Shown here piece by piece: positions 1 to 48,631 of a stretch of DNA of 48,631 bases. Numbering within the stretch: the first letter of the stretch is position 1; the number at the start of each line of letters is the position of its first letter. The notes beneath the pieces are model-generated. The model was not told where the DNA came from. It searched no databases and saw only the letters and a list, made by a program, of their open reading frames with translations. Source of the DNA: a virus; the IMG/VR virus record IMGVR_UViG_3300002175_000003, positions 1 to 48,631 of that record. One strand, written 5' to 3'. A program made the position numbers and the translations under genes.

Positions 1-100
1 CAAATATGTCTGCGTGCTTCATCAATTTACTGGCCATGTCTCGTGTCCTTTCGATACGTCGATGATTTCTACTGGCATCATTTCAGAGGGGTGTCAACCC
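1..100. repeat. Terminal direct repeat: nt 1-100 identical to 48532-48631 (circular-assembly overlap or terminal redundancy)
   Basis: Direct comparison of first and last 100 nt. Nt 1-37 duplicate the first 12 codons of the minus-strand ORF 47837..48568. Confidence 0.95.
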
Positions 101-426
101 CCATATTTGCCCCACGGGCTGTTCGGGTTCGCAACTTCGTCTCCGTTTGGTACTTCTTCTATGCTTTTAATTTCAGACCCGATTGCTTTCGCCGCAAGGA
201 CGATCGCGTACTTCTCGCCATAGATGGCGGCGCACGCCTGCATTGAAATATAAAGTGATCCGACAATTTTCGCATCGAAAGCGATGAGATCGGTACCGAT
301 AAGCTCGCAAAATTCCGCGTTAAGAGTTTCGCATTGGTCTTCCGTTACTTTTCTATGGCGTTCATAGCTCCCCGGCGCATTCATTGCCTTGCGTACAGCG
401 GTCTCAAGTTCGTTTAACTTGCGCAT
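94..426 (-). CDS. hypothetical protein (110 aa)
   Basis: ORF track 94..459. Start moved to the internal ATG at 426, which has GAGGAA 7 nt upstream. Sits in the tightly packed minus-strand operon. Confidence 0.5.
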   Translation of the reverse strand: MRKLNELETAVRKAMNAPGSYERHRKVTEDQCETLNAEFCELIGTDLIAFDAKIVGSLYISMQACAAIYGEKYAIVLAAKAIGSEIKSIEEVPNGDEVANPNSPWGKYGG

Positions 427-709
427 TTCTGTATTCCTCTGCCTGTCTTTCGATTTCACCGATGTATTTTTCTACGCTTTGTTTTATTTCTGCTTTACTA
501 TACAGTTTATACATATTCGTGAGTGACGAATACAGTAACGCATTAGCCATTGCGTCTAATTCGACGAGATCAAGCGTGCTACCCGTGACTTTCAGATACT
601 TACTCTTTCCACTGATGATTGCCGCCGCTATCTCGTCGTACCGTTTTTGTTGTTTCGGGTCTCGCAACAACTCGCTTAGCCGTACCCTTGCTTCTTTTTT
701 CGTCACCAT
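404..709 (-). CDS. hypothetical protein (101 aa)
   Basis: ORF track. GAGG lies upstream of the ATG at 709. Start is immediately after the stop of the upstream nuclease gene. Confidence 0.5.
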   Translation of the reverse strand: MVTKKEARVRLSELLRDPKQQKRYDEIAAAIISGKSKYLKVTGSTLDLVELDAMANALLYSSLTNMYKLYSKAEIKQSVEKYIGEIERQAEEYRNAQVKRT

Positions 710-711
710 CG

Positions 712-1725
712 TCAGTACCTCACCGTCATCTCGCCTTCAGGCGTTCGGGATGCGACGGCCGTGTAGGCTGCGGCGGTCGGCGACAGTTTTTCAGCCTGAG
801 CCGGTCCGACTGGCTTCACCCCCGCTGCTCCGTGGAGTTCGTAGAGCTTCTGCGCTGCGTCTCGCTCATTGTTCCAGATGCGCCACTTCCGCTTGTTTTC
901 TATTCGTACGCCGTCGACGATTTCGCCGTTTTCGTAAACGCGCTTGAGAAGCTCTTTTTCAAGGGCCTCTTTCATGTCGGAGACCGCGCGGATAACCCGA
1001 AGCATTCGTGTGACTTCGGGCGACGTCAGTGTCGAGAGGTCGCGACTGATGGCTGCCATCAGGAAATTCGCGTCCTGAGCCATGACCGGACACTTCTGGA
1101 AGGCCGGGCACCAGCGACAATGCGGCCCTGGTATCGGCGGTCCCGCATACGCCATCGCGGTGCGTACGGCTTCACGATGTTCGACGACAACACGCCGCGC
1201 GTACGCAATCTGCTTGAACCCCTGATCCTCGCCAGCGGCGGTCCATGAATTGGGCTGGAAAATGACCAGCCGAAAGAATGGCATCTCCGGATGTTCGTCG
1301 AGGAACGTCGCAGCGTAAGTGAGCAACTGCTTGTTGTCCTCAACTTCAACGTCCCAACCGCCATTTTTGTAGTCAAAAACCGTTATGACGTCTTCGGCGA
1401 TGTGCGCAACGTCGAGTTGCCCCCAGCACCCTTTGTCAAGAACAACGCGCTGTTCGATCTGCAACTCGCCGGCGCCAAGCGACTTGATGAACGCCATGAC
1501 GCGCTCGACAACTTCGCGATCCGACATTCGATCCGACTTGACCCACGGAGCGCGCGGCATCGGCAATGTGCCGGTCTTCAGCGCGCGCTCAATGACCGCA
1601 TGAACGATTGAGCCCTCTTCTGCCGCTGCGTTCGTGCGCTCAGGAAGCCCCTGAGCGAGACGAGCGGAAGGAGGGCAACAAAGCCAGCGCGCCGCGCTCG
1701 ATGGCGACCATACTGCATGTGCCAT
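712..1725 (-). CDS. PD-(D/E)XK nuclease, DUF2800 / Cas4-like with C-terminal Cys cluster
   Basis: N-terminus SPSSAARWLCCPPS and C-terminal CRWCPAFQKC cluster are typical of DUF2800. Sits in the classic DUF2800-DUF2815-PolA phage replication module. Confidence 0.8.
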   Translation of the reverse strand: MAHAVWSPSSAARWLCCPPSARLAQGLPERTNAAAEEGSIVHAVIERALKTGTLPMPRAPWVKSDRMSDREVVERVMAFIKSLGAGELQIEQRVVLDKGCWGQLDVAHIAEDVITVFDYKNGGWDVEVEDNKQLLTYAATFLDEHPEMPFFRLVIFQPNSWTAAGEDQGFKQIAYARRVVVEHREAVRTAMAYAGPPIPGPHCRWCPAFQKCPVMAQDANFLMAAISRDLSTLTSPEVTRMLRVIRAVSDMKEALEKELLKRVYENGEIVDGVRIENKRKWRIWNNERDAAQKLYELHGAAGVKPVGPAQAEKLSPTAAAYTAVASRTPEGEMTVRY

Positions 1726-1740
1726 GTTGCCCTCCTGCCC

Positions 1741-2223
1741 TTAACCGCCGAGTTGCCGCAGAATGTGGTTCAATTGCACCTCGGTTGCGCGAGGCAGAAT
1801 GAACCCCAAAATTTGCTGGAGGCTCGCTTGCCCGGCTTCAGGAAAGAGCGACTGGAACCATTGAACAATGCCAGCTTCTGGCTGCCCCTTCGAAAGAGCA
1901 TCCTGTATCTTACCGACTATGGCGGATACGAGGGGTGCCGTCGCGGGCTCCTGGCGGGCGACCACGGCCGCGTTTTGCTGGGGCTGCGGCTGGCCCTGAG
2001 GAAAACCCTGCTGCACCGCCGGTGCTGCTGCTGGTGCTGCCGACGCCTGAGGCTGCGGCTGGAAGCCAGTGAACCCTTGCTGGGCTTGCTGCACCTGTTG
2101 AGCCTGCTGGATCGGCTGGGCCTGAGGAATTGGTGGATCGATATCCGCTTCCTTCGCATCCCTCTTGTTCTTGAAATACGCCTTGAATTCTTCAAGGCTG
2201 TCGAATTCTACGGTTATTTTCAT
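1741..2223 (-). CDS. hypothetical Q/P-rich protein (160 aa)
   Basis: ORF track 1741..2268. Start moved to the ATG at 2223 (MKITVEF), which has AAGGAAAA upstream. Central low-complexity Q/P/A linker. Confidence 0.55.
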   Translation of the reverse strand: MKITVEFDSLEEFKAYFKNKRDAKEADIDPPIPQAQPIQQAQQVQQAQQGFTGFQPQPQASAAPAAAPAVQQGFPQGQPQPQQNAAVVARQEPATAPLVSAIVGKIQDALSKGQPEAGIVQWFQSLFPEAGQASLQQILGFILPRATEVQLNHILRQLGG

Positions 2224-2236
2224 CCCATTTTCCTTT

Positions 2237-3883
2237 CTAGAAGGGGTGAATTTTTCCGGCCCGGTCATAGTAGCCTTTTACCGTGACCCGACCATTTTTT
2301 GACCGTACCAGAAAAATACGGTCAATGTCTCCTGGAATTATTGCATAGGGCCACGGCGCATTTGCATACTTCGTGGTAAGGAACCATTTTTCTCCGACCT
2401 TGAATGGTGGCCCGATAATTTTTTGGAATGGTTCTTTTGCCAAAATTTCCGACATATTGACAAATTCGCCGCCGACCGCATGGCCGTTGAGGTCTTTGCC
2501 AGCTTCCCGGATGGCAGTATTGTCGTACCCACAATGCGGACAAATTGGGTGAAGGAAAGGGGCGTATAACTCGTCACATGCGGCGCATTTTTTCACTGAC
2601 GACTGGAGCATGCCGCAGTACGGACAAAGGTTGCCGTGCAGAAATTGATCGAACCGGTCGCCGCAACCCCGGCAACGGGTCGCGGTCTTGTGAACCGTGC
2701 CGCACTTTGGGCACGTGCGCCCGAGCTTCCAGCTTTCCCATTGCCAGCCGCAATCCTCGCAGATCAACAATGATCCCGGTGCGGCGACGATGGCGTCCAA
2801 ACTGCCATGTCGATGAACGTTTCCGCCGAAATCCAGTACCGCGCAATTCTCCGCGACAGGCGTAACACGGGCGCCACGTCCGAGAGCTTGGGCGAAGAAC
2901 ACGGGGGATTTGGTGGCACGGCAGAAAACGAGCATGTCGATGTCTGGCACATTAAAGCCAGTGTCAAACATGGCGACAGAAATAAGCGCCGGATATTCGC
3001 CTCTCCGGAAAGCTTCAACTGCCACATCGCGCCGGCCTTTTTTCAAATTCGAGTGGACCGCGACCGCCCGCACGCCTTTCTGGTTCAATTCGCGCTCAAG
3101 CGTTTCAGCATGCGCAATGTTGCAGGCAAAAACGAGCAGTCGGTTCCGGTGCATCCTTTCCATTGTCCGCCGTACCGCAAAGGCGTGCAAGGGCGCCAAC
3201 TGGATGGCGCGCGGCGCCAATTGATCCATGTCGAAGTCACCTGCGACGGTCTTGACGCCATCCGTATTGATCGTTGCGACGTCTTCAGCCACGGCGGGAA
3301 CAAGCGGTTTGACCCAGCCGTCTTTCAGCGCGTCAAGGAAAGTATACTTGAAAATGATCGGCCCAAACGTCTTTTCGAGCGAGCCTGTTCCATCAGCACG
3401 AAATGGCGTCCCGGTGAGCCCGCGCACTTTTGCGTTCGGCACCGCGTCGAATACGCGACGATAAGACGACGTTTTGTTGATGGGCGTCCGATGCACTTCG
3501 TCGACATAGATGTGCGTCACATCCTGGAAATACTTCATCCGGCGGACAAGCGTTTGTACCGTGCCAATCGTCACGCGCGCAAACACGTTCTTGCCGATTG
3601 ACGCGCTGCAAATGCCCGGTCGCAAACCAACCTCGCGGCAAGCTTCGGCATTTTGCGCTACAAGCTCTTTTGTGTGGGCGATAATTAACGTGCGACCGGT
3701 CTCATTCATGGCTGCGAGACCGCCGAGAATGAGCGACTTGCCGCCGGCAACCGTCACTTCCGCAACGGCAAATCGCTCTTCACATGCCAGCATGTTCCGG
3801 ATGCATGCTTCTTGGTGCGGGCGTAGTTGGATCATCGGTTCCTGTCCCAAACCATGACAACTCCTGATAGGATAAGAACCCAT
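2237..3883 (-). CDS. SF2 DEAD/DEAH-box DNA helicase with three tandem C-terminal zinc ribbons
   Basis: LRPHQ motif, Walker A-like AGGKS, DEVH box, TGTPFR motif. Three CxxC-N12-14-CPxCG repeats. The true start may be the ATG at 3835 (MIQLRPHQ). Confidence 0.85.
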   Translation of the reverse strand: MGSYPIRSCHGLGQEPMIQLRPHQEACIRNMLACEERFAVAEVTVAGGKSLILGGLAAMNETGRTLIIAHTKELVAQNAEACREVGLRPGICSASIGKNVFARVTIGTVQTLVRRMKYFQDVTHIYVDEVHRTPINKTSSYRRVFDAVPNAKVRGLTGTPFRADGTGSLEKTFGPIIFKYTFLDALKDGWVKPLVPAVAEDVATINTDGVKTVAGDFDMDQLAPRAIQLAPLHAFAVRRTMERMHRNRLLVFACNIAHAETLERELNQKGVRAVAVHSNLKKGRRDVAVEAFRRGEYPALISVAMFDTGFNVPDIDMLVFCRATKSPVFFAQALGRGARVTPVAENCAVLDFGGNVHRHGSLDAIVAAPGSLLICEDCGWQWESWKLGRTCPKCGTVHKTATRCRGCGDRFDQFLHGNLCPYCGMLQSSVKKCAACDELYAPFLHPICPHCGYDNTAIREAGKDLNGHAVGGEFVNMSEILAKEPFQKIIGPPFKVGEKWFLTTKYANAPWPYAIIPGDIDRIFLVRSKNGRVTVKGYYDRAGKIHPF

Positions 3884-3920
3884 ATCACCACGCCAATCAC
3901 ATCCGGAATGTCGGCTCTGG

Positions 3921-4250
3921 TCATCTCGTCACCATTTTAACGATCTTTTTTACGTAGTTATCAGCGTGGCATTGCTTCGGGGCGCACCAGCACCGAAGCG
4001 CTACGTTCTGACCGGCCCGCACCATTTGGGCGATCTTTTCAAGCTCATGGCTTATAGGGCCGTCATTTTCTCGATCTTCTTTTATAAGCCTGTTATGTTT
4101 TCGGATGCATCCGAGCCGGTCGCCGTCGCGCCCCATGATGAACGGGTTGCCAAGAATGGGGTTCGACCGATCGACGTCAATGACGACTTCATCAGGCCGT
4201 GGTTGCGTTCCGGAGTCCCTTTTTGAGACGGTGCGAATTGTCCCAAGCAT
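3921..4250 (-). CDS. DUF4326-like protein
   Basis: VDRSNPILGNPF and CWCAPKQCHAD motifs. Start moved to the ATG at 4250, which has GGAGAC upstream and avoids overlap with the upstream ORF. Confidence 0.65.
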   Translation of the reverse strand: MLGTIRTVSKRDSGTQPRPDEVVIDVDRSNPILGNPFIMGRDGDRLGCIRKHNRLIKEDRENDGPISHELEKIAQMVRAGQNVALRCWCAPKQCHADNYVKKIVKMVTR

Positions 4251-4279
4251 TTCAGTCTCCAAAATCGGTATGCTTTCCT

Positions 4280-4483
4280 TCAAGAATGGCACCCGCTTCG
4301 GGCGCCCCAAGAACCCCACATGGCAACGTTCCGCGTCCCGAACATGACTGGCATCTCAACGTATGGGGCGCCAATCACGTGTTTCAGATGATTACGCAAG
4401 ACTTCATTTTCGTACGAAATCTGCGCAATACACCGCTCTAACTGGTACCGGCGGTCATTCACCGAACGTTCGTGACCTATCAT
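4280..4483 (-). CDS. hypothetical protein (67 aa)
   Basis: ORF track only; position in the operon. Confidence 0.4.
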   Translation of the reverse strand: MIGHERSVNDRRYQLERCIAQISYENEVLRNHLKHVIGAPYVEMPVMFGTRNVAMWGSWGARSGCHS

Positions 4484-4640
4484 TTTGCAACTCCTTTATT
4501 CTGGCTTCTAGCCGTTCGTTCATTTCCATGACAACCATAAGCTCTTCAACCAGAGCTTTGCACATTTTGTACAGCATCTGCTCGCGCGTGTCATTGCAGA
4601 CGCTAAGCTCTGCAAAGACAGATCGTAGTTCTTCTAGCAT
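4455..4640 (-). CDS. hypothetical helical protein (61 aa)
   Basis: ORF track only; position in the operon. Confidence 0.4.
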   Translation of the reverse strand: MLEELRSVFAELSVCNDTREQMLYKMCKALVEELMVVMEMNERLEARIKELQNDRSRTFGE

Positions 4641-4641
4641 C

Positions 4642-4917
4642 TCACAATTCCCTGTAATTCACTGCCAAAAATTGGGCGAGTTGTTCTACTGTTACGATCG
4701 GGTCTGTCGTGCGAGGCGCCCCAAAGCCGTATTCCAGCATGCATCGGCGGCCATCTGGCAATTCAAGCTCGCCTTCGACTGACTTGCCTTCGTCAACCAG
4801 CGCTACGACCCGTTTCACGACCCATTTCTTGCCTTCCAAGATCGACACTTTCAGCCGCAAATGCGTATCGCAGAACCAAGCGTATCGCTCAAGCGTCAGT
4901 TCCCATGGGTAGCCCAT
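4642..4917 (-). CDS. hypothetical protein (91 aa)
   Basis: ORF track. Abuts the primase stop and the next start. Confidence 0.5.
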   Translation of the reverse strand: MGYPWELTLERYAWFCDTHLRLKVSILEGKKWVVKRVVALVDEGKSVEGELELPDGRRCMLEYGFGAPRTTDPIVTVEQLAQFLAVNYREL

Positions 4918-7428
4918 TTATTTCTCCCATGGCCATGTTTTTGGAGCTGCAAACGGAATAGGCGGGTTGTTAAACACTGACTTCACTCCCCACTCGGGAC
5001 CAAGCAACCATGTGGTATCCTTGTTCCACTTACAAATACCTCTGTAAGTCAGGATGTCAAGGCATTTCTTGGGGTCGTCAAATACGTCGAGAACAATGAG
5101 CAAGTCATCAGTGTCCATGTAGTATTCGGCGTTGTCCGGAGCCCCGCGCCCGCCTGTCCTATCAGTAATGACCGCTTCGGTAACTTTTCTTGGGCCGACC
5201 GCCCTGATAGTGTCCTTCATGCCTTCAACACGCGACTTTCTTATCCCCGGAGCCGCATAGAGCCCGCGGTCGCGTAAGACCGCACTATCAGTTTCAATCA
5301 GCCGTCTGAGACACGTCTTGACCGTGTTTTCGTTCAGCGCGGTACGCTTGGCGATATCCCGAGGCGTCAATTCATGTCCCGCCGCCGTTAACGCATGCAA
5401 GACGGCAGCTTGGCTGCGGGTTCTGGCGACCTTGCCCGGTCCTGTGCCTTCATCCCCTTCCAGTTCTTTTCCAACTCCGTCAATTTCAATCGTCACCGGT
5501 CTCCAGACCGGCGATGGCTTTTCTCGCATGATGTCCATAACAACCTCTGGTAGGTCTCTTGGGTTCGTGGTGAGCTTTCCAACGCCGGCAGCTCGGTCGG
5601 CTTTCATGACCCAGCCCCCGTCAAATGCGCCTATCAGGCCGAATGAGCCGCTATAGGCTTCAATCTCGTCTTCCACCTTTCCCTTCTTGGTGTGGTGAAC
5701 GCAGAAAATGCAAATTTTGTGTTTTGCGGCGAAACTTTGCAGCGGCGCAATGACGCGGTAATCAGCCGCATACATATTTTCGCCGTGCCCTGTCGCATTG
5801 CCTAGACGAATACGCTGGATTGTGTCGATCGTTACGACCTTAATCTCAGGGTTCGCGCGTAGCCGTTCCTCTATCAGAGCCAAGATGCCGCCCTTACCGG
5901 CCGGGTCAAGCAACGGCACCTCGTCGTCACTGTAGTAAAACTCCACCTTGTTTTTTGCATGCCGCAATCTCGCAAAATATCCGAGTTGATCCAAGCGGTG
6001 CCGTATTCGGTTTTTGTTGTCTTCCAACATGAAACACAAAACGTCGCATGGATGGCATTTATTACCCATAAAATAGCCGCCGCTGGCAATCGCTGTTGCA
6101 AGATCAAGGGTTGTGAAGCCCTTACCGATTTTTGGCGGCCCTGCAAAGACCACGGCGCCGGTTGTCGTTAGCAAATTGTCAACCCGTGGCAAGACCGGCG
6201 GTATGTCTTCCTTTTCGAGATCAAGGGCATTCTGCGGCGGCTTGAACCCAACCGGCGCATGCTCCTTCCTTGCCGCTTCCATGGCGATTGCGGCCGATAC
6301 CGTATTTTCCAGGACCTTAAATTCACTCTCGGTCACAACTTCAGGAGGAACGTACGATTTTATCCGTTCCCATAGACTATATTCTTTTGAGTGGCTGGAA
6401 AAATCCCGGTATTGCGCCGCTACGCCAGCAAATTTCCGGTGTTGTCTCAATTCTTGCAGCGCATGATTGGTTGGAAGCATTTCCAAGCGGTCAAATGCCG
6501 CTTGCGCCGACCGCAAAGCATGTGGTGATCGGCCTAAATCTGCCACCCTTGCCAGCAATTCATCGCCATTCAGTACGCCAACCCGGACCAAAGGCGCGAT
6601 TTGCAAAAAAGCATCCCTGAAATAATCCCCAGCACCGTCAGGAGGAACCCTTGAAAATATCTCGTCGCATCGTTTTTCGCCCCAGTCTTGGAGATGTTCC
6701 CGCTCAGTGTCCGTCAGGTTATCAAACTCGCTTTCCTGACCATCCGTGCGCGCGCGTAGCGGTTCGCCTATCAAGGGCACCGCCGCCACCCGGGCCGTCC
6801 CAATTGACAGTCCAATACGGCGCCCTTGGTACGGATCGGTACAGCCTGACATGACAGGATCGGCGGTAAAAAATGGCGCCACGGCCGTATATATCGATGC
6901 ATCAAGATGCGGCGCCGTTGTTTTTATCAGCGCCCTTGCCTCTGGTGCGGTCAATGCCCGATCGACAAATATGGCAAGGTGCACCTTCCACCCATTGACC
7001 AGTGGATGACCGCTCGATGCTGATAGTTGCACTACGCAATCGACATCCTTGGCCCATGCCGGCAGACACTTCCGGATTGCTTCCTCAGTGGGTAATCCAG
7101 GTTGCGGTATGTCGCAGTCGAGAAGTAAAATTGTCGAGGCCACGTCATCAATGGTCGCATGCGGCCCTTGGGATAGTCGCCGATGCGCCGCTAGCGGATC
7201 AAGCCGCGCGCGTAGCGAACCCCGTATCAGACAGTGTTTGGGGCTGCGGGCTAAGGCCGTAAAGACTTCATGCAAATGATTTATGTCGCGAATTTCCAGC
7301 GTCACAAATCTGCACATGTACGGCATGCCTGAGTTGGCAGGAGGCATGAACGGGACCCAAAATTTTGTAAGAACCTTGTCATCGGCGCTTTCGCAGACAG
7401 TGATCAAATTTTGGGTTCCGTAGGCCAT
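4918..7428 (-). CDS. bifunctional AEP primase-polymerase / RecA-fold (AAA_25, DnaB-like) helicase with C-terminal wHTH
   Basis: AEP-like motifs LLLDCD, SASSGHP..H and LDAS. P-loop GPPKIGKG. Start set to the ATG at 7428 (MAYGTQ), because the upstream 59 codons overlap a separate small ORF that stops at 7431. Confidence 0.75.
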   Translation of the reverse strand: MAYGTQNLITVCESADDKVLTKFWVPFMPPANSGMPYMCRFVTLEIRDINHLHEVFTALARSPKHCLIRGSLRARLDPLAAHRRLSQGPHATIDDVASTILLLDCDIPQPGLPTEEAIRKCLPAWAKDVDCVVQLSASSGHPLVNGWKVHLAIFVDRALTAPEARALIKTTAPHLDASIYTAVAPFFTADPVMSGCTDPYQGRRIGLSIGTARVAAVPLIGEPLRARTDGQESEFDNLTDTEREHLQDWGEKRCDEIFSRVPPDGAGDYFRDAFLQIAPLVRVGVLNGDELLARVADLGRSPHALRSAQAAFDRLEMLPTNHALQELRQHRKFAGVAAQYRDFSSHSKEYSLWERIKSYVPPEVVTESEFKVLENTVSAAIAMEAARKEHAPVGFKPPQNALDLEKEDIPPVLPRVDNLLTTTGAVVFAGPPKIGKGFTTLDLATAIASGGYFMGNKCHPCDVLCFMLEDNKNRIRHRLDQLGYFARLRHAKNKVEFYYSDDEVPLLDPAGKGGILALIEERLRANPEIKVVTIDTIQRIRLGNATGHGENMYAADYRVIAPLQSFAAKHKICIFCVHHTKKGKVEDEIEAYSGSFGLIGAFDGGWVMKADRAAGVGKLTTNPRDLPEVVMDIMREKPSPVWRPVTIEIDGVGKELEGDEGTGPGKVARTRSQAAVLHALTAAGHELTPRDIAKRTALNENTVKTCLRRLIETDSAVLRDRGLYAAPGIRKSRVEGMKDTIRAVGPRKVTEAVITDRTGGRGAPDNAEYYMDTDDLLIVLDVFDDPKKCLDILTYRGICKWNKDTTWLLGPEWGVKSVFNNPPIPFAAPKTWPWEK

Positions 7429-7430
7429 GA

Positions 7431-7610
7431 CTAGCGCTCCAGTCTCGCGACTTCGTAGCAGTACGTCCCGGTCAGAACGCCGCAGAAGAGCGCCACGAGA
7501 CCGCACGCTACGGTGTAGATCGACCCATTTGGGTCGCAGGCATTGGCCATGACGACAAATGCCTGACAACCGGTGAATGCATAAGCTGTTATCATTGCGA
7601 CCCACTTCAT
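7431..7610 (-). CDS. small membrane protein (59 aa, 2 predicted TM)
   Basis: Hydrophobic sequence. ATG at 7610 has GGAGGG 7 nt upstream and an ATGA overlap with the upstream stop. Confidence 0.55.
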   Translation of the reverse strand: MKWVAMITAYAFTGCQAFVVMANACDPNGSIYTVACGLVALFCGVLTGTYCYEVARLER

Positions 7611-7795
7611 TTTACTTCCCTCCACTTACCGTTTTCTCGCTTCATAATTGTTGGCCATGGCACCTGTTTTGTCATTAGCCATGCTTTTTTCTGCTTGGCG
7701 CCCTTGAGCGTCCAATGGCTACTAAAATGTAGCCATCGGTCCACATCATAAATCATTATCCAGTATCGTTTGAGACTGGTCATTCGCCGCACCAT
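7607..7795 (-). CDS. hypothetical protein (62 aa)
   Basis: ORF track; coupled stop/start with the next gene. Confidence 0.4.
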   Translation of the reverse strand: MVRRMTSLKRYWIMIYDVDRWLHFSSHWTLKGAKQKKAWLMTKQVPWPTIMKRENGKWREVK

Positions 7796-8037
7796 TTGTT
7801 TTTAAGGGTGATTTTTATGACCGCGAGAAAGCCGCTCTTGTTGATCGACACGTTGTCTGGCGGGTTGTCGACGTCAAGCAAGGCCCTTTGGCCGTGGTTC
7901 AGGATGTTCGGAAGAAGGTCACTATTCAGGTAGGAGTTGCCATGACCGGTGCATTCGACGACATGGCGCCGGCCAAATTTCGGCACCTTCACGTACCGTT
8001 CGGCGAAAATTTTCGCTTTGAATTCAACGACTATCAT
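7780..8037 (-). CDS. hypothetical protein (85 aa)
   Basis: ORF track only. Confidence 0.45.
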   Translation of the reverse strand: MIVVEFKAKIFAERYVKVPKFGRRHVVECTGHGNSYLNSDLLPNILNHGQRALLDVDNPPDNVSINKSGFLAVIKITLKNKWCGE

Positions 8038-8100
8038 GATTTTTGAGCCCTTTGCGTTCGCGCATACAGGTTAGCCTATCAGAGTGTTTCCTGAGCTATG

Positions 8101-8430
8101 CTAAATATGCATACCAGCCATGTCTATAAGCTGGCACAAGCGGCTAAATTTTTTGTCAATGTCGCTGGTCGTTTTTGCCGCATGGCTAGAAAATCTCCAC
8201 AATGAGTTGAGTACTTCTTTTATTCCGTATTTATCTAGTATAATTTTTGCATAGCATTTTGATTTATTATCTGGCAGATTATAGTCATCGTATCTAGTGG
8301 CAACATGCCACGACAATTTTTCTTCAATAATTCCGCCTTCTACTTCTGCAATAGAAAGCACCATTTTTGGCAAAGTATACAGCGTGATATACATTGCCAG
8401 CTCGTGATCACATGGCATTATCGGAAACAT
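8101..8430 (-). CDS. hypothetical protein (109 aa) in an AT-rich island
   Basis: AGGAGG lies 7 nt upstream of the ATG. Composition is visibly more AT-rich than the flanks. Confidence 0.6.
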   Translation of the reverse strand: MFPIMPCDHELAMYITLYTLPKMVLSIAEVEGGIIEEKLSWHVATRYDDYNLPDNKSKCYAKIILDKYGIKEVLNSLWRFSSHAAKTTSDIDKKFSRLCQLIDMAGMHI

Positions 8431-8465
8431 GATTTTATCCTCCTGCTCAGGGATTATTCCCTACA

Positions 8466-8494
8466 TATAACCACGGTCAATGACCGTGGTTATA
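8466..8494. promoter_or_regulatory. 29-bp near-perfect palindrome TATAACCACGGTCA-A-TGACCGTGGTTATA
   Basis: Read directly. Lies between ORF 8506..8706 and the AT-rich ORF 8101..8430. Could be an operator or an RNA hairpin. Confidence 0.7.
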
Positions 8495-8505
8495 AATCGA
8501 GAATA

Positions 8506-8706
8506 CTACCAGATTAGCTTTGTTCTCACAAAGCCGTTTAGCCGTATCCTAGGCATTTTGGCCAAGATATAGAGATGGCAAATCTTTATCACTTGCCATT
8601 CACCTTCACCGACTTCCGGCGTTGATATTGCATCGAGCGCCTCCTTCTCAGTCCTGAATACGATCGGGAAAAAATCCATTCGCAATTCACGTTCCTCGTC
8701 AATCAT
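8506..8706 (-). CDS. hypothetical protein (66 aa)
   Basis: ORF track; overlapping stop/start with the upstream gene. Confidence 0.4.
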   Translation of the reverse strand: MIDEERELRMDFFPIVFRTEKEALDAISTPEVGEGEWQVIKICHLYILAKMPRIRLNGFVRTKLIW

Positions 8707-8948
8707 GGCTTTACCTCCACTCTGCGAGTGTCATGCTCACGGATAAAACAATAGCAATATTGTTTTATCCACGGCAGAACATGACCGACAAAACTGCCCG
8801 TCATGCCGTGGTCGCGGCAAAACATTTGCAGTACCTCGGCTGCGCTTGCGGCGCCGACGTACATTGCCGATCGGTCATTGTACTCGACGACCCATCTCGC
8901 CTTGCGCCGCGGCGTAGCGCCGTAGAATTTCATCATGACGATATTCAT
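8703..8948 (-). CDS. hypothetical protein (81 aa), weak paralog of 8945..9193
   Basis: Shared pattern with its neighbour, including GH.LP and a C-terminal VE..P. Confidence 0.5.
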   Translation of the reverse strand: MNIVMMKFYGATPRRKARWVVEYNDRSAMYVGAASAAEVLQMFCRDHGMTGSFVGHVLPWIKQYCYCFIREHDTRRVEVKP

Positions 8949-9193
8949 GGCTGCGTCTCCACCTTATGACCGTCCTCTTCCTCAAACCAAATCCAGTAAT
9001 CCTCGCAATCTGCGGGTAGCGCGTGCCCGATGTAGGTCTTACCTGGCCAATCAAATTTTTTTAGGAAAACCTTCAGCGCGTATTGCACGTCAGTGACATT
9101 GACTGTCACTGATATCCCGTCCGAGTGAGCTTTTAACCGTGCAGGCTTGCACGTCGTTGGCGGTAAATACCGCACCATTATTGCACGCGACAT
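8945..9193 (-). CDS. hypothetical protein (82 aa), weak paralog of 8703..8948
   Basis: ORF track. GGAGAC SD lies inside the repeated intergenic element. Confidence 0.5.
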   Translation of the reverse strand: MSRAIMVRYLPPTTCKPARLKAHSDGISVTVNVTDVQYALKVFLKKFDWPGKTYIGHALPADCEDYWIWFEEEDGHKVETQP

Positions 9194-9256
9194 GGTTTGT
9201 CTCCGTTTGGTTGACCCACCAATGGGGCCGGATATACCAGCCCCATGAATTGATCA
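9194..9256. repeat. Intergenic element copy 1: stop codon + GC hairpin (9222-9246) + SD GGAGAC + ATG
   Basis: Aligns with 9716-9799: TTGATCA..ATGGGGC(C/T)GGTATATCCGGCCCCAT..GGGTCAA..ACGGAGACAAA(C/T)CATG when read on the minus strand. Confidence 0.85.
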
Positions 9257-9715
9257 AACAACAGAGGCCAATAACCTGCCCTTGCCGCCGATGAATTCGT
9301 ACGCGCTGATATTGCCGTGGTCGCTGATAACCGCGACAAAACCGCTGAAGCCGTCAGGCACCTTACCTAAATCATCGACTTTAAGGTCGCAATCTTCCAG
9401 AAAACTATCGATATCAAACCAATAGCCTTTCATTGATGTGCATTCCGGCGTCCCAAAATAAACCCATTGGTGGCCGGTCATTTTACGCGCGTACGAAGTA
9501 AGCGCGTCTTCAATTTGACAAATGGCGTCGTTGATTATTTGCCACTTGTCAACGTCCGTATCAGGAAGCTCAAGCGCTTCCCTAATTTCACTCGCGTATT
9601 TTAGCGCACGCTTGGTGCCGCACAATTCTCCTTCGTATGCATAGCTACTGGCGTCATCTTCCGCGTTACAAAAACCGCGGTCCCATATTTCTCCGTAGAT
9701 GATTTGATTAGTCAT
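9254..9715 (-). CDS. acidic hypothetical protein (153 aa); possible ArdA-like/DNA-mimic (weak)
   Basis: Start moved to the ATG at 9715, with the GGAGAC SD, because the upstream codons cover the hairpin repeat. D/E-rich. GYWFDIDSF loosely resembles the ArdA N-domain motif. Confidence 0.55.
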   Translation of the reverse strand: MTNQIIYGEIWDRGFCNAEDDASSYAYEGELCGTKRALKYASEIREALELPDTDVDKWQIINDAICQIEDALTSYARKMTGHQWVYFGTPECTSMKGYWFDIDSFLEDCDLKVDDLGKVPDGFSGFVAVISDHGNISAYEFIGGKGRLLASVV

Positions 9716-9799
9716 GATTTGTCTCCGTTGCCGGGTTTTCGAGCCATTATTGACCCACATATGGGGCCGGATATACCGGCCCCATAAATTGATCAATCA
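9716..9799. repeat. Intergenic element copy 2: stop codon + perfect 10-bp GC hairpin (9761-9785) + SD + ATG
   Basis: See 9194-9256. This copy has a 20-nt insertion between the hairpin and the SD. Confidence 0.85.
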
Positions 9800-10816
9800 T
9801 GCTGGAATGAGGACGGGCACCCGGTCATTGACGAGCGGCATCAGCAGCCCAACGGCTTTGCCCTTTAGGGCATCCCCACTGCCAAAATTGGCAGCGATAT
9901 CCCGCTGCGACTGCTCACTATCGCCACCACGAACTGACCGATCATGGTCGACATAGCGCGTAACAGCCTGGAGCGCCGACCACACTGTGCCGGCAGCCGC
10001 ACCCTCATGCACGCTAGTCCGATATGCACCGGCAAGCGCCTCGTAACGACCGCGCGTGCGAGTGGACAAATCCTCACTTTTTGTCTCGCGAGGAATGTCA
10101 AGAATGTCGAGGAAAAAGTCTCGAATTTCGCGTTTGTCCATTTTCTGGACGGCCATGGCGTCGCCGAGGCGTTTGTACGCCTCGACCGACTGCGCAAGTT
10201 GGGCTAATTCACGCGCCACTTGGCGTGCGTCAAACTTTGCTCGATGGGTTGTTTTTATCTGCGCACGCTTATCGGCATGCGCCAAATTGAGTGTATTTTG
10301 GCAGACAACGCGCGTGCATGTCATTTGATTAATTGTGGATTTTGTCGCGTCAAACGACGTGCTCATCAATACCCGAGCAGAATGTGCCTCACCGGCAATT
10401 TCCAAGCCGCCGTTAAATTTTGCAGTCGCCCAAATTTTTTCGCCCGCGCCCAAAGCGCCGGCAACATCGAGCGAAAACCGGCTATCGACAAGTACGTAGT
10501 CGTGGAACCATGATATCACTTCGCTTGGTTGCACGACTTGATACCCGTCCGACACGTAGCCGAGCGGATGGCCGGTATCACTACGGACAATAAAACATTG
10601 ACCGTCCACCCGCCTGAAGCGGGTAGACGGATCGAGATGGTCAAAACGCGGCCCTTCCAAAGCCGCTATCGCAGGCACCGGGATTGCTTCCCAGTCGAGA
10701 CCGGCACTGGTTATCCACTGATCGAGATCGGCACCAGCGGGCATCTCTGTGCCTATGCGGTGCCACACATCCTCCCTCGATCCCAAAAAAGCGATGCTGT
10801 TGATATTGGCGGTCAT
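9797..10816 (-). CDS. DUF932 / TIGR03299 phage-plasmid-like protein
   Basis: N-terminal pattern SIAFLGSREDVWHRIG..LDWEA, typical length and overall pattern. Start at the ATG 10816 with GGAGAT upstream. Confidence 0.7.
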   Translation of the reverse strand: MTANINSIAFLGSREDVWHRIGTEMPAGADLDQWITSAGLDWEAIPVPAIAALEGPRFDHLDPSTRFRRVDGQCFIVRSDTGHPLGYVSDGYQVVQPSEVISWFHDYVLVDSRFSLDVAGALGAGEKIWATAKFNGGLEIAGEAHSARVLMSTSFDATKSTINQMTCTRVVCQNTLNLAHADKRAQIKTTHRAKFDARQVARELAQLAQSVEAYKRLGDAMAVQKMDKREIRDFFLDILDIPRETKSEDLSTRTRGRYEALAGAYRTSVHEGAAAGTVWSALQAVTRYVDHDRSVRGGDSEQSQRDIAANFGSGDALKGKAVGLLMPLVNDRVPVLIPA

Positions 10817-10868
10817 TGTGGTATCTCCGTAGTTGGGTTTGGTTGTGGGTTTGGTTGATTTACGCAAC

Positions 10869-10901
10869 AAAAAACCTCCCTCGGTGCGAAACCGAGGGAG
10901 G
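10869..10901 (-). terminator. Rho-independent terminator (minus strand)
   Basis: 11-bp stem CCTCCCTCGGT / ACCGAGGGAGG, 5-nt loop, then T6 on the minus strand. Followed on the plus strand by a (GT)6 run at 10901-10912. Confidence 0.8.
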
Positions 10902-10912
10902 TGTGTGTGTGT

Positions 10913-11539
10913 TCACTGATTGTAGAGCCCATAGTGGGCCCCGACGCAATTTGCGGCCGTAATGGCCGCACGCTCATGAAGCCCACGCCAGTAGTCGGCC
11001 TGCTCGGCCGCTTCGAGCTGGCTGTGCAGCCACTTATTAATGTGGCTGCGAACTAACTCATCGTTGTCTGGGTTTTTGTTACCTATAAGAAGCACCTGAA
11101 GTACGAGACGGTCACGGTATTGGGACACAGTGTCCCAAAAATACTCTATCGCCTGGCGCCGCCGGCGCCTCCTGCGAGCCGGTTCGCGGATAGGACGATT
11201 GGGCTGACCGTCCGAACTGGCGTGCCAGTGTTCACTGCCCGGCAGCGGCCTGACCGGCGTCCCGTAAGACGCCGTGGTCATATTCATTATTTTTTCGTGG
11301 CGCTCAAGGAGGTCGACGGCACGGTCATAGACCGTGACCGTGTCGCGAGCCGTCAGTCCAAAACGCCGGCAAACTGCCCGCGTTAGATCGGCTAAGAACT
11401 TTTCATTTAGCTGCCATACTTCACAATTGTGGAATTCTTTTAGGTCCCGCACAACTCGGGCAGTCTGAGCGACTGCCCGAGTGAGCGCCTGGCGGCGCTC
11501 GGCGAAAAACTCTTTATTCAATTCCCTGACTTTCCTCAT
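10913..11539 (-). CDS. hypothetical protein (208 aa), first gene of the leftward arm
   Basis: ORF track. AGGGAG SD upstream. Internal R-rich stretch RRRRRRQ. Confidence 0.6.
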   Translation of the reverse strand: MRKVRELNKEFFAERRQALTRAVAQTARVVRDLKEFHNCEVWQLNEKFLADLTRAVCRRFGLTARDTVTVYDRAVDLLERHEKIMNMTTASYGTPVRPLPGSEHWHASSDGQPNRPIREPARRRRRRRQAIEYFWDTVSQYRDRLVLQVLLIGNKNPDNDELVRSHINKWLHSQLEAAEQADYWRGLHERAAITAANCVGAHYGLYNQ

Positions 11540-11650
11540 TTTAACTACTCCCTAATTAGATACCGTCCCTATTGACGGCGCATGCATTTAATAGCTGCAT
11601 TAATTAGTGCGGTCAACTCAACAAGCTCAAATTTTTTATCTTCAGTAAAA

Positions 11651-11951
11651 TCAATGGGTTAGCTAGGCAGCTCAAATGGCAAAAATGTTGATGACCGCGC
11701 GCTGATTCGTTAAAAATAGCCAAGTAAAATCAGTCACTTAGACGAGCCGTACACAAGTGATTTGACTGCTAAAACTCAGTACTCTTTAGCAATCTCAAGC
11801 GCTTAGGTCATGCCCGCATTAGATACCGCTGCAAATCGACAAGTTGTTGAGCAATTTCAGATACTTAGCCAGTTTGCATGCACAGACTGCATGGCTGGTA
11901 TGTGGTTTTAGCATGGAAACTTCAAAGACCGCTGCAAGATCAAGGGGTTAG
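11651..11951 (+). repeat. Iteron-like array: 6 direct copies of AG(Y)AAWW-TCA(R)N4-6TTAG
   Basis: Copies at 11651-11662, 11730-11741, 11776-11789, 11794-11805, 11857-11868 and 11940-11951. All are in the same orientation, in a stretch with no ORF of 60 aa or more. Confidence 0.6.
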
Positions 11952-12183
11952 TCGAGTTTTAATGGCAGGCGTGCAAAATTGAGTATGCGGCTGTTTACCG
12001 CCGTACGTAAAGAGCATGTGTACGGGTGGTATGAGAGTGTAGTTTTTATTTACCGATATCGATTGCCCCAAATTATAGTAAATCGTCTATGAAAACAGAA
12101 TCCGAAATTCTTCAATGATATCAATAAACGTACACGGTTTGTTCACGGCGTTTTGAATAGGGTGTTGAAATTTTTGAAACTTT

Positions 12184-12259
12184 AATCTGATTACCTCCAC
12201 AAACTATCGGTTATAATTCGCTATAATTACGACTGTCAGTTTCGTGGAGGTATCTGATT
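12184..12259. promoter_or_regulatory. Imperfect 16/17-nt inverted repeat (core TACCTCCAC / GTGGAGGTA) flanking two TATAAT boxes
   Basis: AATCTGATTACCTCCAC ... GTGGAGGTATCTGATT. TATAAT at 12212-12217 and 12222-12227. TTGAAA is duplicated upstream but not at canonical spacing. Confidence 0.5.
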
Positions 12260-12442
12260 TTGCCTACCTTATGATACCAATTTAATTAAGTCACTGCTAG
12301 AGAGGGACTTATTGAATTATGAATGAAAAGTTGTTTGTTTCTATCATAACGGAAGGACAAAAATAGAACATCTGGCTAACCTATTGATTCCTCGTCAACC
12401 GAAAGTTGCTGAAAAAACGAAGTTTTTCAAATATCGATTCGA

Positions 12443-12478
12443 CCAAAACCGACTTAGAGCGGTCTTTGGCCTGTTTTT
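12443..12478 (+). terminator. Putative rho-independent terminator (plus strand)
   Basis: 9-bp stem with one bulge (CCAAAACCG / CGGTCTTTGG), 8-nt loop, then CCTGTTTTT. Convergent with the stop of 12492..12971. Confidence 0.45.
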
Positions 12479-12491
12479 ATCAATACCTCCG

Positions 12492-12971
12492 CTAATCTGA
12501 GGCAATTCTCCTCAAACCCGACTCTAATAATCGGTGCATTTTGAGCTTTGGCACGCTTCTGAGTAGCTGATGAAATTGCACCGGCGCAAGCCGATTAGCT
12601 GCCCAAAGTAATTTTAGTAGCGTGCGGTCGTTAAAAATTGTGCCAATAATTCCCTCGGCGCGGCCAATTTTCATTCGCGCTTTAATCCGCTCAATCGGAT
12701 TATTGGACGCTCTAAGCGTGCACTCTGCAGTCTCATATGAAATGCAGGAGGCCATTACGACGTCGCACAGGTGCTCAATCGCCTTAGCTTCTTCGTAGTG
12801 GAGCGCGGTCAATCGAGGCGCCCTGACCGGCTGCAAAGTCGAGGTGCCCGATTTAATCTCCGGTCCGATAATCTCCACCTCGCGCGTACTATTTATTGCG
12901 GCATATAATTCCTGATTATTGGAATATAATTTTAATTCATTGCTAAAACTATATGGTACTAGATTATTCAT
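12492..12971 (-). CDS. hypothetical protein (159 aa); C-terminus resembles the C-terminal catalytic-E region of a DDE transposase (remnant?)
   Basis: Start set to the ATG at 12971 with AGGAGC 7 nt upstream. SNNPIERIKARMKIGRAEGIIGTIFNDRTLLKLL resembles the NPIER..K.....G.F......L.L block of IS256/IS5-type transposases. AT-rich codon usage. Confidence 0.45.
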   Translation of the reverse strand: MNNLVPYSFSNELKLYSNNQELYAAINSTREVEIIGPEIKSGTSTLQPVRAPRLTALHYEEAKAIEHLCDVVMASCISYETAECTLRASNNPIERIKARMKIGRAEGIIGTIFNDRTLLKLLWAANRLAPVQFHQLLRSVPKLKMHRLLESGLRRIASD

Positions 12972-13032
12972 GGCGTGGGCTCCTATATCATCGTACCTTT
13001 TTCTACACCAGGGTACGGTGGGGTTGGCGGGA

Positions 13033-13044
13033 GGGGGGGGGGGG
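13033..13044 (+). repeat. G12 homopolymer (C12 on the minus strand) inside a G-tract cluster at 13020-13056
   Basis: Counted directly. Lies 62-73 nt upstream of the ATG at 12971. Confidence 0.9.
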
Positions 13045-13076
13045 CGGTCGCCGGGGCAAACTGAACCTCTCCCAAA

Positions 13077-13217
13077 CCCCAATTTTTAGACCCCTGAATT
13101 TTAGTAGGGTACCAGGGTAGTCACCCCAATTTTTAGACCCCTGAATTTTAGTAGGGTACCAGAGTAGTCACCCCAATTTTTAGACCCCTGAATTTTAGTA
13201 GGGTACCAGGGTATTCT
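13077..13217 (+). repeat. Three tandem 47-bp repeats (CCCCAATTTTTAGACCCCTGAATTTTAGTAGGGTACCAGGGTAGTCA)
   Basis: Copies start at 13077, 13124 and 13171. There is one mismatch in copy 2, and copy 3 diverges in its last 4 nt. Confidence 0.95.
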
Positions 13218-13270
13218 CGACATAGCCAGCAGGGATATGGTATTCGACACCGCTCCCAGGAGGCCACCTC

Positions 13271-13456
13271 ATGACTCCATTCTACATAATCGACAGCGAC
13301 GGCAAGATTTGCCCCGTCGCCACCTGCTTCGATAAAGACGGCAATGAGACGCTCGACGAATCCAAGATAGAAACAGCGGTCTATTGCAATCCGAACCGGG
13401 GTATGCATCCTTGGGTTGCAGTCAGAAATCCCAGAAATTTACACAGGAGACACTGA
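13271..13456 (+). CDS. hypothetical protein (61 aa), first gene of the rightward late arm
   Basis: AGGAGG lies 7 nt upstream of the ATG. Confidence 0.6.
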   Translation: MTPFYIIDSDGKICPVATCFDKDGNETLDESKIETAVYCNPNRGMHPWVAVRNPRNLHRRH

Positions 13457-13457
13457 A

Positions 13458-13922
13458 ATGCGAATGAAACTACAGGCTCAGTATGCCGAAGAACTTGATC
13501 TCCTAGGCGCGGCCGCCCTGGCCTTGCGGTCAGAAATGGACGACTTTCTGGCTGCTCAGATGGTCCGGCGGCAGGACATTGTTTCCCGATCGCGCGCGGT
13601 CTGGGACGTGATTAAGAAGGAGTACGGACTGGAGGGAAATTTTCAGTACATTCCCGGCGGTTTTATTGAATCGGTTGAAGAGCCGAAGGCCTCGGCTCCT
13701 TCCCGCCAGCCTCGCGACCCGACTGACCAGATGATTAATTCCGAGTTGGCAAGGCGGGGGCAATCCGGACAGCCCGGACAATCCGGACAACCCGGGCAGC
13801 CCCAGCAGCCACAGCAATTCGACATGGCTGGAACAATAGGTCTTCAAGAAGGACCAGTCAGACCAGTTTCCCCGCAACCTCAAATCCCTCAACTTCTACC
13901 CGGTTCGACTGCAACCCAGTAG
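13458..13922 (+). CDS. hypothetical protein (154 aa) with GQ(S/P) repeat
   Basis: Start at the ATG 13458 with AGGAGA 7 nt upstream, one nt after the previous stop. GQSGQPGQSGQPGQPQQPQQ repeat. Confidence 0.6.
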   Translation: MRMKLQAQYAEELDLLGAAALALRSEMDDFLAAQMVRRQDIVSRSRAVWDVIKKEYGLEGNFQYIPGGFIESVEEPKASAPSRQPRDPTDQMINSELARRGQSGQPGQSGQPGQPQQPQQFDMAGTIGLQEGPVRPVSPQPQIPQLLPGSTATQ

Positions 13923-13978
13923 TTGTGATAGCCTTCCCCGCGGTCGTGACTATTCAGACCGCGGCGGGAGGTATTATT

Positions 13979-16900
13979 ATGGCCAGTGGCGATCTTTTTG
14001 ACGGCGAAGACCAGTTTGAAGGCGGTCTTTACACGCCGGAAAAATTTGAGTGGAAGCCATACGGCAGTTCTACCTCTTCTACCCCTGAGCCCACTCCTTC
14101 TCCTACTCCGGCTGCGGCTCCCGATGCTCCCCTGCCAAGGGCAAGACCCGCCATTCCCGCGGAGGATTCTCCCAGGACTACCCAGTCTTCCCAGACGAGT
14201 GAGCCTGGACAATCTGGCCAGCCAATTTCTTTGGCGCCTTCCAATCCAATCCAGTTGACTCCGACTCCCTCTACTCCCCAGACCCAAGCTGCTCAGGCTC
14301 AACCTGTTCAAACCCCGACTCCTCAAACTCAGGCCGAGCTGGCAAAGAATTCTGCGGCTGCGAAGAACCTGAATGAGGAGAGGGAAGCGTATGTGAAAGC
14401 TTTGGCTTCGGTAGACAGGCAACTTGCTACGGCGCAAAACAAGCCCCTTATTTTTCTGAAAAATTTAGGTGGCATAAATACCTCGTACTCAGACGAAGAC
14501 ATAGCAAAACTGGATGCACGCCGCGGGGAACTGTTCGGAAAGTTGCAAGAAATTGATAAGCAGATAGAAGCGCTTAAAACAGCCAATACGCATGCTTCAC
14601 AGATGGGCGTGTTGCCAAGGACCGCCGGTCAGAACCTGGAAAGTGTCTACTATGATGCCGGGCCAAAGATGGCTGAGGGAAACGTCAGTACGGCGCTGAA
14701 TCTGGCCAGGGCAAAAGATGACGACACTCTCGGGAATGAGGTGAAAGCGGCTGCGAGAAATTCGTACAATAACAACCTGTATAAATTCTTGCCGGCTCTC
14801 AACCGTACGTTGAACAGTGCCGACGCCGCGGTCGGGGAGCTTGATAAGGTAGCGGCCGCCGGTCAGGGCAGGTACGACGAAGCGCGACCGGCCTTGCAGG
14901 CTGAATTTGATAGGTTGACAGCAAGCGCGGGGGTGGCGGAGGTTAAATTGCCGACCGGTCCCGGCAGCGCTTTGAAAGCGGCCGGAGCAGTCGAAACTTT
15001 GAGGTACCAACTTTCTGCCGCGAGGCAGTTATGGGGGAGCCAACTCCAGCAATTCAGTTTGCAGACGAGTTTTACCGCACCGCCGGCTAAAGACATGAAA
15101 GACGTGGATGCGCAATGGCGTCCTGCTTTCAACGTGGGCAATATCGTCCCGGGCACGGGAACGATCGTCATTCCGGAAGACTCCCAGAAAAACCCGTACG
15201 TAGGGCTGAATCTTGGAACCGGAACGGGCGCGTGGGTCAAGACCAATAACTTTGACGAAAGCCCATTCGGACGGGACGGTCAGAGGTCATTGGCGTCAAT
15301 TGACGACGAGAAAAGGATACGTGGAAACATAAACAGCCAGGCAAATGCCCAGATGCTCAGGGAGGGCGTGGCGTTCTCGGTCTTGCATAGTTTGACCAAG
15401 GCGGCGGATAAAGAAGGATGGGATAATGCCAGTACGGTTCAGCACGTAAAGAGCCAACTGGACTCATTGAGCCGAGGCGGCAGCCGAGGTGCGGCCTCAA
15501 CGCCAGGGGTGGCTAAATTCATGGAACGGCTGAATGGCCTTCCGCAAGACATGATTGATAAGATAGATACGCAACTCGCTTCATTCAACTCAGTATTGGC
15601 AGGGACGCCAACTGGCCAGCGCATTTCTAATGCGACCATAGGGCAGTTGAAAAACGCGATTAACAACATCTACGCAGCGCGTATGGACGCGATAGGGAGC
15701 ACGCTCGGGGGAGACGCGAGAGAAGCGGGCAGCCTCGGGTTGCCTATTAGTCGGCTTGGCGTGTCGAGGGACATACAGGATGTCGTCCGACCCCATTGGG
15801 AAGCAGGACGGCGTGAAACATTAGAGAACCTTTTTAATGCGGACTACGTTGTCGATAGTGGCGGTCGATTGGTATTGCGGCAGCCTATGGTCACAGGCGT
15901 GGGGGAGAAACCGGCTGAAAGGGCATGGGTTAAAGGATACTCGCCAACATGGCCCGATCCTTTTGCCGAACCCGCTCAGACCGCAACCCAAACTCCCCAG
16001 GCTGCAACTCAAACTCCACCCGCAACTCGAACTCCCCAAACTCCTCAGACCGCGGAGCCCACTGAAGAGCCGGAACCCAGAATCCTCTACCAAGAACAGC
16101 AACAGCCCTCCCCAGCTTCTTCAACCTCTCCGGAAGGCGGGGGTGCGTTGGCAATGTCTCCAGGGCTTGCCGCCGCGAGGGCAGTTACTGCCCCGACGAC
16201 TCCAACAACTCCCCAGCCCGAAACCCCTGCTACTCCGGCGACCCCGACAACTCCAACGACCCCTGCCACCCAGCCAGAAGCCAGCAACCAATGGCAGCGA
16301 GGGATGAACCCGACGGCTTGGTATGAGGGCGACAAGGACAGGCCTATCGCCTACATCGCGGCGGGGAAGAAGGACGCTTACATTCATCGTTTTGGCAGGG
16401 AAGAAGGCGAAAAACGCTACCAGGAAGATGTTCGGCATCTTTCGGAAACGGCGCGCGCCCGCGGAGCCGTCCCGGTCGTGCTGGCGCCAACATCGGACCA
16501 GGCGTCGCAACAGAGGGAGTTGGAAAAAGAGCTTCAGCAGGCGCGAAAGGATCACCGGAAAGCTTTCGTCGTTTCGCATAGCTTGGGAAGCTACTCCGCG
16601 CGACGCTTGATAAGGGACATGCATTATTCTGACGTCGTTCCGGAAGGAAACTGGATCGGTACCGGCATTACGGATAGAAACGAAGACGTCAACAATGAGT
16701 TGCGGTCCCATGGGGCGAGGGATCATTTTGACCTGCCGCGCGCTATGGCCGAGAAGGCGTGGCGAGAAAGGCAAAGCAGGGCTCCCGAAGCGGCTCCGGG
16801 AACTCCAGGAGCCTCAGAAGCTCCGAACGAACAACCCCAACAGATTGCTTTTCGGAGCGAAGAAGCCGGCCAGCCAGCTAAGCCGATGACCCCAGAAGCG

Positions 16901-19900
16901 TTGCTGCGGTCGCGGCTGGCTCCGTTGCCGCCCAGAACTCCCGCCCCGGCCCCCGAGACCCCGGAGTCTCCCCAGGAAGCTCAGGCCGGTCCGAAACTGG
17001 AATATGTGTCGAACATTCGCGTCAAAGACCGGCCTTATGTCGTGCATGAAACGCTGGCCGGGCAGATCAGGGAAGCCGCCAGACATGCGGGCATCGTGCG
17101 GGTCGTCGTCACGTCCGCCGGTCAGGACAGTGAAAAAACTCCTGGCGCGCGGCGTACGAGTGCCCATTCAGTCAACCATGATCTTGTCGCAAAGGATGGA
17201 AAAATTGGCGGCGGTGCGGCTGACGTGGAGCTTTACGCCCCCGACGGTCACAAGTTGCGCGTAGGCGAGCCTCGCGACGAAGATATGTTGAAAAAATTTG
17301 TCACGAAGGCGGCAGAATTAGGCGTATCGGGATTTGGCGGCAGCGCAAATTACCAGGATGGAAATTTACACGTAGGAGGCGGTGCGCGGCCTGAAACGCA
17401 TTATTGGGGCGGTCCGAAAGATGACGGCGTCCCGGCAAAATGGCTGCCGGGCGCGGCAAAAGAAGGCTGGGAACGAAGGGGCTGGACGGTTAAAGGGCCT
17501 GCCGATCATGGTTTCACCTCGGTCAACCCGCGTGTAGCGCTCCAGCACCGCGAGAGTTTGAGAGCGCAGAGTGGCGAGGTTGAAGCATCGCCGCCCCGGC
17601 AGTACACCCCTGAGGAAAAAATACAGAGGTCGCGTGCTGCCGATGCCCATATCGAGAGTTATGGCGACCCTAATAAAGTACGGTTGTACAGAAACAGGGA
17701 AGGGAAGTTAGTAGAGAGCCAGTACAAAGGCTTGTACCAACTCTCCAGCAAGCAATTCGACGAGTACAATAATGATGTCCGTACGGGAGCGTGGAAAGGC
17801 GAGCCGGTCGTTTTCGGCGGACCAAAAGGCGAAGAGGGCTGGCGCAATCCGGCGTACCAGGAGCGCGTCAAGGAGTGGCGCGAGGCAAAGGACGGAAAAA
17901 TACTGGAAGCCGCGGGGTTCGAAAATAATGGTCCGAACCGGTACATTTTACATAACCAGGGAGCTGCCGGCGGTCCTGCGCTGTTGAGAGCGGCTAAAGA
18001 AAACCCGAATGCACCGGCGTGGCGGGTTGTCAAAGAAGCAGCGCCGAAGGAGCCTGATCCTCTGACGAACATCTCCGGCAACGTTCTGGCGAGCGACTTT
18101 AAGCGCTTCACGGGGCAGGAATGGCCCGGCAGCGCCAGCAAGGTGACCGCCAGTCAACTCGTCAAATATTGGACGAACAAGCACGAGTACCATCAAGAAT
18201 TGGCGGCCAACCCAGGGGCTGCCGTGCGGTCGATGCGGGCACGGCAAGCAGAAGGTGAGGGCGAGGCCGCGGCTGGCGGGATGCTTCGCCGAGGCATTCG
18301 CGCGGTGGGGAGAGCATTGAGCGCGACGAGTTCGGCGCCGGCACGATATGGGGAACCCGGATCGGCGCAACGGCAGGCGGCCGATACGGCGGCAATGCGG
18401 TGGAGAGACGAGCACCCAATCTTGGCTGCGATGACGGAACCGACTGACTACGGGACGCGGCCGCCATCAGAAGTCGAGAGCTACAACCAAGGCATGCAGC
18501 AAGCGGCGAAAATGGTTATCCCGGCAGCCGCGGGCATGGCCGTGGCGCCAATGGGCGCTGCCCTTGTGGGCGGTACCGGCTGGGGCGCGACGGGCGCTGG
18601 CATGGCCGCCGGCGGTTTGGCGGCTGGGGGAACCCAGGCGGGCATGAACGTGCTGTCCGGGCGGCCAGTTGGCGAGAACGTAGTTTCGCAGGCAATTTTT
18701 GGCGGCATACCGGCCGTGCAAGGGACCAAGATTTCTAGCGCCCTTGGTCGGGCGCTTCTCAGTGGGGTCGGCGGGGCTGCCGAACCTGCCATCGAGGGCC
18801 GGGGACCGTACGATATCGGCCTCGCTGGAGTGGTCGGGGCCGGGCTTGGGATCGCTGGTGAGACGGTTGCGCGTGCTGCCCGGGCGCTCCCGAGGTCGGC
18901 GGCCTTGTCCATCGATGCGCTGGGCGAGCGCATGCAACAGGCGTTTGCGGAAATGCCCGAAGAGGCGCAGACGACCGTAAAGAGGCTCCTCGATACGGCG
19001 ACGGATGGGCGAACGCGAGCAGCGCGCGAAAGGGCGCATGCCGAATTGGCGCGAAGGTTCAACATGTCGCCGGAAGAAGTCAGTAATTTCAGGGCGCTTG
19101 CCGATACGCAAACAACACTTGCCGGAAAGCGGCTGATTGAGAAGATTACTGGTGAGCCGGCGCGTCCGCAGACGCCCGAGGAAGCGTCATTTAACTTGCG
19201 GGAAACTGCCAGAGGTGCGTTGAGCGACGCGAGAGCAGACTATCGTTTTGTAGAAAACAGCATCAATAATCGTACCGCGGCGTCGATACGTTCAAACCAT
19301 GCAGGACAGATTGAGCCAACGAATGCGGCACATTCTAGCTACGTGAGGCTTGACGAGATAAATGCAAATACGGCACGACCGCCTGCGACCGGTACGGGGG
19401 CTCCGAGGCAACTCAACAACCGGGAAAAATTTATTCAGTTACGCGAGCTTCGCAGTGATATTACGGCCAGCGCCGCAGTAGAAGACGGGGTGAGAAAATC
19501 AGAGCTACTGAGAGCCAGAAACGAGGTAGACCGGGCAATCAGGGATCATCTTGGGAGGACAGTTCCATCTCATAGCGCCAGAGATTTGGAAATTATGCTT
19601 CGCAATGCCGACAGAAAATACGCAGAAGCAGCCGCAATGGCTGGCGAGCATTTCAATAACTTGAAGGCGGGCAGTCTTAATATGTACGACTTCGGCGAGG
19701 CGATCGTTCGCATGGTTGACAGTAAGTCTGTAAAAAATCCGCTATTGCATGGTTCGGATGCGGGGGAGGCACTCGTCAGAACGTTCTACGCTAATGCCAA
19801 CAGGTACCAAATACCAGCGGCGAGAGAGGCCATAAAAATAGGTCTGATTGACGCGGTATTCAGCAGTGCTCTGAAGAAGAAGGAAGAAATAACGAAGGCT

Positions 19901-20299
19901 GCAAACAGGTTTATAAATGGCGACCTTATGGGGGTTGCCGAAATAGTGTTCTCGCCGGCCGAGAGGAGACGCTTGCAGCACATTGCGGATAACCCCGAAC
20001 CGTACTACACGGCAAGACGCGATACAGGGTACGGTGGTCGTGGCGCCGTTGTAGGTGCTTACGCGACCGCGCACATGGTTCATGGGATTATTCCGGGTGC
20101 TGAAGTGGTTCCAGGGGCGCTAACTGGGGCGGAACGAATCAGGGCCATGGTTCTAAGTCGCCGAGCGAGTGACGTGCGAAAATACAGCGAATTAGCTTCT
20201 CGCCCGATGAGGCATTTTTTGAGCGAGACCGGTTCGATGATCGGTGCTGAAACCGGCAGAGACGTAAATGAGAGGACTCGCAGCCATGCTGTTCGGTAA
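13979..20299 (+). CDS. giant virion-associated multidomain protein (2106 aa): alpha/beta-hydrolase-like, LAS/M15-type zinc peptidase, SLT-like transglycosylase, Gly/Ala-rich TM segments
   Basis: Start at the ATG 13979 with GGGAGG upstream. Motifs: SHSLGS nucleophile elbow (~16570); SAHSVNH..GGAADVE..GNLHVG (~17000-17390); HIESYGDPN...GLYQLS (~17640-17760). Gly-zipper hydrophobic region ~18500-18870. P/T/Q linkers. Confidence 0.75.
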   Translation: MASGDLFDGEDQFEGGLYTPEKFEWKPYGSSTSSTPEPTPSPTPAAAPDAPLPRARPAIPAEDSPRTTQSSQTSEPGQSGQPISLAPSNPIQLTPTPSTPQTQAAQAQPVQTPTPQTQAELAKNSAAAKNLNEEREAYVKALASVDRQLATAQNKPLIFLKNLGGINTSYSDEDIAKLDARRGELFGKLQEIDKQIEALKTANTHASQMGVLPRTAGQNLESVYYDAGPKMAEGNVSTALNLARAKDDDTLGNEVKAAARNSYNNNLYKFLPALNRTLNSADAAVGELDKVAAAGQGRYDEARPALQAEFDRLTASAGVAEVKLPTGPGSALKAAGAVETLRYQLSAARQLWGSQLQQFSLQTSFTAPPAKDMKDVDAQWRPAFNVGNIVPGTGTIVIPEDSQKNPYVGLNLGTGTGAWVKTNNFDESPFGRDGQRSLASIDDEKRIRGNINSQANAQMLREGVAFSVLHSLTKAADKEGWDNASTVQHVKSQLDSLSRGGSRGAASTPGVAKFMERLNGLPQDMIDKIDTQLASFNSVLAGTPTGQRISNATIGQLKNAINNIYAARMDAIGSTLGGDAREAGSLGLPISRLGVSRDIQDVVRPHWEAGRRETLENLFNADYVVDSGGRLVLRQPMVTGVGEKPAERAWVKGYSPTWPDPFAEPAQTATQTPQAATQTPPATRTPQTPQTAEPTEEPEPRILYQEQQQPSPASSTSPEGGGALAMSPGLAAARAVTAPTTPTTPQPETPATPATPTTPTTPATQPEASNQWQRGMNPTAWYEGDKDRPIAYIAAGKKDAYIHRFGREEGEKRYQEDVRHLSETARARGAVPVVLAPTSDQASQQRELEKELQQARKDHRKAFVVSHSLGSYSARRLIRDMHYSDVVPEGNWIGTGITDRNEDVNNELRSHGARDHFDLPRAMAEKAWRERQSRAPEAAPGTPGASEAPNEQPQQIAFRSEEAGQPAKPMTPEALLRSRLAPLPPRTPAPAPETPESPQEAQAGPKLEYVSNIRVKDRPYVVHETLAGQIREAARHAGIVRVVVTSAGQDSEKTPGARRTSAHSVNHDLVAKDGKIGGGAADVELYAPDGHKLRVGEPRDEDMLKKFVTKAAELGVSGFGGSANYQDGNLHVGGGARPETHYWGGPKDDGVPAKWLPGAAKEGWERRGWTVKGPADHGFTSVNPRVALQHRESLRAQSGEVEASPPRQYTPEEKIQRSRAADAHIESYGDPNKVRLYRNREGKLVESQYKGLYQLSSKQFDEYNNDVRTGAWKGEPVVFGGPKGEEGWRNPAYQERVKEWREAKDGKILEAAGFENNGPNRYILHNQGAAGGPALLRAAKENPNAPAWRVVKEAAPKEPDPLTNISGNVLASDFKRFTGQEWPGSASKVTASQLVKYWTNKHEYHQELAANPGAAVRSMRARQAEGEGEAAAGGMLRRGIRAVGRALSATSSAPARYGEPGSAQRQAADTAAMRWRDEHPILAAMTEPTDYGTRPPSEVESYNQGMQQAAKMVIPAAAGMAVAPMGAALVGGTGWGATGAGMAAGGLAAGGTQAGMNVLSGRPVGENVVSQAIFGGIPAVQGTKISSALGRALLSGVGGAAEPAIEGRGPYDIGLAGVVGAGLGIAGETVARAARALPRSAALSIDALGERMQQAFAEMPEEAQTTVKRLLDTATDGRTRAARERAHAELARRFNMSPEEVSNFRALADTQTTLAGKRLIEKITGEPARPQTPEEASFNLRETARGALSDARADYRFVENSINNRTAASIRSNHAGQIEPTNAAHSSYVRLDEINANTARPPATGTGAPRQLNNREKFIQLRELRSDITASAAVEDGVRKSELLRARNEVDRAIRDHLGRTVPSHSARDLEIMLRNADRKYAEAAAMAGEHFNNLKAGSLNMYDFGEAIVRMVDSKSVKNPLLHGSDAGEALVRTFYANANRYQIPAAREAIKIGLIDAVFSSALKKKEEITKAANRFINGDLMGVAEIVFSPAERRRLQHIADNPEPYYTARRDTGYGGRGAVVGAYATAHMVHGIIPGAEVVPGALTGAERIRAMVLSRRASDVRKYSELASRPMRHFLSETGSMIGAETGRDVNERTRSHAVR

Positions 20300-20600
20300 G
20301 CCAACTCAATCGGTACGCGACAAGATCATCTCGGAATTCCGTGCTGGGTATCCTGCCGACCAAGTTGCCGCAACGGTCGATATGCTTGAAAAAGAGCTTT
20401 ACGACATGCGGAAGGAAGACCCCGTGTTCGATCGGCTTTGCAAGATTGCCGAAGCCTACGGGGCCAAGCAGAGATGGGATATCGTAAACAGTACTGCTGC
20501 CGGATGCGTGAGAGCATTCCAGCGGCAGGAGTTGAAGACTTGGGCAAGCGGTGCTGACCGCATTCCGGAGAAGTCGATTGAGGACTACATCAACGACTGA
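20286..20600 (+). CDS. hypothetical HTH-like protein (104 aa); weak resemblance to small-terminase N-terminal HTH
   Basis: Start at the ATG 20286. DKIISEFRAGYPADQVAATVDMLEKELYDMRKEDPVF resembles the TerS-type HTH..W...d.eF pattern. Not adjacent to terL. Confidence 0.45.
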   Translation: MLFGKPTQSVRDKIISEFRAGYPADQVAATVDMLEKELYDMRKEDPVFDRLCKIAEAYGAKQRWDIVNSTAAGCVRAFQRQELKTWASGADRIPEKSIEDYIND

Positions 20601-20769
20601 ATTTTTTGCATGATGAAAACGGTACGGTTTTTGTTACGGGCTCGCCGCGGTGGGCGGTTTCATCAGTTAGCAGTGTAGCTTTTATGAAGCACATTTCATT
20701 TCATTTCTCCCTAGCAGTCATGAAACGCTGCTACAATTATGATAACTAAGCAGATAACGCCAACGACGA

Positions 20770-20904
20770 CTACAAACATTTTTTCCTCCTGAGAAAGTCA
20801 GGGATATCGAGAGGGTGTCGCTGACCGGGCCAGAGGCCGGTCACGGGGTTGCGTTGCAGTTCTGGCCGGTCCCATGGCCAGCGTGGTCGTTCCCAAGGGT
20901 ACAT
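20770..20904 (-). CDS. small W/P/R-rich protein (44 aa), antisense to the late arm
   Basis: ATG at 20904 is preceded by GGAGGAATAAA. That SD overlaps the stop of the upstream 47-aa ORF. Confidence 0.5.
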   Translation of the reverse strand: MYPWERPRWPWDRPELQRNPVTGLWPGQRHPLDIPDFLRRKKCL

Positions 20905-20905
20905 T

Positions 20906-21049
20906 TTATTCCTCCAGAAAGAGCAGGATTCCGGCGACGGCAGCGAGGCCGATGGAAACGGCAATTTTGTTTGTTGCGCCTGCCGCACCAGAAAAAACGC
21001 ACAAGATTGCTGCTGTGAGGCTTTTCAGGCGTCTGCGGGGGTATTCCAT
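20906..21049 (-). CDS. small membrane protein (47 aa, 2 TM)
   Basis: ATG at 21049 with AGGAGA 9 nt upstream. Hydrophobic segments LTAAILCVFSGAAGA and IAVSIGLAAVAGILLFL. Confidence 0.5.
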   Translation of the reverse strand: MEYPRRRLKSLTAAILCVFSGAAGATNKIAVSIGLAAVAGILLFLEE

Positions 21050-21080
21050 TTTTGCATGTCTCCTATGCAATTTTTTCATA

Positions 21081-21106
21081 CCGTACACGTGTACGTGTGT
21101 ACGCTT
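21081..21106. promoter_or_regulatory. Operator-like cluster: 14-bp perfect palindrome CGTACACGTGTACG (21082-21095) overlapping GTGTGTACGCTT (21095-21106, reverse complement AAGCGTACACAC)
   Basis: Read directly. Sits in the divergent intergenic region between 21049(-) and 21154(+). Confidence 0.7.
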
Positions 21107-21153
21107 TTGCCGTGATAACGTCAACGGGTAAATCAAACTTTGGAGTTAACAGG

Positions 21154-21894
21154 ATGCCTAATCCTATCGTCAATTGGCCCACTCCTGGCGGTGGGTTCCG
21201 GCATTTTTCCGGGCTTCTGCCGTGTTCTTCGCTGCTCGGCGACCCACATCATGCTTCGGTGCGTACGTTTCACGTGCCGATTGCGAATACGCAGGCTATT
21301 TTCCGCGGCGATATTGTTGTCTGGGCTGATGCAGCGCATCCGACCCAGGGGGCAGCCGACATGCCCTACAATGTTGCCGCACCCGTCCCGGCACCATCTG
21401 TGGCAAATCCCGGATTCGGCGGGACCGGTCTGGGCAACAGCTCAATGGCCCCAAATGTGGCACGCTGGACGCCCGGCGACACGACGAGTTCGATTGCCGG
21501 CGTAGTTGTCGGCTTCGGGCCGATCACGCTCTTCATGGCCAAAAACGGCTTTCAGTACATCCCGGCTGGGATGGAAGCGTGGGTTTCGGTCGATACCGAC
21601 CCCGATCTCGAAATGTACGCTACGTTCCCGGCAGTTCCGGCGACCGCATTCAGGCTGCAACTTGGCAGCAATATCGACGTGATCACCGATCTGACGAAGC
21701 AGAGCGTGAAGTTCGGAATCAGCGGTCTTTCACTCGACGCAGCAACGATCGCCCTTACGCCAACGCTGCCGTTGCGCGTGCTTAACAGCACGTTCCAGAT
21801 TGGTAACATTCCGGAAGTGTCTGGGTTCGTCGCTCGTGTAACATTTAACCGAAACCGGCACCTTCGTGGAAATGCTGGCCCCGTTGCTGACTAA
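21154..21894 (+). CDS. hypothetical virion protein (246 aa)
   Basis: ATG at 21154 with TGGAG upstream. High GC3. Located in the late arm. Confidence 0.6.
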   Translation: MPNPIVNWPTPGGGFRHFSGLLPCSSLLGDPHHASVRTFHVPIANTQAIFRGDIVVWADAAHPTQGAADMPYNVAAPVPAPSVANPGFGGTGLGNSSMAPNVARWTPGDTTSSIAGVVVGFGPITLFMAKNGFQYIPAGMEAWVSVDTDPDLEMYATFPAVPATAFRLQLGSNIDVITDLTKQSVKFGISGLSLDAATIALTPTLPLRVLNSTFQIGNIPEVSGFVARVTFNRNRHLRGNAGPVAD

Positions 21895-21903
21895 GGAGGT
21901 CAC

Positions 21904-22224
21904 ATGAGGATAATTTTCGCTCTACTGGCGTTTCTTTTTAGTGCGCCGGTGTTCGCGCAAACGGCGGTGAACCTGCCAATACACGTGCCAGCAGGCGTCT
22001 GGGTTGACCTCGGGGCCGGCCCAATTGAGGTGCTGGTTGTGAGTCGTGGGGTGTCGCTTGCGACCTTTGCGGCATGCCCGGCAAGCGGCGGTCCCGGAAG
22101 TGGGTCAGTTGCGTGGCGTGCTGCTGACCGGCCGCTTCCTTTCTACACGACGCTGCACGTTTGCGCCCACGGCGGCACAACGGGCGGTCAAGTCGTCACG
22201 TACCCCATTGGGGCCACTGACTGA
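21904..22224 (+). CDS. secreted small protein (106 aa, signal peptide)
   Basis: AGGAGG SD. N-terminus MRIIFALLAFLFSAPVFAQT looks like a signal peptide with an AQ-T cleavage site. Followed by a 10-bp GC stem-loop at 22234-22268. Confidence 0.6.
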   Translation: MRIIFALLAFLFSAPVFAQTAVNLPIHVPAGVWVDLGAGPIEVLVVSRGVSLATFAACPASGGPGSGSVAWRAADRPLPFYTTLHVCAHGGTTGGQVVTYPIGATD

Positions 22225-22287
22225 CTTGCACGGGCGGGGGAGGCCCCCAGTGTCTCCACCTCCCCCGCTTAAACATAGGGTGACAAA

Positions 22288-22509
22288 ATGACGATTGACG
22301 TTCCGACGCAATTTCCGGGCTCAAAAATGGCGCAGGCTGTTCGGCTCGGACAGTCGCAATTTTTGAACGTTGAGGGGATTTCCTCAACTGGCCAGCAGAC
22401 AATGATTGCCGATTTTCAGTCGCTCATTTCTGGGACTGGTACGATGAACGCCATTCTGACGGACATAAAGACGACAACGCAGGATATCCGCAACCTTTTT
22501 GCCGGGTGA
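22288..22509 (+). CDS. 73-aa stand-alone copy of the fibre N-terminal module
   Basis: [38 protein letters not shown] parallels the N-terminus of the next gene. The DNA is also repeated (22278-22400 vs 22504-22626). Confidence 0.55.
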   Translation: MTIDVPTQFPGSKMAQAVRLGQSQFLNVEGISSTGQQTMIADFQSLISGTGTMNAILTDIKTTTQDIRNLFAG

Positions 22510-22513
22510 TGAA

Positions 22514-23122
22514 ATGACAATCGACGTACCGACGCAATTTCCGAAGTCGATAAAGGCTCAATCCGCCCGGATTGGGCAGTCTCGTTTTCGCAATGTCGAG
22601 GGGATTTCCTCAACTGGCCAGCAAACGATCATATCCGAGTTGCAGACGCTCATTACGTCGATCAACACGGCCAACAATACGCTAACGGACACGAAGACGC
22701 TGGTACAGGGCATTGACGGTCTGTTAAAAAACGGCGCACCCGGAACGGTGTTGACGACAACTTCGGCAGGCATCGTGTGGGCGCCAGCGGAGTCATATTC
22801 GTTGGATGAACACCTGACTGGCGGGGTCTGGATCGACGGGAAGCCGATTTATCGCAAGACGATAGACACTGGCGGGTTGCCGAACGCGACTTCAAAAAAC
22901 GTTACGCACAACATTACAGGATTGACGTGGCTCGTAAAGATGTTCGGCACGGCGTTTGATTCGCTGGCTCAGGCTGATTTCATTGTGTTGCCGCTGGTTG
23001 TGTCAACTGCGATAGCAAATAACGTATCGCTATCTTTTTACCCAACTTACGTTTCACTGGCGACCGCTGTTGATCGAACATCGTACACACGATCTTACGT
23101 GACACTGGAGTACGTGAAGTGA
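22514..23122 (+). CDS. tail fibre protein (202 aa) with [10 protein letters not shown]-type C-terminal domain
   Basis: Start at the ATG 22514. The C-terminal ~110 aa are paralogous to the C-terminus of 24942..25676 (both end YVT(L/I)EYVK). Confidence 0.7.
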
Positions 23123-24939
23123 GAACATGGTGGAGCACGCTCACGCCAGGGACCGGCATCATCATTGATAATGATGGTGTTATTTCAGTTTCTGATATCG
23201 TGCAGGGGCCTCCTGGCGAGCCCGGAGCGACTGGACCGGCAGGACCACAGGGGCCGCAAGGGTTGCAGGGGCTTCCTGGCGAGCCCGGAGCGACTGGACC
23301 GGCAGGACCACAGGGGCCGCAAGGGTTGCAGGGACCCCAAGGCGATATCGGACCGGTCGGTCCTCCCGGGTCGGCGGCCAATATCCTTCCGTGGTACGTC
23401 AATTCTAGCGGCCGGCTGATTAATCAGATTACTACTGATATCTCTCCGATTCCTGGAGTGACAGGAGTTTTTCAAGCTTTTTCAATTACAGGCATTGGCA
23501 ATGGCATCGGAAACTACCGTTATGGTAATGATACTGTCGGGCCGGATTTGGTTTTTGCTAAATCTCGTGGTAGTGCTATTAACACAATGGCTGATGTCAT
23601 TGATGGGGATATTTTAGGTGATATTTATTTTTACGGAGCTTTTAATGACGCATGGCTACAAAGCATGCGTCAATACGTACAAGTTAGCGGCACTCCTACT
23701 TCTGCTGGTGTTCCGGTTCAGTGGGGCATAACAGCTTATGACGCTAATCGCGGTGCTACTGTTAGTCGGTTGGGGCTAGATAATAAAGGCACGCTAAATG
23801 TTGGCGCAATCGGCCTTCCGAATACGCAAGGTCTTGAGATAAATAAGCCGATTTATATGGCCGAAAACGCGGTCACTTATTCGGTCATTTCACGCGGCAG
23901 TGTCGGGACGACGGGGCAGGGCGATCTAAACGTATTCACGTCTGGCGTGGATGCGAAGACTGGAACGGCTGTGTCAAATTGGCGCGAGTTTCACGCTTCT
24001 GGCCCTTCTGTGGCGGCAGGGCAGGCGCCGACGATCACCAATTTCATCGGCCTTGACGTTATTCAGAACTACGATGCAGGAATTACCAACCGGTACGGTG
24101 TTCGTAGCCAACTTAACGTAACTTCAAACCAGGTAGCGCAACCGCGCTGGAATTTTTATGCTAGCGGTAACGCGCCGAATTATTTGGCTGGTGATTTTGG
24201 GGTGGGTGCGGGTCGCCATATTAATTTTGGCGTGCCTGCAAATATTGGCGATGTAGGTTACGGCATACGCGATAACGCCGGAGCGATGGAGTATAAAAAC
24301 TCCGGTGGATCGTGGCTGCCGCTGCGCCAGTCGGTGGGGATGCAGACATTTTATTCGTCAAGCACTTTCACCGTCCCGGCCGGCGTGACGAGTATCCGCA
24401 AACTGCGCATTTGGGGTGCTGGCGGCGGTGGCGGCGGTAGCAGCAGCGCCAGCACTTCCGGTGGTGGTGGCGGAGGCGGCGGTGCCTACGCGGAGATTGG
24501 CAATGTCGCGGTGACACCAGGCCAGCAAATCGCCGTGATGGTCGGTGTCGGCGGCACCGGCGGCACGGCAACCCCGACTGACGGCGGCAACGGCGGATCG
24601 AGTTCGTTCGGTGCCACACTGACAGTGGCAGGAGGCAACGGCGGCGCTGGCACCTCTACCGCGACGGCCGGGGATGGCGGTGCTGGCGGCACGCCGGCGG
24701 CGGGGGCGTCATTTAGTATGTCGGGCAGAAAAGGCAATTCAGCGTGGGTCTTACAGCCCGGCGTCGTGGCGATGGGTCAGGGCGGTCAATCGTTCGGGAC
24801 GACTCAAACTGGCGTTTCATTGTCGGCGGTCGCAACCGCTGGATACCCCGGGATGTTCCCTGGCAGCGGCGCCAATGGCGGTGTTCTCGGTGGCGCTGGC
24901 GGCAATGGCGGCAACGGCGTCGTGATCGTGGAGTGGTGA
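23119..24939 (+). CDS. tail fibre protein with collagen-like G-X-Y repeats and glycine-rich C-terminal domain (606 aa)
   Basis: GTG start overlapping the previous stop (GTGA), with GGAG upstream. (GXY)n region. Poly-Gly/GGNGG-rich C-terminus. Confidence 0.8.
23212..23337 (+). repeat. Exact 63-bp tandem duplication inside the collagen-like region
   Basis: 23212-23270 is identical to 23275-23333 and encodes [20 protein letters not shown] twice. Confidence 0.9.
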
Positions 24940-24941
24940 AT

Positions 24942-25676
24942 ATGACAAAGAGATACGCACGCATCGTCGATGGCGTCGTTCGCGAGATCGTTACGCCGCT
25001 CGATGGCTTTGAGCTGGCCGATTGTTACGACGCCGAGTTTGTCGCCGCGTGCGTGCCATGCGGCGAGAATGTCGGCGAGGGTTGGACGTACGATCCACTC
25101 AATCGGGATTTTATCGCTTTCCAAGAATGGCTCGCGGCCGGCAACGTGTCCGATCCTGCCAACCCGCTTCCTCCTCCTCCAGAGCCGCTGTCAATCAGCA
25201 CGGTACCCCCGCTGAAAGTAACAACCAATAATAACGTCGCTACGGTGTCGCTTGCTGCTGGGAACGCGGGAGAGGTGCTTTCTATTGGTGCTGGCGGCAC
25301 TCCGGGTTGGGCGGCTCCGGCGGCTCCGGCGGGGGGCGGATTTCACTATTCTACTGCGGAACAATTAACTGGGGATTATTGGATTGATGGGAGGCCAGTG
25401 TACCGTAAAACAATTAGTATGGGAGCGCTCCCAAATAATACCATAAAAGGTAGCCTTCACGGACTTCCAGGCGGTACTTTTAGAATACTAAGGGTTTATG
25501 GGTATGCGTTTAGAACTACTAGCTATATTTGCATACCGATTCCAAATGCTCCCGGGAGCTTAGGGAACACGTGGCCTATTAGCGTATATACAGATGCAAC
25601 TTATGTTTGGTTAACTACTACAGTCGACATGACTTCTTTTGCAGAAAGTTACGTGACTATTGAGTATGTAAAATAA
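24942..25676 (+). CDS. tail fibre/adhesin protein (244 aa) with WIDGRPVYRK-type C-terminal domain
   Basis: Start at the ATG 24942 (MTKRYARIVDG). The AT-rich C-terminal half is paralogous to the C-terminus of 22514..23122. Confidence 0.65.
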   Translation: MTKRYARIVDGVVREIVTPLDGFELADCYDAEFVAACVPCGENVGEGWTYDPLNRDFIAFQEWLAAGNVSDPANPLPPPPEPLSISTVPPLKVTTNNNVATVSLAAGNAGEVLSIGAGGTPGWAAPAAPAGGGFHYSTAEQLTGDYWIDGRPVYRKTISMGALPNNTIKGSLHGLPGGTFRILRVYGYAFRTTSYICIPIPNAPGSLGNTWPISVYTDATYVWLTTTVDMTSFAESYVTIEYVK

Positions 25677-25690
25677 AAGGAAGCCCTAAC

Positions 25691-25831
25691 ATGCCATTCA
25701 AAAAGGTAGGAAAAAATGACTACCGGTCACCAAGCGGAAGGAAGTTCACAAAGAAGCAAGTTGTGGCCTACTACGCAACCGACGGATTTTCCCGCCCGGT
25801 TAGAAAAAAGCCCCCAGATAAGAAAAAATGA
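25691..25831 (+). CDS. small basic protein (46 aa)
   Basis: Not in the ORF track (under 60 aa). AAGGAAG lies 8 nt upstream of the ATG. Sequence MPFKKVGKNDYRSPSGRKFTKKQVVAYYATDGF.... Confidence 0.45.
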   Translation: MPFKKVGKNDYRSPSGRKFTKKQVVAYYATDGFSRPVRKKPPDKKK

Positions 25832-25835
25832 TGCC

Positions 25836-26006
25836 ATGCTGACAACCCACGCCGCCGTTACCGCAGTGTTCGTGTGGCTTGCGGATTGGTTCTGGCAAAA
25901 CCTGCCCGAAATGGCGTCATTTTACATGCTGATGTGCGTCGTTTATATGTCATTCCGGATGGCTGAAACATTGGGGTTTTTTGACAAATGGAAGAGACGC
26001 AGATGA
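25836..26006 (+). CDS. holin-like small membrane protein (56 aa, 2 TM, basic C-terminus KWKRRR)
   Basis: Internal ATG of ORF 25716..26006, just after the stop of the previous small ORF. Topology is typical of class II holins. Confidence 0.4.
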   Translation: MLTTHAAVTAVFVWLADWFWQNLPEMASFYMLMCVVYMSFRMAETLGFFDKWKRRR

Positions 26007-26188
26007 AGTTGAACGAATTTGCGATCGGGCTGATGAAGCAGATCGACATCCTGAAAAAGGAAGTACGCGAAAAATACGGGCAAGGGTCGTTGACGATTGC
26101 GCTCAACATGATCCACCAAGAGCTTGGGTACGTTGCTACGGACAAGCGGTCAAAGGAAATTGACGTAGCAAAGGGGCACATCGAATGA
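26003..26188 (+). CDS. hypothetical protein (61 aa)
   Basis: ATGA overlap with the previous stop. Confidence 0.45.
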   Translation: MKLNEFAIGLMKQIDILKKEVREKYGQGSLTIALNMIHQELGYVATDKRSKEIDVAKGHIE

Positions 26189-26364
26189 AGAAACCCGATC
26201 CGGAAACGTATTTTTTGGCGCGGCACTCAGGGTTGTTCCGCTACACGAACGATCCTGGCCAGCCACTCATGTTGTCTGTTACACTGCCGGCTCAGAAAGA
26301 GGAGCGAAAACGAGATGACCGTGTACAAAGGCGTCAACGCCTTCGGAAACAATCCCGGCGATAG
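26185..26364 (+). CDS. hypothetical protein (59 aa)
   Basis: Not in the ORF track. ATGA overlap with the previous stop. GC3 is high for the first ~40 codons only, and the last 50 nt overlap the next ORF. Confidence 0.35.
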   Translation: MKKPDPETYFLARHSGLFRYTNDPGQPLMLSVTLPAQKEERKRDDRVQRRQRLRKQSRR

Positions 26365-26566
26365 CCTACGGGCGCCGGTCACAACTTGGTCGGGCCACAG
26401 CGGCATGCCGGGCGGCAAGCTCGAACGCTATCCTGGCCCGACGGGCGACATTAGCGGCGGCAACCGCCGGCTCGCGAAAGCGACTTACGGCGAGGGTGAC
26501 GGCATGGCGACTGTCATGCGCGGGACGAATGCTTTCACAAGGAGTGCGAAACGTGGCAAAGTGTAA
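26315..26566 (+). CDS. hypothetical protein (83 aa)
   Basis: GAGGAG upstream; high GC3 throughout. Confidence 0.55.
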   Translation: MTVYKGVNAFGNNPGDSLRAPVTTWSGHSGMPGGKLERYPGPTGDISGGNRRLAKATYGEGDGMATVMRGTNAFTRSAKRGKV

Positions 26567-26684
26567 GCCTGAGGGCAAAAAAGAAGCCCCGAAGAGCGTA
26601 AAAATTGGCGGAAGTCACAAAGAGAATTACGCTCGTCATGAACGCGAGCATGTTGCGCGCGGTCATAAAAAAGGGAAGTGACCC

Positions 26685-27101
26685 ATGTTTTACCGACCGG
26701 GGGGCACCCATCGAGCCCCGAACAGACAGTACGACGAGGTTTACGCCGACTTCATTGACGGCGCGACGGATTGGCTCCCGGTCAACAAGGGCAATTGGGT
26801 CGGGGTGAATATTTGCCGCGCCTCGATAATTTTCCACTCGGAAACCCGCAGCGATGTTCACCGCATGCCGTGGGCGCCCGAGGTTCAAGTGTTGCTGGAA
26901 TGCAAGTCGATGGGCGGCCAGCCTGATCATTCGGCGTGGCCCATTGACCAATGGCAGAACCTCGTCGTGGCGACCGGCAGGCGTATAAATATTGACGGGT
27001 GGATACGGCTCCGAATTTTGAACATCAACAATGTCGACGGCACCGGCGTTTCGATGAAACTTCAAGTGTCGCGGTCTGGTGACGTGGGGGCGGGCTCATG
27101 A
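26685..27101 (+). CDS. hypothetical virion/tail protein (138 aa)
   Basis: AAGGGAAG SD. Coupled to the next gene. Confidence 0.55.
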   Translation: MFYRPGGTHRAPNRQYDEVYADFIDGATDWLPVNKGNWVGVNICRASIIFHSETRSDVHRMPWAPEVQVLLECKSMGGQPDHSAWPIDQWQNLVVATGRRINIDGWIRLRILNINNVDGTGVSMKLQVSRSGDVGAGS

Positions 27102-27742
27102 GCGGCTTTGACACGAGCGTATCGACGACAACCGCGCGGTTCATGGCAAAACAGTACGGTTCGATCTTGCGTGGTTACGGACCGCCGGTCCAGCAAGCAG
27201 GTGTTGCGGGCGACCTCTACATCGACGTGGTGACGTGGAAGCTTTACGAGAAGCGCGAGATAAACGGCATCCATGCGTGGGGCCACCATTTGTGGGTCGT
27301 GCCGGCACTCTACCGGTACGGGCTCAAATGGTTCGGGCCGTCGCGGCCGACGAACGATCTTGGCGTCGTGTCTGACTACTACTTGCAGTGGAGCGGCTGG
27401 AACAATTACGGCATGTGGCCGACGATTTGGGGCCCAAAAAACTGGTACGGCTGGCCCGAGAACGGCGACGGTCCTGGTCTGAAAATCGCTCTTGAGAACG
27501 CAGACAGCGTGCTGCCAGTCGGGCTGGTCGACGAGGGGCCGCGCGAGCAAGATATTGCGCCGCTGCAATTGATCGACACGGGGCTGCTTGATGAGATCAC
27601 CGTTCCGGTTCCGGTAACGGCGAATGCCGGCGAGTTGATCCTGCAACTCGGGCTGCAATCCGGCGGCTTCCTGTTCAAACTTCCGCTTAACCCGCTATGG
27701 CCGGTCGAAGACCGCCACCACATTGAAGGGCCTGGACGATGA
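27098..27742 (+). CDS. hypothetical virion/tail protein (214 aa)
   Basis: ATGA coupling on both sides. Confidence 0.55.
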   Translation: MSGFDTSVSTTTARFMAKQYGSILRGYGPPVQQAGVAGDLYIDVVTWKLYEKREINGIHAWGHHLWVVPALYRYGLKWFGPSRPTNDLGVVSDYYLQWSGWNNYGMWPTIWGPKNWYGWPENGDGPGLKIALENADSVLPVGLVDEGPREQDIAPLQLIDTGLLDEITVPVPVTANAGELILQLGLQSGGFLFKLPLNPLWPVEDRHHIEGPGR

Positions 27743-29070
27743 GTTACACGGCACAGACGGATTTCCTTGGCCTTTGGCGTATGACCTCGACGGGCGTCGA
27801 GAAGGCCATGATGCCGGGCCTTGACTGGTGGGTTGCGGCCATGGGCCGAGCCGGCCTGATCAATGTTTTTGTGAGCAGGACTCCGCCGACGGTGAACCAG
27901 CCAACCACGGCGTGGTTCATGCCGGCGAGCCCGTCATATGCGGCTGAAGGCGTGCTGTTCCTCTGGAACGGCAACCAGTACGTGCCGGCAACGCCTGATC
28001 TGTTCCTGCGCCTGATGATGTTCACCGGTCTGGGGCTATCCGGGCTGCTCGATGACTACTTTGGCGACGAACAAGGTTCGATTATCTACCGCGACATTGA
28101 CGTATGGAAAGCGCTCCCGCCTGGCAATCCTGGCGCCGTGCTCACCACAATGGGGTTGCATGCCAACCCGATCTGGCGCGCCATTACGGCTTCTCTCGTG
28201 GCGAATGACAGCACGGCGCCCGGCACAACGGTCGCCGACGCATTGAGTTTGCTTCGGGATGCTTTGAGCCTGCTGACGAGTGACGATATCCACAATGCGT
28301 CAACTGTTCCTGGCGTGACGGTCACGCAAGCCCTTGATGCGCTCGTTAATGCCATTAACGGTATTGATAATGCGCACGTTCATAACCTTTCGAATGTTCC
28401 CGGCGCCACGACGAAGGACGCCCTGAATGCGATATATGCCAACCCATTTGCGGGTTTCGGCTACGGCACGGCTGGCTACGTGCTGACTTCAACCGGTCCC
28501 GGTACGCCCCCAGTCTGGAAGTCGCTTTCTTTGGCGATTGGGACGAGTGGCGTAACGAACCAAAGTGGCGTTCCTGGTGCTACGGCGACAGATGCGCTGA
28601 ATTACATACAGGGTGAAATTGCCGCGCTCCAGCAGGGCGGCTCCGGCACCCCTTCCCCAAGTAATAGATGGCCTGTGGGGTGCAATTGGGTTGTGCCTCC
28701 TTTTCTTACCGTCAACTTTGACAATAGTCCCAGCGGAACTATGTTCATCGTTGAAACTTCACTTGTAATTCTTGACTACATTGGAGTGGGGCAGGGAATT
28801 TACTACAACAACGCTGGTGCATTCGACAGGACGCCGGACACTACGGGTAACGGGGGTATTACAGGTAGAGCTTTTACCCAGTCAGATGTCGCACAATCTA
28901 GGTCTGGCGTAATAACGGGAACGTATTCAGCGGTACCTCCCGTACCTGGTACATGGATTGGCGTGAATGGTACTCCAGATGAAGTTGTTATGATGTCATA
29001 TAATGTCGATCTTACACCTAACAAAAAATGGGATGGCAGCCCCTCAACCCAATTTGTACGTATTGCATAA
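27739..29070 (+). CDS. tail fibre protein (443 aa) with switchable C-terminal receptor-binding tip (currently tip A)
   Basis: Four N.S.VPG.T..DAL repeats. N-terminal ~95 aa paralogous to 32902..33513. The constant/variable junction coincides with the left inverted repeat at 28634-28692. Confidence 0.8.
   Translation: MSYTAQTDFLGLWRMTSTGVEKAMMPGLDWWVAAMGRAGLINVFVSRTPPTVNQPTTAWFMPASPSYAAEGVLFLWNGNQYVPATPDLFLRLMMFTGLGLSGLLDDYFGDEQGSIIYRDIDVWKALPPGNPGAVLTTMGLHANPIWRAITASLVANDSTAPGTTVADALSLLRDALSLLTSDDIHNASTVPGVTVTQALDALVNAINGIDNAHVHNLSNVPGATTKDALNAIYANPFAGFGYGTAGYVLTSTGPGTPPVWKSLSLAIGTSGVTNQSGVPGATATDALNYIQGEIAALQQGGSGTPSPSNRWPVGCNWVVPPFLTVNFDNSPSGTMFIVETSLVILDYIGVGQGIYYNNAGAFDRTPDTTGNGGITGRAFTQSDVAQSRSGVITGTYSAVPPVPGTWIGVNGTPDEVVMMSYNVDLTPNKKWDGSPSTQFVRIA
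28634..28692 (+). repeat. Left inverted repeat (59 bp, perfect) of the putative invertible segment
   Basis: AGGGCGGCTCCGGCACCCCTTCCCCAAGTAATAGATGGCCTGTGGGGTGCAATTGGGTT equals the reverse complement of 29824-29882. Confidence 0.95.
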
Positions 29071-29110
29071 ACATGCTACGGTGCGTTGTAGACCCCATGG
29101 AGGATAAAAA

Positions 29111-29440
29111 ATGCAGCGCACTCTCGCATCTGCTACCGATCTTGAATACTCCACTGCCGACAACAAGATGATCCGCATGCAGGCAAAATTCTTGGAGCTA
29201 GATTTTTCGGTTCCTTTTGACGCCTGTTTGACCTTTCCGGATGCACACCAGCGCAATGCTTACACCCGCGCCGTCGCCGGTGAGTTTGGTCCTGTCGCAC
29301 CGTATAAACCAATCACAATGAAAGGTTTCAAGCTCGACGAAAATGGCAAACCTGTAAAAGGCGAAGAAACCGATACGTTAATTCGGCATGCGTATTTAGG
29401 CGAAAATAACCAACTGCGGTTTGAGTATAAGGCGGCCTAG
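29111..29440 (+). CDS. hypothetical protein (109 aa), possibly a fibre assembly factor for tip A
   Basis: GGAGGA SD. Position is analogous to Mu U. The function is inference only. Confidence 0.5.
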   Translation: MQRTLASATDLEYSTADNKMIRMQAKFLELDFSVPFDACLTFPDAHQRNAYTRAVAGEFGPVAPYKPITMKGFKLDENGKPVKGEETDTLIRHAYLGENNQLRFEYKAA

Positions 29441-29453
29441 GCCGCCTTTTTTT
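29431..29453 (+). terminator. Rho-independent terminator (plus strand)
   Basis: GGCGGCC-TA-GGCCGCC palindrome followed by T7. Confidence 0.8.
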
Positions 29454-29823
29454 ATGCGATACGTATAAATTGATTTGACGGATAAGTTGGTTTGAAACCA
29501 CCGATACTAGAGCCAGAGAGTTGCACTTCGTATTTTGCCCCGTTTACCCCAATCCATGTTCCATCGACAGGCGGTATACTGTATGCAGTCTCAAATATCG
29601 ATGGCGCTATCGCGATACATTGCGCCCGCGTAAATGGCGCAGATGCACCCATTATGTCCGTGTAAAAGGTACTGCCTATATTTTTACCGTCCATGCTAGG
29701 TTCAGCAGTAGCTGCATAGAGATGGTAAAAAACATACACCGTATCGGGAATTATACCGGTAAAAACGATAGCGTATGCCGTGGCGCTTCCTGCACTCGGG
29801 TCTCCAGTAGTTTCCCATGCGAT
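29452..29823 (-). other. Promoterless, start-less alternative fibre tip cassette (tip B, 124 codons)
   Basis: The frame stays open through the right inverted repeat. Shares GCNWV, P(V)(P/D)GTWIGVNG and a terminal QF(V/I)RIA with tip A. No SD or ATG of its own. Confidence 0.75.
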
Positions 29824-29882
29824 AACCCAATTGCACCCCACAGGCCATCTATTACTTGGGGAAGGGGTGCCGGAGCCGCCCT
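29824..29882 (-). repeat. Right inverted repeat (59 bp, perfect)
   Basis: Reverse complement of 28634-28692. Overlaps the terL stop codon (29881-29883) by 2 nt. Confidence 0.95.
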
Positions 29883-31416
29883 ATCTCGGTGTGTCGTAGT
29901 CGTTGACGGCAAACGTGCAGATCACCGCGTCGAGGCGGTCGGGAGACCGGCCAATTTCTGCCCGTATCTTTTCTTTCGGCGTAACGAACAGGCGCGCATG
30001 CTCGTCGCGACGACAGCCGGCGGTCCCCCATTTGTATGCAGCGCATTCTTCTTGCAGCATTTTGTCATTCTTGACCGAGACTGACCCGTTCAAATACTGG
30101 GCAAATTTGAAGTGAAGCTCAGCGCGACGATTGGCAAACTGCACGGAATTATGGGCGCCAGAACCGAAGCTGACCGGGATGATCCTGTTCCCCCGGTCGC
30201 GCATTCGCAGCCGGAGAGCGTCGACGAGACCCTTGCCGATGCCGGTCGAGTCAATGCAGATGACGTCCATATCGTAGCGTTCGTACGCGGCCCGTATCCA
30301 GTCTGCCTGGACGTTCTGGTCGGAATTTTTAATCTCGCCCCAAATTCTGTTCCCGATGCAGCACCCCTGGCGGTCGCAGACGAACGTGCTGTCGGAACCG
30401 TCGCCGGCTGGATCGACAGCCAGAATTTTCAACGTTCCTTCCGTCGGCGGAACCCGAGACAGCATGGCTTGCTGGACGAGTGACGGCGGGAAGAAATCGA
30501 GAGTGCTGTCGGCCAGAAAACATTCGGAATAAGTGACTGGAAATTCTTGTCGCGTGAGCCGATGAATGCTGTCAGGCGTGCCGCCGTTCATTGTGGCGAT
30601 GTCGTAGTTCTTCCGATAAAACCAGTAAGTTTGCGGCGGCGTCAACCTATGGATGCGACTGTACTCGACGAGTTCAAGTGGAGGCTGCCACTTATCCGGA
30701 ACCTCTTCTTTGTAGTCCACCATGGCGGTCCATGGTAGAAAATGCATGCGCCAAAGACCGGTGTTGTTTTCCCGATGCGCCTGTTCGCACATATTGAAAA
30801 ACATGCCGCTCGCCCCGTTGCCGGTCGATTCCATGAAAATTTCCGTGCCGACTTGATCGAGCACGGTCTGTAAAATTCCAGACGACAAGTCTTCGGTGTT
30901 GTCAAAAAAAGCGGCCTCGGAAAAGTGTAGATAGTGAGTGTCTTCTGACCGCCCGATGTTCCCGCCTTCCGCCGACGAAACGCGGTAGGACGATTGGAGT
31001 CGGCTGAAAATCAACTCACGTGCGTTTGAGGCGCCGGTCACTGGCCGGATAGGTTCCGGAAGTTCTTCGTAGAATGTGCGGACTTCGCGATGAAGGTGGC
31101 TGGCGCTATCGTTACGGTGAGCCACAACGTGGGCTCGCCGGCCGCGTTTTGACAAGACTGCGTGGAAGAACCGCGCGCTGATGTAGGTTGAAACGCCCAT
31201 GCGGCGCGCTTTTGGGACAAGCGCGCGCACGCGGCCGTACGTTTTCCTCTCCAATTCGATACGCTGGTGGAGAATTTCTTGTGCTGGGTTGAGGATAAAG
31301 TGGATGCGTCGGCCGCCTTCGCGCGGCCGAATCATCAGGAATCTTTCGCGGTACCAGTTGAAATCGCAGATGCGGTCACTGATAGCTTGCGGGGTTGCCC
31401 TTTCCCATGGCCACAT
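29881..31416 (-). CDS. terL: terminase large subunit
   Basis: Walker A-like KARRMGVST. Nuclease-domain motifs AVDPAGDGSD, IDSTGIGKG and C-terminal SPDRLDAV. Confidence 0.85.
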   Translation of the reverse strand: MWPWERATPQAISDRICDFNWYRERFLMIRPREGGRRIHFILNPAQEILHQRIELERKTYGRVRALVPKARRMGVSTYISARFFHAVLSKRGRRAHVVAHRNDSASHLHREVRTFYEELPEPIRPVTGASNARELIFSRLQSSYRVSSAEGGNIGRSEDTHYLHFSEAAFFDNTEDLSSGILQTVLDQVGTEIFMESTGNGASGMFFNMCEQAHRENNTGLWRMHFLPWTAMVDYKEEVPDKWQPPLELVEYSRIHRLTPPQTYWFYRKNYDIATMNGGTPDSIHRLTRQEFPVTYSECFLADSTLDFFPPSLVQQAMLSRVPPTEGTLKILAVDPAGDGSDSTFVCDRQGCCIGNRIWGEIKNSDQNVQADWIRAAYERYDMDVICIDSTGIGKGLVDALRLRMRDRGNRIIPVSFGSGAHNSVQFANRRAELHFKFAQYLNGSVSVKNDKMLQEECAAYKWGTAGCRRDEHARLFVTPKEKIRAEIGRSPDRLDAVICTFAVNDYDTPR

Positions 31417-31637
31417 TATTTTTTGCCGGTTTTTATTTCCAAGCCAAAAATTAGCCCGAGGCCAATGAGCAGGGCGTTCCCGAGGTCGATGCTTTCAAAC
31501 CCTGGAATCTCAACCCCAAATACTGACCGCGCGGTTGCGGCAGCAATAACTGCAAGACCGGCGACGGTCGTTTTCCAGTGTATGAGACATTGCTGAAGGA
31601 ACGAGGATTTTTCGGGTGTCGTAGGGGTATCGGTCAT
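31416..31637 (-). CDS. small membrane protein (73 aa, 2 TM); holin candidate
   Basis: Start at the ATG 31637 with AAGGAGAA 7 nt upstream. The stop overlaps the terL ATG. Confidence 0.5.
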   Translation of the reverse strand: MTDTPTTPEKSSFLQQCLIHWKTTVAGLAVIAAATARSVFGVEIPGFESIDLGNALLIGLGLIFGLEIKTGKK

Positions 31638-31657
31638 AGTTGCGTTCTCCTTTGAAT

Positions 31658-31670
31658 CCGTACACACTAC
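31658..31670. promoter_or_regulatory. CCGTACACACTAC copy of the strand-switch motif
   Basis: Lies in the 37-nt divergent gap between 31637(-) and 31675(+). Confidence 0.5.
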
Positions 31671-31674
31671 TACC

Positions 31675-32091
31675 ATGAAGCGTCTTGAGCATCAATTATC
31701 CGTTATTTTTCGTCCGCCGGGCGGTGCGCCGTTTCGTGTGGATGTCCAACGCCTTCGGGACGCCGTAACAATAGCGAGGCTAGCAAACATGAGTGCTCTG
31801 TCTGAAAAGCTTGCGAAAGCCCGCCAAGTCGCGAGCGACTTGCGCGGAAAGATGATGAGGGATGCCGATGCCCTGCTGGCAAAAGGCGAGAAGCTTGACA
31901 AGAAGCGAGAAGAAGTTTTTGCCGCGCACCAAGCCGATCTCGACACTTCAGCAGGCGAGCTTGACGCTCTTGACCGAGAGCTTGACCTTTTCTCCAACGA
32001 GCCCCGCCCTACGCCGCCTACCTCAGGTGGCGTTGCCGGTGGCGGAACGGATATTAATTGGGTGCGGAATGATCCAAAGAGCGTTATCTAG
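31675..32091 (+). CDS. coiled-coil hypothetical protein (138 aa or shorter)
   Basis: ORF track. Charged heptad-like central region. The start is uncertain (an internal MSALSEKL is possible). Confidence 0.45.
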   Translation: MKRLEHQLSVIFRPPGGAPFRVDVQRLRDAVTIARLANMSALSEKLAKARQVASDLRGKMMRDADALLAKGEKLDKKREEVFAAHQADLDTSAGELDALDRELDLFSNEPRPTPPTSGGVAGGGTDINWVRNDPKSVI

Positions 32092-32431
32092 CCTGGTGCT
32101 GGCGATCGTGCTGTCGGGGTGCCAGCACGTAAGCATCCCCGACCACCAGCCCGCCGGCTGGCACCGGCCGGCCAAATGGTGCGGCTGGTGGCTGGCGACT
32201 CGACACCGCATGTTTGATCGCCGCCTGTGGAAAGCTTCTGAGTGGCGCCATGTTGGGATGCCGGCCCCCGGTCCCGCACCAGGAGTCATTGGCGTCCTCC
32301 CCCATCATGTTTTCGAAGTCGTTGAAGCAGGGCCACCTGGCTTCGTTCTCGCGATATCGGGCAACTACAGGCACGCCGTCCGCGAGCATCGGCAATCGAC
32401 TCGTGGGGTTGTCTGGCGGCGACTACCGTGA
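32069..32431 (+). CDS. lipoprotein with NlpC/P60-like (TIGR02594-like) cell-wall peptidase domain (120 aa)
   Basis: Lipobox LSGC after a hydrophobic h-region. WCGWW...ASEW..G......PG.IGV...HHV..V.......ISGNY..AV pattern. High GC3. Confidence 0.55.
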   Translation: MIQRALSSLVLAIVLSGCQHVSIPDHQPAGWHRPAKWCGWWLATRHRMFDRRLWKASEWRHVGMPAPGPAPGVIGVLPHHVFEVVEAGPPGFVLAISGNYRHAVREHRQSTRGVVWRRLP

Positions 32432-32944
32432 ATACGGATCGTAGTTGACTGGCGGGTACCAACTTCCCATGAACAATTCCGGCTGGCGGGTGACCGGAAC
32501 CCGCTGGACATGGCCGCCATCAATGAACGAGCTTGTGCGACCGGTCCCCCAGTCAATGCCGGAGACGAGTTTGAACTGTCTCGCCAGATCGCGTAAAAAT
32601 AAGTAGTATTTAATGTCTCCTTGGTATTTCCCGCCTGAGAATATCCCGAGGTCTGCCGCAACCCCGTAGCCATGCGTTCCGACGGTCCGGAGTTGCGTGG
32701 CTTTCTGCATGAACAGCCTGGATTGCCGGGCTTGCGACCGGTAGGTTTCGAGGACTCGTACGTCGATACCGCGCTCCTTGGCCTTGTTGGTGAGCGCCTG
32801 GACGGCCGCGCGCGTGCCGGGCTCCAGCATGGCAAGGTCTTTGCAGATTTCGCCATCTTTCCGGAACCATGGCGAGTTGCGAATGACCTCCTGGTAGAAA
32901 TTCACACCAGCACCCAATTTCCAGTTGCGGCGGTCGCGAACCAT
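32423..32944 (-). CDS. endolysin, peptidase M15 (VanY/LAS-type) family
   Basis: YRSQARQ, HGYGVAADL and DGGHVQ zinc-ligand motifs. The start may be internal, because the ORF overlaps the upstream gene by 43 nt. Confidence 0.75.
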   Translation of the reverse strand: MVRDRRNWKLGAGVNFYQEVIRNSPWFRKDGEICKDLAMLEPGTRAAVQALTNKAKERGIDVRVLETYRSQARQSRLFMQKATQLRTVGTHGYGVAADLGIFSGGKYQGDIKYYLFLRDLARQFKLVSGIDWGTGRTSSFIDGGHVQRVPVTRQPELFMGSWYPPVNYDPYSR

Positions 32945-33513
32945 TCATCGTCAATTGTACGCAGCGTTATTGTTGACCCCACGGCCGTCGATGAGCAGTT
33001 TTTGAGTGCCGTGCCGGTTCCGAGACGCATCTTTGTCTGGATTGTAATGGTACCAGCCGCAACAACGGCGAAGATGAATTGTGTGCCAACAGACGGCGGC
33101 GGCATGACATAAAGGACATTGTTAACATCTGCATTCGTCCATACGCCGTTGAGAAACCCCTGCTCCGGAGCGAGGAAGGCGGTCGTTTCATCGGACGAAA
33201 ATTCGCCGGCGGGCGCTGCGAGAAGACGGCGCCAAAGCGCTGGCGTTGCTGGCTTGAAATTGTCGTCAAGGCGGTCGTAGAGCCAGATCGTTCCTTCTCG
33301 CGCCCAGGAGTGCGGTGAGTCAGTTCGCAACCACACTGTATCGTTCCTGATTTTCGGCGGGGGCGGATCGCTACGGTGTACCCAGAGCCTGATGATTCCG
33401 GCTTCGAACAAACTCTGCACGACAAAATCGAGTCCAGGGATACGCACGAAGCGCTGCCCTTTGCCGTCATTGCGCAAGAGGGCCGGAAAATCAGTTTGTC
33501 GGGAGTAGGACAT
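32902..33513 (-). CDS. short tail fibre/spike protein (203 aa)
   Basis: N-terminal ~95 aa paralogous to the N-terminus of 27739..29070 (MSY..QTDF...PGLD...AG.I...V.R..PP....EG...L....PATP.L..RL). Confidence 0.6.
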   Translation of the reverse strand: MSYSRQTDFPALLRNDGKGQRFVRIPGLDFVVQSLFEAGIIRLWVHRSDPPPPKIRNDTVWLRTDSPHSWAREGTIWLYDRLDDNFKPATPALWRRLLAAPAGEFSSDETTAFLAPEQGFLNGVWTNADVNNVLYVMPPPSVGTQFIFAVVAAGTITIQTKMRLGTGTALKNCSSTAVGSTITLRTIDDEWFATAATGNWVLV

Positions 33514-33519
33514 GGGGCC

Positions 33520-34200
33520 TCACATCTTCACGCGGATCGTCGCGAGGTATGCATTTTGGAATGGCTGGGTTGCAAATCCGCCGATCACAATTCCACCAGA
33601 ATCGTGCTTCCACTCGATAGAGGTATCTAGTACCCATCCGTTCTGCATTCTCTGCAATGCACCTATGCCTGCACCGTATGAGAAGAGCCAGACATTCCTG
33701 CTCGCCGGCCCAAGAGTCGCCGAAACGTTATCCTGGTAGGTGGACGCAAAGATGTACGGCCGCGGCGGGCCGCCGGTCGATATGGCCGGTAGTGACGGCA
33801 TGCCATCGCGGAGCCGGAACCATTCAGCTATGCGATCCAGGTATGACTGGGGTACGCCCAGCGCATACCTTTGCTGAAGAGCCAGCGCGGTCCCGAGTGA
33901 GAGATTGCCGCTGGCGTTAACGCCTTGGACCGCGACTGTCTGCTCGACGAACCAAAACGTGTCGCGCCATGTGCCGTGATAGCCAACGTCAAAACCGGCA
34001 CGGATGCCGACCGTTGCGCCGGCCTGGAACGGGCTGGCTGCGCTGGCGGTCCCCCCGAGGCCCGCAAGTGACGCTCCGAAGAACCAGCCGCGAATTTCTG
34101 GGTACTGCGGCACGGCGGAGCGCGGTAGCGGCGTAAGGTCTGCTGCGGCCGCGGTGCTCGACAAGAACGCCGCAGCGATAAAAGTCGCAAGCTTGCGCAT
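33520..34200 (-). CDS. outer-membrane beta-barrel protein with signal peptide (Omp25/OmpW/Lom-like moron)
   Basis: MRKLATFIAAAFLSSTAAAADL signal peptide. Alternating aromatic/glycine beta-strand pattern. Confidence 0.6.
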   Translation of the reverse strand: MRKLATFIAAAFLSSTAAAADLTPLPRSAVPQYPEIRGWFFGASLAGLGGTASAASPFQAGATVGIRAGFDVGYHGTWRDTFWFVEQTVAVQGVNASGNLSLGTALALQQRYALGVPQSYLDRIAEWFRLRDGMPSLPAISTGGPPRPYIFASTYQDNVSATLGPASRNVWLFSYGAGIGALQRMQNGWVLDTSIEWKHDSGGIVIGGFATQPFQNAYLATIRVKM

Positions 34201-34391
34201 CAGAAAATCTCCTTCAACGTGCCATCTTTGCTCTTCGCCGGCGGGCTGTCGGCATCAAGGATGTCCGCCTTGGCGTGGTGCAACCTTGCGCGCGCTTGCA
34301 ATTTCGTTGCGGCGAGCCGGTGAGCCTCGGCGGTCATTGCACTCCGCTGTTCGCCCTTCTTTTTTACTGGCCGTTCGATTGTCTGCTTCAT
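34200..34391 (-). CDS. hypothetical basic protein (63 aa)
   Basis: ORF track; coupled starts and stops. Confidence 0.4.
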   Translation of the reverse strand: MKQTIERPVKKKGEQRSAMTAEAHRLAATKLQARARLHHAKADILDADSPPAKSKDGTLKEIF

Positions 34392-34648
34392 TTCGCGTCC
34401 TCCAGGATGTTTGCAACGGCGCCGACCGCCAGCATGGCCTTTTCGATTGCGGCAACAATTTCGAGAATCTTAGCACCGTTCGGAACGACCCAGTACGTTT
34501 GTTCGAGAATTGCACGAACGGTACGTACGGTCTCCAGCCAGTTTGCATCGGGGTTTGGTGTCAGGCTGATCTGTGACAATGCTTGCATCGCCTCGCGCAC
34601 CGCGCAAAGGTCGCCAGCATGGCTGCGTATCCATTCTTCATTCGTCAT
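34388..34648 (-). CDS. hypothetical protein (86 aa)
   Basis: ORF track; coupled starts and stops. Confidence 0.45.
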   Translation of the reverse strand: MTNEEWIRSHAGDLCAVREAMQALSQISLTPNPDANWLETVRTVRAILEQTYWVVPNGAKILEIVAAIEKAMLAVGAVANILEDAK

Positions 34649-35205
34649 GGCAGTTTGATCTGCATGAAACGACCGCCGAAATAGGCTTTGCTTTCCGACC
34701 GGGCGACGGATGCGTATTTCGGGTCAATTGTAAGTTGCCGTTCTTTTGGGTTCATCGCAGCGTAGATACGCTGAATTTCAGCGGCGTTCCGGCGAGCGAC
34801 GATCTGCGTCGCAAGTTTTGGCCGCCCCATTAAAACGAGCTTCGTGATCCTGCCGGTCTTGTCTGTTCCGGAAACCTTCCCTTCGAACTGACTGACGAGC
34901 CAAGGATCGTCAACCCGCATCCATCCTTTCATCAGAGCCTGCGCCATTTCTTGCGGCGTGTCGTTGATGATCCGGAAGTCATATCCGGGGTACCGCTCTC
35001 GGTGCGGAATGACGAGAGCCAGCGGCCGGTCGTAAGTGATATTTTCCGTTATCTGTTTTAAGTCGATTGGCTGGGCGAATGGCGACGGTCCGAGGTCTTC
35101 AACTTTTGGAATTTCGAACGGTGCCGGTGCGGATTCGGGAGCTTGCGGGGCGAGGTTTTGCGGCAAGCTCTGAAACGGGTTCGGGTTAGGTGCGAAGGGG
35201 TTCAT
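34645..35205 (-). CDS. hypothetical head-morphogenesis-associated protein (186 aa), P-rich N-terminus
   Basis: ORF track. Lies downstream of the scaffold-like gene. Confidence 0.5.
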   Translation of the reverse strand: MNPFAPNPNPFQSLPQNLAPQAPESAPAPFEIPKVEDLGPSPFAQPIDLKQITENITYDRPLALVIPHRERYPGYDFRIINDTPQEMAQALMKGWMRVDDPWLVSQFEGKVSGTDKTGRITKLVLMGRPKLATQIVARRNAAEIQRIYAAMNPKERQLTIDPKYASVARSESKAYFGGRFMQIKLP

Positions 35206-35843
35206 TTCTTGCTCCTATGCGCATTTGCCGACTGGACGAAGCGCTTCACGTAAGATTTACGCTGTTCGTCAGTGTAGTTTGACCCGAGCGCGGCTAGGTT
35301 CTTATTGAGGCGAGCGCGCAAATCAGGCGGGAGGTCTCGCCGGTCTTTCCACTCTGCGTTGCGACCGGCGGGGCGCTTGTCCACTTCGGGTGCGGGGTCG
35401 GCAGCTTTGCGGGCTTTTTTGGCGGGCTTCTTTTCTTCCTCGTCGTCTTCGGCTTCTTCCTCGTCGTCTTCGGCTTCTTCATCATCATCTTTCTTCTGCT
35501 TGGCGGGTGCGCCAAATTTTTCGTTGACCGCTTCCACAAGGGCGCTTGCGTATTCGGCTGCGCTTTCAAAGTCGTCAATCGACAGGACTTTTGCGTACTC
35601 ATTTGCCAAACGTAATTTTTCGGGGTGTTTTTCAATTCCCGGAGCAATGAGCTTTATTTCTTTTTTCACTTCCGCCGCGCCAAATTTCTGGGTCGCAGCG
35701 GGAGCTATCGCGTTTTCAAGTTGGCGAATTTGCTCGCTTATTTTCAAAGCGGCTTCCTTATCGCCTACCATTACGGCATCGTCGAATTGCGCCTGCAAGT
35801 TTGCCTTAACTTGCGATTTCATGATATCCTGAATGTCAACCAT
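35202..35843 (-). CDS. scaffolding-like protein (213 aa)
   Basis: Helical, highly charged. Acidic DDDEEAEDDEEEAEDDEEE tract encoded by a short tandem DNA repeat. Position between portal and head genes. Confidence 0.45.
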   Translation of the reverse strand: MVDIQDIMKSQVKANLQAQFDDAVMVGDKEAALKISEQIRQLENAIAPAATQKFGAAEVKKEIKLIAPGIEKHPEKLRLANEYAKVLSIDDFESAAEYASALVEAVNEKFGAPAKQKKDDDEEAEDDEEEAEDDEEEKKPAKKARKAADPAPEVDKRPAGRNAEWKDRRDLPPDLRARLNKNLAALGSNYTDEQRKSYVKRFVQSANAHRSKK

Positions 35844-35846
35844 ACG

Positions 35847-36341
35847 TCACCCGTGCAACTCGTTTGCCGTAATCCGTTCGCGGGGACCAGCATAATCGGC
35901 TTCTTTCTTTGTTGCGGGGACCGGGTCGGCTTCATCGTCGGTCCACTGGAGCTTGTCGACGTCGACGATTGACTCAAACTTGCCTGCTGGCCACCAGCCG
36001 ACAGCATCGCGATGGGTGGAGATATAGCGCCAGCCGCCGGTCGAGACCGTGGGGCCTTTAATCGCATGAAACTGGGTTCCGGCTCCCCATGTGTAAAGCA
36101 CCCAATCTCCGGCATGTACGGGATGTTGCTGGTACTCGCCATTCACGTTTTGATACGCGAATGCCAGCGGTCCTAAGCGCACGATTTTTCCGAATTGCGT
36201 ACTATGTTGCGCAAGCTCGCGAGCAATGTCCGGCATGATAAGCGACCCTAGTTTTTTCGACGGATAAGGGACGCGAATAAGAATCATGTCACGAACAGGT
36301 TGGATATGTTGATGGGGTAGCTCTATGTCATAAAGGGACAT
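35847..36341 (-). CDS. GroES/Cpn10-like protein (164 aa)
   Basis: The pattern I.P..D.ILI......KLGSLIMPD......G.IV..G......GD.V.Y parallels co-chaperonin GroES. Confidence 0.45.
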   Translation of the reverse strand: MSLYDIELPHQHIQPVRDMILIRVPYPSKKLGSLIMPDIARELAQHSTQFGKIVRLGPLAFAYQNVNGEYQQHPVHAGDWVLYTWGAGTQFHAIKGPTVSTGGWRYISTHRDAVGWWPAGKFESIVDVDKLQWTDDEADPVPATKKEADYAGPRERITANELHG

Positions 36342-38427
36342 TTTGTTGGTCTCCTAGGATTTGTTGGTCAGGGCTAGCAGGGAATTGCGGAGCAATCCAG
36401 GGGGCTGTTCCAGCAGGCGGAGCAATTGGTGGTACGATTGGCCCCGGCCTTGCAGGAGCGGGGCGAGCGGGGGAGAGCGGTCGCCCCATGTGTCCGCCGC
36501 TAAACGCTCCAGAAGGCATTGCAGGGCGCTGTGGAATACTTGCGTCACGGGGTGGTTGAGCCACTCCTCCACTTCCTCCTGGCTCACCCGTTTCAGTGGA
36601 ACCAGAGATAGCTGGCTTTGAAACTTCTCTGTCATTTTGTAGCCCCTCTATTATCTTTTGGAGTTGTTTCATTTGTTGTTCGCGTTGCTGAATGCCGGCA
36701 GCGTCTTGCTCGACTTTCGACAGGTTGACCAGAATTTCCGAAAGCTTGACGGCGGCTTCTGTATTGGCACGCTGCCTCGATGTACGCTCTTTCTCAAACT
36801 GGAGTTGCAGGTCTGCAGCGTCTGCGAGTGAGATAGGCGGCGGGGGAACAGGAGGTGGTAGCGGCGGTGCGATGAGTTTTTCCGGATCGGGGAGCCGCAT
36901 CGTCTGCAAGAACCGCAATGCGACTTCGCGTACGTTGAAAATAAGCGGCATTTGCAGCATGGATTGGTACAACGAAGCCATCGCAGCACGGTGCATTTCG
37001 GTGACCATATTCGGGTCGGCCGACACTGCAACATAGCCCACTGACCGCTGCCCAATTTCAGGCGGTAGCGCGTCGTATGCCCAAGCCATCATCCCGAAGC
37101 TTCGAAGTTCGCTCGTCACCGCAAAAATGATGCGGCGAAACACCGCGCCGGAGACCTCGGAACCGCTGTCAATAATCCCCCGCGCCAGTGTTGCTGACAT
37201 TGATGCGGGTGCGTTTTCAAGCATGTTGAGCGTGCCGGCAAGGCGGTCGCCGAGTGTTATGAGTTTGTCGAGCGTCTGGAACATGGCCGGCGTGACTTGC
37301 TTTTGTGGAAACGCCGAAAAAACTTCGCTGATCGGCCGGCCATCAGTCGGGATAGCGGTCACGCGATTCGATTTTAGTTCGATGTGCTCCGTTAGCCCCA
37401 TTCCGGAGCTTGCGTACACGCCGCCGTTTTCTGCGTTTGATTTTGCAACGTCGTCAATTGACGCCAGCATTCGGTTCGCCGAGCTTTCAGGCTGGTCAAG
37501 AAGCCACCCAAATCCGAACGGAAAGAACCCGCCATCAGGGTCCGGAATCATTTTGTAGGCATAGTATCTAACGAACGGATTGAAAGCAATGTCGTCATTA
37601 TTGACAATAACGGTTTTTTCCGACCAGCGCGGAAGCATCTTTATGACTTCCGGAACGTTGTCGTCGGCAACGGTGACGATCCATGGTTCATCAATGCCGT
37701 CGCCATCCATGTCAACCCACATATCGACTTCATAAAATAGCTTTAATTCTTGGGGGTCTTCAGTGTTAAAATCTGGGTTGTAGTCAACCCAATGACCCAA
37801 TGCGATTGACCGCTCTATCTCATACGGGTATTTTTCAAACTTGTGCGTAATGCGCGGAACGCGGTCGATTGATTTTGCACCCCTGTTTATAATGACTTCA
37901 TCGACTGTCAGAAATGTAGACCTGAATTCTTTCGCGTGCTCGTCGTACCAGCGTTTCCGCCACGAGAGACCGGTCACGGCCATATGCATGATAAGTGGGT
38001 CGGTGTCGGTCACCCATGCCTTGTCGACGCTGCGGAGTTGCGTCGAGAGCCATGCCGCCAGCGGTTCGGCGCCGGGTTCCGATGCATGAGCTAGGTCGGG
38101 TTCCGACAAGATGGCTTTCGTGGCGCGGGCGGTGAATTGAATGACCGCGCTTGTCGTGAGGCCGGTCCCTGGAGCGAAAGCGGGCTCGTTGCTGCCCTTC
38201 TGTTCGCGGTTCTGAGGTTCGTCCTTGTTCTTCCCGTCCCGGAAGTTGTCGAGGTACGCACGGGCATTGCCTTGCCACTCGCCCATGCTCTGTTCGTCGA
38301 GTCTGACGAGTTCGAGAATATGCTCGCCCAAAACCCGTCGATCGGATGCTTTCAACCTCTCTGCGAGGTTTCCGATCTTGCTGGGTTCGGCAACGTTGAA
38401 TTTTATGGCGGGGCTCTGGTATCGCAT
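36328..38427 (-). CDS. portal protein (699 aa)
   Basis: Size, position at the head of the scaffold block, and P-rich C-terminal tail. No family-specific motif verified. Confidence 0.6.
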   Translation of the reverse strand: MRYQSPAIKFNVAEPSKIGNLAERLKASDRRVLGEHILELVRLDEQSMGEWQGNARAYLDNFRDGKNKDEPQNREQKGSNEPAFAPGTGLTTSAVIQFTARATKAILSEPDLAHASEPGAEPLAAWLSTQLRSVDKAWVTDTDPLIMHMAVTGLSWRKRWYDEHAKEFRSTFLTVDEVIINRGAKSIDRVPRITHKFEKYPYEIERSIALGHWVDYNPDFNTEDPQELKLFYEVDMWVDMDGDGIDEPWIVTVADDNVPEVIKMLPRWSEKTVIVNNDDIAFNPFVRYYAYKMIPDPDGGFFPFGFGWLLDQPESSANRMLASIDDVAKSNAENGGVYASSGMGLTEHIELKSNRVTAIPTDGRPISEVFSAFPQKQVTPAMFQTLDKLITLGDRLAGTLNMLENAPASMSATLARGIIDSGSEVSGAVFRRIIFAVTSELRSFGMMAWAYDALPPEIGQRSVGYVAVSADPNMVTEMHRAAMASLYQSMLQMPLIFNVREVALRFLQTMRLPDPEKLIAPPLPPPVPPPPISLADAADLQLQFEKERTSRQRANTEAAVKLSEILVNLSKVEQDAAGIQQREQQMKQLQKIIEGLQNDREVSKPAISGSTETGEPGGSGGVAQPPRDASIPQRPAMPSGAFSGGHMGRPLSPARPAPARPGPIVPPIAPPAGTAPWIAPQFPASPDQQILGDQQNVPL

Positions 38428-38443
38428 GGCCTACCTCTGCACG

Positions 38444-38457
38444 AAGCGTACACACTT
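38444..38457. promoter_or_regulatory. AAGCGTACACACTT copy of the strand-switch motif
   Basis: Identical 14-mer to 44176-44189. In the divergent portal/capsid intergenic region. A TTGACG-N18-TAAAAA promoter-like pair lies downstream at 38474-38503. Confidence 0.6.
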
Positions 38458-38555
38458 TGTCAACGGCTGAATTTTGACGAGGTTACACCAAGCGTGGTAA
38501 AAAGATAAATCGACGTTCAACACGGCCCTGGAGGCCGCCACAGGGGAATCAAACC

Positions 38556-39482
38556 ATGGAAATTATTGACCGCTCGCGGCAGCCTTCGCAGTATTGGCCG
38601 GGGCTTTACGCACTTTTTGGGCTCGACTACGAGAGGCTTGAAAAAATCTACCCCAAGTTTTTTGAGCCGAAGACTTCGACGCGAGCGTTCGAAGAATTCA
38701 TGGTCGAACGTGCCGGTCTCGGGCTGGCGGTCCAGCAGGCTGAATTGGCGCCGGTTGAGTTTGACGGGCCGAATGAAGGCATCCGGACACAGGTCACTTT
38801 CGCTTCCTACGGGCTGGCGGTCGGCATTTCTCGCGAAGCGCAGGACGACAATCTGTATGAAGATGTCGGCGGCCGGTCGATGAAAGAATTGGCGTTTAGC
38901 GCGAAAGAAACGATGGAGTACATCGCTCACGCGCCACTTCAAGTTGCCGTTGATCCGATCAACGGTATTCGTGCCGACGGCGTGCCGCTCGGGTCGCCAA
39001 ATCACCCTACTGTTTCCGGACCGCAGTCAAACCTCTTGACCGCCGCCAATGTTTCCGAGCTTGCATTCGAAAATGCGGTAATCGCAATTGGCTACATGCG
39101 CAATTCGCGGTCGTTCTACATTAACGTTCGGCCGAAGCGCGTGATTCTCTCACCAGAAAGCGGCCCGGAAACCCGTCGCATTCTCGGTTCGCCGTTGCAG
39201 TGGAACAGCAGTAACAACAATATTAACGTTTTGCGTGCGACCGGCGCCCTTCCGGAAGTCGTCGAAACTCCGTATCTCGTCGATAAGGATGCTTATTTTA
39301 TCCAGACGACAATTCAGGATATGGACAACGGCGAAGGCTTCTGTTTCTGGGAGCGTTCCGCCCTTGAAACGCGGGAGGACACTAACTGGTCGAATCAGGC
39401 CAACCTTCTCGCGATATGGTTCCGCGTAGCTTCGTCGATAGTTGACTGGCGCAGCGTTTTTGTCTCGCCAGGCGCGTCCTGA
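38556..39482 (+). CDS. major capsid protein (308 aa)
   Basis: Size and overall HK97-like pattern. Followed by a strong terminator, as is typical of highly expressed capsid genes. Confidence 0.65.
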   Translation: MEIIDRSRQPSQYWPGLYALFGLDYERLEKIYPKFFEPKTSTRAFEEFMVERAGLGLAVQQAELAPVEFDGPNEGIRTQVTFASYGLAVGISREAQDDNLYEDVGGRSMKELAFSAKETMEYIAHAPLQVAVDPINGIRADGVPLGSPNHPTVSGPQSNLLTAANVSELAFENAVIAIGYMRNSRSFYINVRPKRVILSPESGPETRRILGSPLQWNSSNNNINVLRATGALPEVVETPYLVDKDAYFIQTTIQDMDNGEGFCFWERSALETREDTNWSNQANLLAIWFRVASSIVDWRSVFVSPGAS

Positions 39483-39560
39483 CGCGATATACTCGTGAGG
39501 AACGGTGTCGAGTCCGCCAATCTTATCGACATTGTTCGATAGCCTCCCAGTCCCCGACTT

Positions 39561-39586
39561 GCCCGGCCCTTGCGGCCGGGCTTTTT
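39561..39586 (+). terminator. Rho-independent terminator (plus strand)
   Basis: GCCCGGCC-CTTGC-GGCCGGGC followed by T5. Confidence 0.85.
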
Positions 39587-39603
39587 ACAGGTAGGATGGC
39601 GAC

Positions 39604-40122
39604 ATGAAACCGAAATTCAGTCGATTCACGGTCTGGGGGGCGTGCGCACGCTGCGGGGCTCGCGTCAGGTATGACACGCTGGCGCGTGAGCGATTGACCG
39701 GACTCCTCATGTGCACCCGTGCCAGCGGGCGCCCGGTCAACCCGTGTTTTGATCCGTGGCCGGAAGTGTTGGATTTCCAGTTGAAACCTGACCGGTCGAT
39801 TGAACCGCCGGCGGAACCCATGCCGGCACGCTGGGGTCTCGACACGCTCTGGTCTGGCGGCCAGCCGCAAGCCAAAGCACCCGCCGATGCTTTCCGCATT
39901 CAGAAATTTTTCGTTGTTCCTGGCGTGAATGCTCCCGAGCAGCCGCTTGATCTGCGCATACCGGTCCGGTCAAACCAAACGCCTAAAGGCGTTGCGTACA
40001 TCAACGCGCAAGAATATGATGGTACGTTTATTCCGTCCAATTCCGTCCGAACGGTCGTTCCGGAGAACCCCGCACCTTCTAACCTTGGCGCGCTCCCATG
40101 GGCCGTCGCAAAGGGGGTCTAA
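39604..40122 (+). CDS. hypothetical virion protein with Cys4 motif (172 aa)
   Basis: CARCG...C......C pattern. AGGATGG lies upstream of the ATG. Confidence 0.55.
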   Translation: MKPKFSRFTVWGACARCGARVRYDTLARERLTGLLMCTRASGRPVNPCFDPWPEVLDFQLKPDRSIEPPAEPMPARWGLDTLWSGGQPQAKAPADAFRIQKFFVVPGVNAPEQPLDLRIPVRSNQTPKGVAYINAQEYDGTFIPSNSVRTVVPENPAPSNLGALPWAVAKGV

Positions 40123-40806
40123 ATGACAACCGCGCTAAGCGTGATAAAGCAGGCATTGATTCTCTACGGAATTATCGACGAAGAAGAGGAACCGACCGCC
40201 GCAGACGTAGAGAAAAGCGTGCTGCTGCTCAACAACTTGTTGCGTGACGCCCACATGGATGCAGCGGCGCAATACTTGATGCGGCGAACGGAAACAATGA
40301 TTCCCCGCGGTCGCAACGGCCACACGTACACGTTTGTAATTGGGACTGCCAAACCTGAGTACCTTGTACAAAAAGATGCTGTTGGCGTTCGCATGATGTG
40401 GGCCGGCGACGTAGGCGTGAACATTCGCCGCGAGCTTCGCATTGCCCCAATCGTCGACATCATGCGGACGACGAACCTTGGCATTCCGACGAAATGGCAC
40501 CAAGAGCGGCAGATTGACGGCTCTATCCTCATATCGCTTTGGCAGCCTCCTGCGCAGCCGACACGCATCTTCATCGACTACGGAGCGCGGGTGAACCCAA
40601 TTACGGCCCCTGATGGCAGCGATGAAGTAGACCTTCCGCCCGAAGGAATTCATGATGTTGTCTACCTGCTCGGGCGCCGGCTGGCGACCAGTTACGGGCG
40701 CAACGCACAATCAATTGCCATCGCGCTTGCTGACAGTGAGGCCGTAAAAGCGCGCTGGGACAGCTGGTCGCGCGGTCAACAATGGTTGAGGTTCCTTCGT
40801 GGCTAA
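40123..40806 (+). CDS. hypothetical virion protein (227 aa)
   Basis: ORF track. Starts immediately after the previous stop. Confidence 0.55.
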   Translation: MTTALSVIKQALILYGIIDEEEEPTAADVEKSVLLLNNLLRDAHMDAAAQYLMRRTETMIPRGRNGHTYTFVIGTAKPEYLVQKDAVGVRMMWAGDVGVNIRRELRIAPIVDIMRTTNLGIPTKWHQERQIDGSILISLWQPPAQPTRIFIDYGARVNPITAPDGSDEVDLPPEGIHDVVYLLGRRLATSYGRNAQSIAIALADSEAVKARWDSWSRGQQWLRFLRG

Positions 40807-42226
40807 TTTGCTTACCCTCGGGTCTTTCACAGACCCGTTAAACCAGGATATGGGCGCTTCCAAGCTCACGAACGTGCGCGCGGTCGTTCGCCGTCAAGAA
40901 GAAGGCAGGACGGCCATTGTCCGTCTTGTCGGAACGCCTGGTCTTGTAGAGATTTGCAAGCCTTCGGATGCTGAATGCATTACGCTCCGCCACGCGCTTA
41001 AAACGATTTGGGCTGGCTACTCTGACGGTTCCATCTACCACGGGGTAGAAACCGACACGCCTACGTATGCGGGGAAAGTGACCGTCAACCCTGATTACCC
41101 TGTCATCCGGATGGCCGAAGACCGGGTGGCTCTCGTTATTGCGTCGAATGGCACCGAAGCCGGCGGGACAGGCTCGGGCTACACAGCGACGCAAGCGACT
41201 GGAGTCGTCAATGCTAATTTGCAAACCACGATTGAGTTTGATCCGTCATCGGTTTGCGTGACGGACAACATTACGATCTGGGCCGGCGGCTCCGACACCT
41301 ACGCCAATAAATCCAGCACGATGTATTCGTCTGTGCCGCTTGATCCGGCGAACGTACCGGCAAATAGCTACGCGACAAAAGAAGCACGCGCTGACCCCGT
41401 ACTCGACGTTGTTACAACCGTACGCAATTTCTGGCCATTCGGCACTCGGTCGATTGAGCAATGGTACGCAGCCGGCGGTACCGCCGATTTCCCGTTCGTA
41501 ACCTATACAAATACGATGCTCGATGTTGGGCTCGCCGCTCGGCGTACGTTGGCATGGGTGCATGGCAAGATATGCTGGGTAGGTACCGACCGCCGGGTGT
41601 GGATCGGGGCGGCCCAAGACGGGCAGCCGATTTCGCCGCCATGGGTCGACTTGATGCTTCAACAGGTTGACTTGCAAAAATTAACGGCATTTTTGCATTC
41701 GCAAGGTGGCGATGAATTTTATGTGCTGACGTACGAAAATGAGTGGACAATCGAGCTTGCCATCTCAACAATGCTCTGGAATTTCCGCACGACCCCCGGT
41801 CGCAAGGATTTCGCCGGTCGTTGCGCGGCAGAAATTGGCGGGGGTGTTGAATTGATCGGACTCGCGACCGGCGAAGTGTGCCGCGTTGATCTCACAACCG
41901 CGTACGAGCCAGCCGGGGTCATCGAGCGGGAAATTATCACTGCGTGGATTGGGCAGCAGGAGACGCGGCATGTCGTGGATGAGGTGCAGTGGACTTCTTA
42001 TCTACAGTCACCAGAAGCGGGCACGATGCTGTTCGATTGGTCGCAGGATGGCCGCAAGACCTGGAAGGGCTTACGCACGATTGCATTTCCGGCCCAAGGC
42101 CACCGGAGAGCCATCGCACGTTGCCTAGGTTCGTCCCGTCGGCGCCAACTGCGATTCAGGTACGCTGGGACTTCGGCGCCGTTCGCGGTCGACGAGCTAT
42201 TTGCTGTCGGATCGGATGGGAGCTAG
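40799..42226 (+). CDS. hypothetical virion protein (475 aa)
   Basis: GTG start overlapping the previous gene end. High GC3. Confidence 0.55.
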   Translation: MANLLTLGSFTDPLNQDMGASKLTNVRAVVRRQEEGRTAIVRLVGTPGLVEICKPSDAECITLRHALKTIWAGYSDGSIYHGVETDTPTYAGKVTVNPDYPVIRMAEDRVALVIASNGTEAGGTGSGYTATQATGVVNANLQTTIEFDPSSVCVTDNITIWAGGSDTYANKSSTMYSSVPLDPANVPANSYATKEARADPVLDVVTTVRNFWPFGTRSIEQWYAAGGTADFPFVTYTNTMLDVGLAARRTLAWVHGKICWVGTDRRVWIGAAQDGQPISPPWVDLMLQQVDLQKLTAFLHSQGGDEFYVLTYENEWTIELAISTMLWNFRTTPGRKDFAGRCAAEIGGGVELIGLATGEVCRVDLTTAYEPAGVIEREIITAWIGQQETRHVVDEVQWTSYLQSPEAGTMLFDWSQDGRKTWKGLRTIAFPAQGHRRAIARCLGSSRRRQLRFRYAGTSAPFAVDELFAVGSDGS

Positions 42227-42369
42227 CCATGGCCATGCAAACGGTTGCGGCGGAAACAAAAACGGAGAAAGAGGAGCGACCGGCGCTGGGTCTTTCGGCC
42301 AGTCACAAGGACGTCCCCGCGGTAGCGGGCATACGTCACGGTCGCTCAGTTCCTTTCCACACGCGCACT

Positions 42370-42633
42370 TCATTCAGACGCAATCCTGTCTGCAATGAGT
42401 GTCGCGTACCCTGCAATGTCAACCCAATGGTCCCTGTAGTTGGAGTCACCCGCAAGGATGCGGCCTATCTTATGGGCGATCATTTCGAGGGCTTCTTTTT
42501 TCATGGGCGAAAGTTTTTCCCAACTTGCAAAGCTACGCAGCGCCATTTTTAGTTCTTGCGTAATAGCCGCATGGTAAGAAAAATCCCCGTGTGTTTTTGC
42601 CCGTTCGTCTAGAATCTTTTGGACCGTAGCCAT
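42370..42633 (-). CDS. small helical phage protein, DUF6378-like (87 aa)
   Basis: ERAKTHGDF...KEALEMIAHKIGRILAGDSNYRDHWVDIAGYATL pattern, recalled from that family. Confidence 0.45.
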   Translation of the reverse strand: MATVQKILDERAKTHGDFSYHAAITQELKMALRSFASWEKLSPMKKEALEMIAHKIGRILAGDSNYRDHWVDIAGYATLIADRIASE

Positions 42634-43099
42634 GATCAGTCTCCGCCGTGTTCCACCCCCGCCTTATCTCCCCAGGGAGAGTCCCCAGTTCAACAAATGG
42701 TTGCATGATTTAACTCAGTTCATTTCCGCCAATGGCGGCATTGACAACTCGCAAATCGACGGATTTTCAGACCTGCAAAATTCCGTCGAACACAACACTA
42801 CCGAAATTCACCTTCTCCAACAATCCGTCGCATCGCTTCAGACAAGCACCGGTGCGCTTCAGCAGTCTCTCGCATCGTTGCAATCCAGCGTTCTGTCGCT
42901 AAACGCAAGCGTTGCAACTCTGCAAACAAGCGTCGCTGCGCTTCAGACAGTTGTGTCGGCTCTCCAGGGGAACCCGGTCGTTCGCAATCCCGATGCTGTT
43001 CCATCGTCTTCTCTCGGAAATAATGGCGACCTTGCTGTCGACGCTGTTAACCATCATGTTTATTCAAAGCGAAGCGGGGCTTGGGTTCTTATCGTATAG
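42632..43099 (+). CDS. fibrous coiled-coil protein (155 aa) with fibre-type C-terminal GDxxxD...Y.K..G.W motif
   Basis: SLQ(T/S)S heptad-like repeats. GNNGDLAVDAVNHHVYSKRSGAWVLI. Confidence 0.55.
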   Translation: MISLRRVPPPPYLPRESPQFNKWLHDLTQFISANGGIDNSQIDGFSDLQNSVEHNTTEIHLLQQSVASLQTSTGALQQSLASLQSSVLSLNASVATLQTSVAALQTVVSALQGNPVVRNPDAVPSSSLGNNGDLAVDAVNHHVYSKRSGAWVLIV

Positions 43100-43465
43100 G
43101 CTCATTCCTACCCCTGCTGCCGCTTTCGTTTCTTGTTTCTCTTGAATTTCTCGCGTGCAAAAACCGACACGTAAAAGTTCGCATTTTGCTGCGTCTTCAA
43201 GGTCAAGGCCCATAGCATGACACAAGGCGGAAAGCGTGATCATAACCCCGCCAATTTCCTGATACGGCTTGCCGACGCTTTTAGAATCATACACATATGA
43301 CAGAATAGCACGTGCTTCGTACACGTTCATTCCGCATGATTGCACAAGTTCCAAAGCTTCTTCGAGAAAACGCTTGTTGCGCTCTTCGACATTTTTCCGA
43401 ATGTCTGCGTTAAACGCGCGATGCAGCCACAGGAAAACTAGATTTGAAAACTTTCGGATTCTCAT
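43064..43465 (-). CDS. MazG-like all-alpha NTP pyrophosphohydrolase (133 aa)
   Basis: RFLEEALELVQ and EIGGVMITL...GLDLEDA motifs. Confidence 0.5.
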   Translation of the reverse strand: MRIRKFSNLVFLWLHRAFNADIRKNVEERNKRFLEEALELVQSCGMNVYEARAILSYVYDSKSVGKPYQEIGGVMITLSALCHAMGLDLEDAAKCELLRVGFCTREIQEKQETKAAAGVGMSLYDKNPSPASL

Positions 43466-43622
43466 TTTTAACCTCGTTTGCCTCTTTGCATGTTACCCGA
43501 CCGTCGCCGGGGTAGATAGCGTGCTTGACGCGCCAGCCGCCGCGAATACGCTCAAAGTGTCCTGTCATCGGCTCGACATTTTTGCCGCACACGTAACAAA
43601 TTCCAGGGTACATATTTCTCAT
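43410..43622 (-). CDS. small zinc-ribbon-like protein (70 aa)
   Basis: CYVCG motif and a downstream Cys. ORF track. Confidence 0.4.
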   Translation of the reverse strand: MRNMYPGICYVCGKNVEPMTGHFERIRGGWRVKHAIYPGDGRVTCKEANEVKNENPKVFKSSFPVAASRV

Positions 43623-43623
43623 T

Positions 43624-44055
43624 TTATATCTCTATTTTTTCCAGGTATTTTTCGAAGTCGAAAAATGACCGGCAAACAAAGTAGTGGTACCGCGGCCCAA
43701 GGGCGGTCCATCGCCGCTGGAATTCTTCTTGCTTTGGGGACAAATGACCGCCGGGGGCCTTAAGCTCGATGGCGTAGCTCCCAGTTGCCGTGAAGAAGAG
43801 GAAGTCTGGGCAGCCTGGAACGACACCCATGCGCTTGAGTTTGGTCGCGGTCGCAACGTCGCGCGGTTCGCCATTTGGCACGTGAAAAATCACAAGCTCA
43901 GGACGGTTCTTCTGGACCCACTGCCAAATGTGCATGTGGATTGTTTTTTCACGAATCGGGCGGGATAAGGCCCTTCGTCTTAAGCTCTCGCTCTCGATTT
44001 TCGACATACCAGCGAATTGCCTCTCTTCCAGCACTCGTATGCGTTTCGACGTCAT
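43624..44055 (-). CDS. VRR-NUC domain nuclease
   Basis: GVVPGCPDFLFF...YAIELKAPGGHLSPKQEEF matches the PD..(D/E)xK VRR-NUC signature. The 5' end overlaps the upstream RHH ORF, so the start is uncertain. Confidence 0.75.
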   Translation of the reverse strand: MTSKRIRVLEERQFAGMSKIESESLRRRALSRPIREKTIHMHIWQWVQKNRPELVIFHVPNGEPRDVATATKLKRMGVVPGCPDFLFFTATGSYAIELKAPGGHLSPKQEEFQRRWTALGPRYHYFVCRSFFDFEKYLEKIEI

Positions 44056-44155
44056 CGTGGTTCCTGACGATGTAATCGAGCCGACGCCAAAGTGAGACCG
44101 GCAACCGCACGGTCATCGTCTTTGAGGTCTTCCCGCGTTTTGACTGCGTTTCCAT
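43949..44155 (-). CDS. ribbon-helix-helix (CopG/Arc-like) DNA-binding protein
   Basis: TMTVRLPVSLWRRLDYIV beta-strand/helix pattern. Start chosen at the ATG 44155 so that the conserved motif at 44176-44189 is intergenic. The ATG at 44116 is also possible. Confidence 0.55.
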   Translation of the reverse strand: METQSKRGKTSKTMTVRLPVSLWRRLDYIVRNHDDVETHTSAGREAIRWYVENRERELKTKGLIPPDS

Positions 44156-44175
44156 GATGCCGTACCATACCGGCA

Positions 44176-44189
44176 AAGCGTACACACTT
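44176..44189. promoter_or_regulatory. AAGCGTACACACTT copy of the strand-switch motif
   Basis: Identical to 38444-38457. The flank CGGCAAAGCGTACACAC also matches the 21095-21112 copy. Confidence 0.6.
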
Positions 44190-44205
44190 CAATCGGGCGA
44201 ACACC

Positions 44206-44892
44206 ATGGCAGACATTTTTTCCGGGATCGGCGATTTGATCGGTGGCAGCATGGCTTCGTCTGCGATCAACAGCGCGGCGAGTGCTGGCACCAGTGGTAT
44301 CGGCAACTACATCTCGCAGGGTGAACAACTTCTTTGGCCCTACAACCAGCAGGGACAGTCTTTTCTCGCTCCGATATCCAACATTTTGCAAAGCGGATCG
44401 ACGGGCAGCCAGAACATTGGCGTTGATCGGATCAATGCTGACGTGAACCCGGTTGACTTCGAAAATTTTGCAAAAAACTACCAGATGAGCCCCGGCGCGC
44501 AATACCTTCTCAGTACCGGTGCGGCCGCCCAAGACGCGACCGCCGCGGCACGGGGCGGTCTTTTGAGCGGGGCGAACGTGCGGGCACAGACCGGTATCGC
44601 TGAAGGAATTGCCAACACTGACTTGTTGTCCCAGTACCAAGCCATGCTCCAAGGCCAGCAGCAAGACTTCACGCAACGCGAAACGAGCTTCCAGAACTTG
44701 TATGGTCAGGAAGCTCTGGGCGAGACTGCTGCCGGCCAAGGTGCGCAATTGTACGGTCAAGGGGCCTCTGCTCTTGCTTCGATGTATGCCGCTCAGATGG
44801 CCGCTTCGGCTAAGGCGAGCCAGTCAAAGGGGAGCGGGATCGGGGGGATTCTGGGCGGGATCGGGAGCGCGGCAATCAAAGCGTTCGCTTAG
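44206..44892 (+). CDS. G/A/S/Q-rich protein with terminal glycine-zipper segments (228 aa); possible internal virion/ejection protein
   Basis: ORF track. N-terminus GIGDLIGGSMASSAI. C-terminus GSGIGGILGGIGSAAIKAFA. A single plus-strand gene between minus-strand genes. Confidence 0.55.
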   Translation: MADIFSGIGDLIGGSMASSAINSAASAGTSGIGNYISQGEQLLWPYNQQGQSFLAPISNILQSGSTGSQNIGVDRINADVNPVDFENFAKNYQMSPGAQYLLSTGAAAQDATAAARGGLLSGANVRAQTGIAEGIANTDLLSQYQAMLQGQQQDFTQRETSFQNLYGQEALGETAAGQGAQLYGQGASALASMYAAQMAASAKASQSKGSGIGGILGGIGSAAIKAFA

Positions 44893-45413
44893 GGACGTGT
44901 CTTTTCCCAAATGCAGCAATCTTGTGGCTCGTTAGGGTTGATATTTGGCAGTATCGCAAATTTTTTTGCGACCCCAACAAGCCGGGCATTCGATTTTTCA
45001 AACACCCGGTTTACCTTGGTGTTCTCCACCGCGCTCCACGCCCATACGCGATGGATGTCCCGATGCGCCAAGAGCCATGCCGTAAAAGGGATGCCGAATA
45101 AGCGACCGGCGCCTTTCGACGGTTGCGCAAATTTGAGACCTATGCACACTCCACGGTCACTGAATTCGGCGGTCACGACGCCGACGAACTCTCCGTGTAG
45201 TGTGATGGCAGCCCCGTAAACGCCGAGCAACGCGCCCATGTTCCACTCAACGACGGCTTTTCGGGCTTCTTCGAGACTCGTATGTATGGCGTTTGGCATG
45301 TACCGCATGACGCGCGGGTCGCCAGTGATGCGGTGATAAAGGTCAACCGCGTCGCTGCGAATGAGCCCGCGCGTCACAAAGGGGCCGAATGATTTTGCCC
45401 GAATGTCAATCAT
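44889..45413 (-). CDS. GNAT family N-acetyltransferase (RimJ/RimL-like)
   Basis: Acetyltransf_3-like N-terminus and a C-terminal W..VENTKVNRVFEKSNARLVG motif. Confidence 0.75.
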   Translation of the reverse strand: MIDIRAKSFGPFVTRGLIRSDAVDLYHRITGDPRVMRYMPNAIHTSLEEARKAVVEWNMGALLGVYGAAITLHGEFVGVVTAEFSDRGVCIGLKFAQPSKGAGRLFGIPFTAWLLAHRDIHRVWAWSAVENTKVNRVFEKSNARLVGVAKKFAILPNINPNEPQDCCIWEKTRP

Positions 45414-45808
45414 ACGCCATGCCTGCTCAGGTAGGCGTAAACTGCCTCGCGGATAATCTCAGTTTTGTTGACTTCTTTGCGCTTCGCTAACTGACGAATA
45501 CGCTTCATCGTTCCGCCCACAAATCTAGCGACCGTCTCTTCGCCGTAGAGAAGCGGGCGCCCTCGCGGATTTCTTGCCTTCTCGCGCTTCACCGCGCGCT
45601 CTTCTTTTTTCTGGGCGCTGCGCTTGACGGCTACCTTCATTTTTATTTTTCTGACGACTTTCCGGGCCTTCTTCGCGGCTCCGTACGGGTCAAGCGGGTC
45701 AACTTTTGGCTTACTTTTTCGCTGTTTCTTTTCCACCTTTGCAACCTCTTCTGCGGTGATGGGACGGGGGAGCGGCTCAGGCATCTTGCTGAAAACATCC
45801 GTGTCCAT
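45410..45808 (-). CDS. lysine-rich protein with C-terminal ribbon-helix-helix domain (132 aa)
   Basis: K/R-rich N-terminal ~85 aa. C-terminal ETVARFVGGTMKRIRQLAKRKEVNKTEIIREAVYAYL fits the RHH pattern. 4-nt overlap with the GNAT start. Confidence 0.6.
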   Translation of the reverse strand: MDTDVFSKMPEPLPRPITAEEVAKVEKKQRKSKPKVDPLDPYGAAKKARKVVRKIKMKVAVKRSAQKKEERAVKREKARNPRGRPLLYGEETVARFVGGTMKRIRQLAKRKEVNKTEIIREAVYAYLSRHGV

Positions 45809-45815
45809 TTTGGCC

Positions 45816-47744
45816 TCACTTTTTCATTCTTTGGGCAACATAGCCTTCCTCACCAAGAGGGAGGCCAGCGGTCCAAGAACGTTGCCGCGTCATTATCGCT
45901 CCTATTTGCTGATGTCGCTGTTCTGCGACTTCAGCAGGTGCTAAAGCGACGACGCTATCGTACACATCTAGCAACAAAATTGTATCTGTCAATTCATTTT
46001 CGATATCTTTTTCAACTTCTGTAATGAGGTCTCGCGTCATGGCTTGGCATGAAATTTCTAATAGCGACCCCCCGAAAACTTTCTGCGGGCGCATTGCTCC
46101 GTGTTTGGCTCTCCAGAAGTAATAATTCCCGTCTTGCCCGACATGGCAAGAATAGTGCGGAATGGCGCGACCGCTTGGCAAGACCATCCAGATGTTATCG
46201 CCGTCTTTCATCAACTTTATCTTCCCAGCGTAGTAGTAATTGCCGGGAGGATCGTAGTAACAATTTTCCCATGCCGCTTTAAGACTGCCCCATAACGTAA
46301 CAAGCTTGGGGTTTGTTCCTCGATACCCGTCAATGTCTGCTTTCGCTTTTGCTGGGGTGATTTGCGTCCTGAGCAATCCGCTGTCGGCGACCGTTCGCCG
46401 CAAAAACGCAAGATATTTCACCCACCCAAGTTGATAGTTGCCGCCGAGCGTGACGTTTTTGGCTGTCTGGCGTTCTTTTGGATGGGTCTTTTTCGTCGCG
46501 TCTGACGGCAGATTAAACAGCCGGATGGCATTGACCATGTAGAGATCGGATTCCGGATCGGACAGGATTTCCAGCCGCTCTGTATCGCCGGCTTGCCACA
46601 GGGCGAACCGCAATTCAGCCTGCTTCTCGTCTGCGTCAATCAGCGCGTATCCCGCCGGCGCTACGATGCACCCACGAAGGGCATCCGTGAGCGCGGTATT
46701 GTTAAACTTCTCGCCTCGCTTCAGGCCCTCAATGACTTTCTCAACATCGTATTTTCCAGAAGGTCGCGCAATGTTGAACAGGTTTGCGCCTTCTGATGTT
46801 CCACGTCCCGACCGTGCGCCAAAGTAGCGTGTGGCGTCCTTGTAAGAGCCGCACACGTGACGATCCAGGATGGCTTGAGCTTTCGTCGGCGCCGAGCCTC
46901 CAGCCGATTCCAGTAGCTCCAGCACTTCGCGGGGGCCGGCGGGCAACTCTGGGTCTTCGAGAGCTTCATCAACGGTGTGCTTCTGCGTGTCTGGAAGCAC
47001 GACTTTCTCGGTCTCCAGCCACGCAAGGATGCGCTGGCGCTGGGTGATCTTTGTCACTGCGTTGCCGGTGATTTCCCGCAGCGTGTTGGCGGTCTCAAAC
47101 TCGATTTCGGTGCGCCGAGCCGCGATGGCGGTCGCCAACTCAATGTCGATCGGCAACCCGACATTGTTCTTGCGCCATGTTCGCTCCCAAATCGTGCGTT
47201 CGTTTTCATTCAATTCCGGCAGAAGCTTGTCAACCGACATGAGGCAATGTACGTCCTGGACGTTGTACTCCAGCAACTCCTGAAAGATTTCCCGGTCCTC
47301 GCAAAATTCGCCGTCTCGTTGCGGCTTGCACGTCTTCATGACGAGAAATTTGCCCCGTTCGTCTTTGCCTTTGACGTTCAGCGCAATGCAAAGAGCATCA
47401 AGACCGCCGGGGAGGGATAGGGCTTGCGCCCGCGCCATCGTGCATGAAATTTTTTGCAAGGGCAGATTTATGAACGGTCGCTGGCTCGGACCGCGCAACA
47501 CGTTCACGTCAAAATTGGCGTTGTGCGCAACGATGCGTGTACATTTTTCGATATCTGCATACAGATCATCAACTGTGTGAGTTGTCTTCGCTATCCCGAG
47601 AGGGCAGGCGGTCTTGACCGTGCCGCCGCCGAAGCACCATGCCGCCACGGTAATGCACGTCGAAGGATCGGCAGCGTACCGGCGGGCTCCGGATTTGCGC
47701 AAATCAATGCGCGACCGCGTTTCCAGATCAAGCCATAAATTCAT
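45816..47744 (-). CDS. family A DNA polymerase with 3'-5' exonuclease domain
   Basis: Exo motifs DLET, NANFD and YNVQD. Pol motif A DADEKQAELR. Motif B RQTAKNVTLGGNYQLG. Motif C-like DVYDS. Confidence 0.9.
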   Translation of the reverse strand: MNLWLDLETRSRIDLRKSGARRYAADPSTCITVAAWCFGGGTVKTACPLGIAKTTHTVDDLYADIEKCTRIVAHNANFDVNVLRGPSQRPFINLPLQKISCTMARAQALSLPGGLDALCIALNVKGKDERGKFLVMKTCKPQRDGEFCEDREIFQELLEYNVQDVHCLMSVDKLLPELNENERTIWERTWRKNNVGLPIDIELATAIAARRTEIEFETANTLREITGNAVTKITQRQRILAWLETEKVVLPDTQKHTVDEALEDPELPAGPREVLELLESAGGSAPTKAQAILDRHVCGSYKDATRYFGARSGRGTSEGANLFNIARPSGKYDVEKVIEGLKRGEKFNNTALTDALRGCIVAPAGYALIDADEKQAELRFALWQAGDTERLEILSDPESDLYMVNAIRLFNLPSDATKKTHPKERQTAKNVTLGGNYQLGWVKYLAFLRRTVADSGLLRTQITPAKAKADIDGYRGTNPKLVTLWGSLKAAWENCYYDPPGNYYYAGKIKLMKDGDNIWMVLPSGRAIPHYSCHVGQDGNYYFWRAKHGAMRPQKVFGGSLLEISCQAMTRDLITEVEKDIENELTDTILLLDVYDSVVALAPAEVAEQRHQQIGAIMTRQRSWTAGLPLGEEGYVAQRMKK

Positions 47745-47757
47745 GTTCGTCTCCTAT

Positions 47758-47793
47758 GAAAAACCCCCCTGCCGGGGCTCAATCGGCAGGGGG
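47758..47793 (-). terminator. Rho-independent terminator (minus strand) between the SSB and polymerase genes
   Basis: 10-bp stem CCCCCCTGCC / GGCAGGGGGG, 11-nt loop, T5 on the minus strand. Followed immediately by AGGAGA and the polymerase ATG. Confidence 0.8.
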
Positions 47794-47836
47794 GCGCATG
47801 TCGCACTGGCAAGCAGAGCTTGACTTATAGCGCGAC

Positions 47837-48568
47837 TTATCTGGGCGGGAACGGTGACGCTGGACCTGACGAACCGCTCCCGCCCCAGGGCGCCCCTGGC
47901 GACATGCCCGCACCAGGGGCTGCCCCGAATCCTGCCGGCACGGGCGCGGGGGGAGGAGCGAAGTTCCCGCCGCCGGCGAACCCTGTCACGTTGAGGCCTT
48001 GGGCACGGGCCTTTTCCATCAGTTCTGCCGGGTTCGCGGCATTGCCGATGTTTATTTCCTCGCCGCGCTGCAAGAACAGCACAAGATTGATGTAGAGCTT
48101 CACCGCCATCGCGTTGGTGCTGTTTTGCGCGGCAACAACCGACACGGCGCACACATCGCCCGGCTTCACCATGGCTTTGTTTGGGAGGTTGACCACGGCG
48201 CCGTTCTGAATGATGGCGGTCTTAATCGGGAAATTTGAGTTTCCGCCGAATGTCCAGTGACCGCGAGCCCAATCGGCCGGAGCGCGGCCGGGAACGGGAG
48301 TGTCGCCGTCTCTGACGGGCCATTGGATGGCGGAAAAGGGGACATTGGACATGGCACCTTGCCACAATTCGTTGCAGGCTTGAGCGAGGCCCGCGAAAAT
48401 CGGCTCGTCCCACCACGCACTTCGTGTTTTCTGGGCAATGAATGCCGCCAGATAGGTGGGTTGCTGGGACGGTCGCCCCTGATACGTCGTAGCGGGCTCC
48501 CAAAGATTGCGCATCCCGAAGATGCGACAACCAAATATGTCTGCGTGCTTCATCAATTTACTGGCCAT
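47837..48568 (-). CDS. ssDNA-binding protein, T7 gp2.5-like / DUF2815
   Basis: Position between DUF2800 and PolA once the genome is circularised. KPGDVCAVSVVA...VKLYINLVLFLQ beta pattern. Gly/Pro-rich C-terminal tail. Confidence 0.6.
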   Translation of the reverse strand: MASKLMKHADIFGCRIFGMRNLWEPATTYQGRPSQQPTYLAAFIAQKTRSAWWDEPIFAGLAQACNELWQGAMSNVPFSAIQWPVRDGDTPVPGRAPADWARGHWTFGGNSNFPIKTAIIQNGAVVNLPNKAMVKPGDVCAVSVVAAQNSTNAMAVKLYINLVLFLQRGEEINIGNAANPAELMEKARAQGLNVTGFAGGGNFAPPPAPVPAGFGAAPGAGMSPGAPWGGSGSSGPASPFPPR

Positions 48569-48631
48569 GTCTCGTGTCCTTTCGATACGTCGATGATTTC
48601 TACTGGCATCATTTCAGAGGGGTGTCAACCC
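48532..48631. repeat. Terminal direct repeat, identical to nt 1-100
   Basis: Direct comparison. Confidence 0.95.

What the first reader, a model, noticed from the sequence alone, without database searches (positions are those of the whole stretch)
20770..21049. Antisense two-gene micro-cassette inside the late arm
Two translationally coupled small ORFs run against the flow of the late arm. One is a 47-aa two-TM protein. The other is a 44-aa W/P/R-rich basic protein (MYPWERPRWPWDRPELQRNPVTGLWPGQRHPL...).

Each has a strong SD. The stop of the first lies inside the SD GGAGGAATAAAATG of the second.

They are driven from the gap that carries the palindromic operator cluster. The overlapping plus-strand ORFs look like non-coding shadows.

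A possible third 34-codon ORF follows, antisense to the 3' end of 20286..20600.

Candidate roles are superinfection exclusion, lysis timing (antiholin-like), a small membrane toxin with its partner, or a lysogeny or carrier-state moron.
Basis: partly seen in the sequence, partly recalled or inferred. Interest (0 to 1): 0.6.

Follow-up and report, generated by a model that had tools for sequence, protein, structure and literature searches.

The report
Phage mini-protein copying FtsZ docking tail
A small backward-facing gene cluster in an uncultured phage is built around a conserved 44-residue protein that carries a near-exact copy of the short tail the bacterial division protein FtsZ uses to dock on its membrane anchors, so it probably jams or rides the host's division ring, but nobody has tested this.

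Summary
The antisense cassette is real, but it has three genes, and the key gene is not the membrane one. ORF B (20904..20770, 44 aa) has 24 homologues. A B-type gene sits antisense between the same two flanking genes in all 12 related loci, while its neighbours turn over. Its residues 32-40, LDIPDFLRR, match the commonest alphaproteobacterial FtsZ tail (LDIPAFLRR) at 8 of 9 positions, including the residues equivalent to E. coli I374 and L378. It is the top-scoring 9-mer in the genome (chance expectation 1e-4). LDIP[A/D/E]FLRR occurs in about 34 unrelated phage protein families; a permuted control gives one. Best reading (0.5): a decoy that competes with FtsZ for FtsA-type anchors and delays division. 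B also starts with a PW[E/D] tag shared with this family's large terminase. ORF A (47 aa) has no homologue. A missed 22-aa membrane ORF C is real; the 34-codon ORF is unsupported. Toxin-antitoxin and antiholin readings fail. Host, expression and binding are untested. I found no paper on such mimics; this scan has noted FtsZ-tail mimics before on other DNA.

The parts
21096..21124 (-). Promoter-like site: TTGACG (21124-21119), 17 nt, TACACA (21101-21096); lacks the -7 T
   Evidence: the same layout TTG(A/C)xx-N16-18-TAxxxx lies in the same gap in L001, L002, L006, L030, L044-L047 and L052. It fails the generic consensus scan. Function inferred.
21082..21106 (.). 14-bp palindrome (21082-21095) fused to the AAGCGTACACAC box; likely operator over the promoter
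   Evidence: the box occurs three times, each in a divergent gap (21104-, 38446+, 44178+); about 0.003 expected (motif chosen after seeing it). L001 and L006 have a related 12-bp palindrome at the same place.
20906..21049 (-). ORF A, 47 aa, orphan membrane protein (one clear TM, one marginal or signal-like segment)
   Evidence: SD AGGAG at 21064-21060; hydropathy; no homologue; no family hit.
20770..20904 (-). ORF B, 44 aa, conserved core gene of the cassette
   Evidence: 24 homologues (alignment A1); syntenic in 12 related loci; pairwise differences by codon position 0.25, 0.18, 0.64.
20869..20898 (-). Two PW[E/D] motifs in B (aa 3-5 and 10-12); N-terminal tag shared with the large terminase (31416) and the 91-aa gene at 4917
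   Evidence: 14 start-proximal PW[E/D] in five genomes against 2-7 for permuted controls.
20812..20868 (-). Conserved core of B (aa 13-31) with invariant PGQ; role unknown
   Evidence: invariant P26, G27, Q28; model pLDDT 82-90 over aa 11-40.
20785..20811 (-). LDIPDFLRR (aa 32-40), FtsZ C-terminal-peptide-like motif; its last two codons (AGG AGG) double as the SD of ORF C
   Evidence: profile of FtsZ tails; PMC4117426; (homologues keep RR with other codons).
20711..20779 (-).
   Evidence: SD AGGAGG, spacing 5. A diverged strain contig in run X2 keeps the frame with 13 of 30 bases changed, matches by codon position 5, 9, 3 of 10; P 1.5e-4 against random changes. One low-depth contig.
20286..20600 (+). 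Left flanking gene (104 aa; weak small-terminase-like PHROG hit, E 0.11), conserved boundary of the slot
   Evidence: 17 of 18 strain differences are silent.
21154..21894 (+). Right flanking gene (246 aa), divergent from the cassette, conserved boundary of the slot
   Evidence: 53-64% identity in relatives.

Best explanation
The cassette is a variable slot of small host-interaction genes, read from its own leftward promoter, in an uncultured podovirus-like family. Its one constant gene, B, is an FtsZ-tail decoy. Shown: B is a conserved coding gene, is kept in this slot, and carries a motif that matches the FtsZ conserved C-terminal peptide at the residues known to matter. Inferred: B is made early (it shares the strand of the replication genes), binds the FtsZ-tail pocket of the host's membrane anchors (most likely FtsA; FzlC or ZipA where present), displaces FtsZ from the membrane, and delays division so the infected cell stays one undivided compartment. 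The PGQ core may add affinity or stability (inferred). A and C are lineage-specific membrane passengers of unknown role.
For: B matches the commonest alphaproteobacterial tail (LDIPAFLRR, 12 of 27) at 8 of 9 positions. It scores 25.1 bits, inside FtsZ's own range (20.3-33.0), and is first among 75,251 six-frame 9-mers (next 13.7; expected 1.2e-4). I374 and L378 equivalents are kept, and the one changed position (E. coli 376) tolerates A376P for FtsA and ZipA binding (PMC4117426). In A1, P35, F37 and L38 are invariant. L001 and L006 keep only the motif and lose the rest of B. In viral contigs the D, E and A forms give 33, 29 and 16 hits, none in FtsZ, in about 34 families, against 2 hits in one family for a permuted control. 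A, E and D interchange within one protein family. Named carriers are alphaproteobacterial: Bradyrhizobium sp. BTAi1 (A form) and Rhodovulum sp. PH10 (D form). FtsZ 354-383 fragments inhibit E. coli growth in trans (PMC10769210). Phages are known to block division (PMC3961180). Weak lead: the nearest named ESM cluster is FtsZ family, score 0.78.
Against: No proteobacterial FtsZ examined has D at this position (0 of 27 alphaproteobacterial tails; exact D form in 0 of 401 Pseudomonadota genomes), so B is not an exact host copy. B lacks the acidic run that precedes the motif in FtsZ. Some homologues drift (DDIPGFLKR). The motif also rides on methyltransferases, DUF1376 and DUF3310 proteins and 800-1000 aa proteins, which fits a general docking tag as well as an inhibitor. 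A lone tail peptide binds weakly (20-50 uM). The host is unknown. The motif was spotted first and scored afterwards.
Confidence: 0.5

Rival explanations
1. B docks on an FtsZ-tail receptor but as an address label or adaptor, not a blocker. Its PW[E/D] end engages the same partner as the terminase N-terminus, and so links phage machinery to the membrane or division site.
For: PW[E/D] starts B, the large terminase and a 91-105 aa early protein across five genomes. 15 of 23 A1 rows carry it near the N-terminus. The FtsZ-like motif is grafted on many enzymes and large proteins.
Against: B homologues in unrelated elements lack PW but keep the core and the motif (P0005-7, P0017, P0018, P0025). No partner for the PW tag was identified.
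Confidence: 0.2
2. The motif binds a host factor outside the Z-ring anchors, for example ClpX, which also reads the FtsZ tail. B would then be a protease decoy, or the motif a degradation tag.
For: ClpX is among five E. coli proteins reported to bind the tail (PMC4117426). Phages favour D or E over the native A (62 against 16 hits), which hints at a tuned specificity. A turnover tag would explain its presence on methyltransferases.
Against: The conserved residues are the I, P, F, L core; I374 and L378 are the ones reported critical for FtsA, ZipA and MinC. The motif is often internal or N-terminal rather than at a free C-terminus.
Confidence: 0.15
3. One reading: A and B act as a pair (membrane toxin with partner, antiholin, or exclusion moron).
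For: A, B and C are translationally coupled. Most related cassettes contain one or more small membrane proteins.
Against: A has no homologue and is not found with B elsewhere. L030 starts its cassette directly with B. The lysis genes are about 11 kb away. No family hit. No terminator found.
Confidence: 0.1
4. The FtsZ likeness is coincidence, or B is not a functional gene.
For: The motif is only nine residues; B's codon usage is not typical of the genome (-2.7 bits); no expression data.
Against: Purifying pattern at the codon level, 24 homologues, synteny in 12 of 12 loci, and 33 against 2 hits for motif and control.
Confidence: 0.05

Closest known systems
FtsZ conserved C-terminal peptide (CCTP/CTC; E. 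coli 370-383; PMC4117426, bioRxiv 10.1101/632075)
   Same: L-D-I-P-x-F-L-R-R core, 8 of 9 with the commonest alphaproteobacterial tail and 7 of 9 with E. coli; near the C-terminus in B.
   Different: No tubulin domain or linker; D instead of A at position 376; preceded by a PGQ core rather than an acidic run; encoded by a phage.
Lambda Kil, Qin DicB, P1 Icd, T7 Gp0.4, SPO1 gp56 (phage division inhibitors; PMC3961180, PMC11897509, bioRxiv 10.1101/2020.02.06.938217; Gp0.4 by name from my own knowledge)
   Same: Small accessory phage proteins in non-essential operons that are proposed or shown to stop host division.
   Different: No sequence likeness. They bind FtsZ itself, recruit MinC, or act on FtsL/DivIC; none is described as a copy of the FtsZ tail in the papers I found.
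Engineered FtsZ C-terminal fragments (residues 354-383; PMC10769210)
   Same: A free tail peptide expressed in trans inhibits growth, which is the mechanism proposed for B.
   Different: Laboratory fragments of the host protein, not a natural phage gene.
SSB C-terminal tail (DDDIPF; from my own knowledge)
   Same: Short acidic D-I-P-containing docking motif, also reused by phage proteins.
   Different: Needs F as the free last residue; B has I-P-x-F-L-R-R followed by four more residues.

Membership tests
FtsZ family | Tubulin-like GTPase domain | tested here: not met
   B is 44 aa with no Pfam, NCBIfam or PDB sequence hit. It is not an FtsZ.
FtsZ conserved C-terminal peptide (works like) | D-I-P-x-F-L-R core with I374 and L378 equivalents | tested here: met
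FtsZ conserved C-terminal peptide (works like) | Small residue (A, T or S) at position 376, as in proteobacterial and acidobacterial tails | tested here: not met
   B has D; 0 of 27 alphaproteobacterial and 0 of 14 acidobacterial tails do; one Lachnospiraceae tail does. A, D and E interchange in phage carriers.
FtsZ conserved C-terminal peptide (works like) | At the end of an acidic, disordered tail | tested here: inconclusive
   Four residues follow the motif in B, but no acidic run precedes it; 26 of 31 D-form carriers have D or E in the four residues before it.
FtsZ conserved C-terminal peptide (works like) | Binds FtsA, ZipA, FzlC or SepF | not testable with these tools
   Needs a binding assay.
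Known phage division inhibitors (Kil, DicB, Icd, Gp0.4, gp56) | Sequence homology to a described inhibitor | tested here: not met
   No PHROG, Pfam or NCBIfam hit; no match among GenBank phages.
Known phage division inhibitors (Kil, DicB, Icd, Gp0.4, gp56) | Filamentation or Z-ring loss on expression | not testable with these tools
   Bench test.
Holin/antiholin (ORF A) | Lies in the lysis cassette with the endolysin | tested here: not met
   Endolysin at 32944..32423 (PHROG E 1.5e-10) and a holin-like 73-aa gene at 31637..31416 are about 11 kb away.
Toxin-antitoxin pair (A with B) | Both genes conserved together | tested here: not met
   A not found in related loci or in four whole related genomes that carry B.
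Moron (lysogenic conversion cassette) | Own promoter and terminator | tested here: inconclusive
   Promoter-like site conserved; no terminator by scan or folding.
Moron (lysogenic conversion cassette) | Carried by a temperate phage | tested here: inconclusive
   No integrase among the ORFs scanned, but not every ORF was scanned; no true B homologue found in 401 alphaproteobacterial genomes searched.
Superinfection exclusion protein (A or C) | Inner-membrane protein that blocks DNA entry | not testable with these tools
   Both are hydrophobic; no homology to a described protein.

The most novel reading that the evidence does not exclude
B is a two-ended adaptor. One end carries a PW[E/D] tag shared with the phage's terminase; the other copies the FtsZ tail. 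It would couple phage packaging or replication machinery to the host's division-site anchors. More widely, the FtsZ tail would be a docking motif that phages of alphaproteobacteria have acquired dozens of times.
Probability: 0.12. Interest if true: 0.85.

Novelty: new variant of a known kind. Interest (0 to 1): 0.6.

Why it matters
Phage division inhibitors are known, but those described bind FtsZ or downstream divisome parts. A natural copy of the FtsZ docking tail would be a different route to the same end, aimed at the FtsZ-FtsA contact that is also an antibacterial target. B is a good test case: it is tiny, soluble, conserved in a fixed slot, and has obvious point-mutant controls. The same motif in about 34 unrelated phage protein families suggests a widespread, undescribed piece of mimicry, and one assay would bear on all of them.

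Tried and rejected
Complex prediction of B (A1) with an alphaproteobacterial FtsA (A2): no answer, neither support nor evidence against. RNA evidence: no RNA holder listed; the two runs are DNA and may be this genome's source. Fold of B: short helices only, no Foldseek match in PDB; no PDB sequence match. GenBank phages: no DNA or protein match to the cassette. GTDB pattern scan: 8 hits, those inspected are non-coding or unrelated. A1 against 401 alphaproteobacterial genomes: six borderline hits (E 0.002-0.01), four with stops, treated as chance. P0008, P0019 and P0020 are long repetitive proteins without the motif and were dropped. Host of this phage not resolved: polymerase, head-closure, DUF932, endolysin and outer-membrane-like proteins gave only distant or uninformative hits. 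The 34-codon ORF was rejected (no homologue, codon score -6.2, SD 12 nt away behind two out-of-frame ATGs). No terminator or stable RNA structure downstream (z about -0.4). SSB-tail mimicry rejected because F is not terminal. Paper searches for an FtsZ-tail mimic in phages found none; the library lacks most subscription papers.

Full report
Setting. The window is a whole 48.6 kb phage genome, held in termite-gut DNA runs. It encodes a DNA polymerase, helicase, exonuclease, Gp2.5-like protein, terminase, portal, major head protein, Hc3 head closure and DNA-ejection protein. Related genomes of 50-53 kb exist in IMG/VR, with 60-62% terminase identity; no cultured relative is close. Replication genes lie on the minus strand, and several small minus-strand inserts interrupt the structural region. 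An antisense cassette is therefore normal for this genome.

Observation. ORF A (21049..20906) and ORF B (20904..20770) are present as described, with SD sites AGGAG and GGAGG. A's stop lies between B's SD and its ATG. A third gene was missed: ORF C (20779..20711, 22 aa, one membrane segment), whose SD AGGAGG is formed by B's Arg39-Arg40 codons. A low-depth contig of a diverged strain keeps C's frame with conservative changes (13 of 30 bases changed; P 1.5e-4 against random changes). The 34-codon ORF has no such support. The plus-strand overlaps behave as shadows.

Promoter. A site TTGACG-N17-TACACA begins at 21124 on the minus strand, and a like site lies in the same gap in nine related loci. 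It lacks the -7 T, as most alphaproteobacterial sigma-70 promoters do (PMC8407463); this is only a hint about the host. The palindrome at 21082-21095 adjoins a box found in three divergent gaps.

B is the constant gene. Searches gave 24 homologues of 48-149 aa. In alignment A1 the invariant residues are P26, G27, Q28, P35, F37 and L38. Across 12 distinct coding sequences of the core, pairwise differences are 0.25, 0.18 and 0.64 at codon positions 1-3, so selection acts on this frame. In all 12 related loci examined (about eight lineages; L051 shows one flank only), a B-type gene lies antisense between homologues of 20286..20600 and 21154..21894. The slot spans about 0.5-2.4 kb and its other genes change freely, often including small membrane proteins. 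A has no homologue. Other B homologues sit in unrelated elements beside ParB-like, integrase, AAA_25 or HTH_17 genes.

The motif. B residues 32-40 read LDIPDFLRR. Against that profile B scores 25.1 bits, within FtsZ's own range, and ranks first of 75,251 six-frame 9-mers in the window (next 13.7; expected 1.2e-4). I noticed the motif before scoring it, so the conservation and control counts carry more weight than this number. [quoted passage not shown] In Caulobacter it binds FtsA and FzlC (10.1101/632075). L001 and L006 keep the motif after losing the rest of B.

The motif is widespread in phages. Exact D, E and A forms give 33, 29 and 16 hits in viral contigs, none in an FtsZ; a permuted control gives 2. 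They fall into about 34 families against one for the control (three patterns against one, and a few singletons may be chance). Carriers include MT-A70 methyltransferases, DUF1376 and DUF3310 proteins, large proteins, and small proteins that end in the motif plus Q and two residues, as FtsZ does. A, D and E interchange within the methyltransferase family. Named carriers come from Bradyrhizobium sp. BTAi1 and Rhodovulum sp. PH10, and the closest cultured homologue of one carrier is in a Bradyrhizobium phage. The exact D form was not found in 401 Pseudomonadota genomes, so it is a phage variant and not a captured host sequence.

A second tag. B starts with PWE and repeats PWD. The large terminase and a 91-105 aa early protein also start with PW[E/D] across five genomes (14 cases against 2-7 for permuted controls). 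Homologues outside this phage family lack it. Its partner is unknown.

Mechanism. Shown: a conserved, syntenic gene with an FtsZ-tail-like motif. From established knowledge: free FtsZ tail fragments inhibit growth in trans (PMC10769210), and lambda Kil blocks division and delays lysis (PMC3961180). Inferred: B is expressed early, occupies the tail-binding site of FtsA or another anchor, and delays division (0.5).

Comparison. B is not an FtsZ and is not homologous to any described phage division inhibitor. It would work like the FtsZ tail peptide. Five paper searches found no phage protein described as an FtsZ-tail mimic. This scan has noted such mimics on other DNA; I had the idea before the look-up, and those notes are not independent evidence.

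Verdict. The feature is real and more specific than first read. It is a new variant of a known kind, with an untested but directly testable mechanism. Main gaps: host, expression and binding. Interest 0.6.

Noticed in passing
window 31416 (-), 4917 (-), 20904 (-); G431, G432, G433, G435: The large terminase, a 91-105 aa early protein and ORF B all begin with PW[E/D]; homologues of 20286..20600 in relatives also begin with PW within five residues. Looks like a family-wide N-terminal tag with an unknown partner.
   Followed up: partly
L010-L040, L140-L184: LDIP[A/D/E]FLRR is grafted onto about 34 unrelated phage protein families, including a 21-member MT-A70 methyltransferase group and a 13-member marine family with the motif at residue 12.
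   Followed up: partly
L152:7228-7557, L140:1968-2171, L151:6915-7130: Small prophage proteins (68-110 aa) that end in LDIPAFLRRQ plus two residues, the most FtsZ-like cases; one is Bradyrhizobium sp. BTAi1 BBta_6621, a cultured host suited to testing.
   Followed up: partly
window 21104 (-), 38446 (+), 44178 (+), 31658 (+): The box AAGCGTACACAC (shorter at 31658) recurs in divergent gaps; relatives carry repeated TGTCATACA words in the matching gap.
   Followed up: partly
window 42633-42197, 44055-43064, 45808-44889 (-): Further antisense inserts between structural genes: DUF6378, VRR-NUC, and an RHH plus GNAT pair.
   Followed up: partly
window 33520-34200 (-): 226-aa protein with a signal peptide; one of four homologues is named opacity-protein-like surface antigen, which points to a host with an outer membrane.
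   Followed up: partly
L001:4271-4477 (-), L002:4372-4716 (-), L006:4892-5098, L052:1239-1442: A recurring two-segment membrane protein (starts MH[FVI]L) in the same slot in four relatives; not found to be similar to ORF A.
   Followed up: no
L128:4311-4958, L125:4257-4769, L002:3719-4003: The same slot holds a SprT-like protein in L128 and cysteine-rich, possibly homing-endonuclease-like frames in L125 and L002.
   Followed up: no
G431, G432 against G433, G435 and the window: The orientation of the terminase gene relative to the portal and polymerase genes differs among relatives: same strand as the portal in the window, opposite in the four others.
   Followed up: no
window 21057..21025 (-): A 10-codon out-of-frame upstream ATG frame overlaps the start of ORF A, and the mRNA there folds weakly over A's SD (z -1.9); possible translational control.
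   Followed up: no

Follow-up and report, generated by a model that had tools for sequence, protein, structure and literature searches.

What is the short, GTAC-rich element that lies between two divergently oriented genes at 21 kb of this phage genome, and what kind of protein, if any, would read it? The original prediction described a perfect 14-bp palindrome fused to a recurring 12-mer in a divergent promoter gap, and took the arrangement for the operator of a dimeric regulator. The window, by which we mean the whole stretch of 48,631 nt analysed here, is a genome of about 48.5 kb assembled as a circle (its first and last 100 bases are identical). Its genes were mapped by ORF inspection, SD sequences and homology, with no gene caller, and the landmarks used below are as follows.

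4918–7605, minus strand: primase/helicase of 895 aa, carrying a weak winged-helix segment
20770–21049, minus strand: micro-cassette of two small ORFs, both with SD sequences
20770–20904, minus strand: 44-aa ORF of the micro-cassette, with the motif HPLDIPDFLRR
20906–21049, minus strand: 47-aa hydrophobic ORF of the micro-cassette, SD GGAG, start at 21049
21154–21894, plus strand: 246-aa structural-module gene with no assigned function
from 23119, start codon GTG: collagen-like tail fibre
29881–31416, minus strand: large terminase
36328–38427, minus strand: portal
38556–39482, plus strand: major capsid
45816–47744, minus strand: family-A DNA polymerase

A DEAD helicase, a DUF2800 exonuclease, a Gp2.5-like SSB and a VanY-type peptidase were also identified in the window, together with a 2124-aa protein that matches nothing in the family libraries and has the look of an internal virion protein. 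Among GenBank phages we found neither near-identical DNA for the window nor a match to the 246-aa protein, and the best capsid identity to GenBank or cultured phages is about 35%. No integrase was found in the window, and 185,579 species genomes yielded no prophage or host relatives. Searches with tblastn placed relatives of the 44-aa micro-cassette ORF at 11 loci.

The gap between the 47-aa ORF and the 246-aa gene measures 104 nt (21050–21153), as originally described, and the perfect palindrome is indeed present in it. The gap contains the following elements.

21080–21112: the sequence acCGTACACGTGTACGTGTGTACGCTTTTGCCG
21081–21104: three abutting 8-bp GTAC-centred boxes, CCGTACAC, GTGTACGT and GTGTACGC, with GTAC at 21083, 21091 and 21099
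21082–21095: perfect 14-bp palindrome CGTACACGTGTACG
21095–21106, minus strand: first of three copies of the 12-mer AAGCGTACACAC (plus-strand reading GTGTGTACGCTT), overlapping the third box
21096–21124, minus strand: predicted sigma70-like promoter of the micro-cassette, with -35 TTGACG (21124–21119), a 17-nt spacer and a -10-like TACACA (21101–21096)
21107–21134, plus strand: by our own reading, a possible weak promoter of the 246-aa gene, TTGCCG (21107–21112), a 16-nt spacer and TAAATC (21129–21134), abutting the array

The three GTAC cores keep a register of exactly 8 bp, and when read on the minus strand the boxes form direct 8-bp repeats, GTACACAC-GTACACGT-GTACGGTA; the 14-bp palindrome arises because the first 4-bp spacer, ACGT, is self-complementary. 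Using the 246-aa gene as a marker, we collected about 100 related loci from soil metagenomes and IMG/VR, many of them on contigs of 50–53 kb. The closest relative (L004, 70% protein identity) carries GTACACAC-GTACACA-GTACACAC in the orthologous gap, that is, direct repeats of 8, 7 and 8 bp, and no 14-bp palindrome. Another relative, L041, has GTACACAC twice. Because L004 repeats the box and lacks the palindrome, the conserved unit, judged by sequence comparison, is the repeated GTAC-centred box and not the palindrome. Across the family, two or three GTAC cores lying 4–14 bp apart were seen in 34 of 69 distinct orthologous gaps, compared with 7.3% of control windows, and these doublets adjoin the start of a variable minus-strand cassette. 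The palindrome had been regarded as the special unit of the site, a status it loses both by its absence from L004 and by its length, which is ordinary by chance: the genome holds seven perfect palindromes of at least 14 bp where 3.9 are expected, and at least one such palindrome appears in 96.5% of Markov-1 simulations.

These observations bear on the possibility that the palindrome is the two-fold operator of a single dimeric HTH-type regulator of the lambda CI/Cro kind, with the 12-mer as an auxiliary third half-site. A perfect palindrome in a divergent promoter gap is what such a regulator would bind, and two relatives, L005 and L006, carry a 12-bp palindrome, CGTACATGTACG, at the orthologous place. 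However, beyond the chance-level length and the direct repeats of L004, the spacing of the GTAC cores varies across the family, the remaining sites in the genome are all single asymmetric words, and no HTH family matched any of about 75 scanned ORFs, save for the weak winged-helix stretch inside the 895-aa primase/helicase. We therefore regard an HTH operator of this type as very improbable. A further proposal is that a GTAC methyltransferase modifies these clustered sites and thereby decides whether a regulator can bind, on the model of the GATC clusters of Mu mom and agn43, or else that the region acts as an RNA or DNA hairpin. Three 4-bp palindromic sites do recur here at regular spacing in a regulatory gap, and GTAC doublets are common there throughout the family; but what is enriched measures 7 to 12 bp, GTAC alone being present 178 times in the genome against 162 expected (and rejected as the unit for that reason), and no methyltransferase was found among the ORFs scanned. 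As to a hairpin, RNA folding of the palindrome region was no better than that of shuffled sequences (z = -0.9 and -1.0), the structure is not conserved, and a terminator in particular was rejected as being in the wrong location. An epigenetic switch or hairpin is in our estimation barely credible.

Is the element itself anything more than chance? The heptamer CGTACAC, hereafter the word, occurs 14 times in the genome, whereas dinucleotide shuffles contain 3.1 ± 1.9 copies and none of 100 shuffles reached 14. Nine of the 14 copies fall in the 6.3% of the DNA that is noncoding (binomial p = 2.4e-8, or about 2e-4 after Bonferroni correction), and in an unbiased scan of all 7761 7-mers the word came out as the most noncoding-enriched, bearing out the intergenic enrichment that the original prediction expected. 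The feature is real, non-random and functional-looking. In its longer form the genome-wide word is (AAG)CGTACAC(AC), and the consensus of the boxes is close to the palindrome GTGTACAC.

The word is present at five of the six divergent junctions of the window, with three copies in the early control region, three in the 21-kb gap, one each at 31.65 kb, between portal and capsid and at 44.18 kb, and none at 42.63 kb. Two further claims made for this DNA hold up here: the 12-mer recurs at strand-switch points, in exact copies at 38444 and 44176, and the half-sites suggested for the non-coding control region are there as three dispersed copies of the word. The sites and their surroundings are listed below.

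11748 (plus), 12018 (minus) and 12129 (plus): three dispersed copies of CGTACAC in the large non-coding control region (11748–12135) between the early minus-strand and plus-strand operons
23082–23090, plus strand: single CGTACACAC inside the 3' end of gene 22499–23122, 37 nt before the tail-fibre GTG
31659–31667, plus strand: single CGTACACAC in a 37-nt gap that separates gene 31675 (plus) from a small minus-strand gene preceding the large terminase
38444–38455, plus strand: second copy of the 12-mer AAGCGTACACAC, in the portal-capsid divergent gap
38474–38503, plus strand: predicted capsid promoter, TTGACG (38474–38479), an 18-nt spacer and TAAAAA (38498–38503)
43949–44155, minus strand: 68-aa RHH-like ORF, METQSKRGKTSKTMTVRLPVSLWRRLDYIVRNHDD..., unannotated, directly behind the 44.18-kb junction; candidate regulator
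44140–44168, plus strand: predicted promoter facing gene 44206, TTGACT (44140–44145), a 17-nt spacer and TACCAT (44163–44168), found by consensus scan
44164–44192, minus strand: predicted promoter of the 68-aa gene, TTGAAG (44192–44187), a 17-nt spacer and TATGGT (44169–44164), then 8 nt to the ATG at 44155
44176–44187, plus strand: third copy of the 12-mer AAGCGTACACAC, in the spacer of the predicted 68-aa-gene promoter and 20 nt from that ORF
45410–45808, minus strand: early protein of 132 aa, RHH_1 domain at its C-terminal end (residues 101–127); second candidate regulator

The small gene ahead of the large terminase probably starts at the ATG at 31637 (SD AAGGAG) and not at 31676. The copy at 23082 is the sole intra-operon copy and falls outside what an operator model explains. 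From 23 to 46 kb the word has eight copies, every one of them on the plus strand.

Where promoters could be predicted, the boxes lie on or next to their cores. Transcription of the micro-cassette would begin near 21089, and the three boxes would therefore span about -13 to +7. At 44.18 kb the promoter of the 68-aa gene reads TTGAAG-tGTGTACGctttgccgg-TATGGT, and since only 8 nt separate TATGGT from the ATG, the mRNA of this gene is probably near-leaderless. The -10 of the opposing promoter overlaps that of the 68-aa gene, and the 12-mer lies at about +1 to +12 of the opposing transcript; with overlapping -10s and a start on the 12-mer, one bound protein could control both directions. In the portal-capsid gap, TGTCAA (38458–38463), the minus-strand TTGACA, follows two bases past the 12-mer, and no credible -10 was found in the window for a predicted portal promoter. 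A strict consensus scan called only the plus-strand promoter at 44140–44168 among those predicted here. In terms of predicted sequence elements, then, the array sits on the micro-cassette promoter and the word sits inside the candidate regulator's own promoter, and we consider it quite probable that the feature is a protein-binding operator placed in promoter cores.

The same placement could also suggest that a polymerase or specificity factor reads the word directly, which would make it a promoter element comparable to those of T4 late or T7-type promoters: a -10-type or start-site box peculiar to the phage, with the sequence TACACA or, from the other strand, TACGCT. Three operons have the exact 12-mer at their starts, with 8 to 100 nt between it and the start codon in one direction or the other; TACACA lies 17 nt past TTGACG in the 21-kb gap, with the same geometry in about 11 relatives; and the opposite strand of the 12-mer, GTGTGTACGCTT, contains a TAnnnT-type hexamer. 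More broadly, on the minus strand of 17 of 70 related gaps a GTAC is preceded by a TTG-type hexamer, 16–18 nt before its TAC, and 11 of these gaps have TTGAC. We tried TACGCT as a -10 and found tidy distances to four start codons and no accompanying -35, and this candidate was kept only as part of the promoter-element proposal. On the other hand, the remaining sites in the window have no -35 at the right distance, and searches of about 75 ORFs (a few small ones being left out) against Pfam, PHROGs and NCBIfam found no RNA polymerase or sigma-like gene. The 2124-aa ORF was considered as a virion RNA polymerase and rejected, having no Pfam, PHROG or PDB match and PT-rich linkers that are not polymerase-like. 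Moreover, promoters predicted from sequence for the homologues of the 68-aa ORF in about 19 distinct lineages have the form TTGnnn-N17/18-TAnnnN with the lineage's word inside the spacer, either right behind the -35 or beside the -10 and in either orientation; as its position in the spacer varies, the word is not a fixed polymerase element. A promoter element thus seems improbable, if somewhat less so than an HTH operator.

The most telling evidence comes from comparison with relatives. Contigs with close capsid homologues were fetched for comparison of the portal-capsid gap, where each lineage was found to have its own word at the same position, just ahead of GTCAA (TTGAC on the other strand).

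Window: CGTACACac-ttt-GTCAA
L106 and L107: GTGTACAC-ttt-GTCAA
L111: GTATACA-aaa-TCAA
L109 and L112: GTATGACA-(a)-GTCAA

Within a spacer that has otherwise diverged, L106 and L107 read gtGTGTACACtttGTCAA and the window aagCGTACACactttGTCAA. The junction upstream of the ejection-protein gene shows the same kind of replacement, with CGTACACacTTCAA in the window, TGTCATACaaGTCAA in L109 and TGTATACAgGTCAA in L111. Related soil phages carry lineage variants of the word (TGTATACA, TGTATGACA, TGTACACA and CGTACACA) at orthologous positions, each genome reusing its own variant at several junctions, and the variants form a mutational series running from TGTATACA through TGTACACA (L106) to CGTACACA (window), and to TGTATGACA by a 1-nt insertion. 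When two loci per genome were sampled, the class of word in the RHH-like-gene promoter was that of the 246-aa-gene gap in five of seven genomes, and the other two had the near variants GTATAC and GTATACC; the class GTACACA was represented in this comparison by the window only. Two apparent cases were set aside: the portal-capsid gap of L003 contains an inserted gene and no word, and a GTATACA before the tail-fibre gene of L074, seemingly at the same position, lies in the collagen-repeat coding region and was dismissed as chance. A word that differs by lineage, holds its positions and recurs at several promoters per genome suggests a site recognised by a DNA-binding specificity that the genome itself encodes. 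The sites are thus conserved in related phages, as predicted, in the sense that the core stays in place in the closest relatives, within spacers that have otherwise diverged. The proposed operator for a regulator stands as well insofar as these comparative data fit a phage-encoded regulator, though its supposed anatomy, half-sites of a one-dimer palindrome, is wrong given the direct repeats of L004.

Which protein might bind? The 68-aa ORF behind the 44.18-kb junction has homologues at the same place in relatives, where they are usually called genes overlapping the next gene (a VRR-NUC nuclease); the homologue in L109 is an uncalled ORF, though L135 has this protein as a called gene. The single sequence used as a query gave no candidate homologues and a profile was needed, with which we found 50 family members, nearly all from related phage contigs. 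Two of these are annotated by JGI as 'CopG/Arc/MetJ family transcriptional regulator'. The ORF shows a strand-helix-helix sequence pattern, and two AF2 monomer models (pLDDT 67–68) place helices at residues 20–32 and 36/41–61 with the strand unformed; fold searches with both models were uninformative. Profile matches to the PDB stayed below threshold, with E = 0.16 to 1.3; CopG/Arc/MetJ-family proteins account for four of the seven best, and two of these, the CopG-family protein 6xrw_B and NikR, align with the ORF in register from ribbon to helix B. No Pfam or NCBIfam family matched it, and an hhalign comparison with the RHH_1 protein of the window was insignificant, aligning 14 columns at a probability of 0.5%. 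On balance we treat an RHH fold as likely for the 68-aa ORF.

RHH proteins read bases through ribbon positions 2, 4 and 6 (PMC3413123). The ribbon of the window's 68-aa ORF is KTMTVRLP, those of relatives include TVVVSARVS and KMISVRLP, and the residues predicted to face outward track the word: V/I-S-R goes with GTATACA, M-S-R, M-C-R and R-N-R go with GTATGACA, and T-T-R is found in the window. This link is no more than suggestive, being confounded by shared ancestry, and the ribbons M-S-R and R-N-R share one word. We lean, by a modest margin, towards a binding protein of RHH type, and would put the chances that it is the 68-aa ORF itself at about even or slightly lower.

The original prediction counted two RHH proteins in this genome. 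One of them, the 132-aa early protein, does match Pfam RHH_1, passing the cut-off of that family with E = 9.6e-5, while the 68-aa protein is RHH-like and has no such match. It is conceivable, then, that the GTAC-box array is the operator of a second, family-wide factor distinct from the binder of the word in the RHH-gene promoter, with the 132-aa protein, the 196-aa or 208-aa early proteins or some unrecognised protein as candidates. GTAC doublets also turn up where the RHH-promoter word of a lineage is GTATACA or GTATGACA, and two relatives carry both kinds of word side by side in the gap: L041 has GTACACACGTACACAC plus two copies of GTATGACA, and L076 has TTGACT-GTCATAC..-CGTACACAC. The triple box may accordingly descend from a separate GTAC-type element, the two words being one and the same in the window. 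Relatives of the 196-aa ORF adjoin word arrays in L074. The 208-aa protein, proposed earlier as a binder, is singled out by no result and simply stays on the list. Against two factors, the third box matches letter for letter the 12-mer that also occupies the RHH promoter spacer and the portal-capsid gap, and the window has no second class of word, GTATGACA and GTATACA each occurring once, in coding DNA. Against the 132-aa protein in particular, it is absent from some relatives, L109 and L112, both of which keep the word system. We consider a second factor unlikely, though it deserves more weight than a promoter element.

An operator read by one phage RHH protein has close precedents. In E. coli, MetJ binds tandem, abutting, near-palindromic 8-bp met-boxes, one beta-ribbon of an RHH dimer to each and cooperatively, and the boxes of the window are likewise abutting, 8 bp long and arranged in tandem over a predicted promoter. 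MetJ differs in being a cellular regulator of about 105 aa that needs a co-repressor, and no sequence similarity to the window was found. The core of the met-box is ACGT (PMC3413123). ParG of plasmid TP228, another RHH protein, recognises 4-bp boxes with invariant 4-bp spacers, direct or inverted, one dimer per box, in an array located downstream of the -10, and its homologues recognise different tetramers (PMC3413123). Here too 4-bp cores lie 8 bp apart centre to centre, in an array at the predicted promoter -10; however, the spacers (ACGT and GTGT) are not AT-rich, there are only three boxes and mostly single-box sites, and the candidate regulator is not a partition protein. The RHH protein omega/ParB of pSM19035 acts as a global regulator through contiguous 7-bp repeats of mixed orientation upstream of several promoters (PMC9499535). 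A 7-bp unit occurs in the array of L004, but omega arrays have 7 to 10 heptads, a stable complex requires several contiguous repeats, and the system belongs to a plasmid and not a phage. Most sites in the window are single boxes, though several RHH proteins need two or more.

Phages offer two further comparisons. In the immI region of P22, the RHH repressors Arc and Mnt act, with autoregulation, at operators inside the overlapping, opposed promoters Pant and Pmnt. Positions 44140–44192 of the window resemble this, with two opposing predicted promoters, overlapping -10s and the word between or over them. The P22 sites, in contrast, are about 21 bp long, bound by a tetramer and confined to one locus, whereas the window's word is short and found at divergent junctions that include those of late structural operons; again no sequence similarity to the window was found. 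The stoperators of mycobacteriophage L5 gp71 are a short asymmetric word in many genomic copies, mostly in short intergenic gaps and with strand bias. L5 differs in having more than 20 sites oriented with transcription, an HTH repressor and a temperate life; the window has about 10 functional-looking sites, located in promoter cores, and shows no sign of lysogeny, and its word does not behave as a stoperator. The array is best filed as an instance of the known RHH-type repeat operators in a phage family that is unstudied, its added value being the series of operator variants across lineages.

Our preferred reading, held with somewhat better than even confidence and built on sequence comparison, is that the array is a multi-site operator of a phage RHH regulator, probably a repressor, and that the word marks its regulon. 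A phage RHH protein, most likely the 68-aa ORF, would bind one dimer per 8-bp box, and neighbouring dimers would cooperate to fill the triple site at 21081–21104. Dimers on the array would cover the -10 and start site of the promoter that serves the micro-cassette, along with the adjoining upstream edge of the late-gene promoter region. Host RNA polymerase would be shut out, and the promoters that carry the word, that of the 68-aa gene included, would thereby be repressed and timed. Single boxes in other promoter cores could then give weaker, graded control, again including autoregulation. The promoters and start sites, the RHH fold, the identity of the binder and repression in place of activation are all things we infer, the last because of the position of the boxes.

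A bolder version, which we offer as a tentative and rather doubtful one, would put a large uncultured family of soil phages of about 50 kb under one master switch, a single RHH protein of 65–75 aa. It would act through one word at five of six divergent junctions, among them that of its own near-leaderless gene and those of the operons for portal, capsid, terminase and tail, and the operator series TGTATACA, TGTACACA, CGTACACA and TGTATGACA would go along with substitutions at the second and fourth ribbon positions. If that is true, the family would provide a ready data set for the RHH recognition code and for orthogonal repressor/operator pairs. Even if the operator model is false, the word would still serve as a dependable sign of promoter regions when genomes of this family are annotated. 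If the model is true, the lineage variants of the operator and the accompanying ribbon substitutions would amount to a natural experiment on the evolution of RHH specificity, the word would mark divergent promoter regions with the small repressor as a candidate timer of late genes, and the result would be the first regulatory map of a widespread, uncultured family of soil phages.

A second promoter-associated word of the window, besides the CGTACAC-type word of its divergent junctions, is the 9-mer CTGAATTTT, which occurs five times (at 13094, 13141, 13188, 20597 and 38467) and in all five cases in noncoding DNA. The copy at 38467 continues straight into the predicted -35 of the capsid promoter in the portal-capsid divergent gap (CTGAATTTTGACG), that at 20597 continues straight into TTGCAT, and the 9-mer is found, together with GGTACC, in every unit of one repeat:

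13076-13213, 47-bp tandem repeat, 2.9 copies, 97% identical

This repeat, which is preceded by a poly-G tract (13033-13046) and lies just upstream of the plus-strand operon beginning at 13271, may be either an origin or a region of tandem promoters; the minus-strand ORF that overlaps it (13148-13408) is probably spurious.

Two opposed promoters with overlapping -10 hexamers are predicted at 44140-44192, the junction between the minus-strand ORF for a 68-aa RHH-like candidate regulator and the plus-strand gene at 44206:

44163-44168, plus strand, -10 TACCAT, predicted promoter
44169..44164, minus strand, -10 TATGGT, predicted promoter

Given these predictions, RNA polymerase could engage this junction in one orientation at a time only. 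At another junction, the longest-ORF start of the minus-strand ORF at 31416-31676 (31676) is probably wrong. An alternative ATG at 31637 (minus) has a strong SD, AAGGAG, and starting there leaves a 37-nt gap that contains the CGTACAC-type word. The product would then be a 73-aa membrane-like protein encoded upstream of the large terminase, and not obviously a small terminase. As for the orientation of the word, all eight copies of CGTACAC between 23 and 46 kb (23082-45965) are on the plus strand, regardless of the strand of the surrounding gene, an event of about 1% under random orientation in a pattern that was spotted post hoc.

In the micro-cassette beside the three-box GTAC array, the first ORF (47 aa, minus strand) has its SD, GGAG, in the loop of an inverted repeat, TTGCAT-N7-ATGCAA (21052-21070, minus), that folds better than shuffled sequences (z = -2.1) and is kept in the closest relative, the soil-phage locus L004 (about 1570-1600; z = -2.9), and that may act as a hairpin controlling translation. 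A perfect palindrome of 20 bp, AAGGCGGCCTAGGCCGCCTT, with a T-run after it (29429-29455), lies at the convergent junction 29440/29452 and is probably a bidirectional intrinsic terminator. At 10871-10912, flanked by an A-run that reads as a T-run on the minus strand, there is a strong hairpin, CCTCCCTCGG-N7-CCGAGGGAGG, followed by a (GT)n tract; the hairpin comes directly behind the first early gene (10913-11539; 208 aa) and could therefore be an early terminator or attenuator.

Two further features concern a probable virion gene and the tail-fibre gene:

13925-20299, ORF of 2124 aa
23201-23333, 63-bp tandem repeat, 2.1 copies, 98% identical, tail-fibre gene, within its collagen-like part

Pfam, PHROGs and PDB gave no match for the 2124-aa ORF, and the loci fetched contained just one weak relative of it. 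The ORF contains long linkers rich in P, T and Q, is unlike the corresponding region in most family members, and probably encodes an internal or ejected virion protein.

The window is a complete, circularly assembled genome of about 48.5 kb: its first 100 bp are duplicated exactly at its end (1-100 = 48532-48631). The JGI, ENA and Logan (SRR6206236) assemblies all include the same contig.

Among related soil-phage loci, L074 has in its control region (1900-2100) an array in which the palindrome CTGGTATACAGTATACCAG, made from that lineage's word GTATAC, is repeated about four times; the array adjoins an ORF homologous to the 196-aa ORF of the window (12492-13082). The main word in L005 and L012 is GTATGACA, and in both, GTAC doublets lie immediately 3' of a -35 in control-region promoters (L005 782, L012 611; TTGACGTACGCGTAC...TATGTT). 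The presence of such doublets in GTATGACA lineages hints at a second GTAC-reading factor.

What the first reader, a model, noticed from the sequence alone, without database searches (positions are those of the whole stretch)
28634..29882. Mu G-segment-like invertible tail-fibre tip switch with no recognisable invertase anywhere in the genome
A perfect 59-bp inverted repeat (28634-28692 vs reverse complement of 29824-29882) lies in frame inside the 443-aa fibre ORF, at ...GGSGTPSPSNRWPVGCNWV.

On the opposite strand the same frame continues for 124 codons (29823 down to 29452) with no ATG or SD of its own. This antisense cassette matches the expressed tip in length. It shares GCNWV, P-V-(P/D)-GTWIGVNG and the terminal QF(V/I)RIA, and is otherwise divergent.

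Inversion would give an in-frame 442-aa fibre with a different receptor-binding tip. This is the architecture of Mu Gin/G, P1 Cin/C and shufflons.

Three things differ from those systems:
- No serine invertase or tyrosine recombinase is recognisable in this complete genome.
- The right repeat abuts and overlaps the terL stop codon, where an invertase gene would normally sit.
- There is only one small accessory ORF (29111..29440), not a U/U' pair.

The switch would therefore depend on a host-encoded recombinase, on an unrecognised phage protein, or on homologous recombination between the 59-bp repeats.
Basis: partly seen in the sequence, partly recalled or inferred. Interest (0 to 1): 0.9.

Follow-up and report, generated by a model that had tools for sequence, protein, structure and literature searches.

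The report
Invertase-less invertible tail-fibre tip cassette
A lytic soil phage carries a spare, silent tail-fibre tip in reverse orientation behind a perfect 59-bp inverted repeat, so flipping a 1.2-kb segment would change its receptor-binding tip as in phage Mu, but it has no invertase gene and flipping has not yet been seen.

Summary
A perfect 59-bp inverted repeat (28634-28692 / 29824-29882) is the only long inverted repeat in this ~48.5-kb circular phage genome. It sits in frame at the shaft/tip junction of a 443-aa fibre. On the other strand it is followed by an open 123-codon tip with no start codon, directly after the terL stop.

The two tips are each other's closest relatives among 1.84 billion proteins, but they diverged long ago: 15 of 24 conserved degenerate residues use different codons. 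The repeat has no difference in 17 degenerate codons (P about 6e-8), so its DNA has been homogenised or was copied recently.

No serine or tyrosine recombinase was found by Pfam on 71 ORFs or by six-frame searches. The repeat has no gix-like dyad. The phage does encode an exonuclease, a gp2.5-like annealing protein and a VRR-NUC nuclease.

My best reading is a G-segment-like tip switch driven by homologous recombination rather than an invertase.

Caveats:
- All four resolved assemblies show the same orientation.
- No chimeric fibre exists in the protein databases searched.
- None of about 85 related loci has this layout.

Inversion is therefore inferred, not shown. This would be a new variant of a known kind. 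Interest is 0.6.

The parts
27739..28632 (+). Constant part of the fibre gene: N-terminal virion anchor (~100 aa, shared with paralogs and relatives) plus the repeat-containing shaft.
   Evidence: ORF 27739-29070. Homologs P0002-P0022 share the N-terminal ~100 aa and shaft repeats but have variable tips. GC3 is 0.67.
28634..28692 (+). Left arm of the inverted repeat. In frame, it encodes GGSGTPSPSNRWPVGCNWV, the end of the last shaft repeat (SNRW aligns with ANPxW) and the junction to the tip.
28693..29070 (+). Expressed tip (tip1): 125 codons plus stop, ending QFVRIA*.
   Evidence: GC3 is 0.39, unlike the constant part. It carries the family tip motifs GTW...R(V/I)(A/S).
29111..29440 (+). Single accessory ORF (109 aa) with its own GGAGGA Shine-Dalgarno sequence. 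It is an ORFan of unknown role, possibly fibre-associated.
   Evidence: The only hit is phrog_1795 'tail fiber protein' N-terminus, E 5.6e-6. No homolog in 5.8 billion proteins, Pfam or NCBIfam or the PDB. The AF2 model is unusable, pLDDT 43.
29429..29448 (.). A 20-nt perfect palindromic hairpin between the accessory ORF and the silent tip. It is an intrinsic terminator with a T-run on the + strand. On the - strand the hairpin follows the tip' stop but has a weak U-tract.
   Evidence: I5; free energy -21.3 and -15.9 kcal/mol, z about -3.
29452..29823 (-). Silent tip cassette (tip'): 123 codons plus TAA, ending QFIRIA*. It has no start codon or SD of its own beyond a GTG inside the repeat.
   Evidence: The open frame has P about 0.0007 by composition. 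Its closest relative among 1.84 billion representatives is tip1 of the same phage, E 2e-11. GC by codon position is the same as tip1.
29824..29882 (-). Right arm of the inverted repeat. Its outer 2 nt (AG) are part of the terL stop codon TAG.
29881..31416 (-). Large terminase. It converges on the segment and shares a frame with tip'. Its last ~4-7 residues differ from relatives, so the stop codon was created at the junction with the repeat.
   Evidence: phrog_2 terminase large subunit, E 1e-23. C-terminal comparison with L011, L005 and L001.
712..1725 (-). PD-(D/E)XK / DUF2800 (Cas4-like) exonuclease: candidate resection enzyme for phage-driven homologous recombination.
   Evidence: Pfam DUF2800 1e-38 and PDDEXK_1 6e-10. 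phrog_69 exonuclease 1e-56.
47837..48568 (-). Gp2.5-like / Enc34-type ssDNA-binding and annealing protein: candidate annealing factor.
   Evidence: Pfam Enc34_ssDNA-bd 8e-7. phrog_7011 'Gp2.5-like ssDNA binding protein and ssDNA annealing protein' 5e-13.
43624..44055 (-). VRR-NUC nuclease: candidate junction-resolving enzyme.
   Evidence: Pfam VRR_NUC 2.5e-4. phrog_824, plus weaker endonuclease and Holliday-junction-resolvase PHROGs.
32902..33513 (-). Second, short fibre paralog (203 aa) with the same N-terminal anchor as the 443-aa fibre. This is context only: the family normally multiplies whole fibre genes.
   Evidence: tblastn gives 39% identity to fibre residues 1-98. Relatives carry 2-3 such paralogs in tandem.

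Best explanation
This is a gene-splicing invertible cassette for the receptor-binding tip of a tail fibre. It is functionally analogous to the Mu G segment, but it is most likely flipped by general homologous recombination between the two identical 59-bp repeats, not by a dedicated invertase.

How it would work:
- In the orientation seen, the tail operon (+ strand) makes constant part + tip1, then the 109-aa accessory protein, and stops at the hairpin.
- A crossover within the repeats inverts 28693-29823.
- The constant part then joins in frame to tip', giving a 441-aa fibre with a different tip.
- terL keeps its stop codon.
- The accessory ORF now faces the converging terL transcript, so it can still be expressed.

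The phage's own exonuclease, gp2.5-like annealing protein and VRR-NUC nuclease, or host RecA, would supply the recombination. Inversion would be rare per replication, and growth on whichever host is available would select the productive isomer.

What is shown: the anatomy, the homology and old divergence of the two tips, the DNA-level homogeneity of the repeat, the lack of a recombinase and of a dyad core, and the presence of recombination genes.

What is inferred: that inversion happens, that the chimeric fibre works, and which enzymes act.
For: Anatomy and coding state:
- The perfect in-frame repeat lies exactly at the shaft/tip junction.
- tip' is open for 123 codons (P about 0.0007) and ends at the same C-terminal motif and stop position as tip1.
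- tip' has no start codon or SD of its own.

Evolutionary signature:
- 15 of 24 conserved degenerate residues differ by synonymous changes. The tips are therefore old paralogs kept under protein-level constraint.
- The repeat has 0 differences in 17 degenerate codons, P about 6e-8.
- Identity drops from 100% to background at both repeat boundaries.
- tip1 is the only clear homologue of tip' among 1.84 billion proteins; the other five hits are weak, mostly multi-stretch matches to longer proteins that I did not examine.

No site-specific machinery:
- No Resolvase, Phage_integrase or DDE hit in 71 ORFs.
- No six-frame hit to Gin, Int, FimB or FimE.
- The repeat has no dyad symmetry beyond shuffles (80% of shuffles are as good) and no gix-like motif.

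Recombination capacity:
- The phage encodes an exonuclease, a gp2.5-like annealing protein and a VRR-NUC nuclease.
- Gp2.5 is classed among phage recombinases (PMC2896510).
- Phage annealing proteins recombine short sequences (PMC8093625 abstract).

Precedent and reality of the layout:
- Lytic cyanophages isomerise repeat-flanked segments, and the authors raise isomer maintenance even without a dedicated recombinase (bioRxiv 10.64898/2026.02.14.705889).
- The structure is real: the same layout appears in a MEGAHIT k141 contig and in JGI contigs.
Against: - Inversion has never been observed. All resolved assemblies (window, ENA L013/L088, JGI L092, and a second JGI contig carrying P0001) have const-IR-tip1.
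- No const+tip' protein was found in 5.8 billion clusters.
- Logan contigs break at the repeat only because k=31 is shorter than 59, so they say nothing either way.
- 59 bp is short for efficient homologous recombination. Known recombinase-free isomerisations use repeats of 400-700 bp.
- The layout is a singleton. No comparable repeat occurs in the 64 related loci scanned. Relatives instead carry 2-3 whole fibre paralogs.
- All copies of this phage found are 100% identical, so conservation of the layout over time cannot be tested.
- Function of the tips and of the accessory ORF is unproven, and both structure models were of low confidence.
Confidence: 0.45

Rival explanations
1. It is a true invertible switch, but it is flipped by a site-specific recombinase supplied in trans. 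The enzyme would be a host-encoded invertase (as e14 Pin can complement Gin) or an unrecognised phage protein, such as the ORFan 29111-29440 that lies inside the segment.
For: - The architecture is that of Gin/Cin-type systems.
- The repeat boundaries are abrupt.
- The only gene unique to this phage in the region, an ORFan, sits inside the segment, as hin does.
- About half of the phage's proteins have no annotation.
Against: - The repeat has no dyad-symmetric core, which serine and tyrosine recombinase sites have, and no gix-like motif.
- Site-specific systems need identity only in a short core, so perfect identity over all 59 nt (P about 6e-8 under the tips' divergence) fits homology-driven conversion better.
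- The ORFan is only 109 aa, and its sole hit is to a tail-fibre N-terminus.
- The family has no prophage relatives in 185,579 species genomes. A strictly lytic phage depending on a host invertase is an awkward design.
Confidence: 0.15
2. It is a frozen relic. A second, convergent fibre paralog lost its N-terminal part by a deletion reaching to 59 bp from its tip, or a foreign tip was recently captured in reverse. The silent tip is on its way to decay, and any inversion is incidental and of no biological use.
For: - The layout is a singleton among the 64 related loci scanned.
- The family's normal way to carry several specificities is whole paralogous fibre genes, one of which in this phage is already on the minus strand.
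- The terL C-terminus was altered at the junction, the mark of a one-off rearrangement.
- Only one orientation has ever been seen.
- The perfect repeat could simply be young.
Against: - tip' has no stop or frameshift in 123 codons (P about 0.0007) and ends at the exact family C-terminus.
- The deep synonymous divergence of the tips against zero divergence in the repeat needs a special history: paralogs homogenised only at the junction, then a very recent deletion.
- Even under this history, any crossover in the 59-bp repeats yields an in-frame alternative fibre. 'Relic' and 'young switch' therefore differ only in whether selection uses it.
Confidence: 0.3
3. It is a silent-cassette gene conversion system (pilS/vls-like). 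tip' is copied non-reciprocally into the expression site, using the 59-bp repeat on one side and the conserved 3' end on the other, without inverting the segment.
For: There is homology on both sides of the variable part. On one side are 59 of 59 nt. At the 3' end are 19 of 21 nt (CAATTT[G/A]TACGTAT[T/C]GCATAA), plus 17 of 20 nt at the TWIGVNG motif.
Against: - The 3' homology is very short and interrupted.
- A single crossover in the long perfect repeat, giving inversion, is far more likely than a double event.
- No converted variant (const+tip' followed by the accessory ORF on the same strand) exists in the databases.
Confidence: 0.05
4. It is an assembly artefact (a fold-back or strain chimera), or tip' is expressed by read-through of the terL stop codon.
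For: - The source is a metagenomic assembly.
- terL and tip' share a frame, separated only by TAG.
Against: - The same structure was assembled independently by MEGAHIT at k=141, which is longer than the repeat, and by JGI pipelines from at least two samples. All copies are 100% identical.
- The Logan unitigs are exactly what a real 59-bp inverted repeat gives at k=31: a 1191-nt segment contig, equal to 1131 + 2x30.
- A terminase-fibre-tip fusion has no precedent or rationale. The shared frame follows from the repeat being in frame with the fibre.
Confidence: 0.03

Closest known systems
Phage Mu G segment / Gin (also P1 and P7 C segment / Cin, e14 P / Pin, p15B Min)
   Same: - The fibre gene is split into a constant 5' part outside the segment and alternative 3' tips inside it, in opposite orientations.
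- The repeats lie at the constant/variable junction and in frame.
- Inversion would splice a different receptor-binding tip.
The Mu layout was checked in AF083977.
   Different: - There is no serine invertase gene next to the segment or anywhere in the genome.
- The repeat has no 26-bp dyad gix-type site.
- There is one accessory ORF rather than a U/U' pair.
- The segment is 1.2 kb rather than 3 kb.
- The right repeat abuts a converging terL rather than the invertase gene.
- The phage is lytic, with no integrase or transposase.
- Both orientations have not been observed.
Recombinase-free (or recombinase-unknown) genome isomerisation in lytic cyanophages A-1(L), N-1, Elbi and A-Lf14 (bioRxiv 10.64898/2026.02.14.705889); more generally flip-flop between inverted repeats, as in plastid and herpesvirus genomes (my own knowledge)
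   Same: - A lytic phage has a segment flanked by inverted repeats.
- Those authors discuss maintenance of the isomers possibly without a dedicated recombinase, through the phage's recombination-prone replication.
   Different: - Those repeats are 400-700 bp and the segment is about 30 kb.
- Inversion there does not splice a gene, and both isomers were shown by PCR.
- Here the repeat is 59 bp and lies inside a coding sequence, the effect would be a protein-tip swap, and the isomers have not been seen.
Shufflons (R64 Rci/sfx) and gene-altering programmed inversions in prophage tail-fibre genes (PMC9881135)
   Same: Alternative C-terminal ends of an adhesin or fibre are selected by DNA inversion.
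   Different: - Shufflons have several segments, 19-bp sfx sites and a tyrosine recombinase (Rci).
- The catalogued tail-fibre inversions are in prophages.
- None of these features is present here.
Tandem fibre paralogs in the same phage family (for example L011, L025, L034, L040, L041)
   Same: They use the same N-terminal anchor and the same tip family (GTW...R(V/I)(A/S)). They are also a way to carry more than one receptor specificity.
   Different: Relatives encode 2-3 complete genes expressed together. This phage has one complete gene plus a promoter-less, anchor-less tip that can only be used after DNA rearrangement.

Membership tests
Gin/Cin/Hin/Pin-type serine-invertase fibre switch | Inverted repeats flank a segment at the constant/variable junction of a fibre gene, with alternative in-frame 3' ends in opposite orientation. 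| tested here: met
.
Gin/Cin/Hin/Pin-type serine-invertase fibre switch | A serine recombinase (Resolvase domain) is encoded next to or inside the segment. | tested here: not met
   There was no Pfam Resolvase hit at E <= 0.01 in 71 ORFs. Six-frame phmmer and tblastn with Mu Gin gave a best E of 0.13.
Gin/Cin/Hin/Pin-type serine-invertase fibre switch | A 26-bp imperfectly dyad-symmetric crossover site (gix/hix/cix) lies within each repeat. | tested here: not met
   No gix-like motif was found. The best internal dyad is 7 of 11, and 80% of shuffles do as well.
Gin/Cin/Hin/Pin-type serine-invertase fibre switch | Paired tip-specific chaperone genes (U/U') lie inside the segment. | tested here: not met
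   There is only one ORF with an SD, 29111-29440. It is an ORFan and does not match tail-fibre assembly families.
Gin/Cin/Hin/Pin-type serine-invertase fibre switch | Both orientations coexist in phage populations. | tested here: inconclusive
   Four resolved assemblies show the same orientation. No chimeric protein was found. Raw reads could not be examined, and consensus assemblies hide minorities.
Shufflon (Rci/sfx) | A tyrosine recombinase and multiple short sfx repeats separate several segments. | tested here: not met
   There was no Phage_integrase hit and no hit to lambda Int, FimB or FimE in six frames. There is a single repeat pair only.
Homologous-recombination flip-flop between inverted repeats | Identical inverted repeats are kept homogeneous at the DNA level. 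| tested here: met
   The repeat is 59 of 59 identical, against 62.5% synonymous difference at conserved residues of the adjacent tips, P about 6e-8.
Homologous-recombination flip-flop between inverted repeats | A general recombination apparatus is available and there is no dedicated recombinase. | tested here: met
   The phage encodes an exonuclease, a gp2.5-like annealing protein and a VRR-NUC nuclease. No site-specific recombinase was found.
Homologous-recombination flip-flop between inverted repeats | Both isomers are demonstrable. | not testable with these tools
   This needs read-level data or PCR. The collections hold only consensus contigs.
Diversity-generating retroelement (considered and rejected) | A reverse transcriptase and a template/variable direct-repeat pair with adenine-specific differences. 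| tested here: not met
   There was no RT domain in the Pfam scans. The repeat is inverted and perfect.

The most novel reading that the evidence does not exclude
A strictly lytic phage runs a dedicated host-range switch without any site-specific recombinase. A 59-bp repeat, kept identical at the DNA level and placed at the fibre shaft/tip junction, is flipped by the phage's own general recombination proteins (exonuclease, gp2.5-like annealing protein, VRR-NUC). The cassette sits exactly where two late operons converge, so one accessory gene and one hairpin terminator serve both orientations. This would be a minimal, 'enzyme-free' version of the Mu G segment, evolved by collapsing a second fibre paralog into a silent tip.
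Probability: 0.35. Interest if true: 0.75.

Novelty: new variant of a known kind. Interest (0 to 1): 0.6.

Why it matters
Fibre-tip switching by DNA inversion is a textbook strategy of temperate phages, and there it is tied to a dedicated invertase.

If this cassette flips, three things follow:
- A virulent phage can get the same bet-hedging on host range from a short homogenised repeat and ordinary recombination alone.
- Searches that anchor on recombinase genes would systematically miss such switches in viromes.
- It would suggest a very compact design for engineering phages with two host ranges.

It also gives a testable case of how a multi-paralog fibre repertoire can collapse into a one-gene, two-tip cassette.

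Tried and rejected
Searches for the flipped isomer or a close relative:
- An exact search for a 27-nt part of the repeat in IMG/VR and JGI metagenome contigs found nothing. The flipped junction could therefore not be looked for there.
- An exact-protein look-up of the fibre was 'not on record'. The phage was reached through terL, the accessory ORF and the 214-aa neighbour instead. Every copy is 100% identical and in the same orientation, so no comparative or dN/dS analysis across strains was possible.
- The Logan contigs break at k-1 = 30 nt into each repeat, which says nothing about orientation.
- A megablast of the region against 50,697 GenBank phages gave no match.

Relatives:
- Relatives of the fibre and of terL came from IMG/VR, JGI metagenomes and the protein collection, about 85 loci in all. 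None of the 64 scanned has a comparable repeat, and none is closer than 72% (neighbour protein) or 71% (terL) identity. The 20 metagenome loci were fetched but not scanned for repeats.
- The family has no relatives in 185,579 species genomes, so there is no host or prophage clue.

Function of the tips and the accessory ORF:
- A word-index search and a full HMMER search with tip' found tip1 as the only clear homologue; the five other full-search hits are weak, mostly multi-stretch matches to longer proteins, not followed up.
- Pfam, NCBIfam, PHROG and PDB searches of the tips and the accessory ORF gave nothing, apart from one weak PHROG hit for the accessory ORF.
- The AlphaFold models of tip' (with a 15-sequence tip alignment, pLDDT 58) and of the accessory ORF (pLDDT 43) were too poor for fold searches, so none was run.

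Readings rejected:
- A DGR, a shufflon, a gix-like site and terL stop read-through were considered and rejected.
- An assembly artefact was rejected because independent k=141 and JGI assemblies agree.
Full report
**1.

The window is a circularly closed assembly with a 100-bp terminal overlap, so the genome is about 48,531 bp.

A 59-nt, 100% complementary inverted repeat has arms at 28634-28692 and 29824-29882, with 1131 nt between them. No such match occurs in 100 dinucleotide-preserving shuffles. It is the only long, high-identity inverted repeat in the genome.

The left arm lies in frame in the 443-aa ORF 27739-29070. It encodes (Q)GGSGTPSPSNRWPVGCNWV and ends on a codon boundary.

On the minus strand the right arm begins with the AG of the terL stop codon TAG (29883-29881). 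It continues in the same frame through the repeat into 123 further sense codons, IAWETT...QFIRIA, and stops at TAA 29454-29452.

The flipped fibre would therefore be 318 + 123 = 441 aa.

**2. What the parts are**

The 443-aa protein belongs to a family of metagenomic phage fibres. Members share a ~100-aa N-terminal anchor, then a shaft of repeats ending in ...ANPxW, then a short, very variable tip. The tip carries a GTW motif and a C-terminal x-R-(V/I/L)-(A/S/T).

The repeat encodes the end of the last shaft repeat (SNRW) and the first residues of the tip. It therefore sits exactly on the module boundary.

Both tip1 and tip' carry the family motifs. BLASTP between them gives 38% identity over the C-terminal 66 residues, E 2e-9. 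In a full HMMER scan of 1.84 billion representative proteins, tip1 is the only clear homologue of tip' (E 2e-11). The five other hits are weak, mostly multi-stretch matches to longer proteins, and I did not examine them.

Both tips have the same unusual composition, with GC3 of 0.39 against about 0.66 in the constant part and terL.

Other features of the segment:
- The 109-aa ORF between the tips has a strong SD but is an ORFan. Its only signal is a weak match to the N-terminus of a PHROG annotated as tail fibre protein.
- A 20-nt perfect palindrome (29429-29448) lies between this ORF and the tip' stop. It is followed by a T-run on the + strand.
- The 511-aa minus-strand gene is the large terminase.
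- The segment lies where the + strand tail operon (about 13.4-29.4 kb) meets the minus-strand portal-to-terminase operon (38.4 down to 29.9 kb).

**3. Evolutionary signature**

Within the alignable part of the tips, 25 residues are identical and 24 of these are degenerate. Fifteen of the 24 (62.5%) use different codons. The tips therefore diverged long ago while their conserved positions stayed under protein-level constraint.

The repeat has 17 degenerate codons and no difference at all. At the tips' level of divergence the probability of that is about 6e-8. Nucleotide identity drops from 100% to background at both repeat boundaries.

The tip' frame being open for 123 codons has a probability of about 0.0007 given its composition.

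The repeat is thus identical because of a DNA-level process, either gene conversion or recombination between the arms, or a very recent copy. Conservation of the encoded peptide does not explain it. The silent tip shows no decay.

**4. No site-specific recombinase, no recombinase-type site**

Recombinase searches:
- Pfam HMMs on 71 ORFs covering essentially all coding capacity found no Resolvase, Phage_integrase, DDE or RT domain at E <= 0.01.
- phmmer (--max) and tblastn of Mu Gin, lambda Int, FimB and FimE against all six frames gave nothing better than E = 0.13.

Site searches:
- The repeat has no similarity to Mu gix, read from AF083977.
- Its internal dyad symmetry is no better than in shuffled sequence; 80% of shuffles equal it. 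Both serine- and tyrosine-recombinase sites are dyad-symmetric (established knowledge).

By contrast the phage has the parts of a general recombination system:
- a DUF2800/PD-(D/E)XK exonuclease (712-1725);
- a gp2.5-like / Enc34-type ssDNA-binding and annealing protein (47837-48568);
- a VRR-NUC nuclease (43624-44055).

Gp2.5 is counted among phage recombinases (PMC2896510). Phage annealing proteins act on short homologies (PMC8093625).

**5. Is it real DNA, and does it flip?**

The same structure, 100% identical, is present in a MEGAHIT k141 contig (ENA ERZ27257342, L013/L088/L090). It is also in a second JGI sample (3300002125, L092), whose contig reads from the 214-aa gene through the left repeat into tip1.

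The Logan (k=31) contigs break 30 nt into each repeat and give a 1191-nt segment contig. That is exactly what a real 59-bp inverted repeat produces, and it says nothing about orientation. An assembly artefact is therefore excluded.

Every resolved assembly has the same orientation. No protein joining the constant part to tip' exists among 5.8 billion clustered proteins. The repeat sequence is absent from the searchable contig collections, so the flipped junction could not be searched for.

Inversion is therefore not demonstrated. Consensus assemblies would hide a minority isomer. A lytic phage would also be enriched for whichever tip fits the prevailing host, as Mu G(+) is in lytic growth (summarised).

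**6. Comparative context**

About 85 related loci were retrieved through the fibre, its neighbours and terL. None of the 64 scanned has a comparable repeat; the 20 metagenome loci were not scanned. None is closer than about 70% protein identity.

Relatives carry two or three complete fibre paralogs with the same anchor, usually in tandem. This phage has a second short paralog on the minus strand at 32902-33513.

The terL C-terminus differs from relatives in its last few residues (...NDYDTPR* against ...DDYALKGDKK*). The terL/repeat junction is therefore the scar of a one-off rearrangement.

A plausible history is that a convergent second fibre gene lost everything upstream of 59 bp from its tip. 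That left a silent tip which can be used only after inversion. The family has no prophage relatives in 185,579 species genomes, which fits a strictly lytic lifestyle.

**7. Mechanism proposed**

A crossover within the two 59-bp arms inverts 28693-29823. The constant part is then spliced in frame to tip'. terL keeps its TAG, because the T lies outside the repeat and the AG inside it.

The accessory ORF, with its own SD, then faces the converging terL transcript. It ends at the same hairpin with its T-run. One accessory gene and one terminator could therefore serve both orientations. This explains the missing U' without invoking a deficiency; it is an inference.

The enzymes are most likely the phage's own exonuclease, annealing protein and nuclease, or host RecA. 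The reasons are that no invertase and no dyad core exist and that the whole 59 nt are kept identical.

The main weaknesses are that 59 bp is short for homologous recombination and that no isomer has been seen.

**8. Verdict**

| Reading | Probability |
|---|---|
| Switch flipped by homologous recombination | 0.45 |
| Switch flipped by a site-specific enzyme, trans-acting or unrecognised | 0.15 |
| Relic without biological use | 0.30 |
| Gene conversion of a silent cassette | 0.05 |
| Artefact or stop read-through | 0.03 |

The anatomy is that of a Mu-G-like gene-splicing inversion cassette, and the 'no invertase' claim stands. It fails the defining tests for membership of the Gin/Cin family (invertase, gix site, U/U'), though it may work like that family.

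It is best filed as a new variant of a known kind: a possible recombinase-independent tip switch in a lytic phage. A read-level search for the recombinant junctions would settle it.

Noticed in passing
window 13076-13216: Three tandem copies of a 47-nt unit (98-100% identical; ACCCCAATTTTTAGACCCCTGAATTTTAGTAGGGTACCAGGGTAGTC). They lie in the divergent region between the minus-strand early genes and the plus-strand late operon. They could be iterons or operators of an origin or a promoter switch.
   Followed up: no
window 9211-9260 and 9750-9799: A 50-nt element is repeated 539 nt apart (90% identical). It starts with TTGACC and contains a GGGGCCGG...CCAGCCCC hairpin, upstream of early minus-strand genes. 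It looks like a repeated regulatory element.
   Followed up: no
window 13925-20299 (+): A 2124-aa ORF at the head of the late operon has no Pfam or PHROG hit at all. It may be a giant virion or ejection protein of unknown kind.
   Followed up: partly
window 32902-33513 (-) and related loci L011, L025, L034, L040, L041: A second, 203-aa fibre paralog has the same N-terminal anchor as the 443-aa fibre. Relatives carry 2-3 such anchors in tandem, so the family exchanges tips on a common anchor.
   Followed up: partly
window 22278-22654, 22499-23122 and 24744-25676: A 151-nt direct repeat (76% identical) gives two adjacent ORFs the same N-terminus ([10 protein letters not shown]...). The 207-aa and 310-aa proteins share a C-terminal ...SYVT(L/I)EYVK end. 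These are further paralogous tail or fibre modules.
   Followed up: no
window 23119-24939 (+): A 606-aa protein has a collagen triple-helix repeat, including a 63-nt tandem duplication at 23201-23326, and a C-terminal glycine-rich domain (Gly_rich_2; phrog_863).
   Followed up: no
window 29881-29900 (terL 3' end): The terL C-terminus ends ...NDYDTPR*, whereas relatives end ...DDYA(L/M)xxxxK*. The last codons and the stop were remodelled where the repeat was joined.
   Followed up: yes
window 33520-34200 (-): A 226-aa ORF with a clear N-terminal signal peptide (MRKLATFIAAAFLSSTAAAADL...) and a beta-rich, outer-membrane-protein-like sequence lies in the lysis/structural region next to the VanY-type endolysin. 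It has no family hit.
   Followed up: no
window about 11540-12490: A ~950-bp stretch has no ORF of 45 aa or more and low G+C (0.42-0.50 against 0.55 for the genome). It lies in the early region and could be an origin or regulatory region.
   Followed up: no
window 1-100 and 48532-48631: An exact 100-bp terminal direct repeat is the overlap of a circular assembly, not necessarily the physical genome ends.
   Followed up: yes
L013, L014, L088-L092: Every copy of this phage in the public assemblies is 100% identical over up to 13.5 kb, including a JGI sample (3300002125) different from the ENA and Logan ones. This is unusually low diversity for a metagenomic phage.
   Followed up: partly

Follow-up and report, generated by a model that had tools for sequence, protein, structure and literature searches.

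The window analyzed here is the whole 48,631-nucleotide stretch of an IMG/VR virus record (IMGVR_UViG_3300002175_000003). Its first and last 100 bases are identical, which points to a complete, circularly closed assembly of ~48.5 kb. Replication functions occupy a minus-strand block encoding DNA polymerase A, an Enc34-type SSB, an exonuclease, a helicase, and a primase, and the structural genes form a patchwork of divergent operons. Portal, capsid, terminase, tail-fiber, and ejection-protein assignments are PHROG hits (the plus-strand gene at 44206 matches the PHROG "DNA ejection"), and gene starts were placed by reading the sequence together with a crude coding-potential gene caller. GenBank phages gave no nucleotide match, whether the query was the 10 kb surrounding the site or the portal/capsid gap; the closest GenBank capsids are ~35% identical and belong to HTVC023P-like, Roseobacter, Alcaligenes, and Caulobacter phages. 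Uncultured metagenomic relatives are numerous, with capsids 75–83% identical and genomes of ~50 kb, mostly from soil and rhizosphere; these related loci are cited below by L numbers. A search of genome contigs with the capsid found no prophage relative, and a literature search found no description of this phage group or of the motif described here.

A short repeated element, hereafter the box, occurs at the following places in the window:

38444–38457, plus strand: box copy 1, exact AAGCGTACACACTT, in the divergent gap between the portal and capsid genes, 17 bp from the portal ATG
44176–44189, plus strand: box copy 2, exact AAGCGTACACACTT, in the divergent gap between the genes for RHH-A and the ejection protein
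21093–21106, minus strand: box copy 3, AAGCGTACACACGT, 13 of 14 positions matching, between small membrane-protein genes (minus strand) and the 21154 tail-module gene (plus strand)
31656–31669: box copy 4, ATCCGTACACACTA, with the core CGTACACACT at 31659–31668, in the 37-bp gap between genes 31637 (minus strand) and 31675 (plus strand)
23082–23090, plus strand: fifth copy of the core, exact CGTACACAC, within the 3′ end of gene 22514–23122

The first-pass annotation had reported the exact pair, an inverted copy near 21095–21106, and a copy in the 31637/31675 gap. The coordinates of the pair are confirmed, the inverted copy extends over 21093–21106, and the gap copy is that at 31656–31669. The flank said to be common to the 21095 and 44176 copies, CGGCAAA(A)GCGTACACAC, is likewise seen in the sequence. 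All four box sites described at strand switches do lie between divergent genes (21049 minus/21154 plus, 31637 minus/31675 plus, 38427 minus/38556 plus, and 44155 minus/44206 plus), and the box-bearing junctions all fall within the structural/late half of the genome. The head-to-head junction at 42633/42632, listed earlier as lacking a copy, has neither a gap nor a box.

The box is an imperfect palindrome, AAGyGT ry ACrCTT, symmetric at 10 of its 14 positions; in the window the core CGTACACA forms an 8–9 bp palindrome inside the 14-bp pseudo-palindrome. It is found in both orientations, in the window and in relatives. The earlier remark that its orientation cannot be assigned is largely moot, the site being symmetric. 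A partial second copy with the core CGTACAC at 21083–21089 abuts the 21093 site. The core copy at 23082–23090 lies 29 nt upstream of the tail-fiber gene start at 23119; its role is uncertain because relatives L110 and L111 have no core copy at that place. All five window copies share one asymmetric 9-mer, which a purely symmetric binder would not need and which counts against the RHH-A operator model set out below.

Length had been the earlier argument for significance, the exact 14-mer being called far too long to recur by chance. For a single exact pair this is wrong: Markov-simulated sequences of window size contain ~18 repeated 14-mers (SD 4.6), and about two dozen isolated pairs attributable to chance are present in the window. 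With up to three mismatches allowed, enrichment of the 14-mer is marginal (7 matches vs. 2.7 expected; 5 of 100 shuffles reach 7). Shorter units are more informative: the core GTACACAC occurs 5 times against 0.57 expected, and the 9-mer CGTACACAC 5 times against 0.11 expected, a count reached in 0 of 100 shuffles. Divergent gaps amount to ~620 bp of the 48.5-kb genome (~1.3%) and contain four of the five core copies. The box is significant because of this location and its conservation, not because of the exact 14-mer pair. Across IMG/VR, a scan for the exact 14-mer found 89 singletons in unrelated contigs, which is chance level, and no contig with two copies.

Comparison of homologous gaps in related phages had been set in advance as a refutation test. 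The exact window 14-mer is absent from all relatives; homologous pseudo-palindromic boxes, with lineage-specific sequence, occupy the same gaps, and for this reason the finding survives. In the closest relative (L105/L099; capsid 83% identical), the portal gap carries the 6-2-6 inverted repeat AAGTGTGTACACTT, which differs from the reverse-complemented window box by one substitution. A first group of relatives, group a (L005/L124, L107, L140, L112, and L127), has the perfect palindrome TGTATACA, extended to GTGTATACAC (in L140) or AAGTGTATACA. A second, group b (L001, L003/L004, L109, L110, L111, L132–L135, L138, and L139), has TGTATGACA/TGTCATACA, often as two units 12–17 bp apart. Tandem units at that spacing are seen in L003, L109, L138, L139, and L107, and also in the window at 21078–21106.

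Box-bearing junctions in relatives comprise the portal/capsid gap, the RHH/ejection-protein gap, gaps of the terminase module, and the region upstream of the 21154 homologue. Homologous boxes lie in the portal gap of L105/L099, L005, L107, L140, L003, L109, L138, L139, and L001, and in terminase-module gaps of L005/L124, L140, L003, L109, L138, and L139; L110 and L111 carry their own box type 70–110 bp upstream of the homologue of the 21154 gene. L105 has no box at the junction equivalent to 31656, where its gap is only 9 bp. Divergent gaps account for 1.7–4.9% of each of the five loci with database gene calls (L107, L140, L109, L138, and L139) and hold all exact copies of the lineage's box as well as most of those with one mismatch. 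Eight further loci show the same non-coding bias of the box under crude ORF calls.

Promoters were read from the sequence on the assumption that they are of the sigma70 type. The candidate elements around the box are:

44164–44192, minus strand: predicted RHH-A promoter, −35 TTGAAG (reverse complement of 44187–44192), 17-bp spacer
44164–44169, minus strand: predicted RHH-A −10 TATGGT (reverse complement of these positions), 8 nt before the ATG at 44155
38435–38463, minus strand: predicted portal promoter, −35 TTGACA (reverse complement of 38458–38463), 17-bp spacer
38435–38440, minus strand: predicted portal −10 GCAGAG (reverse complement of these positions), weak, 7 nt before the portal ATG at 38427
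38474–38502, plus strand: predicted capsid promoter TTGACG-17-GTAAAA, 16 bp to the right of the box
31640–31677, plus strand: possible promoter of gene 31675, TTGCGT-17-CACACT-6-ATG, with its −10 inside the box

The first-pass annotation had seen no conserved −35 with the box. That was mistaken: on the opposite strand TTGACA and TTGAAG adjoin or overlap the exact copies, with a −10-like hexamer 17 bp from each, an arrangement that relatives share. At the predicted RHH-A promoter the box core opens the 17-bp spacer and TTGAAG overlaps the 44176 copy; at the predicted portal promoter the spacer consists of the whole 14-mer plus CGT, and TTGACA abuts the 38444 copy.

Read on the minus strand, TTGnnn-17-TAnnnn with the box at the start of the spacer precedes the RHH gene in nine lineages—the window and eight others (L005, L107, L140, L004, L109, L138, L139, and L135)—in the order −35-like hexamer, 0–3 nt, box core, −10-like hexamer, 6–10 nt, ATG. 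The −35-like hexamers among lineages include TTGAAG, TTGACC, TTGCAA, TTGCGA, and TTGACT, and the −10-like hexamers TATGGT, TAGACG, TAGACA, TATAAG, and TATGTA. In a MAFFT alignment of these upstream regions from the nine lineages, the only invariant columns are the box core TGT.T.AC and the ATG. Neither the window nor the eight other lineages have a Shine–Dalgarno sequence before the RHH gene, so the RHH-A mRNA is probably leaderless. Such a layout is the picture expected of a leaderless, autoregulated repressor gene.

On the portal side, equivalents of the design are found in L105, L005, L107, L140, L003, and L109, and a TTGACA-type hexamer abuts the portal-gap box in L105, L005, L107, L140, and L109. 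The predicted portal promoter is less secure than that of RHH-A: its purine-rich −10 could instead be a Shine–Dalgarno sequence, in which case the transcript would start upstream and the box would lie in the leader. The predicted capsid promoter, TTGAC(A/G)-17, is conserved in L003, L105, L107, and L109, at distances of 12–26 bp from the box between relatives; because this spacing is variable, the box appears to be placed relative to the minus-strand promoters, and we reject direct coupling of the box to the capsid promoter.

The relation of box to promoter is ambiguous at the remaining two divergent junctions. Gene 31675 lacks a Shine–Dalgarno sequence and is a leaderless candidate, its start being backed by protein homology in L003 and L105. 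At 21093, TTGACG-17-TACACA is a possible minus-strand promoter whose −10 overlaps the box, and a possible plus-strand −35 lies directly beside the box. A generic consensus scan recovered none of the promoters with weak −10 hexamers; a plus-strand promoter that it did propose at 44140–44168 (TTGACT-17-TACCAT) was set aside, as it is not conserved in L005.

The RHH gene had served as a mere landmark in the earlier annotation; its link to the box is now the main lead. Two ribbon-helix-helix (RHH) candidates are encoded in the window:

43949–44155, minus strand: RHH-A, a 68-aa ribbon-helix-helix-like protein starting METQSKRGKTSKTMTVRLPVSLWRRLDYIVRNH, the candidate box binder
45410–45808, minus strand: RHH-B, 132 aa, with a C-terminal Pfam RHH_1 match (E = 9.6e-5, 22.6 bits, above the curated cut-off)

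Apart from these two, Pfam scans detected no DNA-binding domain, HTH or otherwise, in ~60 window ORFs. Homologues of RHH-A, 27–44% identical, stand beside the box in 12 of 12 distinct related loci that have the gene, and in these 12 loci, as in the window, the box is positioned 20–60 nt upstream of the RHH-A start. L136 and L137, which are more distant and whose corresponding region is covered, have neither an RHH-A homologue nor an intergenic box. Automated gene calls omit RHH-A in favor of an overlapping VRR-NUC ORF, and a word-index search with the protein found no homologue; nine alignment columns are invariant across the family, for which reason we take the ORF to be real.

RHH-A probably has an RHH fold. 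Its sequence shows the strand–helix–helix pattern of ribbon-helix-helix proteins, and the top matches of the family profile against the PDB are RHH domains (NikR, E = 0.024; CopG-family 6xrw, E = 0.033), with SvtR (2kel) also among the matches at E = 0.5; the aligned regions include the strand, helix A, and helix B. An hhalign comparison with CopG is in register (E = 0.004, low probability). Pfam gave no match above threshold for the window protein, and RHH_10 at E = 0.13 in two of eight relatives. A single-sequence AF2 monomer places helices at residues 20–32 and 41–61 after an extended N terminus (pLDDT 67); Foldseek returned no significant match for this pLDDT-67 model.

Box sequence and protein sequence vary together among the lineages. 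If the invariant arginine faces the DNA, the alternating strand residues predicted to do so are T-T-R in window RHH-A (box CGTACACA) and V-S-R in group a (box TGTATACA), while seven proteins of group b, mutually only 45–56% identical, have M-S-R (box TGTATGACA); this covariation spans three lineage groups and about two independent changes.

Very probably the box is a regulatory site to which some protein binds. Of the roles proposed earlier—late-promoter element, activator box, or operator—the operator is favored and a core promoter hexamer is not: the element is palindromic, occurs in both orientations, contains an 8–9 bp core palindrome, and lies inside the minus-strand spacer at the exact copies. 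What the sequences show is where the sites lie, that they are enriched and hold conserved positions, that promoter-like elements surround them, and that RHH-A co-occurs with them; we infer that RHH-A is the binder, that it represses, and that transcripts start as the promoter readings above suggest. Our main reading, that the box is the operator of an autoregulated RHH-A repressor common to several late operons, has as a whole chain a probability of roughly 0.55.

Under the RHH-A operator model, RHH-A would be made from its own sigma70-type promoter on a leaderless or near-leaderless mRNA. RHH proteins normally bind as one dimer per short palindrome: a MetJ dimer binds the 8-bp palindromic met box AGACGTCT, and the RHH domains of Escherichia coli NikR read GTATGA half-sites. 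An RHH-A dimer would similarly insert its two-stranded β-sheet into the major groove of the 8–9 bp core, with one dimer per palindromic core and two at tandem sites. The site would fill the spacer just downstream of the −35 at the RHH-A and portal promoters, and at 31656 and 21093 it would overlap or abut −10/−35-like hexamers; in either position, bound protein would be expected to exclude RNA polymerase. The predicted outcome is negative autoregulation together with coordinated damping of the portal, terminase-side, tail-side, and ejection-protein operons. A single regulon could thus link the portal operon and those at the 21093 and 31656 junctions with the RHH operon, which comprises RHH, the VRR-NUC nuclease, and one more ORF. 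Direct control probably does not extend to the capsid promoter, whose distance from the box varies; speculatively, such uncoupling would suit low-copy vs. high-copy virion components. A point against the RHH-A model is that the phage seems to be lytic, so that repression of its structural operons would need a mechanism of relief.

The same positions could also suit an activator. Binding near −22 to −26 by RHH-A or a different phage protein might switch on late promoters with weak −10 hexamers, in the manner of the Lpa-dependent late promoters of phage P1 described below; the box junctions all lie in the structural/late half of the genome, hexamers such as GCAGAG, TAGACG, and TAGGGG do accompany the boxes, and at 21093 the box centers near −41.5 of a possible plus-strand promoter (TTGCCG-16-TAAATC), a class II position. 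We nevertheless consider activation unlikely. The −35 hexamers are good (TTGACA, TTGACC) and the 17-bp spacer is optimal, unlike activator-dependent late promoters; a protein in the spacer beside the −35 normally blocks sigma region 4; the 12–26 bp between box and capsid promoter do not keep helical phasing; and RHH proteins are overwhelmingly repressors. Quite unlikely as well is an operator bound by some other protein, whether RHH-B or a host regulator such as a GntR/FCD-family repressor. RHH-B has the significant RHH_1 match and lies in an early operon beside the DNA polymerase gene, yet beyond the window its homologues occur only in L005 and L107 (group a) and are absent from the box-bearing group b loci. 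GntR/FCD-family operators are short GT-Nx-AC palindromes, and the box core fits GT-N2/3-AC. The relatives come from soil and rhizosphere metagenomes, and the Agrobacterium fabrum Atu1419 (GntR/VanR) operator ATGTATACAT, a 10-bp palindrome (PMC7797058), shares the TGTATACA core of group a boxes, which match it at 8 of 10 positions. The window core CGTACACA, however, differs from the Atu1419 site, and no GntR-type domain appears among the ~60 window ORFs scanned; Atu1419 itself is a chromosomal wHTH regulator with an effector domain, and the window encodes no such protein. A host factor would also account neither for the box in the RHH-A promoter nor for the way box type tracks the strand residues.

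Use of the box itself as a core promoter element is improbable. The first-pass annotation had suggested an embedded −10, and a −10-like TACACA, CACACT, or TATACA could in principle serve host RNA polymerase or an alternative sigma factor, perhaps on both strands. At 31656, TTGCGT-17-CACACT-6-ATG fits a leaderless start at 31675; the minus strand at 21093 can be read as TTGACG-17-TACACA; and in L138, L109, and L139, TATGAC, part of the box, stands 17 bp from TTGAC(G/T/A). At the exact copies, however, there is no partner −35 at 16–18 bp upstream on the plus strand, and no promoter with its −10 in the box came out of the consensus scan; within the window a −10 reading is possible only at 31656 and 21093. 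The box stands immediately after the −35 in nine lineages and so cannot be that promoter's −10, and neither palindromy nor occurrence in both orientations is expected of an asymmetric promoter element. Least probable is that the box has no function and reflects chance recurrence or a recombination remnant at module boundaries. About 18 repeated 14-mers are indeed expected by chance at this size, and the terminase module is inverted in relatives, which implies recombinationally active junctions. The inversion end-points, however, do not lie at boxes, the 9-mer occurs 5 times vs. 0.11 expected with four copies in 1.3% of the genome, and homologous boxes hold the same gaps in more than 10 diverged relatives; these comparative data bring the no-function reading close to refuted.

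Several other element types were considered and set aside. An RNA hairpin in the leader was rejected, as the loop would be 2 nt and the transcribed strand that carries the element varies between sites. LexA, CRP, and other familiar host-factor boxes do not fit. A restriction or methylation target (GTAC, GTATAC) was rejected in view of the group b boxes, which are not such sites, and a pac/cos site or an origin iteron in view of the dispersal of the copies in promoters.

The RHH-operator switch favored here is most likely of an ordinary phage kind, found in an undescribed soil phage group; it leaves general concepts of phage gene control unchanged and is not conceptually surprising. It does provide a first regulatory handle on a soil/rhizosphere phage group that has no cultured or annotated representative, pointing to promoter positions, a likely regulator ORF, and the operons that would form one regulon. 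Three operator variants, each with a variant RHH strand, make a compact test set for RHH–DNA recognition and could supply orthogonal repressor–operator pairs for synthetic circuits. A more ambitious picture is possible, though we hold it tentatively and regard it as doubtful: RHH-A would be the master regulator of a morphogenesis regulon in an uncultured soil podovirus-like clade, acting through single-dimer 8–9 bp palindromes set within promoter spacers, its specificity re-tuned at least twice by matched changes in the strand and in all operators of a genome, holding low-copy virion and packaging operons (portal, terminase side, tail side, and ejection protein) at a set level and leaving capsid free. 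Were this true, the clade would be a natural series for reading the RHH recognition code.

Known systems offer partial parallels. In the immI region of phage P22, the RHH repressors Arc and Mnt act at operators in the overlapping divergent promoters Pant and Pmnt. That region resembles the window in having a small RHH gene by divergent promoters, autoregulated there and predicted to be so here, and a short pseudo-symmetric operator between −35 and −10. Arc and Mnt, however, have one operator each in one small region concerned with the antirepressor, whereas the window box recurs at four to five places and stands in front of structural, packaging, and ejection operons; RHH-A does not detectably resemble either repressor in sequence, and its proposed operator is unrelated to theirs. 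The omega repressor of plasmid pSM19035 (inc18) is a global RHH regulator whose binding sites, heptad repeats, are found in several promoters. Like the proposed role of RHH-A, it involves one small RHH protein acting on dispersed promoters, its own included, through a short repeated unit, and like the window box its units may be single or tandem and face either way. It differs in being plasmid-borne and in using arrays of 7–10 non-palindromic 7-bp heptads, whereas each promoter here has one or two palindromes of 8–14 bp. SvtR of the archaeal virus SIRV1 (2kel) is a viral RHH protein that represses its own gene and a structural-protein gene. It shares with the proposed RHH-A the combination of a virus-encoded RHH protein, virion-protein genes, and its own gene as targets; its virus and promoter context are archaeal, and its sequence relation to RHH-A is marginal. 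At the sequence level the window system is not a member of the Arc/Mnt, omega, or SvtR families.

Phage P1 late promoters carry an inverted repeat centered near −22, are activated by Lpa, and lack a −35 hexamer. The window box centers at about −22 (portal) to −25 (RHH) in the predicted promoters, near the P1 position; unlike the P1 late promoters, the window keeps consensus-like −35 hexamers (TTGACA, TTGACC, TTGAAG). MetJ and NikR, in which one dimer reads one short palindromic or half-palindromic unit as proposed for RHH-A, are cellular, ligand-controlled proteins with extra domains, whereas the 68-aa RHH-A has no ligand domain. The NikR motif GTATGA is contained in the group b box TGTATGACA.

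Two related metagenomic phage loci, L003 and L005, carry the terminase/endolysin module (window ~29881-32944) flipped with respect to the portal; in L105, the closest relative, the module lies in the orientation of the window. These comparisons across loci indicate that the clade's operons have undergone reshuffling; the end-points of the module inversion do not coincide with sites of the box, the repeated 14-bp putative operator. In a more distant relative, L137 (capsid 46% identical), a single strand encodes every gene of the interval that starts on the terminase side, includes the capsid and extends to a 1377-aa protein; the locus has no divergent junctions, no homologue of RHH-A (the 68-aa ribbon-helix-helix-like candidate box-binding regulator), and no box. 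Because L137 lacks both, the box and the divergent-operon layout may have arisen together within the clade.

No box lies at the large divergent junction that separates the early block, on the minus strand, from the plus-strand genes beginning at 13271; this gap holds three 47-bp tandem repeats (ACCCCAATTTTTAGACCCCTGAATTTTAGTAGGGTACCAGG..., window 13076-13216). These repeats may represent iterons or an early control region. Window 11540-12491, within a stretch of reduced GC content (0.42 for 12001-13000), comprises 952 bp without ORFs and contains two copies of the box core, each with one mismatch:

11748, plus strand: box core with one mismatch, CGTACACAA
12016, minus strand: box core with one mismatch, CGTACACAT

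Both may be weak additional operators, or else chance matches.

The long-form VRR-NUC ORF (43624-44055) shares 107 nt at its 5' end with the RHH-A ORF (window 43949-44055, minus strand), and database gene calls in L141 and L107 omit RHH-A and retain the nuclease ORF. Since the VRR_NUC domain begins no earlier than residue 65 of the long form, a nuclease start further in (e.g., Met41) would abolish the overlap. An alternative candidate binder is a second ribbon-helix-helix protein, RHH-B:

45410-45808, minus strand: RHH-B, 132 aa, with a C-terminal Pfam RHH_1 domain

Its N-terminus is basic, its gene lies directly downstream of the DNA polymerase gene, and homologues turned up only in L005 and L107.

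The tail-fibre region contains a 59-bp perfect inverted repeat (window 28634-28692 and 29824-29882) whose arms are separated by 1.1 kb and which involves two coding features:

27739-29070: 443-aa protein of the tail-fibre region
29452-29841, minus strand in the present orientation: ORF for an alternative 123-aa C-terminus

Flipping 28693-29823 would join residues 1-318 of the 443-aa protein in frame to the 123-aa C-terminus. Both C-termini share PPV(P/D)GTWIGVNG and terminate in QF(V/I)RIA. The repeats and the intervening segment look like a host-range switch of the Mu G-segment type, but no invertase was recognized in the window. Duplications are also present: a 63-bp tandem duplication (window 23211-23336) falls at the start of the tail-fibre gene, in a region that is collagen-like by PHROG, and the two genes upstream share a duplicated segment (22303-22397 and 22529-22623, offset 226 bp).

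One large protein has no PHROG or Pfam match:

13979-20299, plus strand: ~2,100-aa protein, 13% of the genome

Window positions 1-100 are identical to 48532-48631, and this identity of the first and last 100 bases indicates that the window is a complete genome of ~48,531 bp, circularly closed or terminally redundant.
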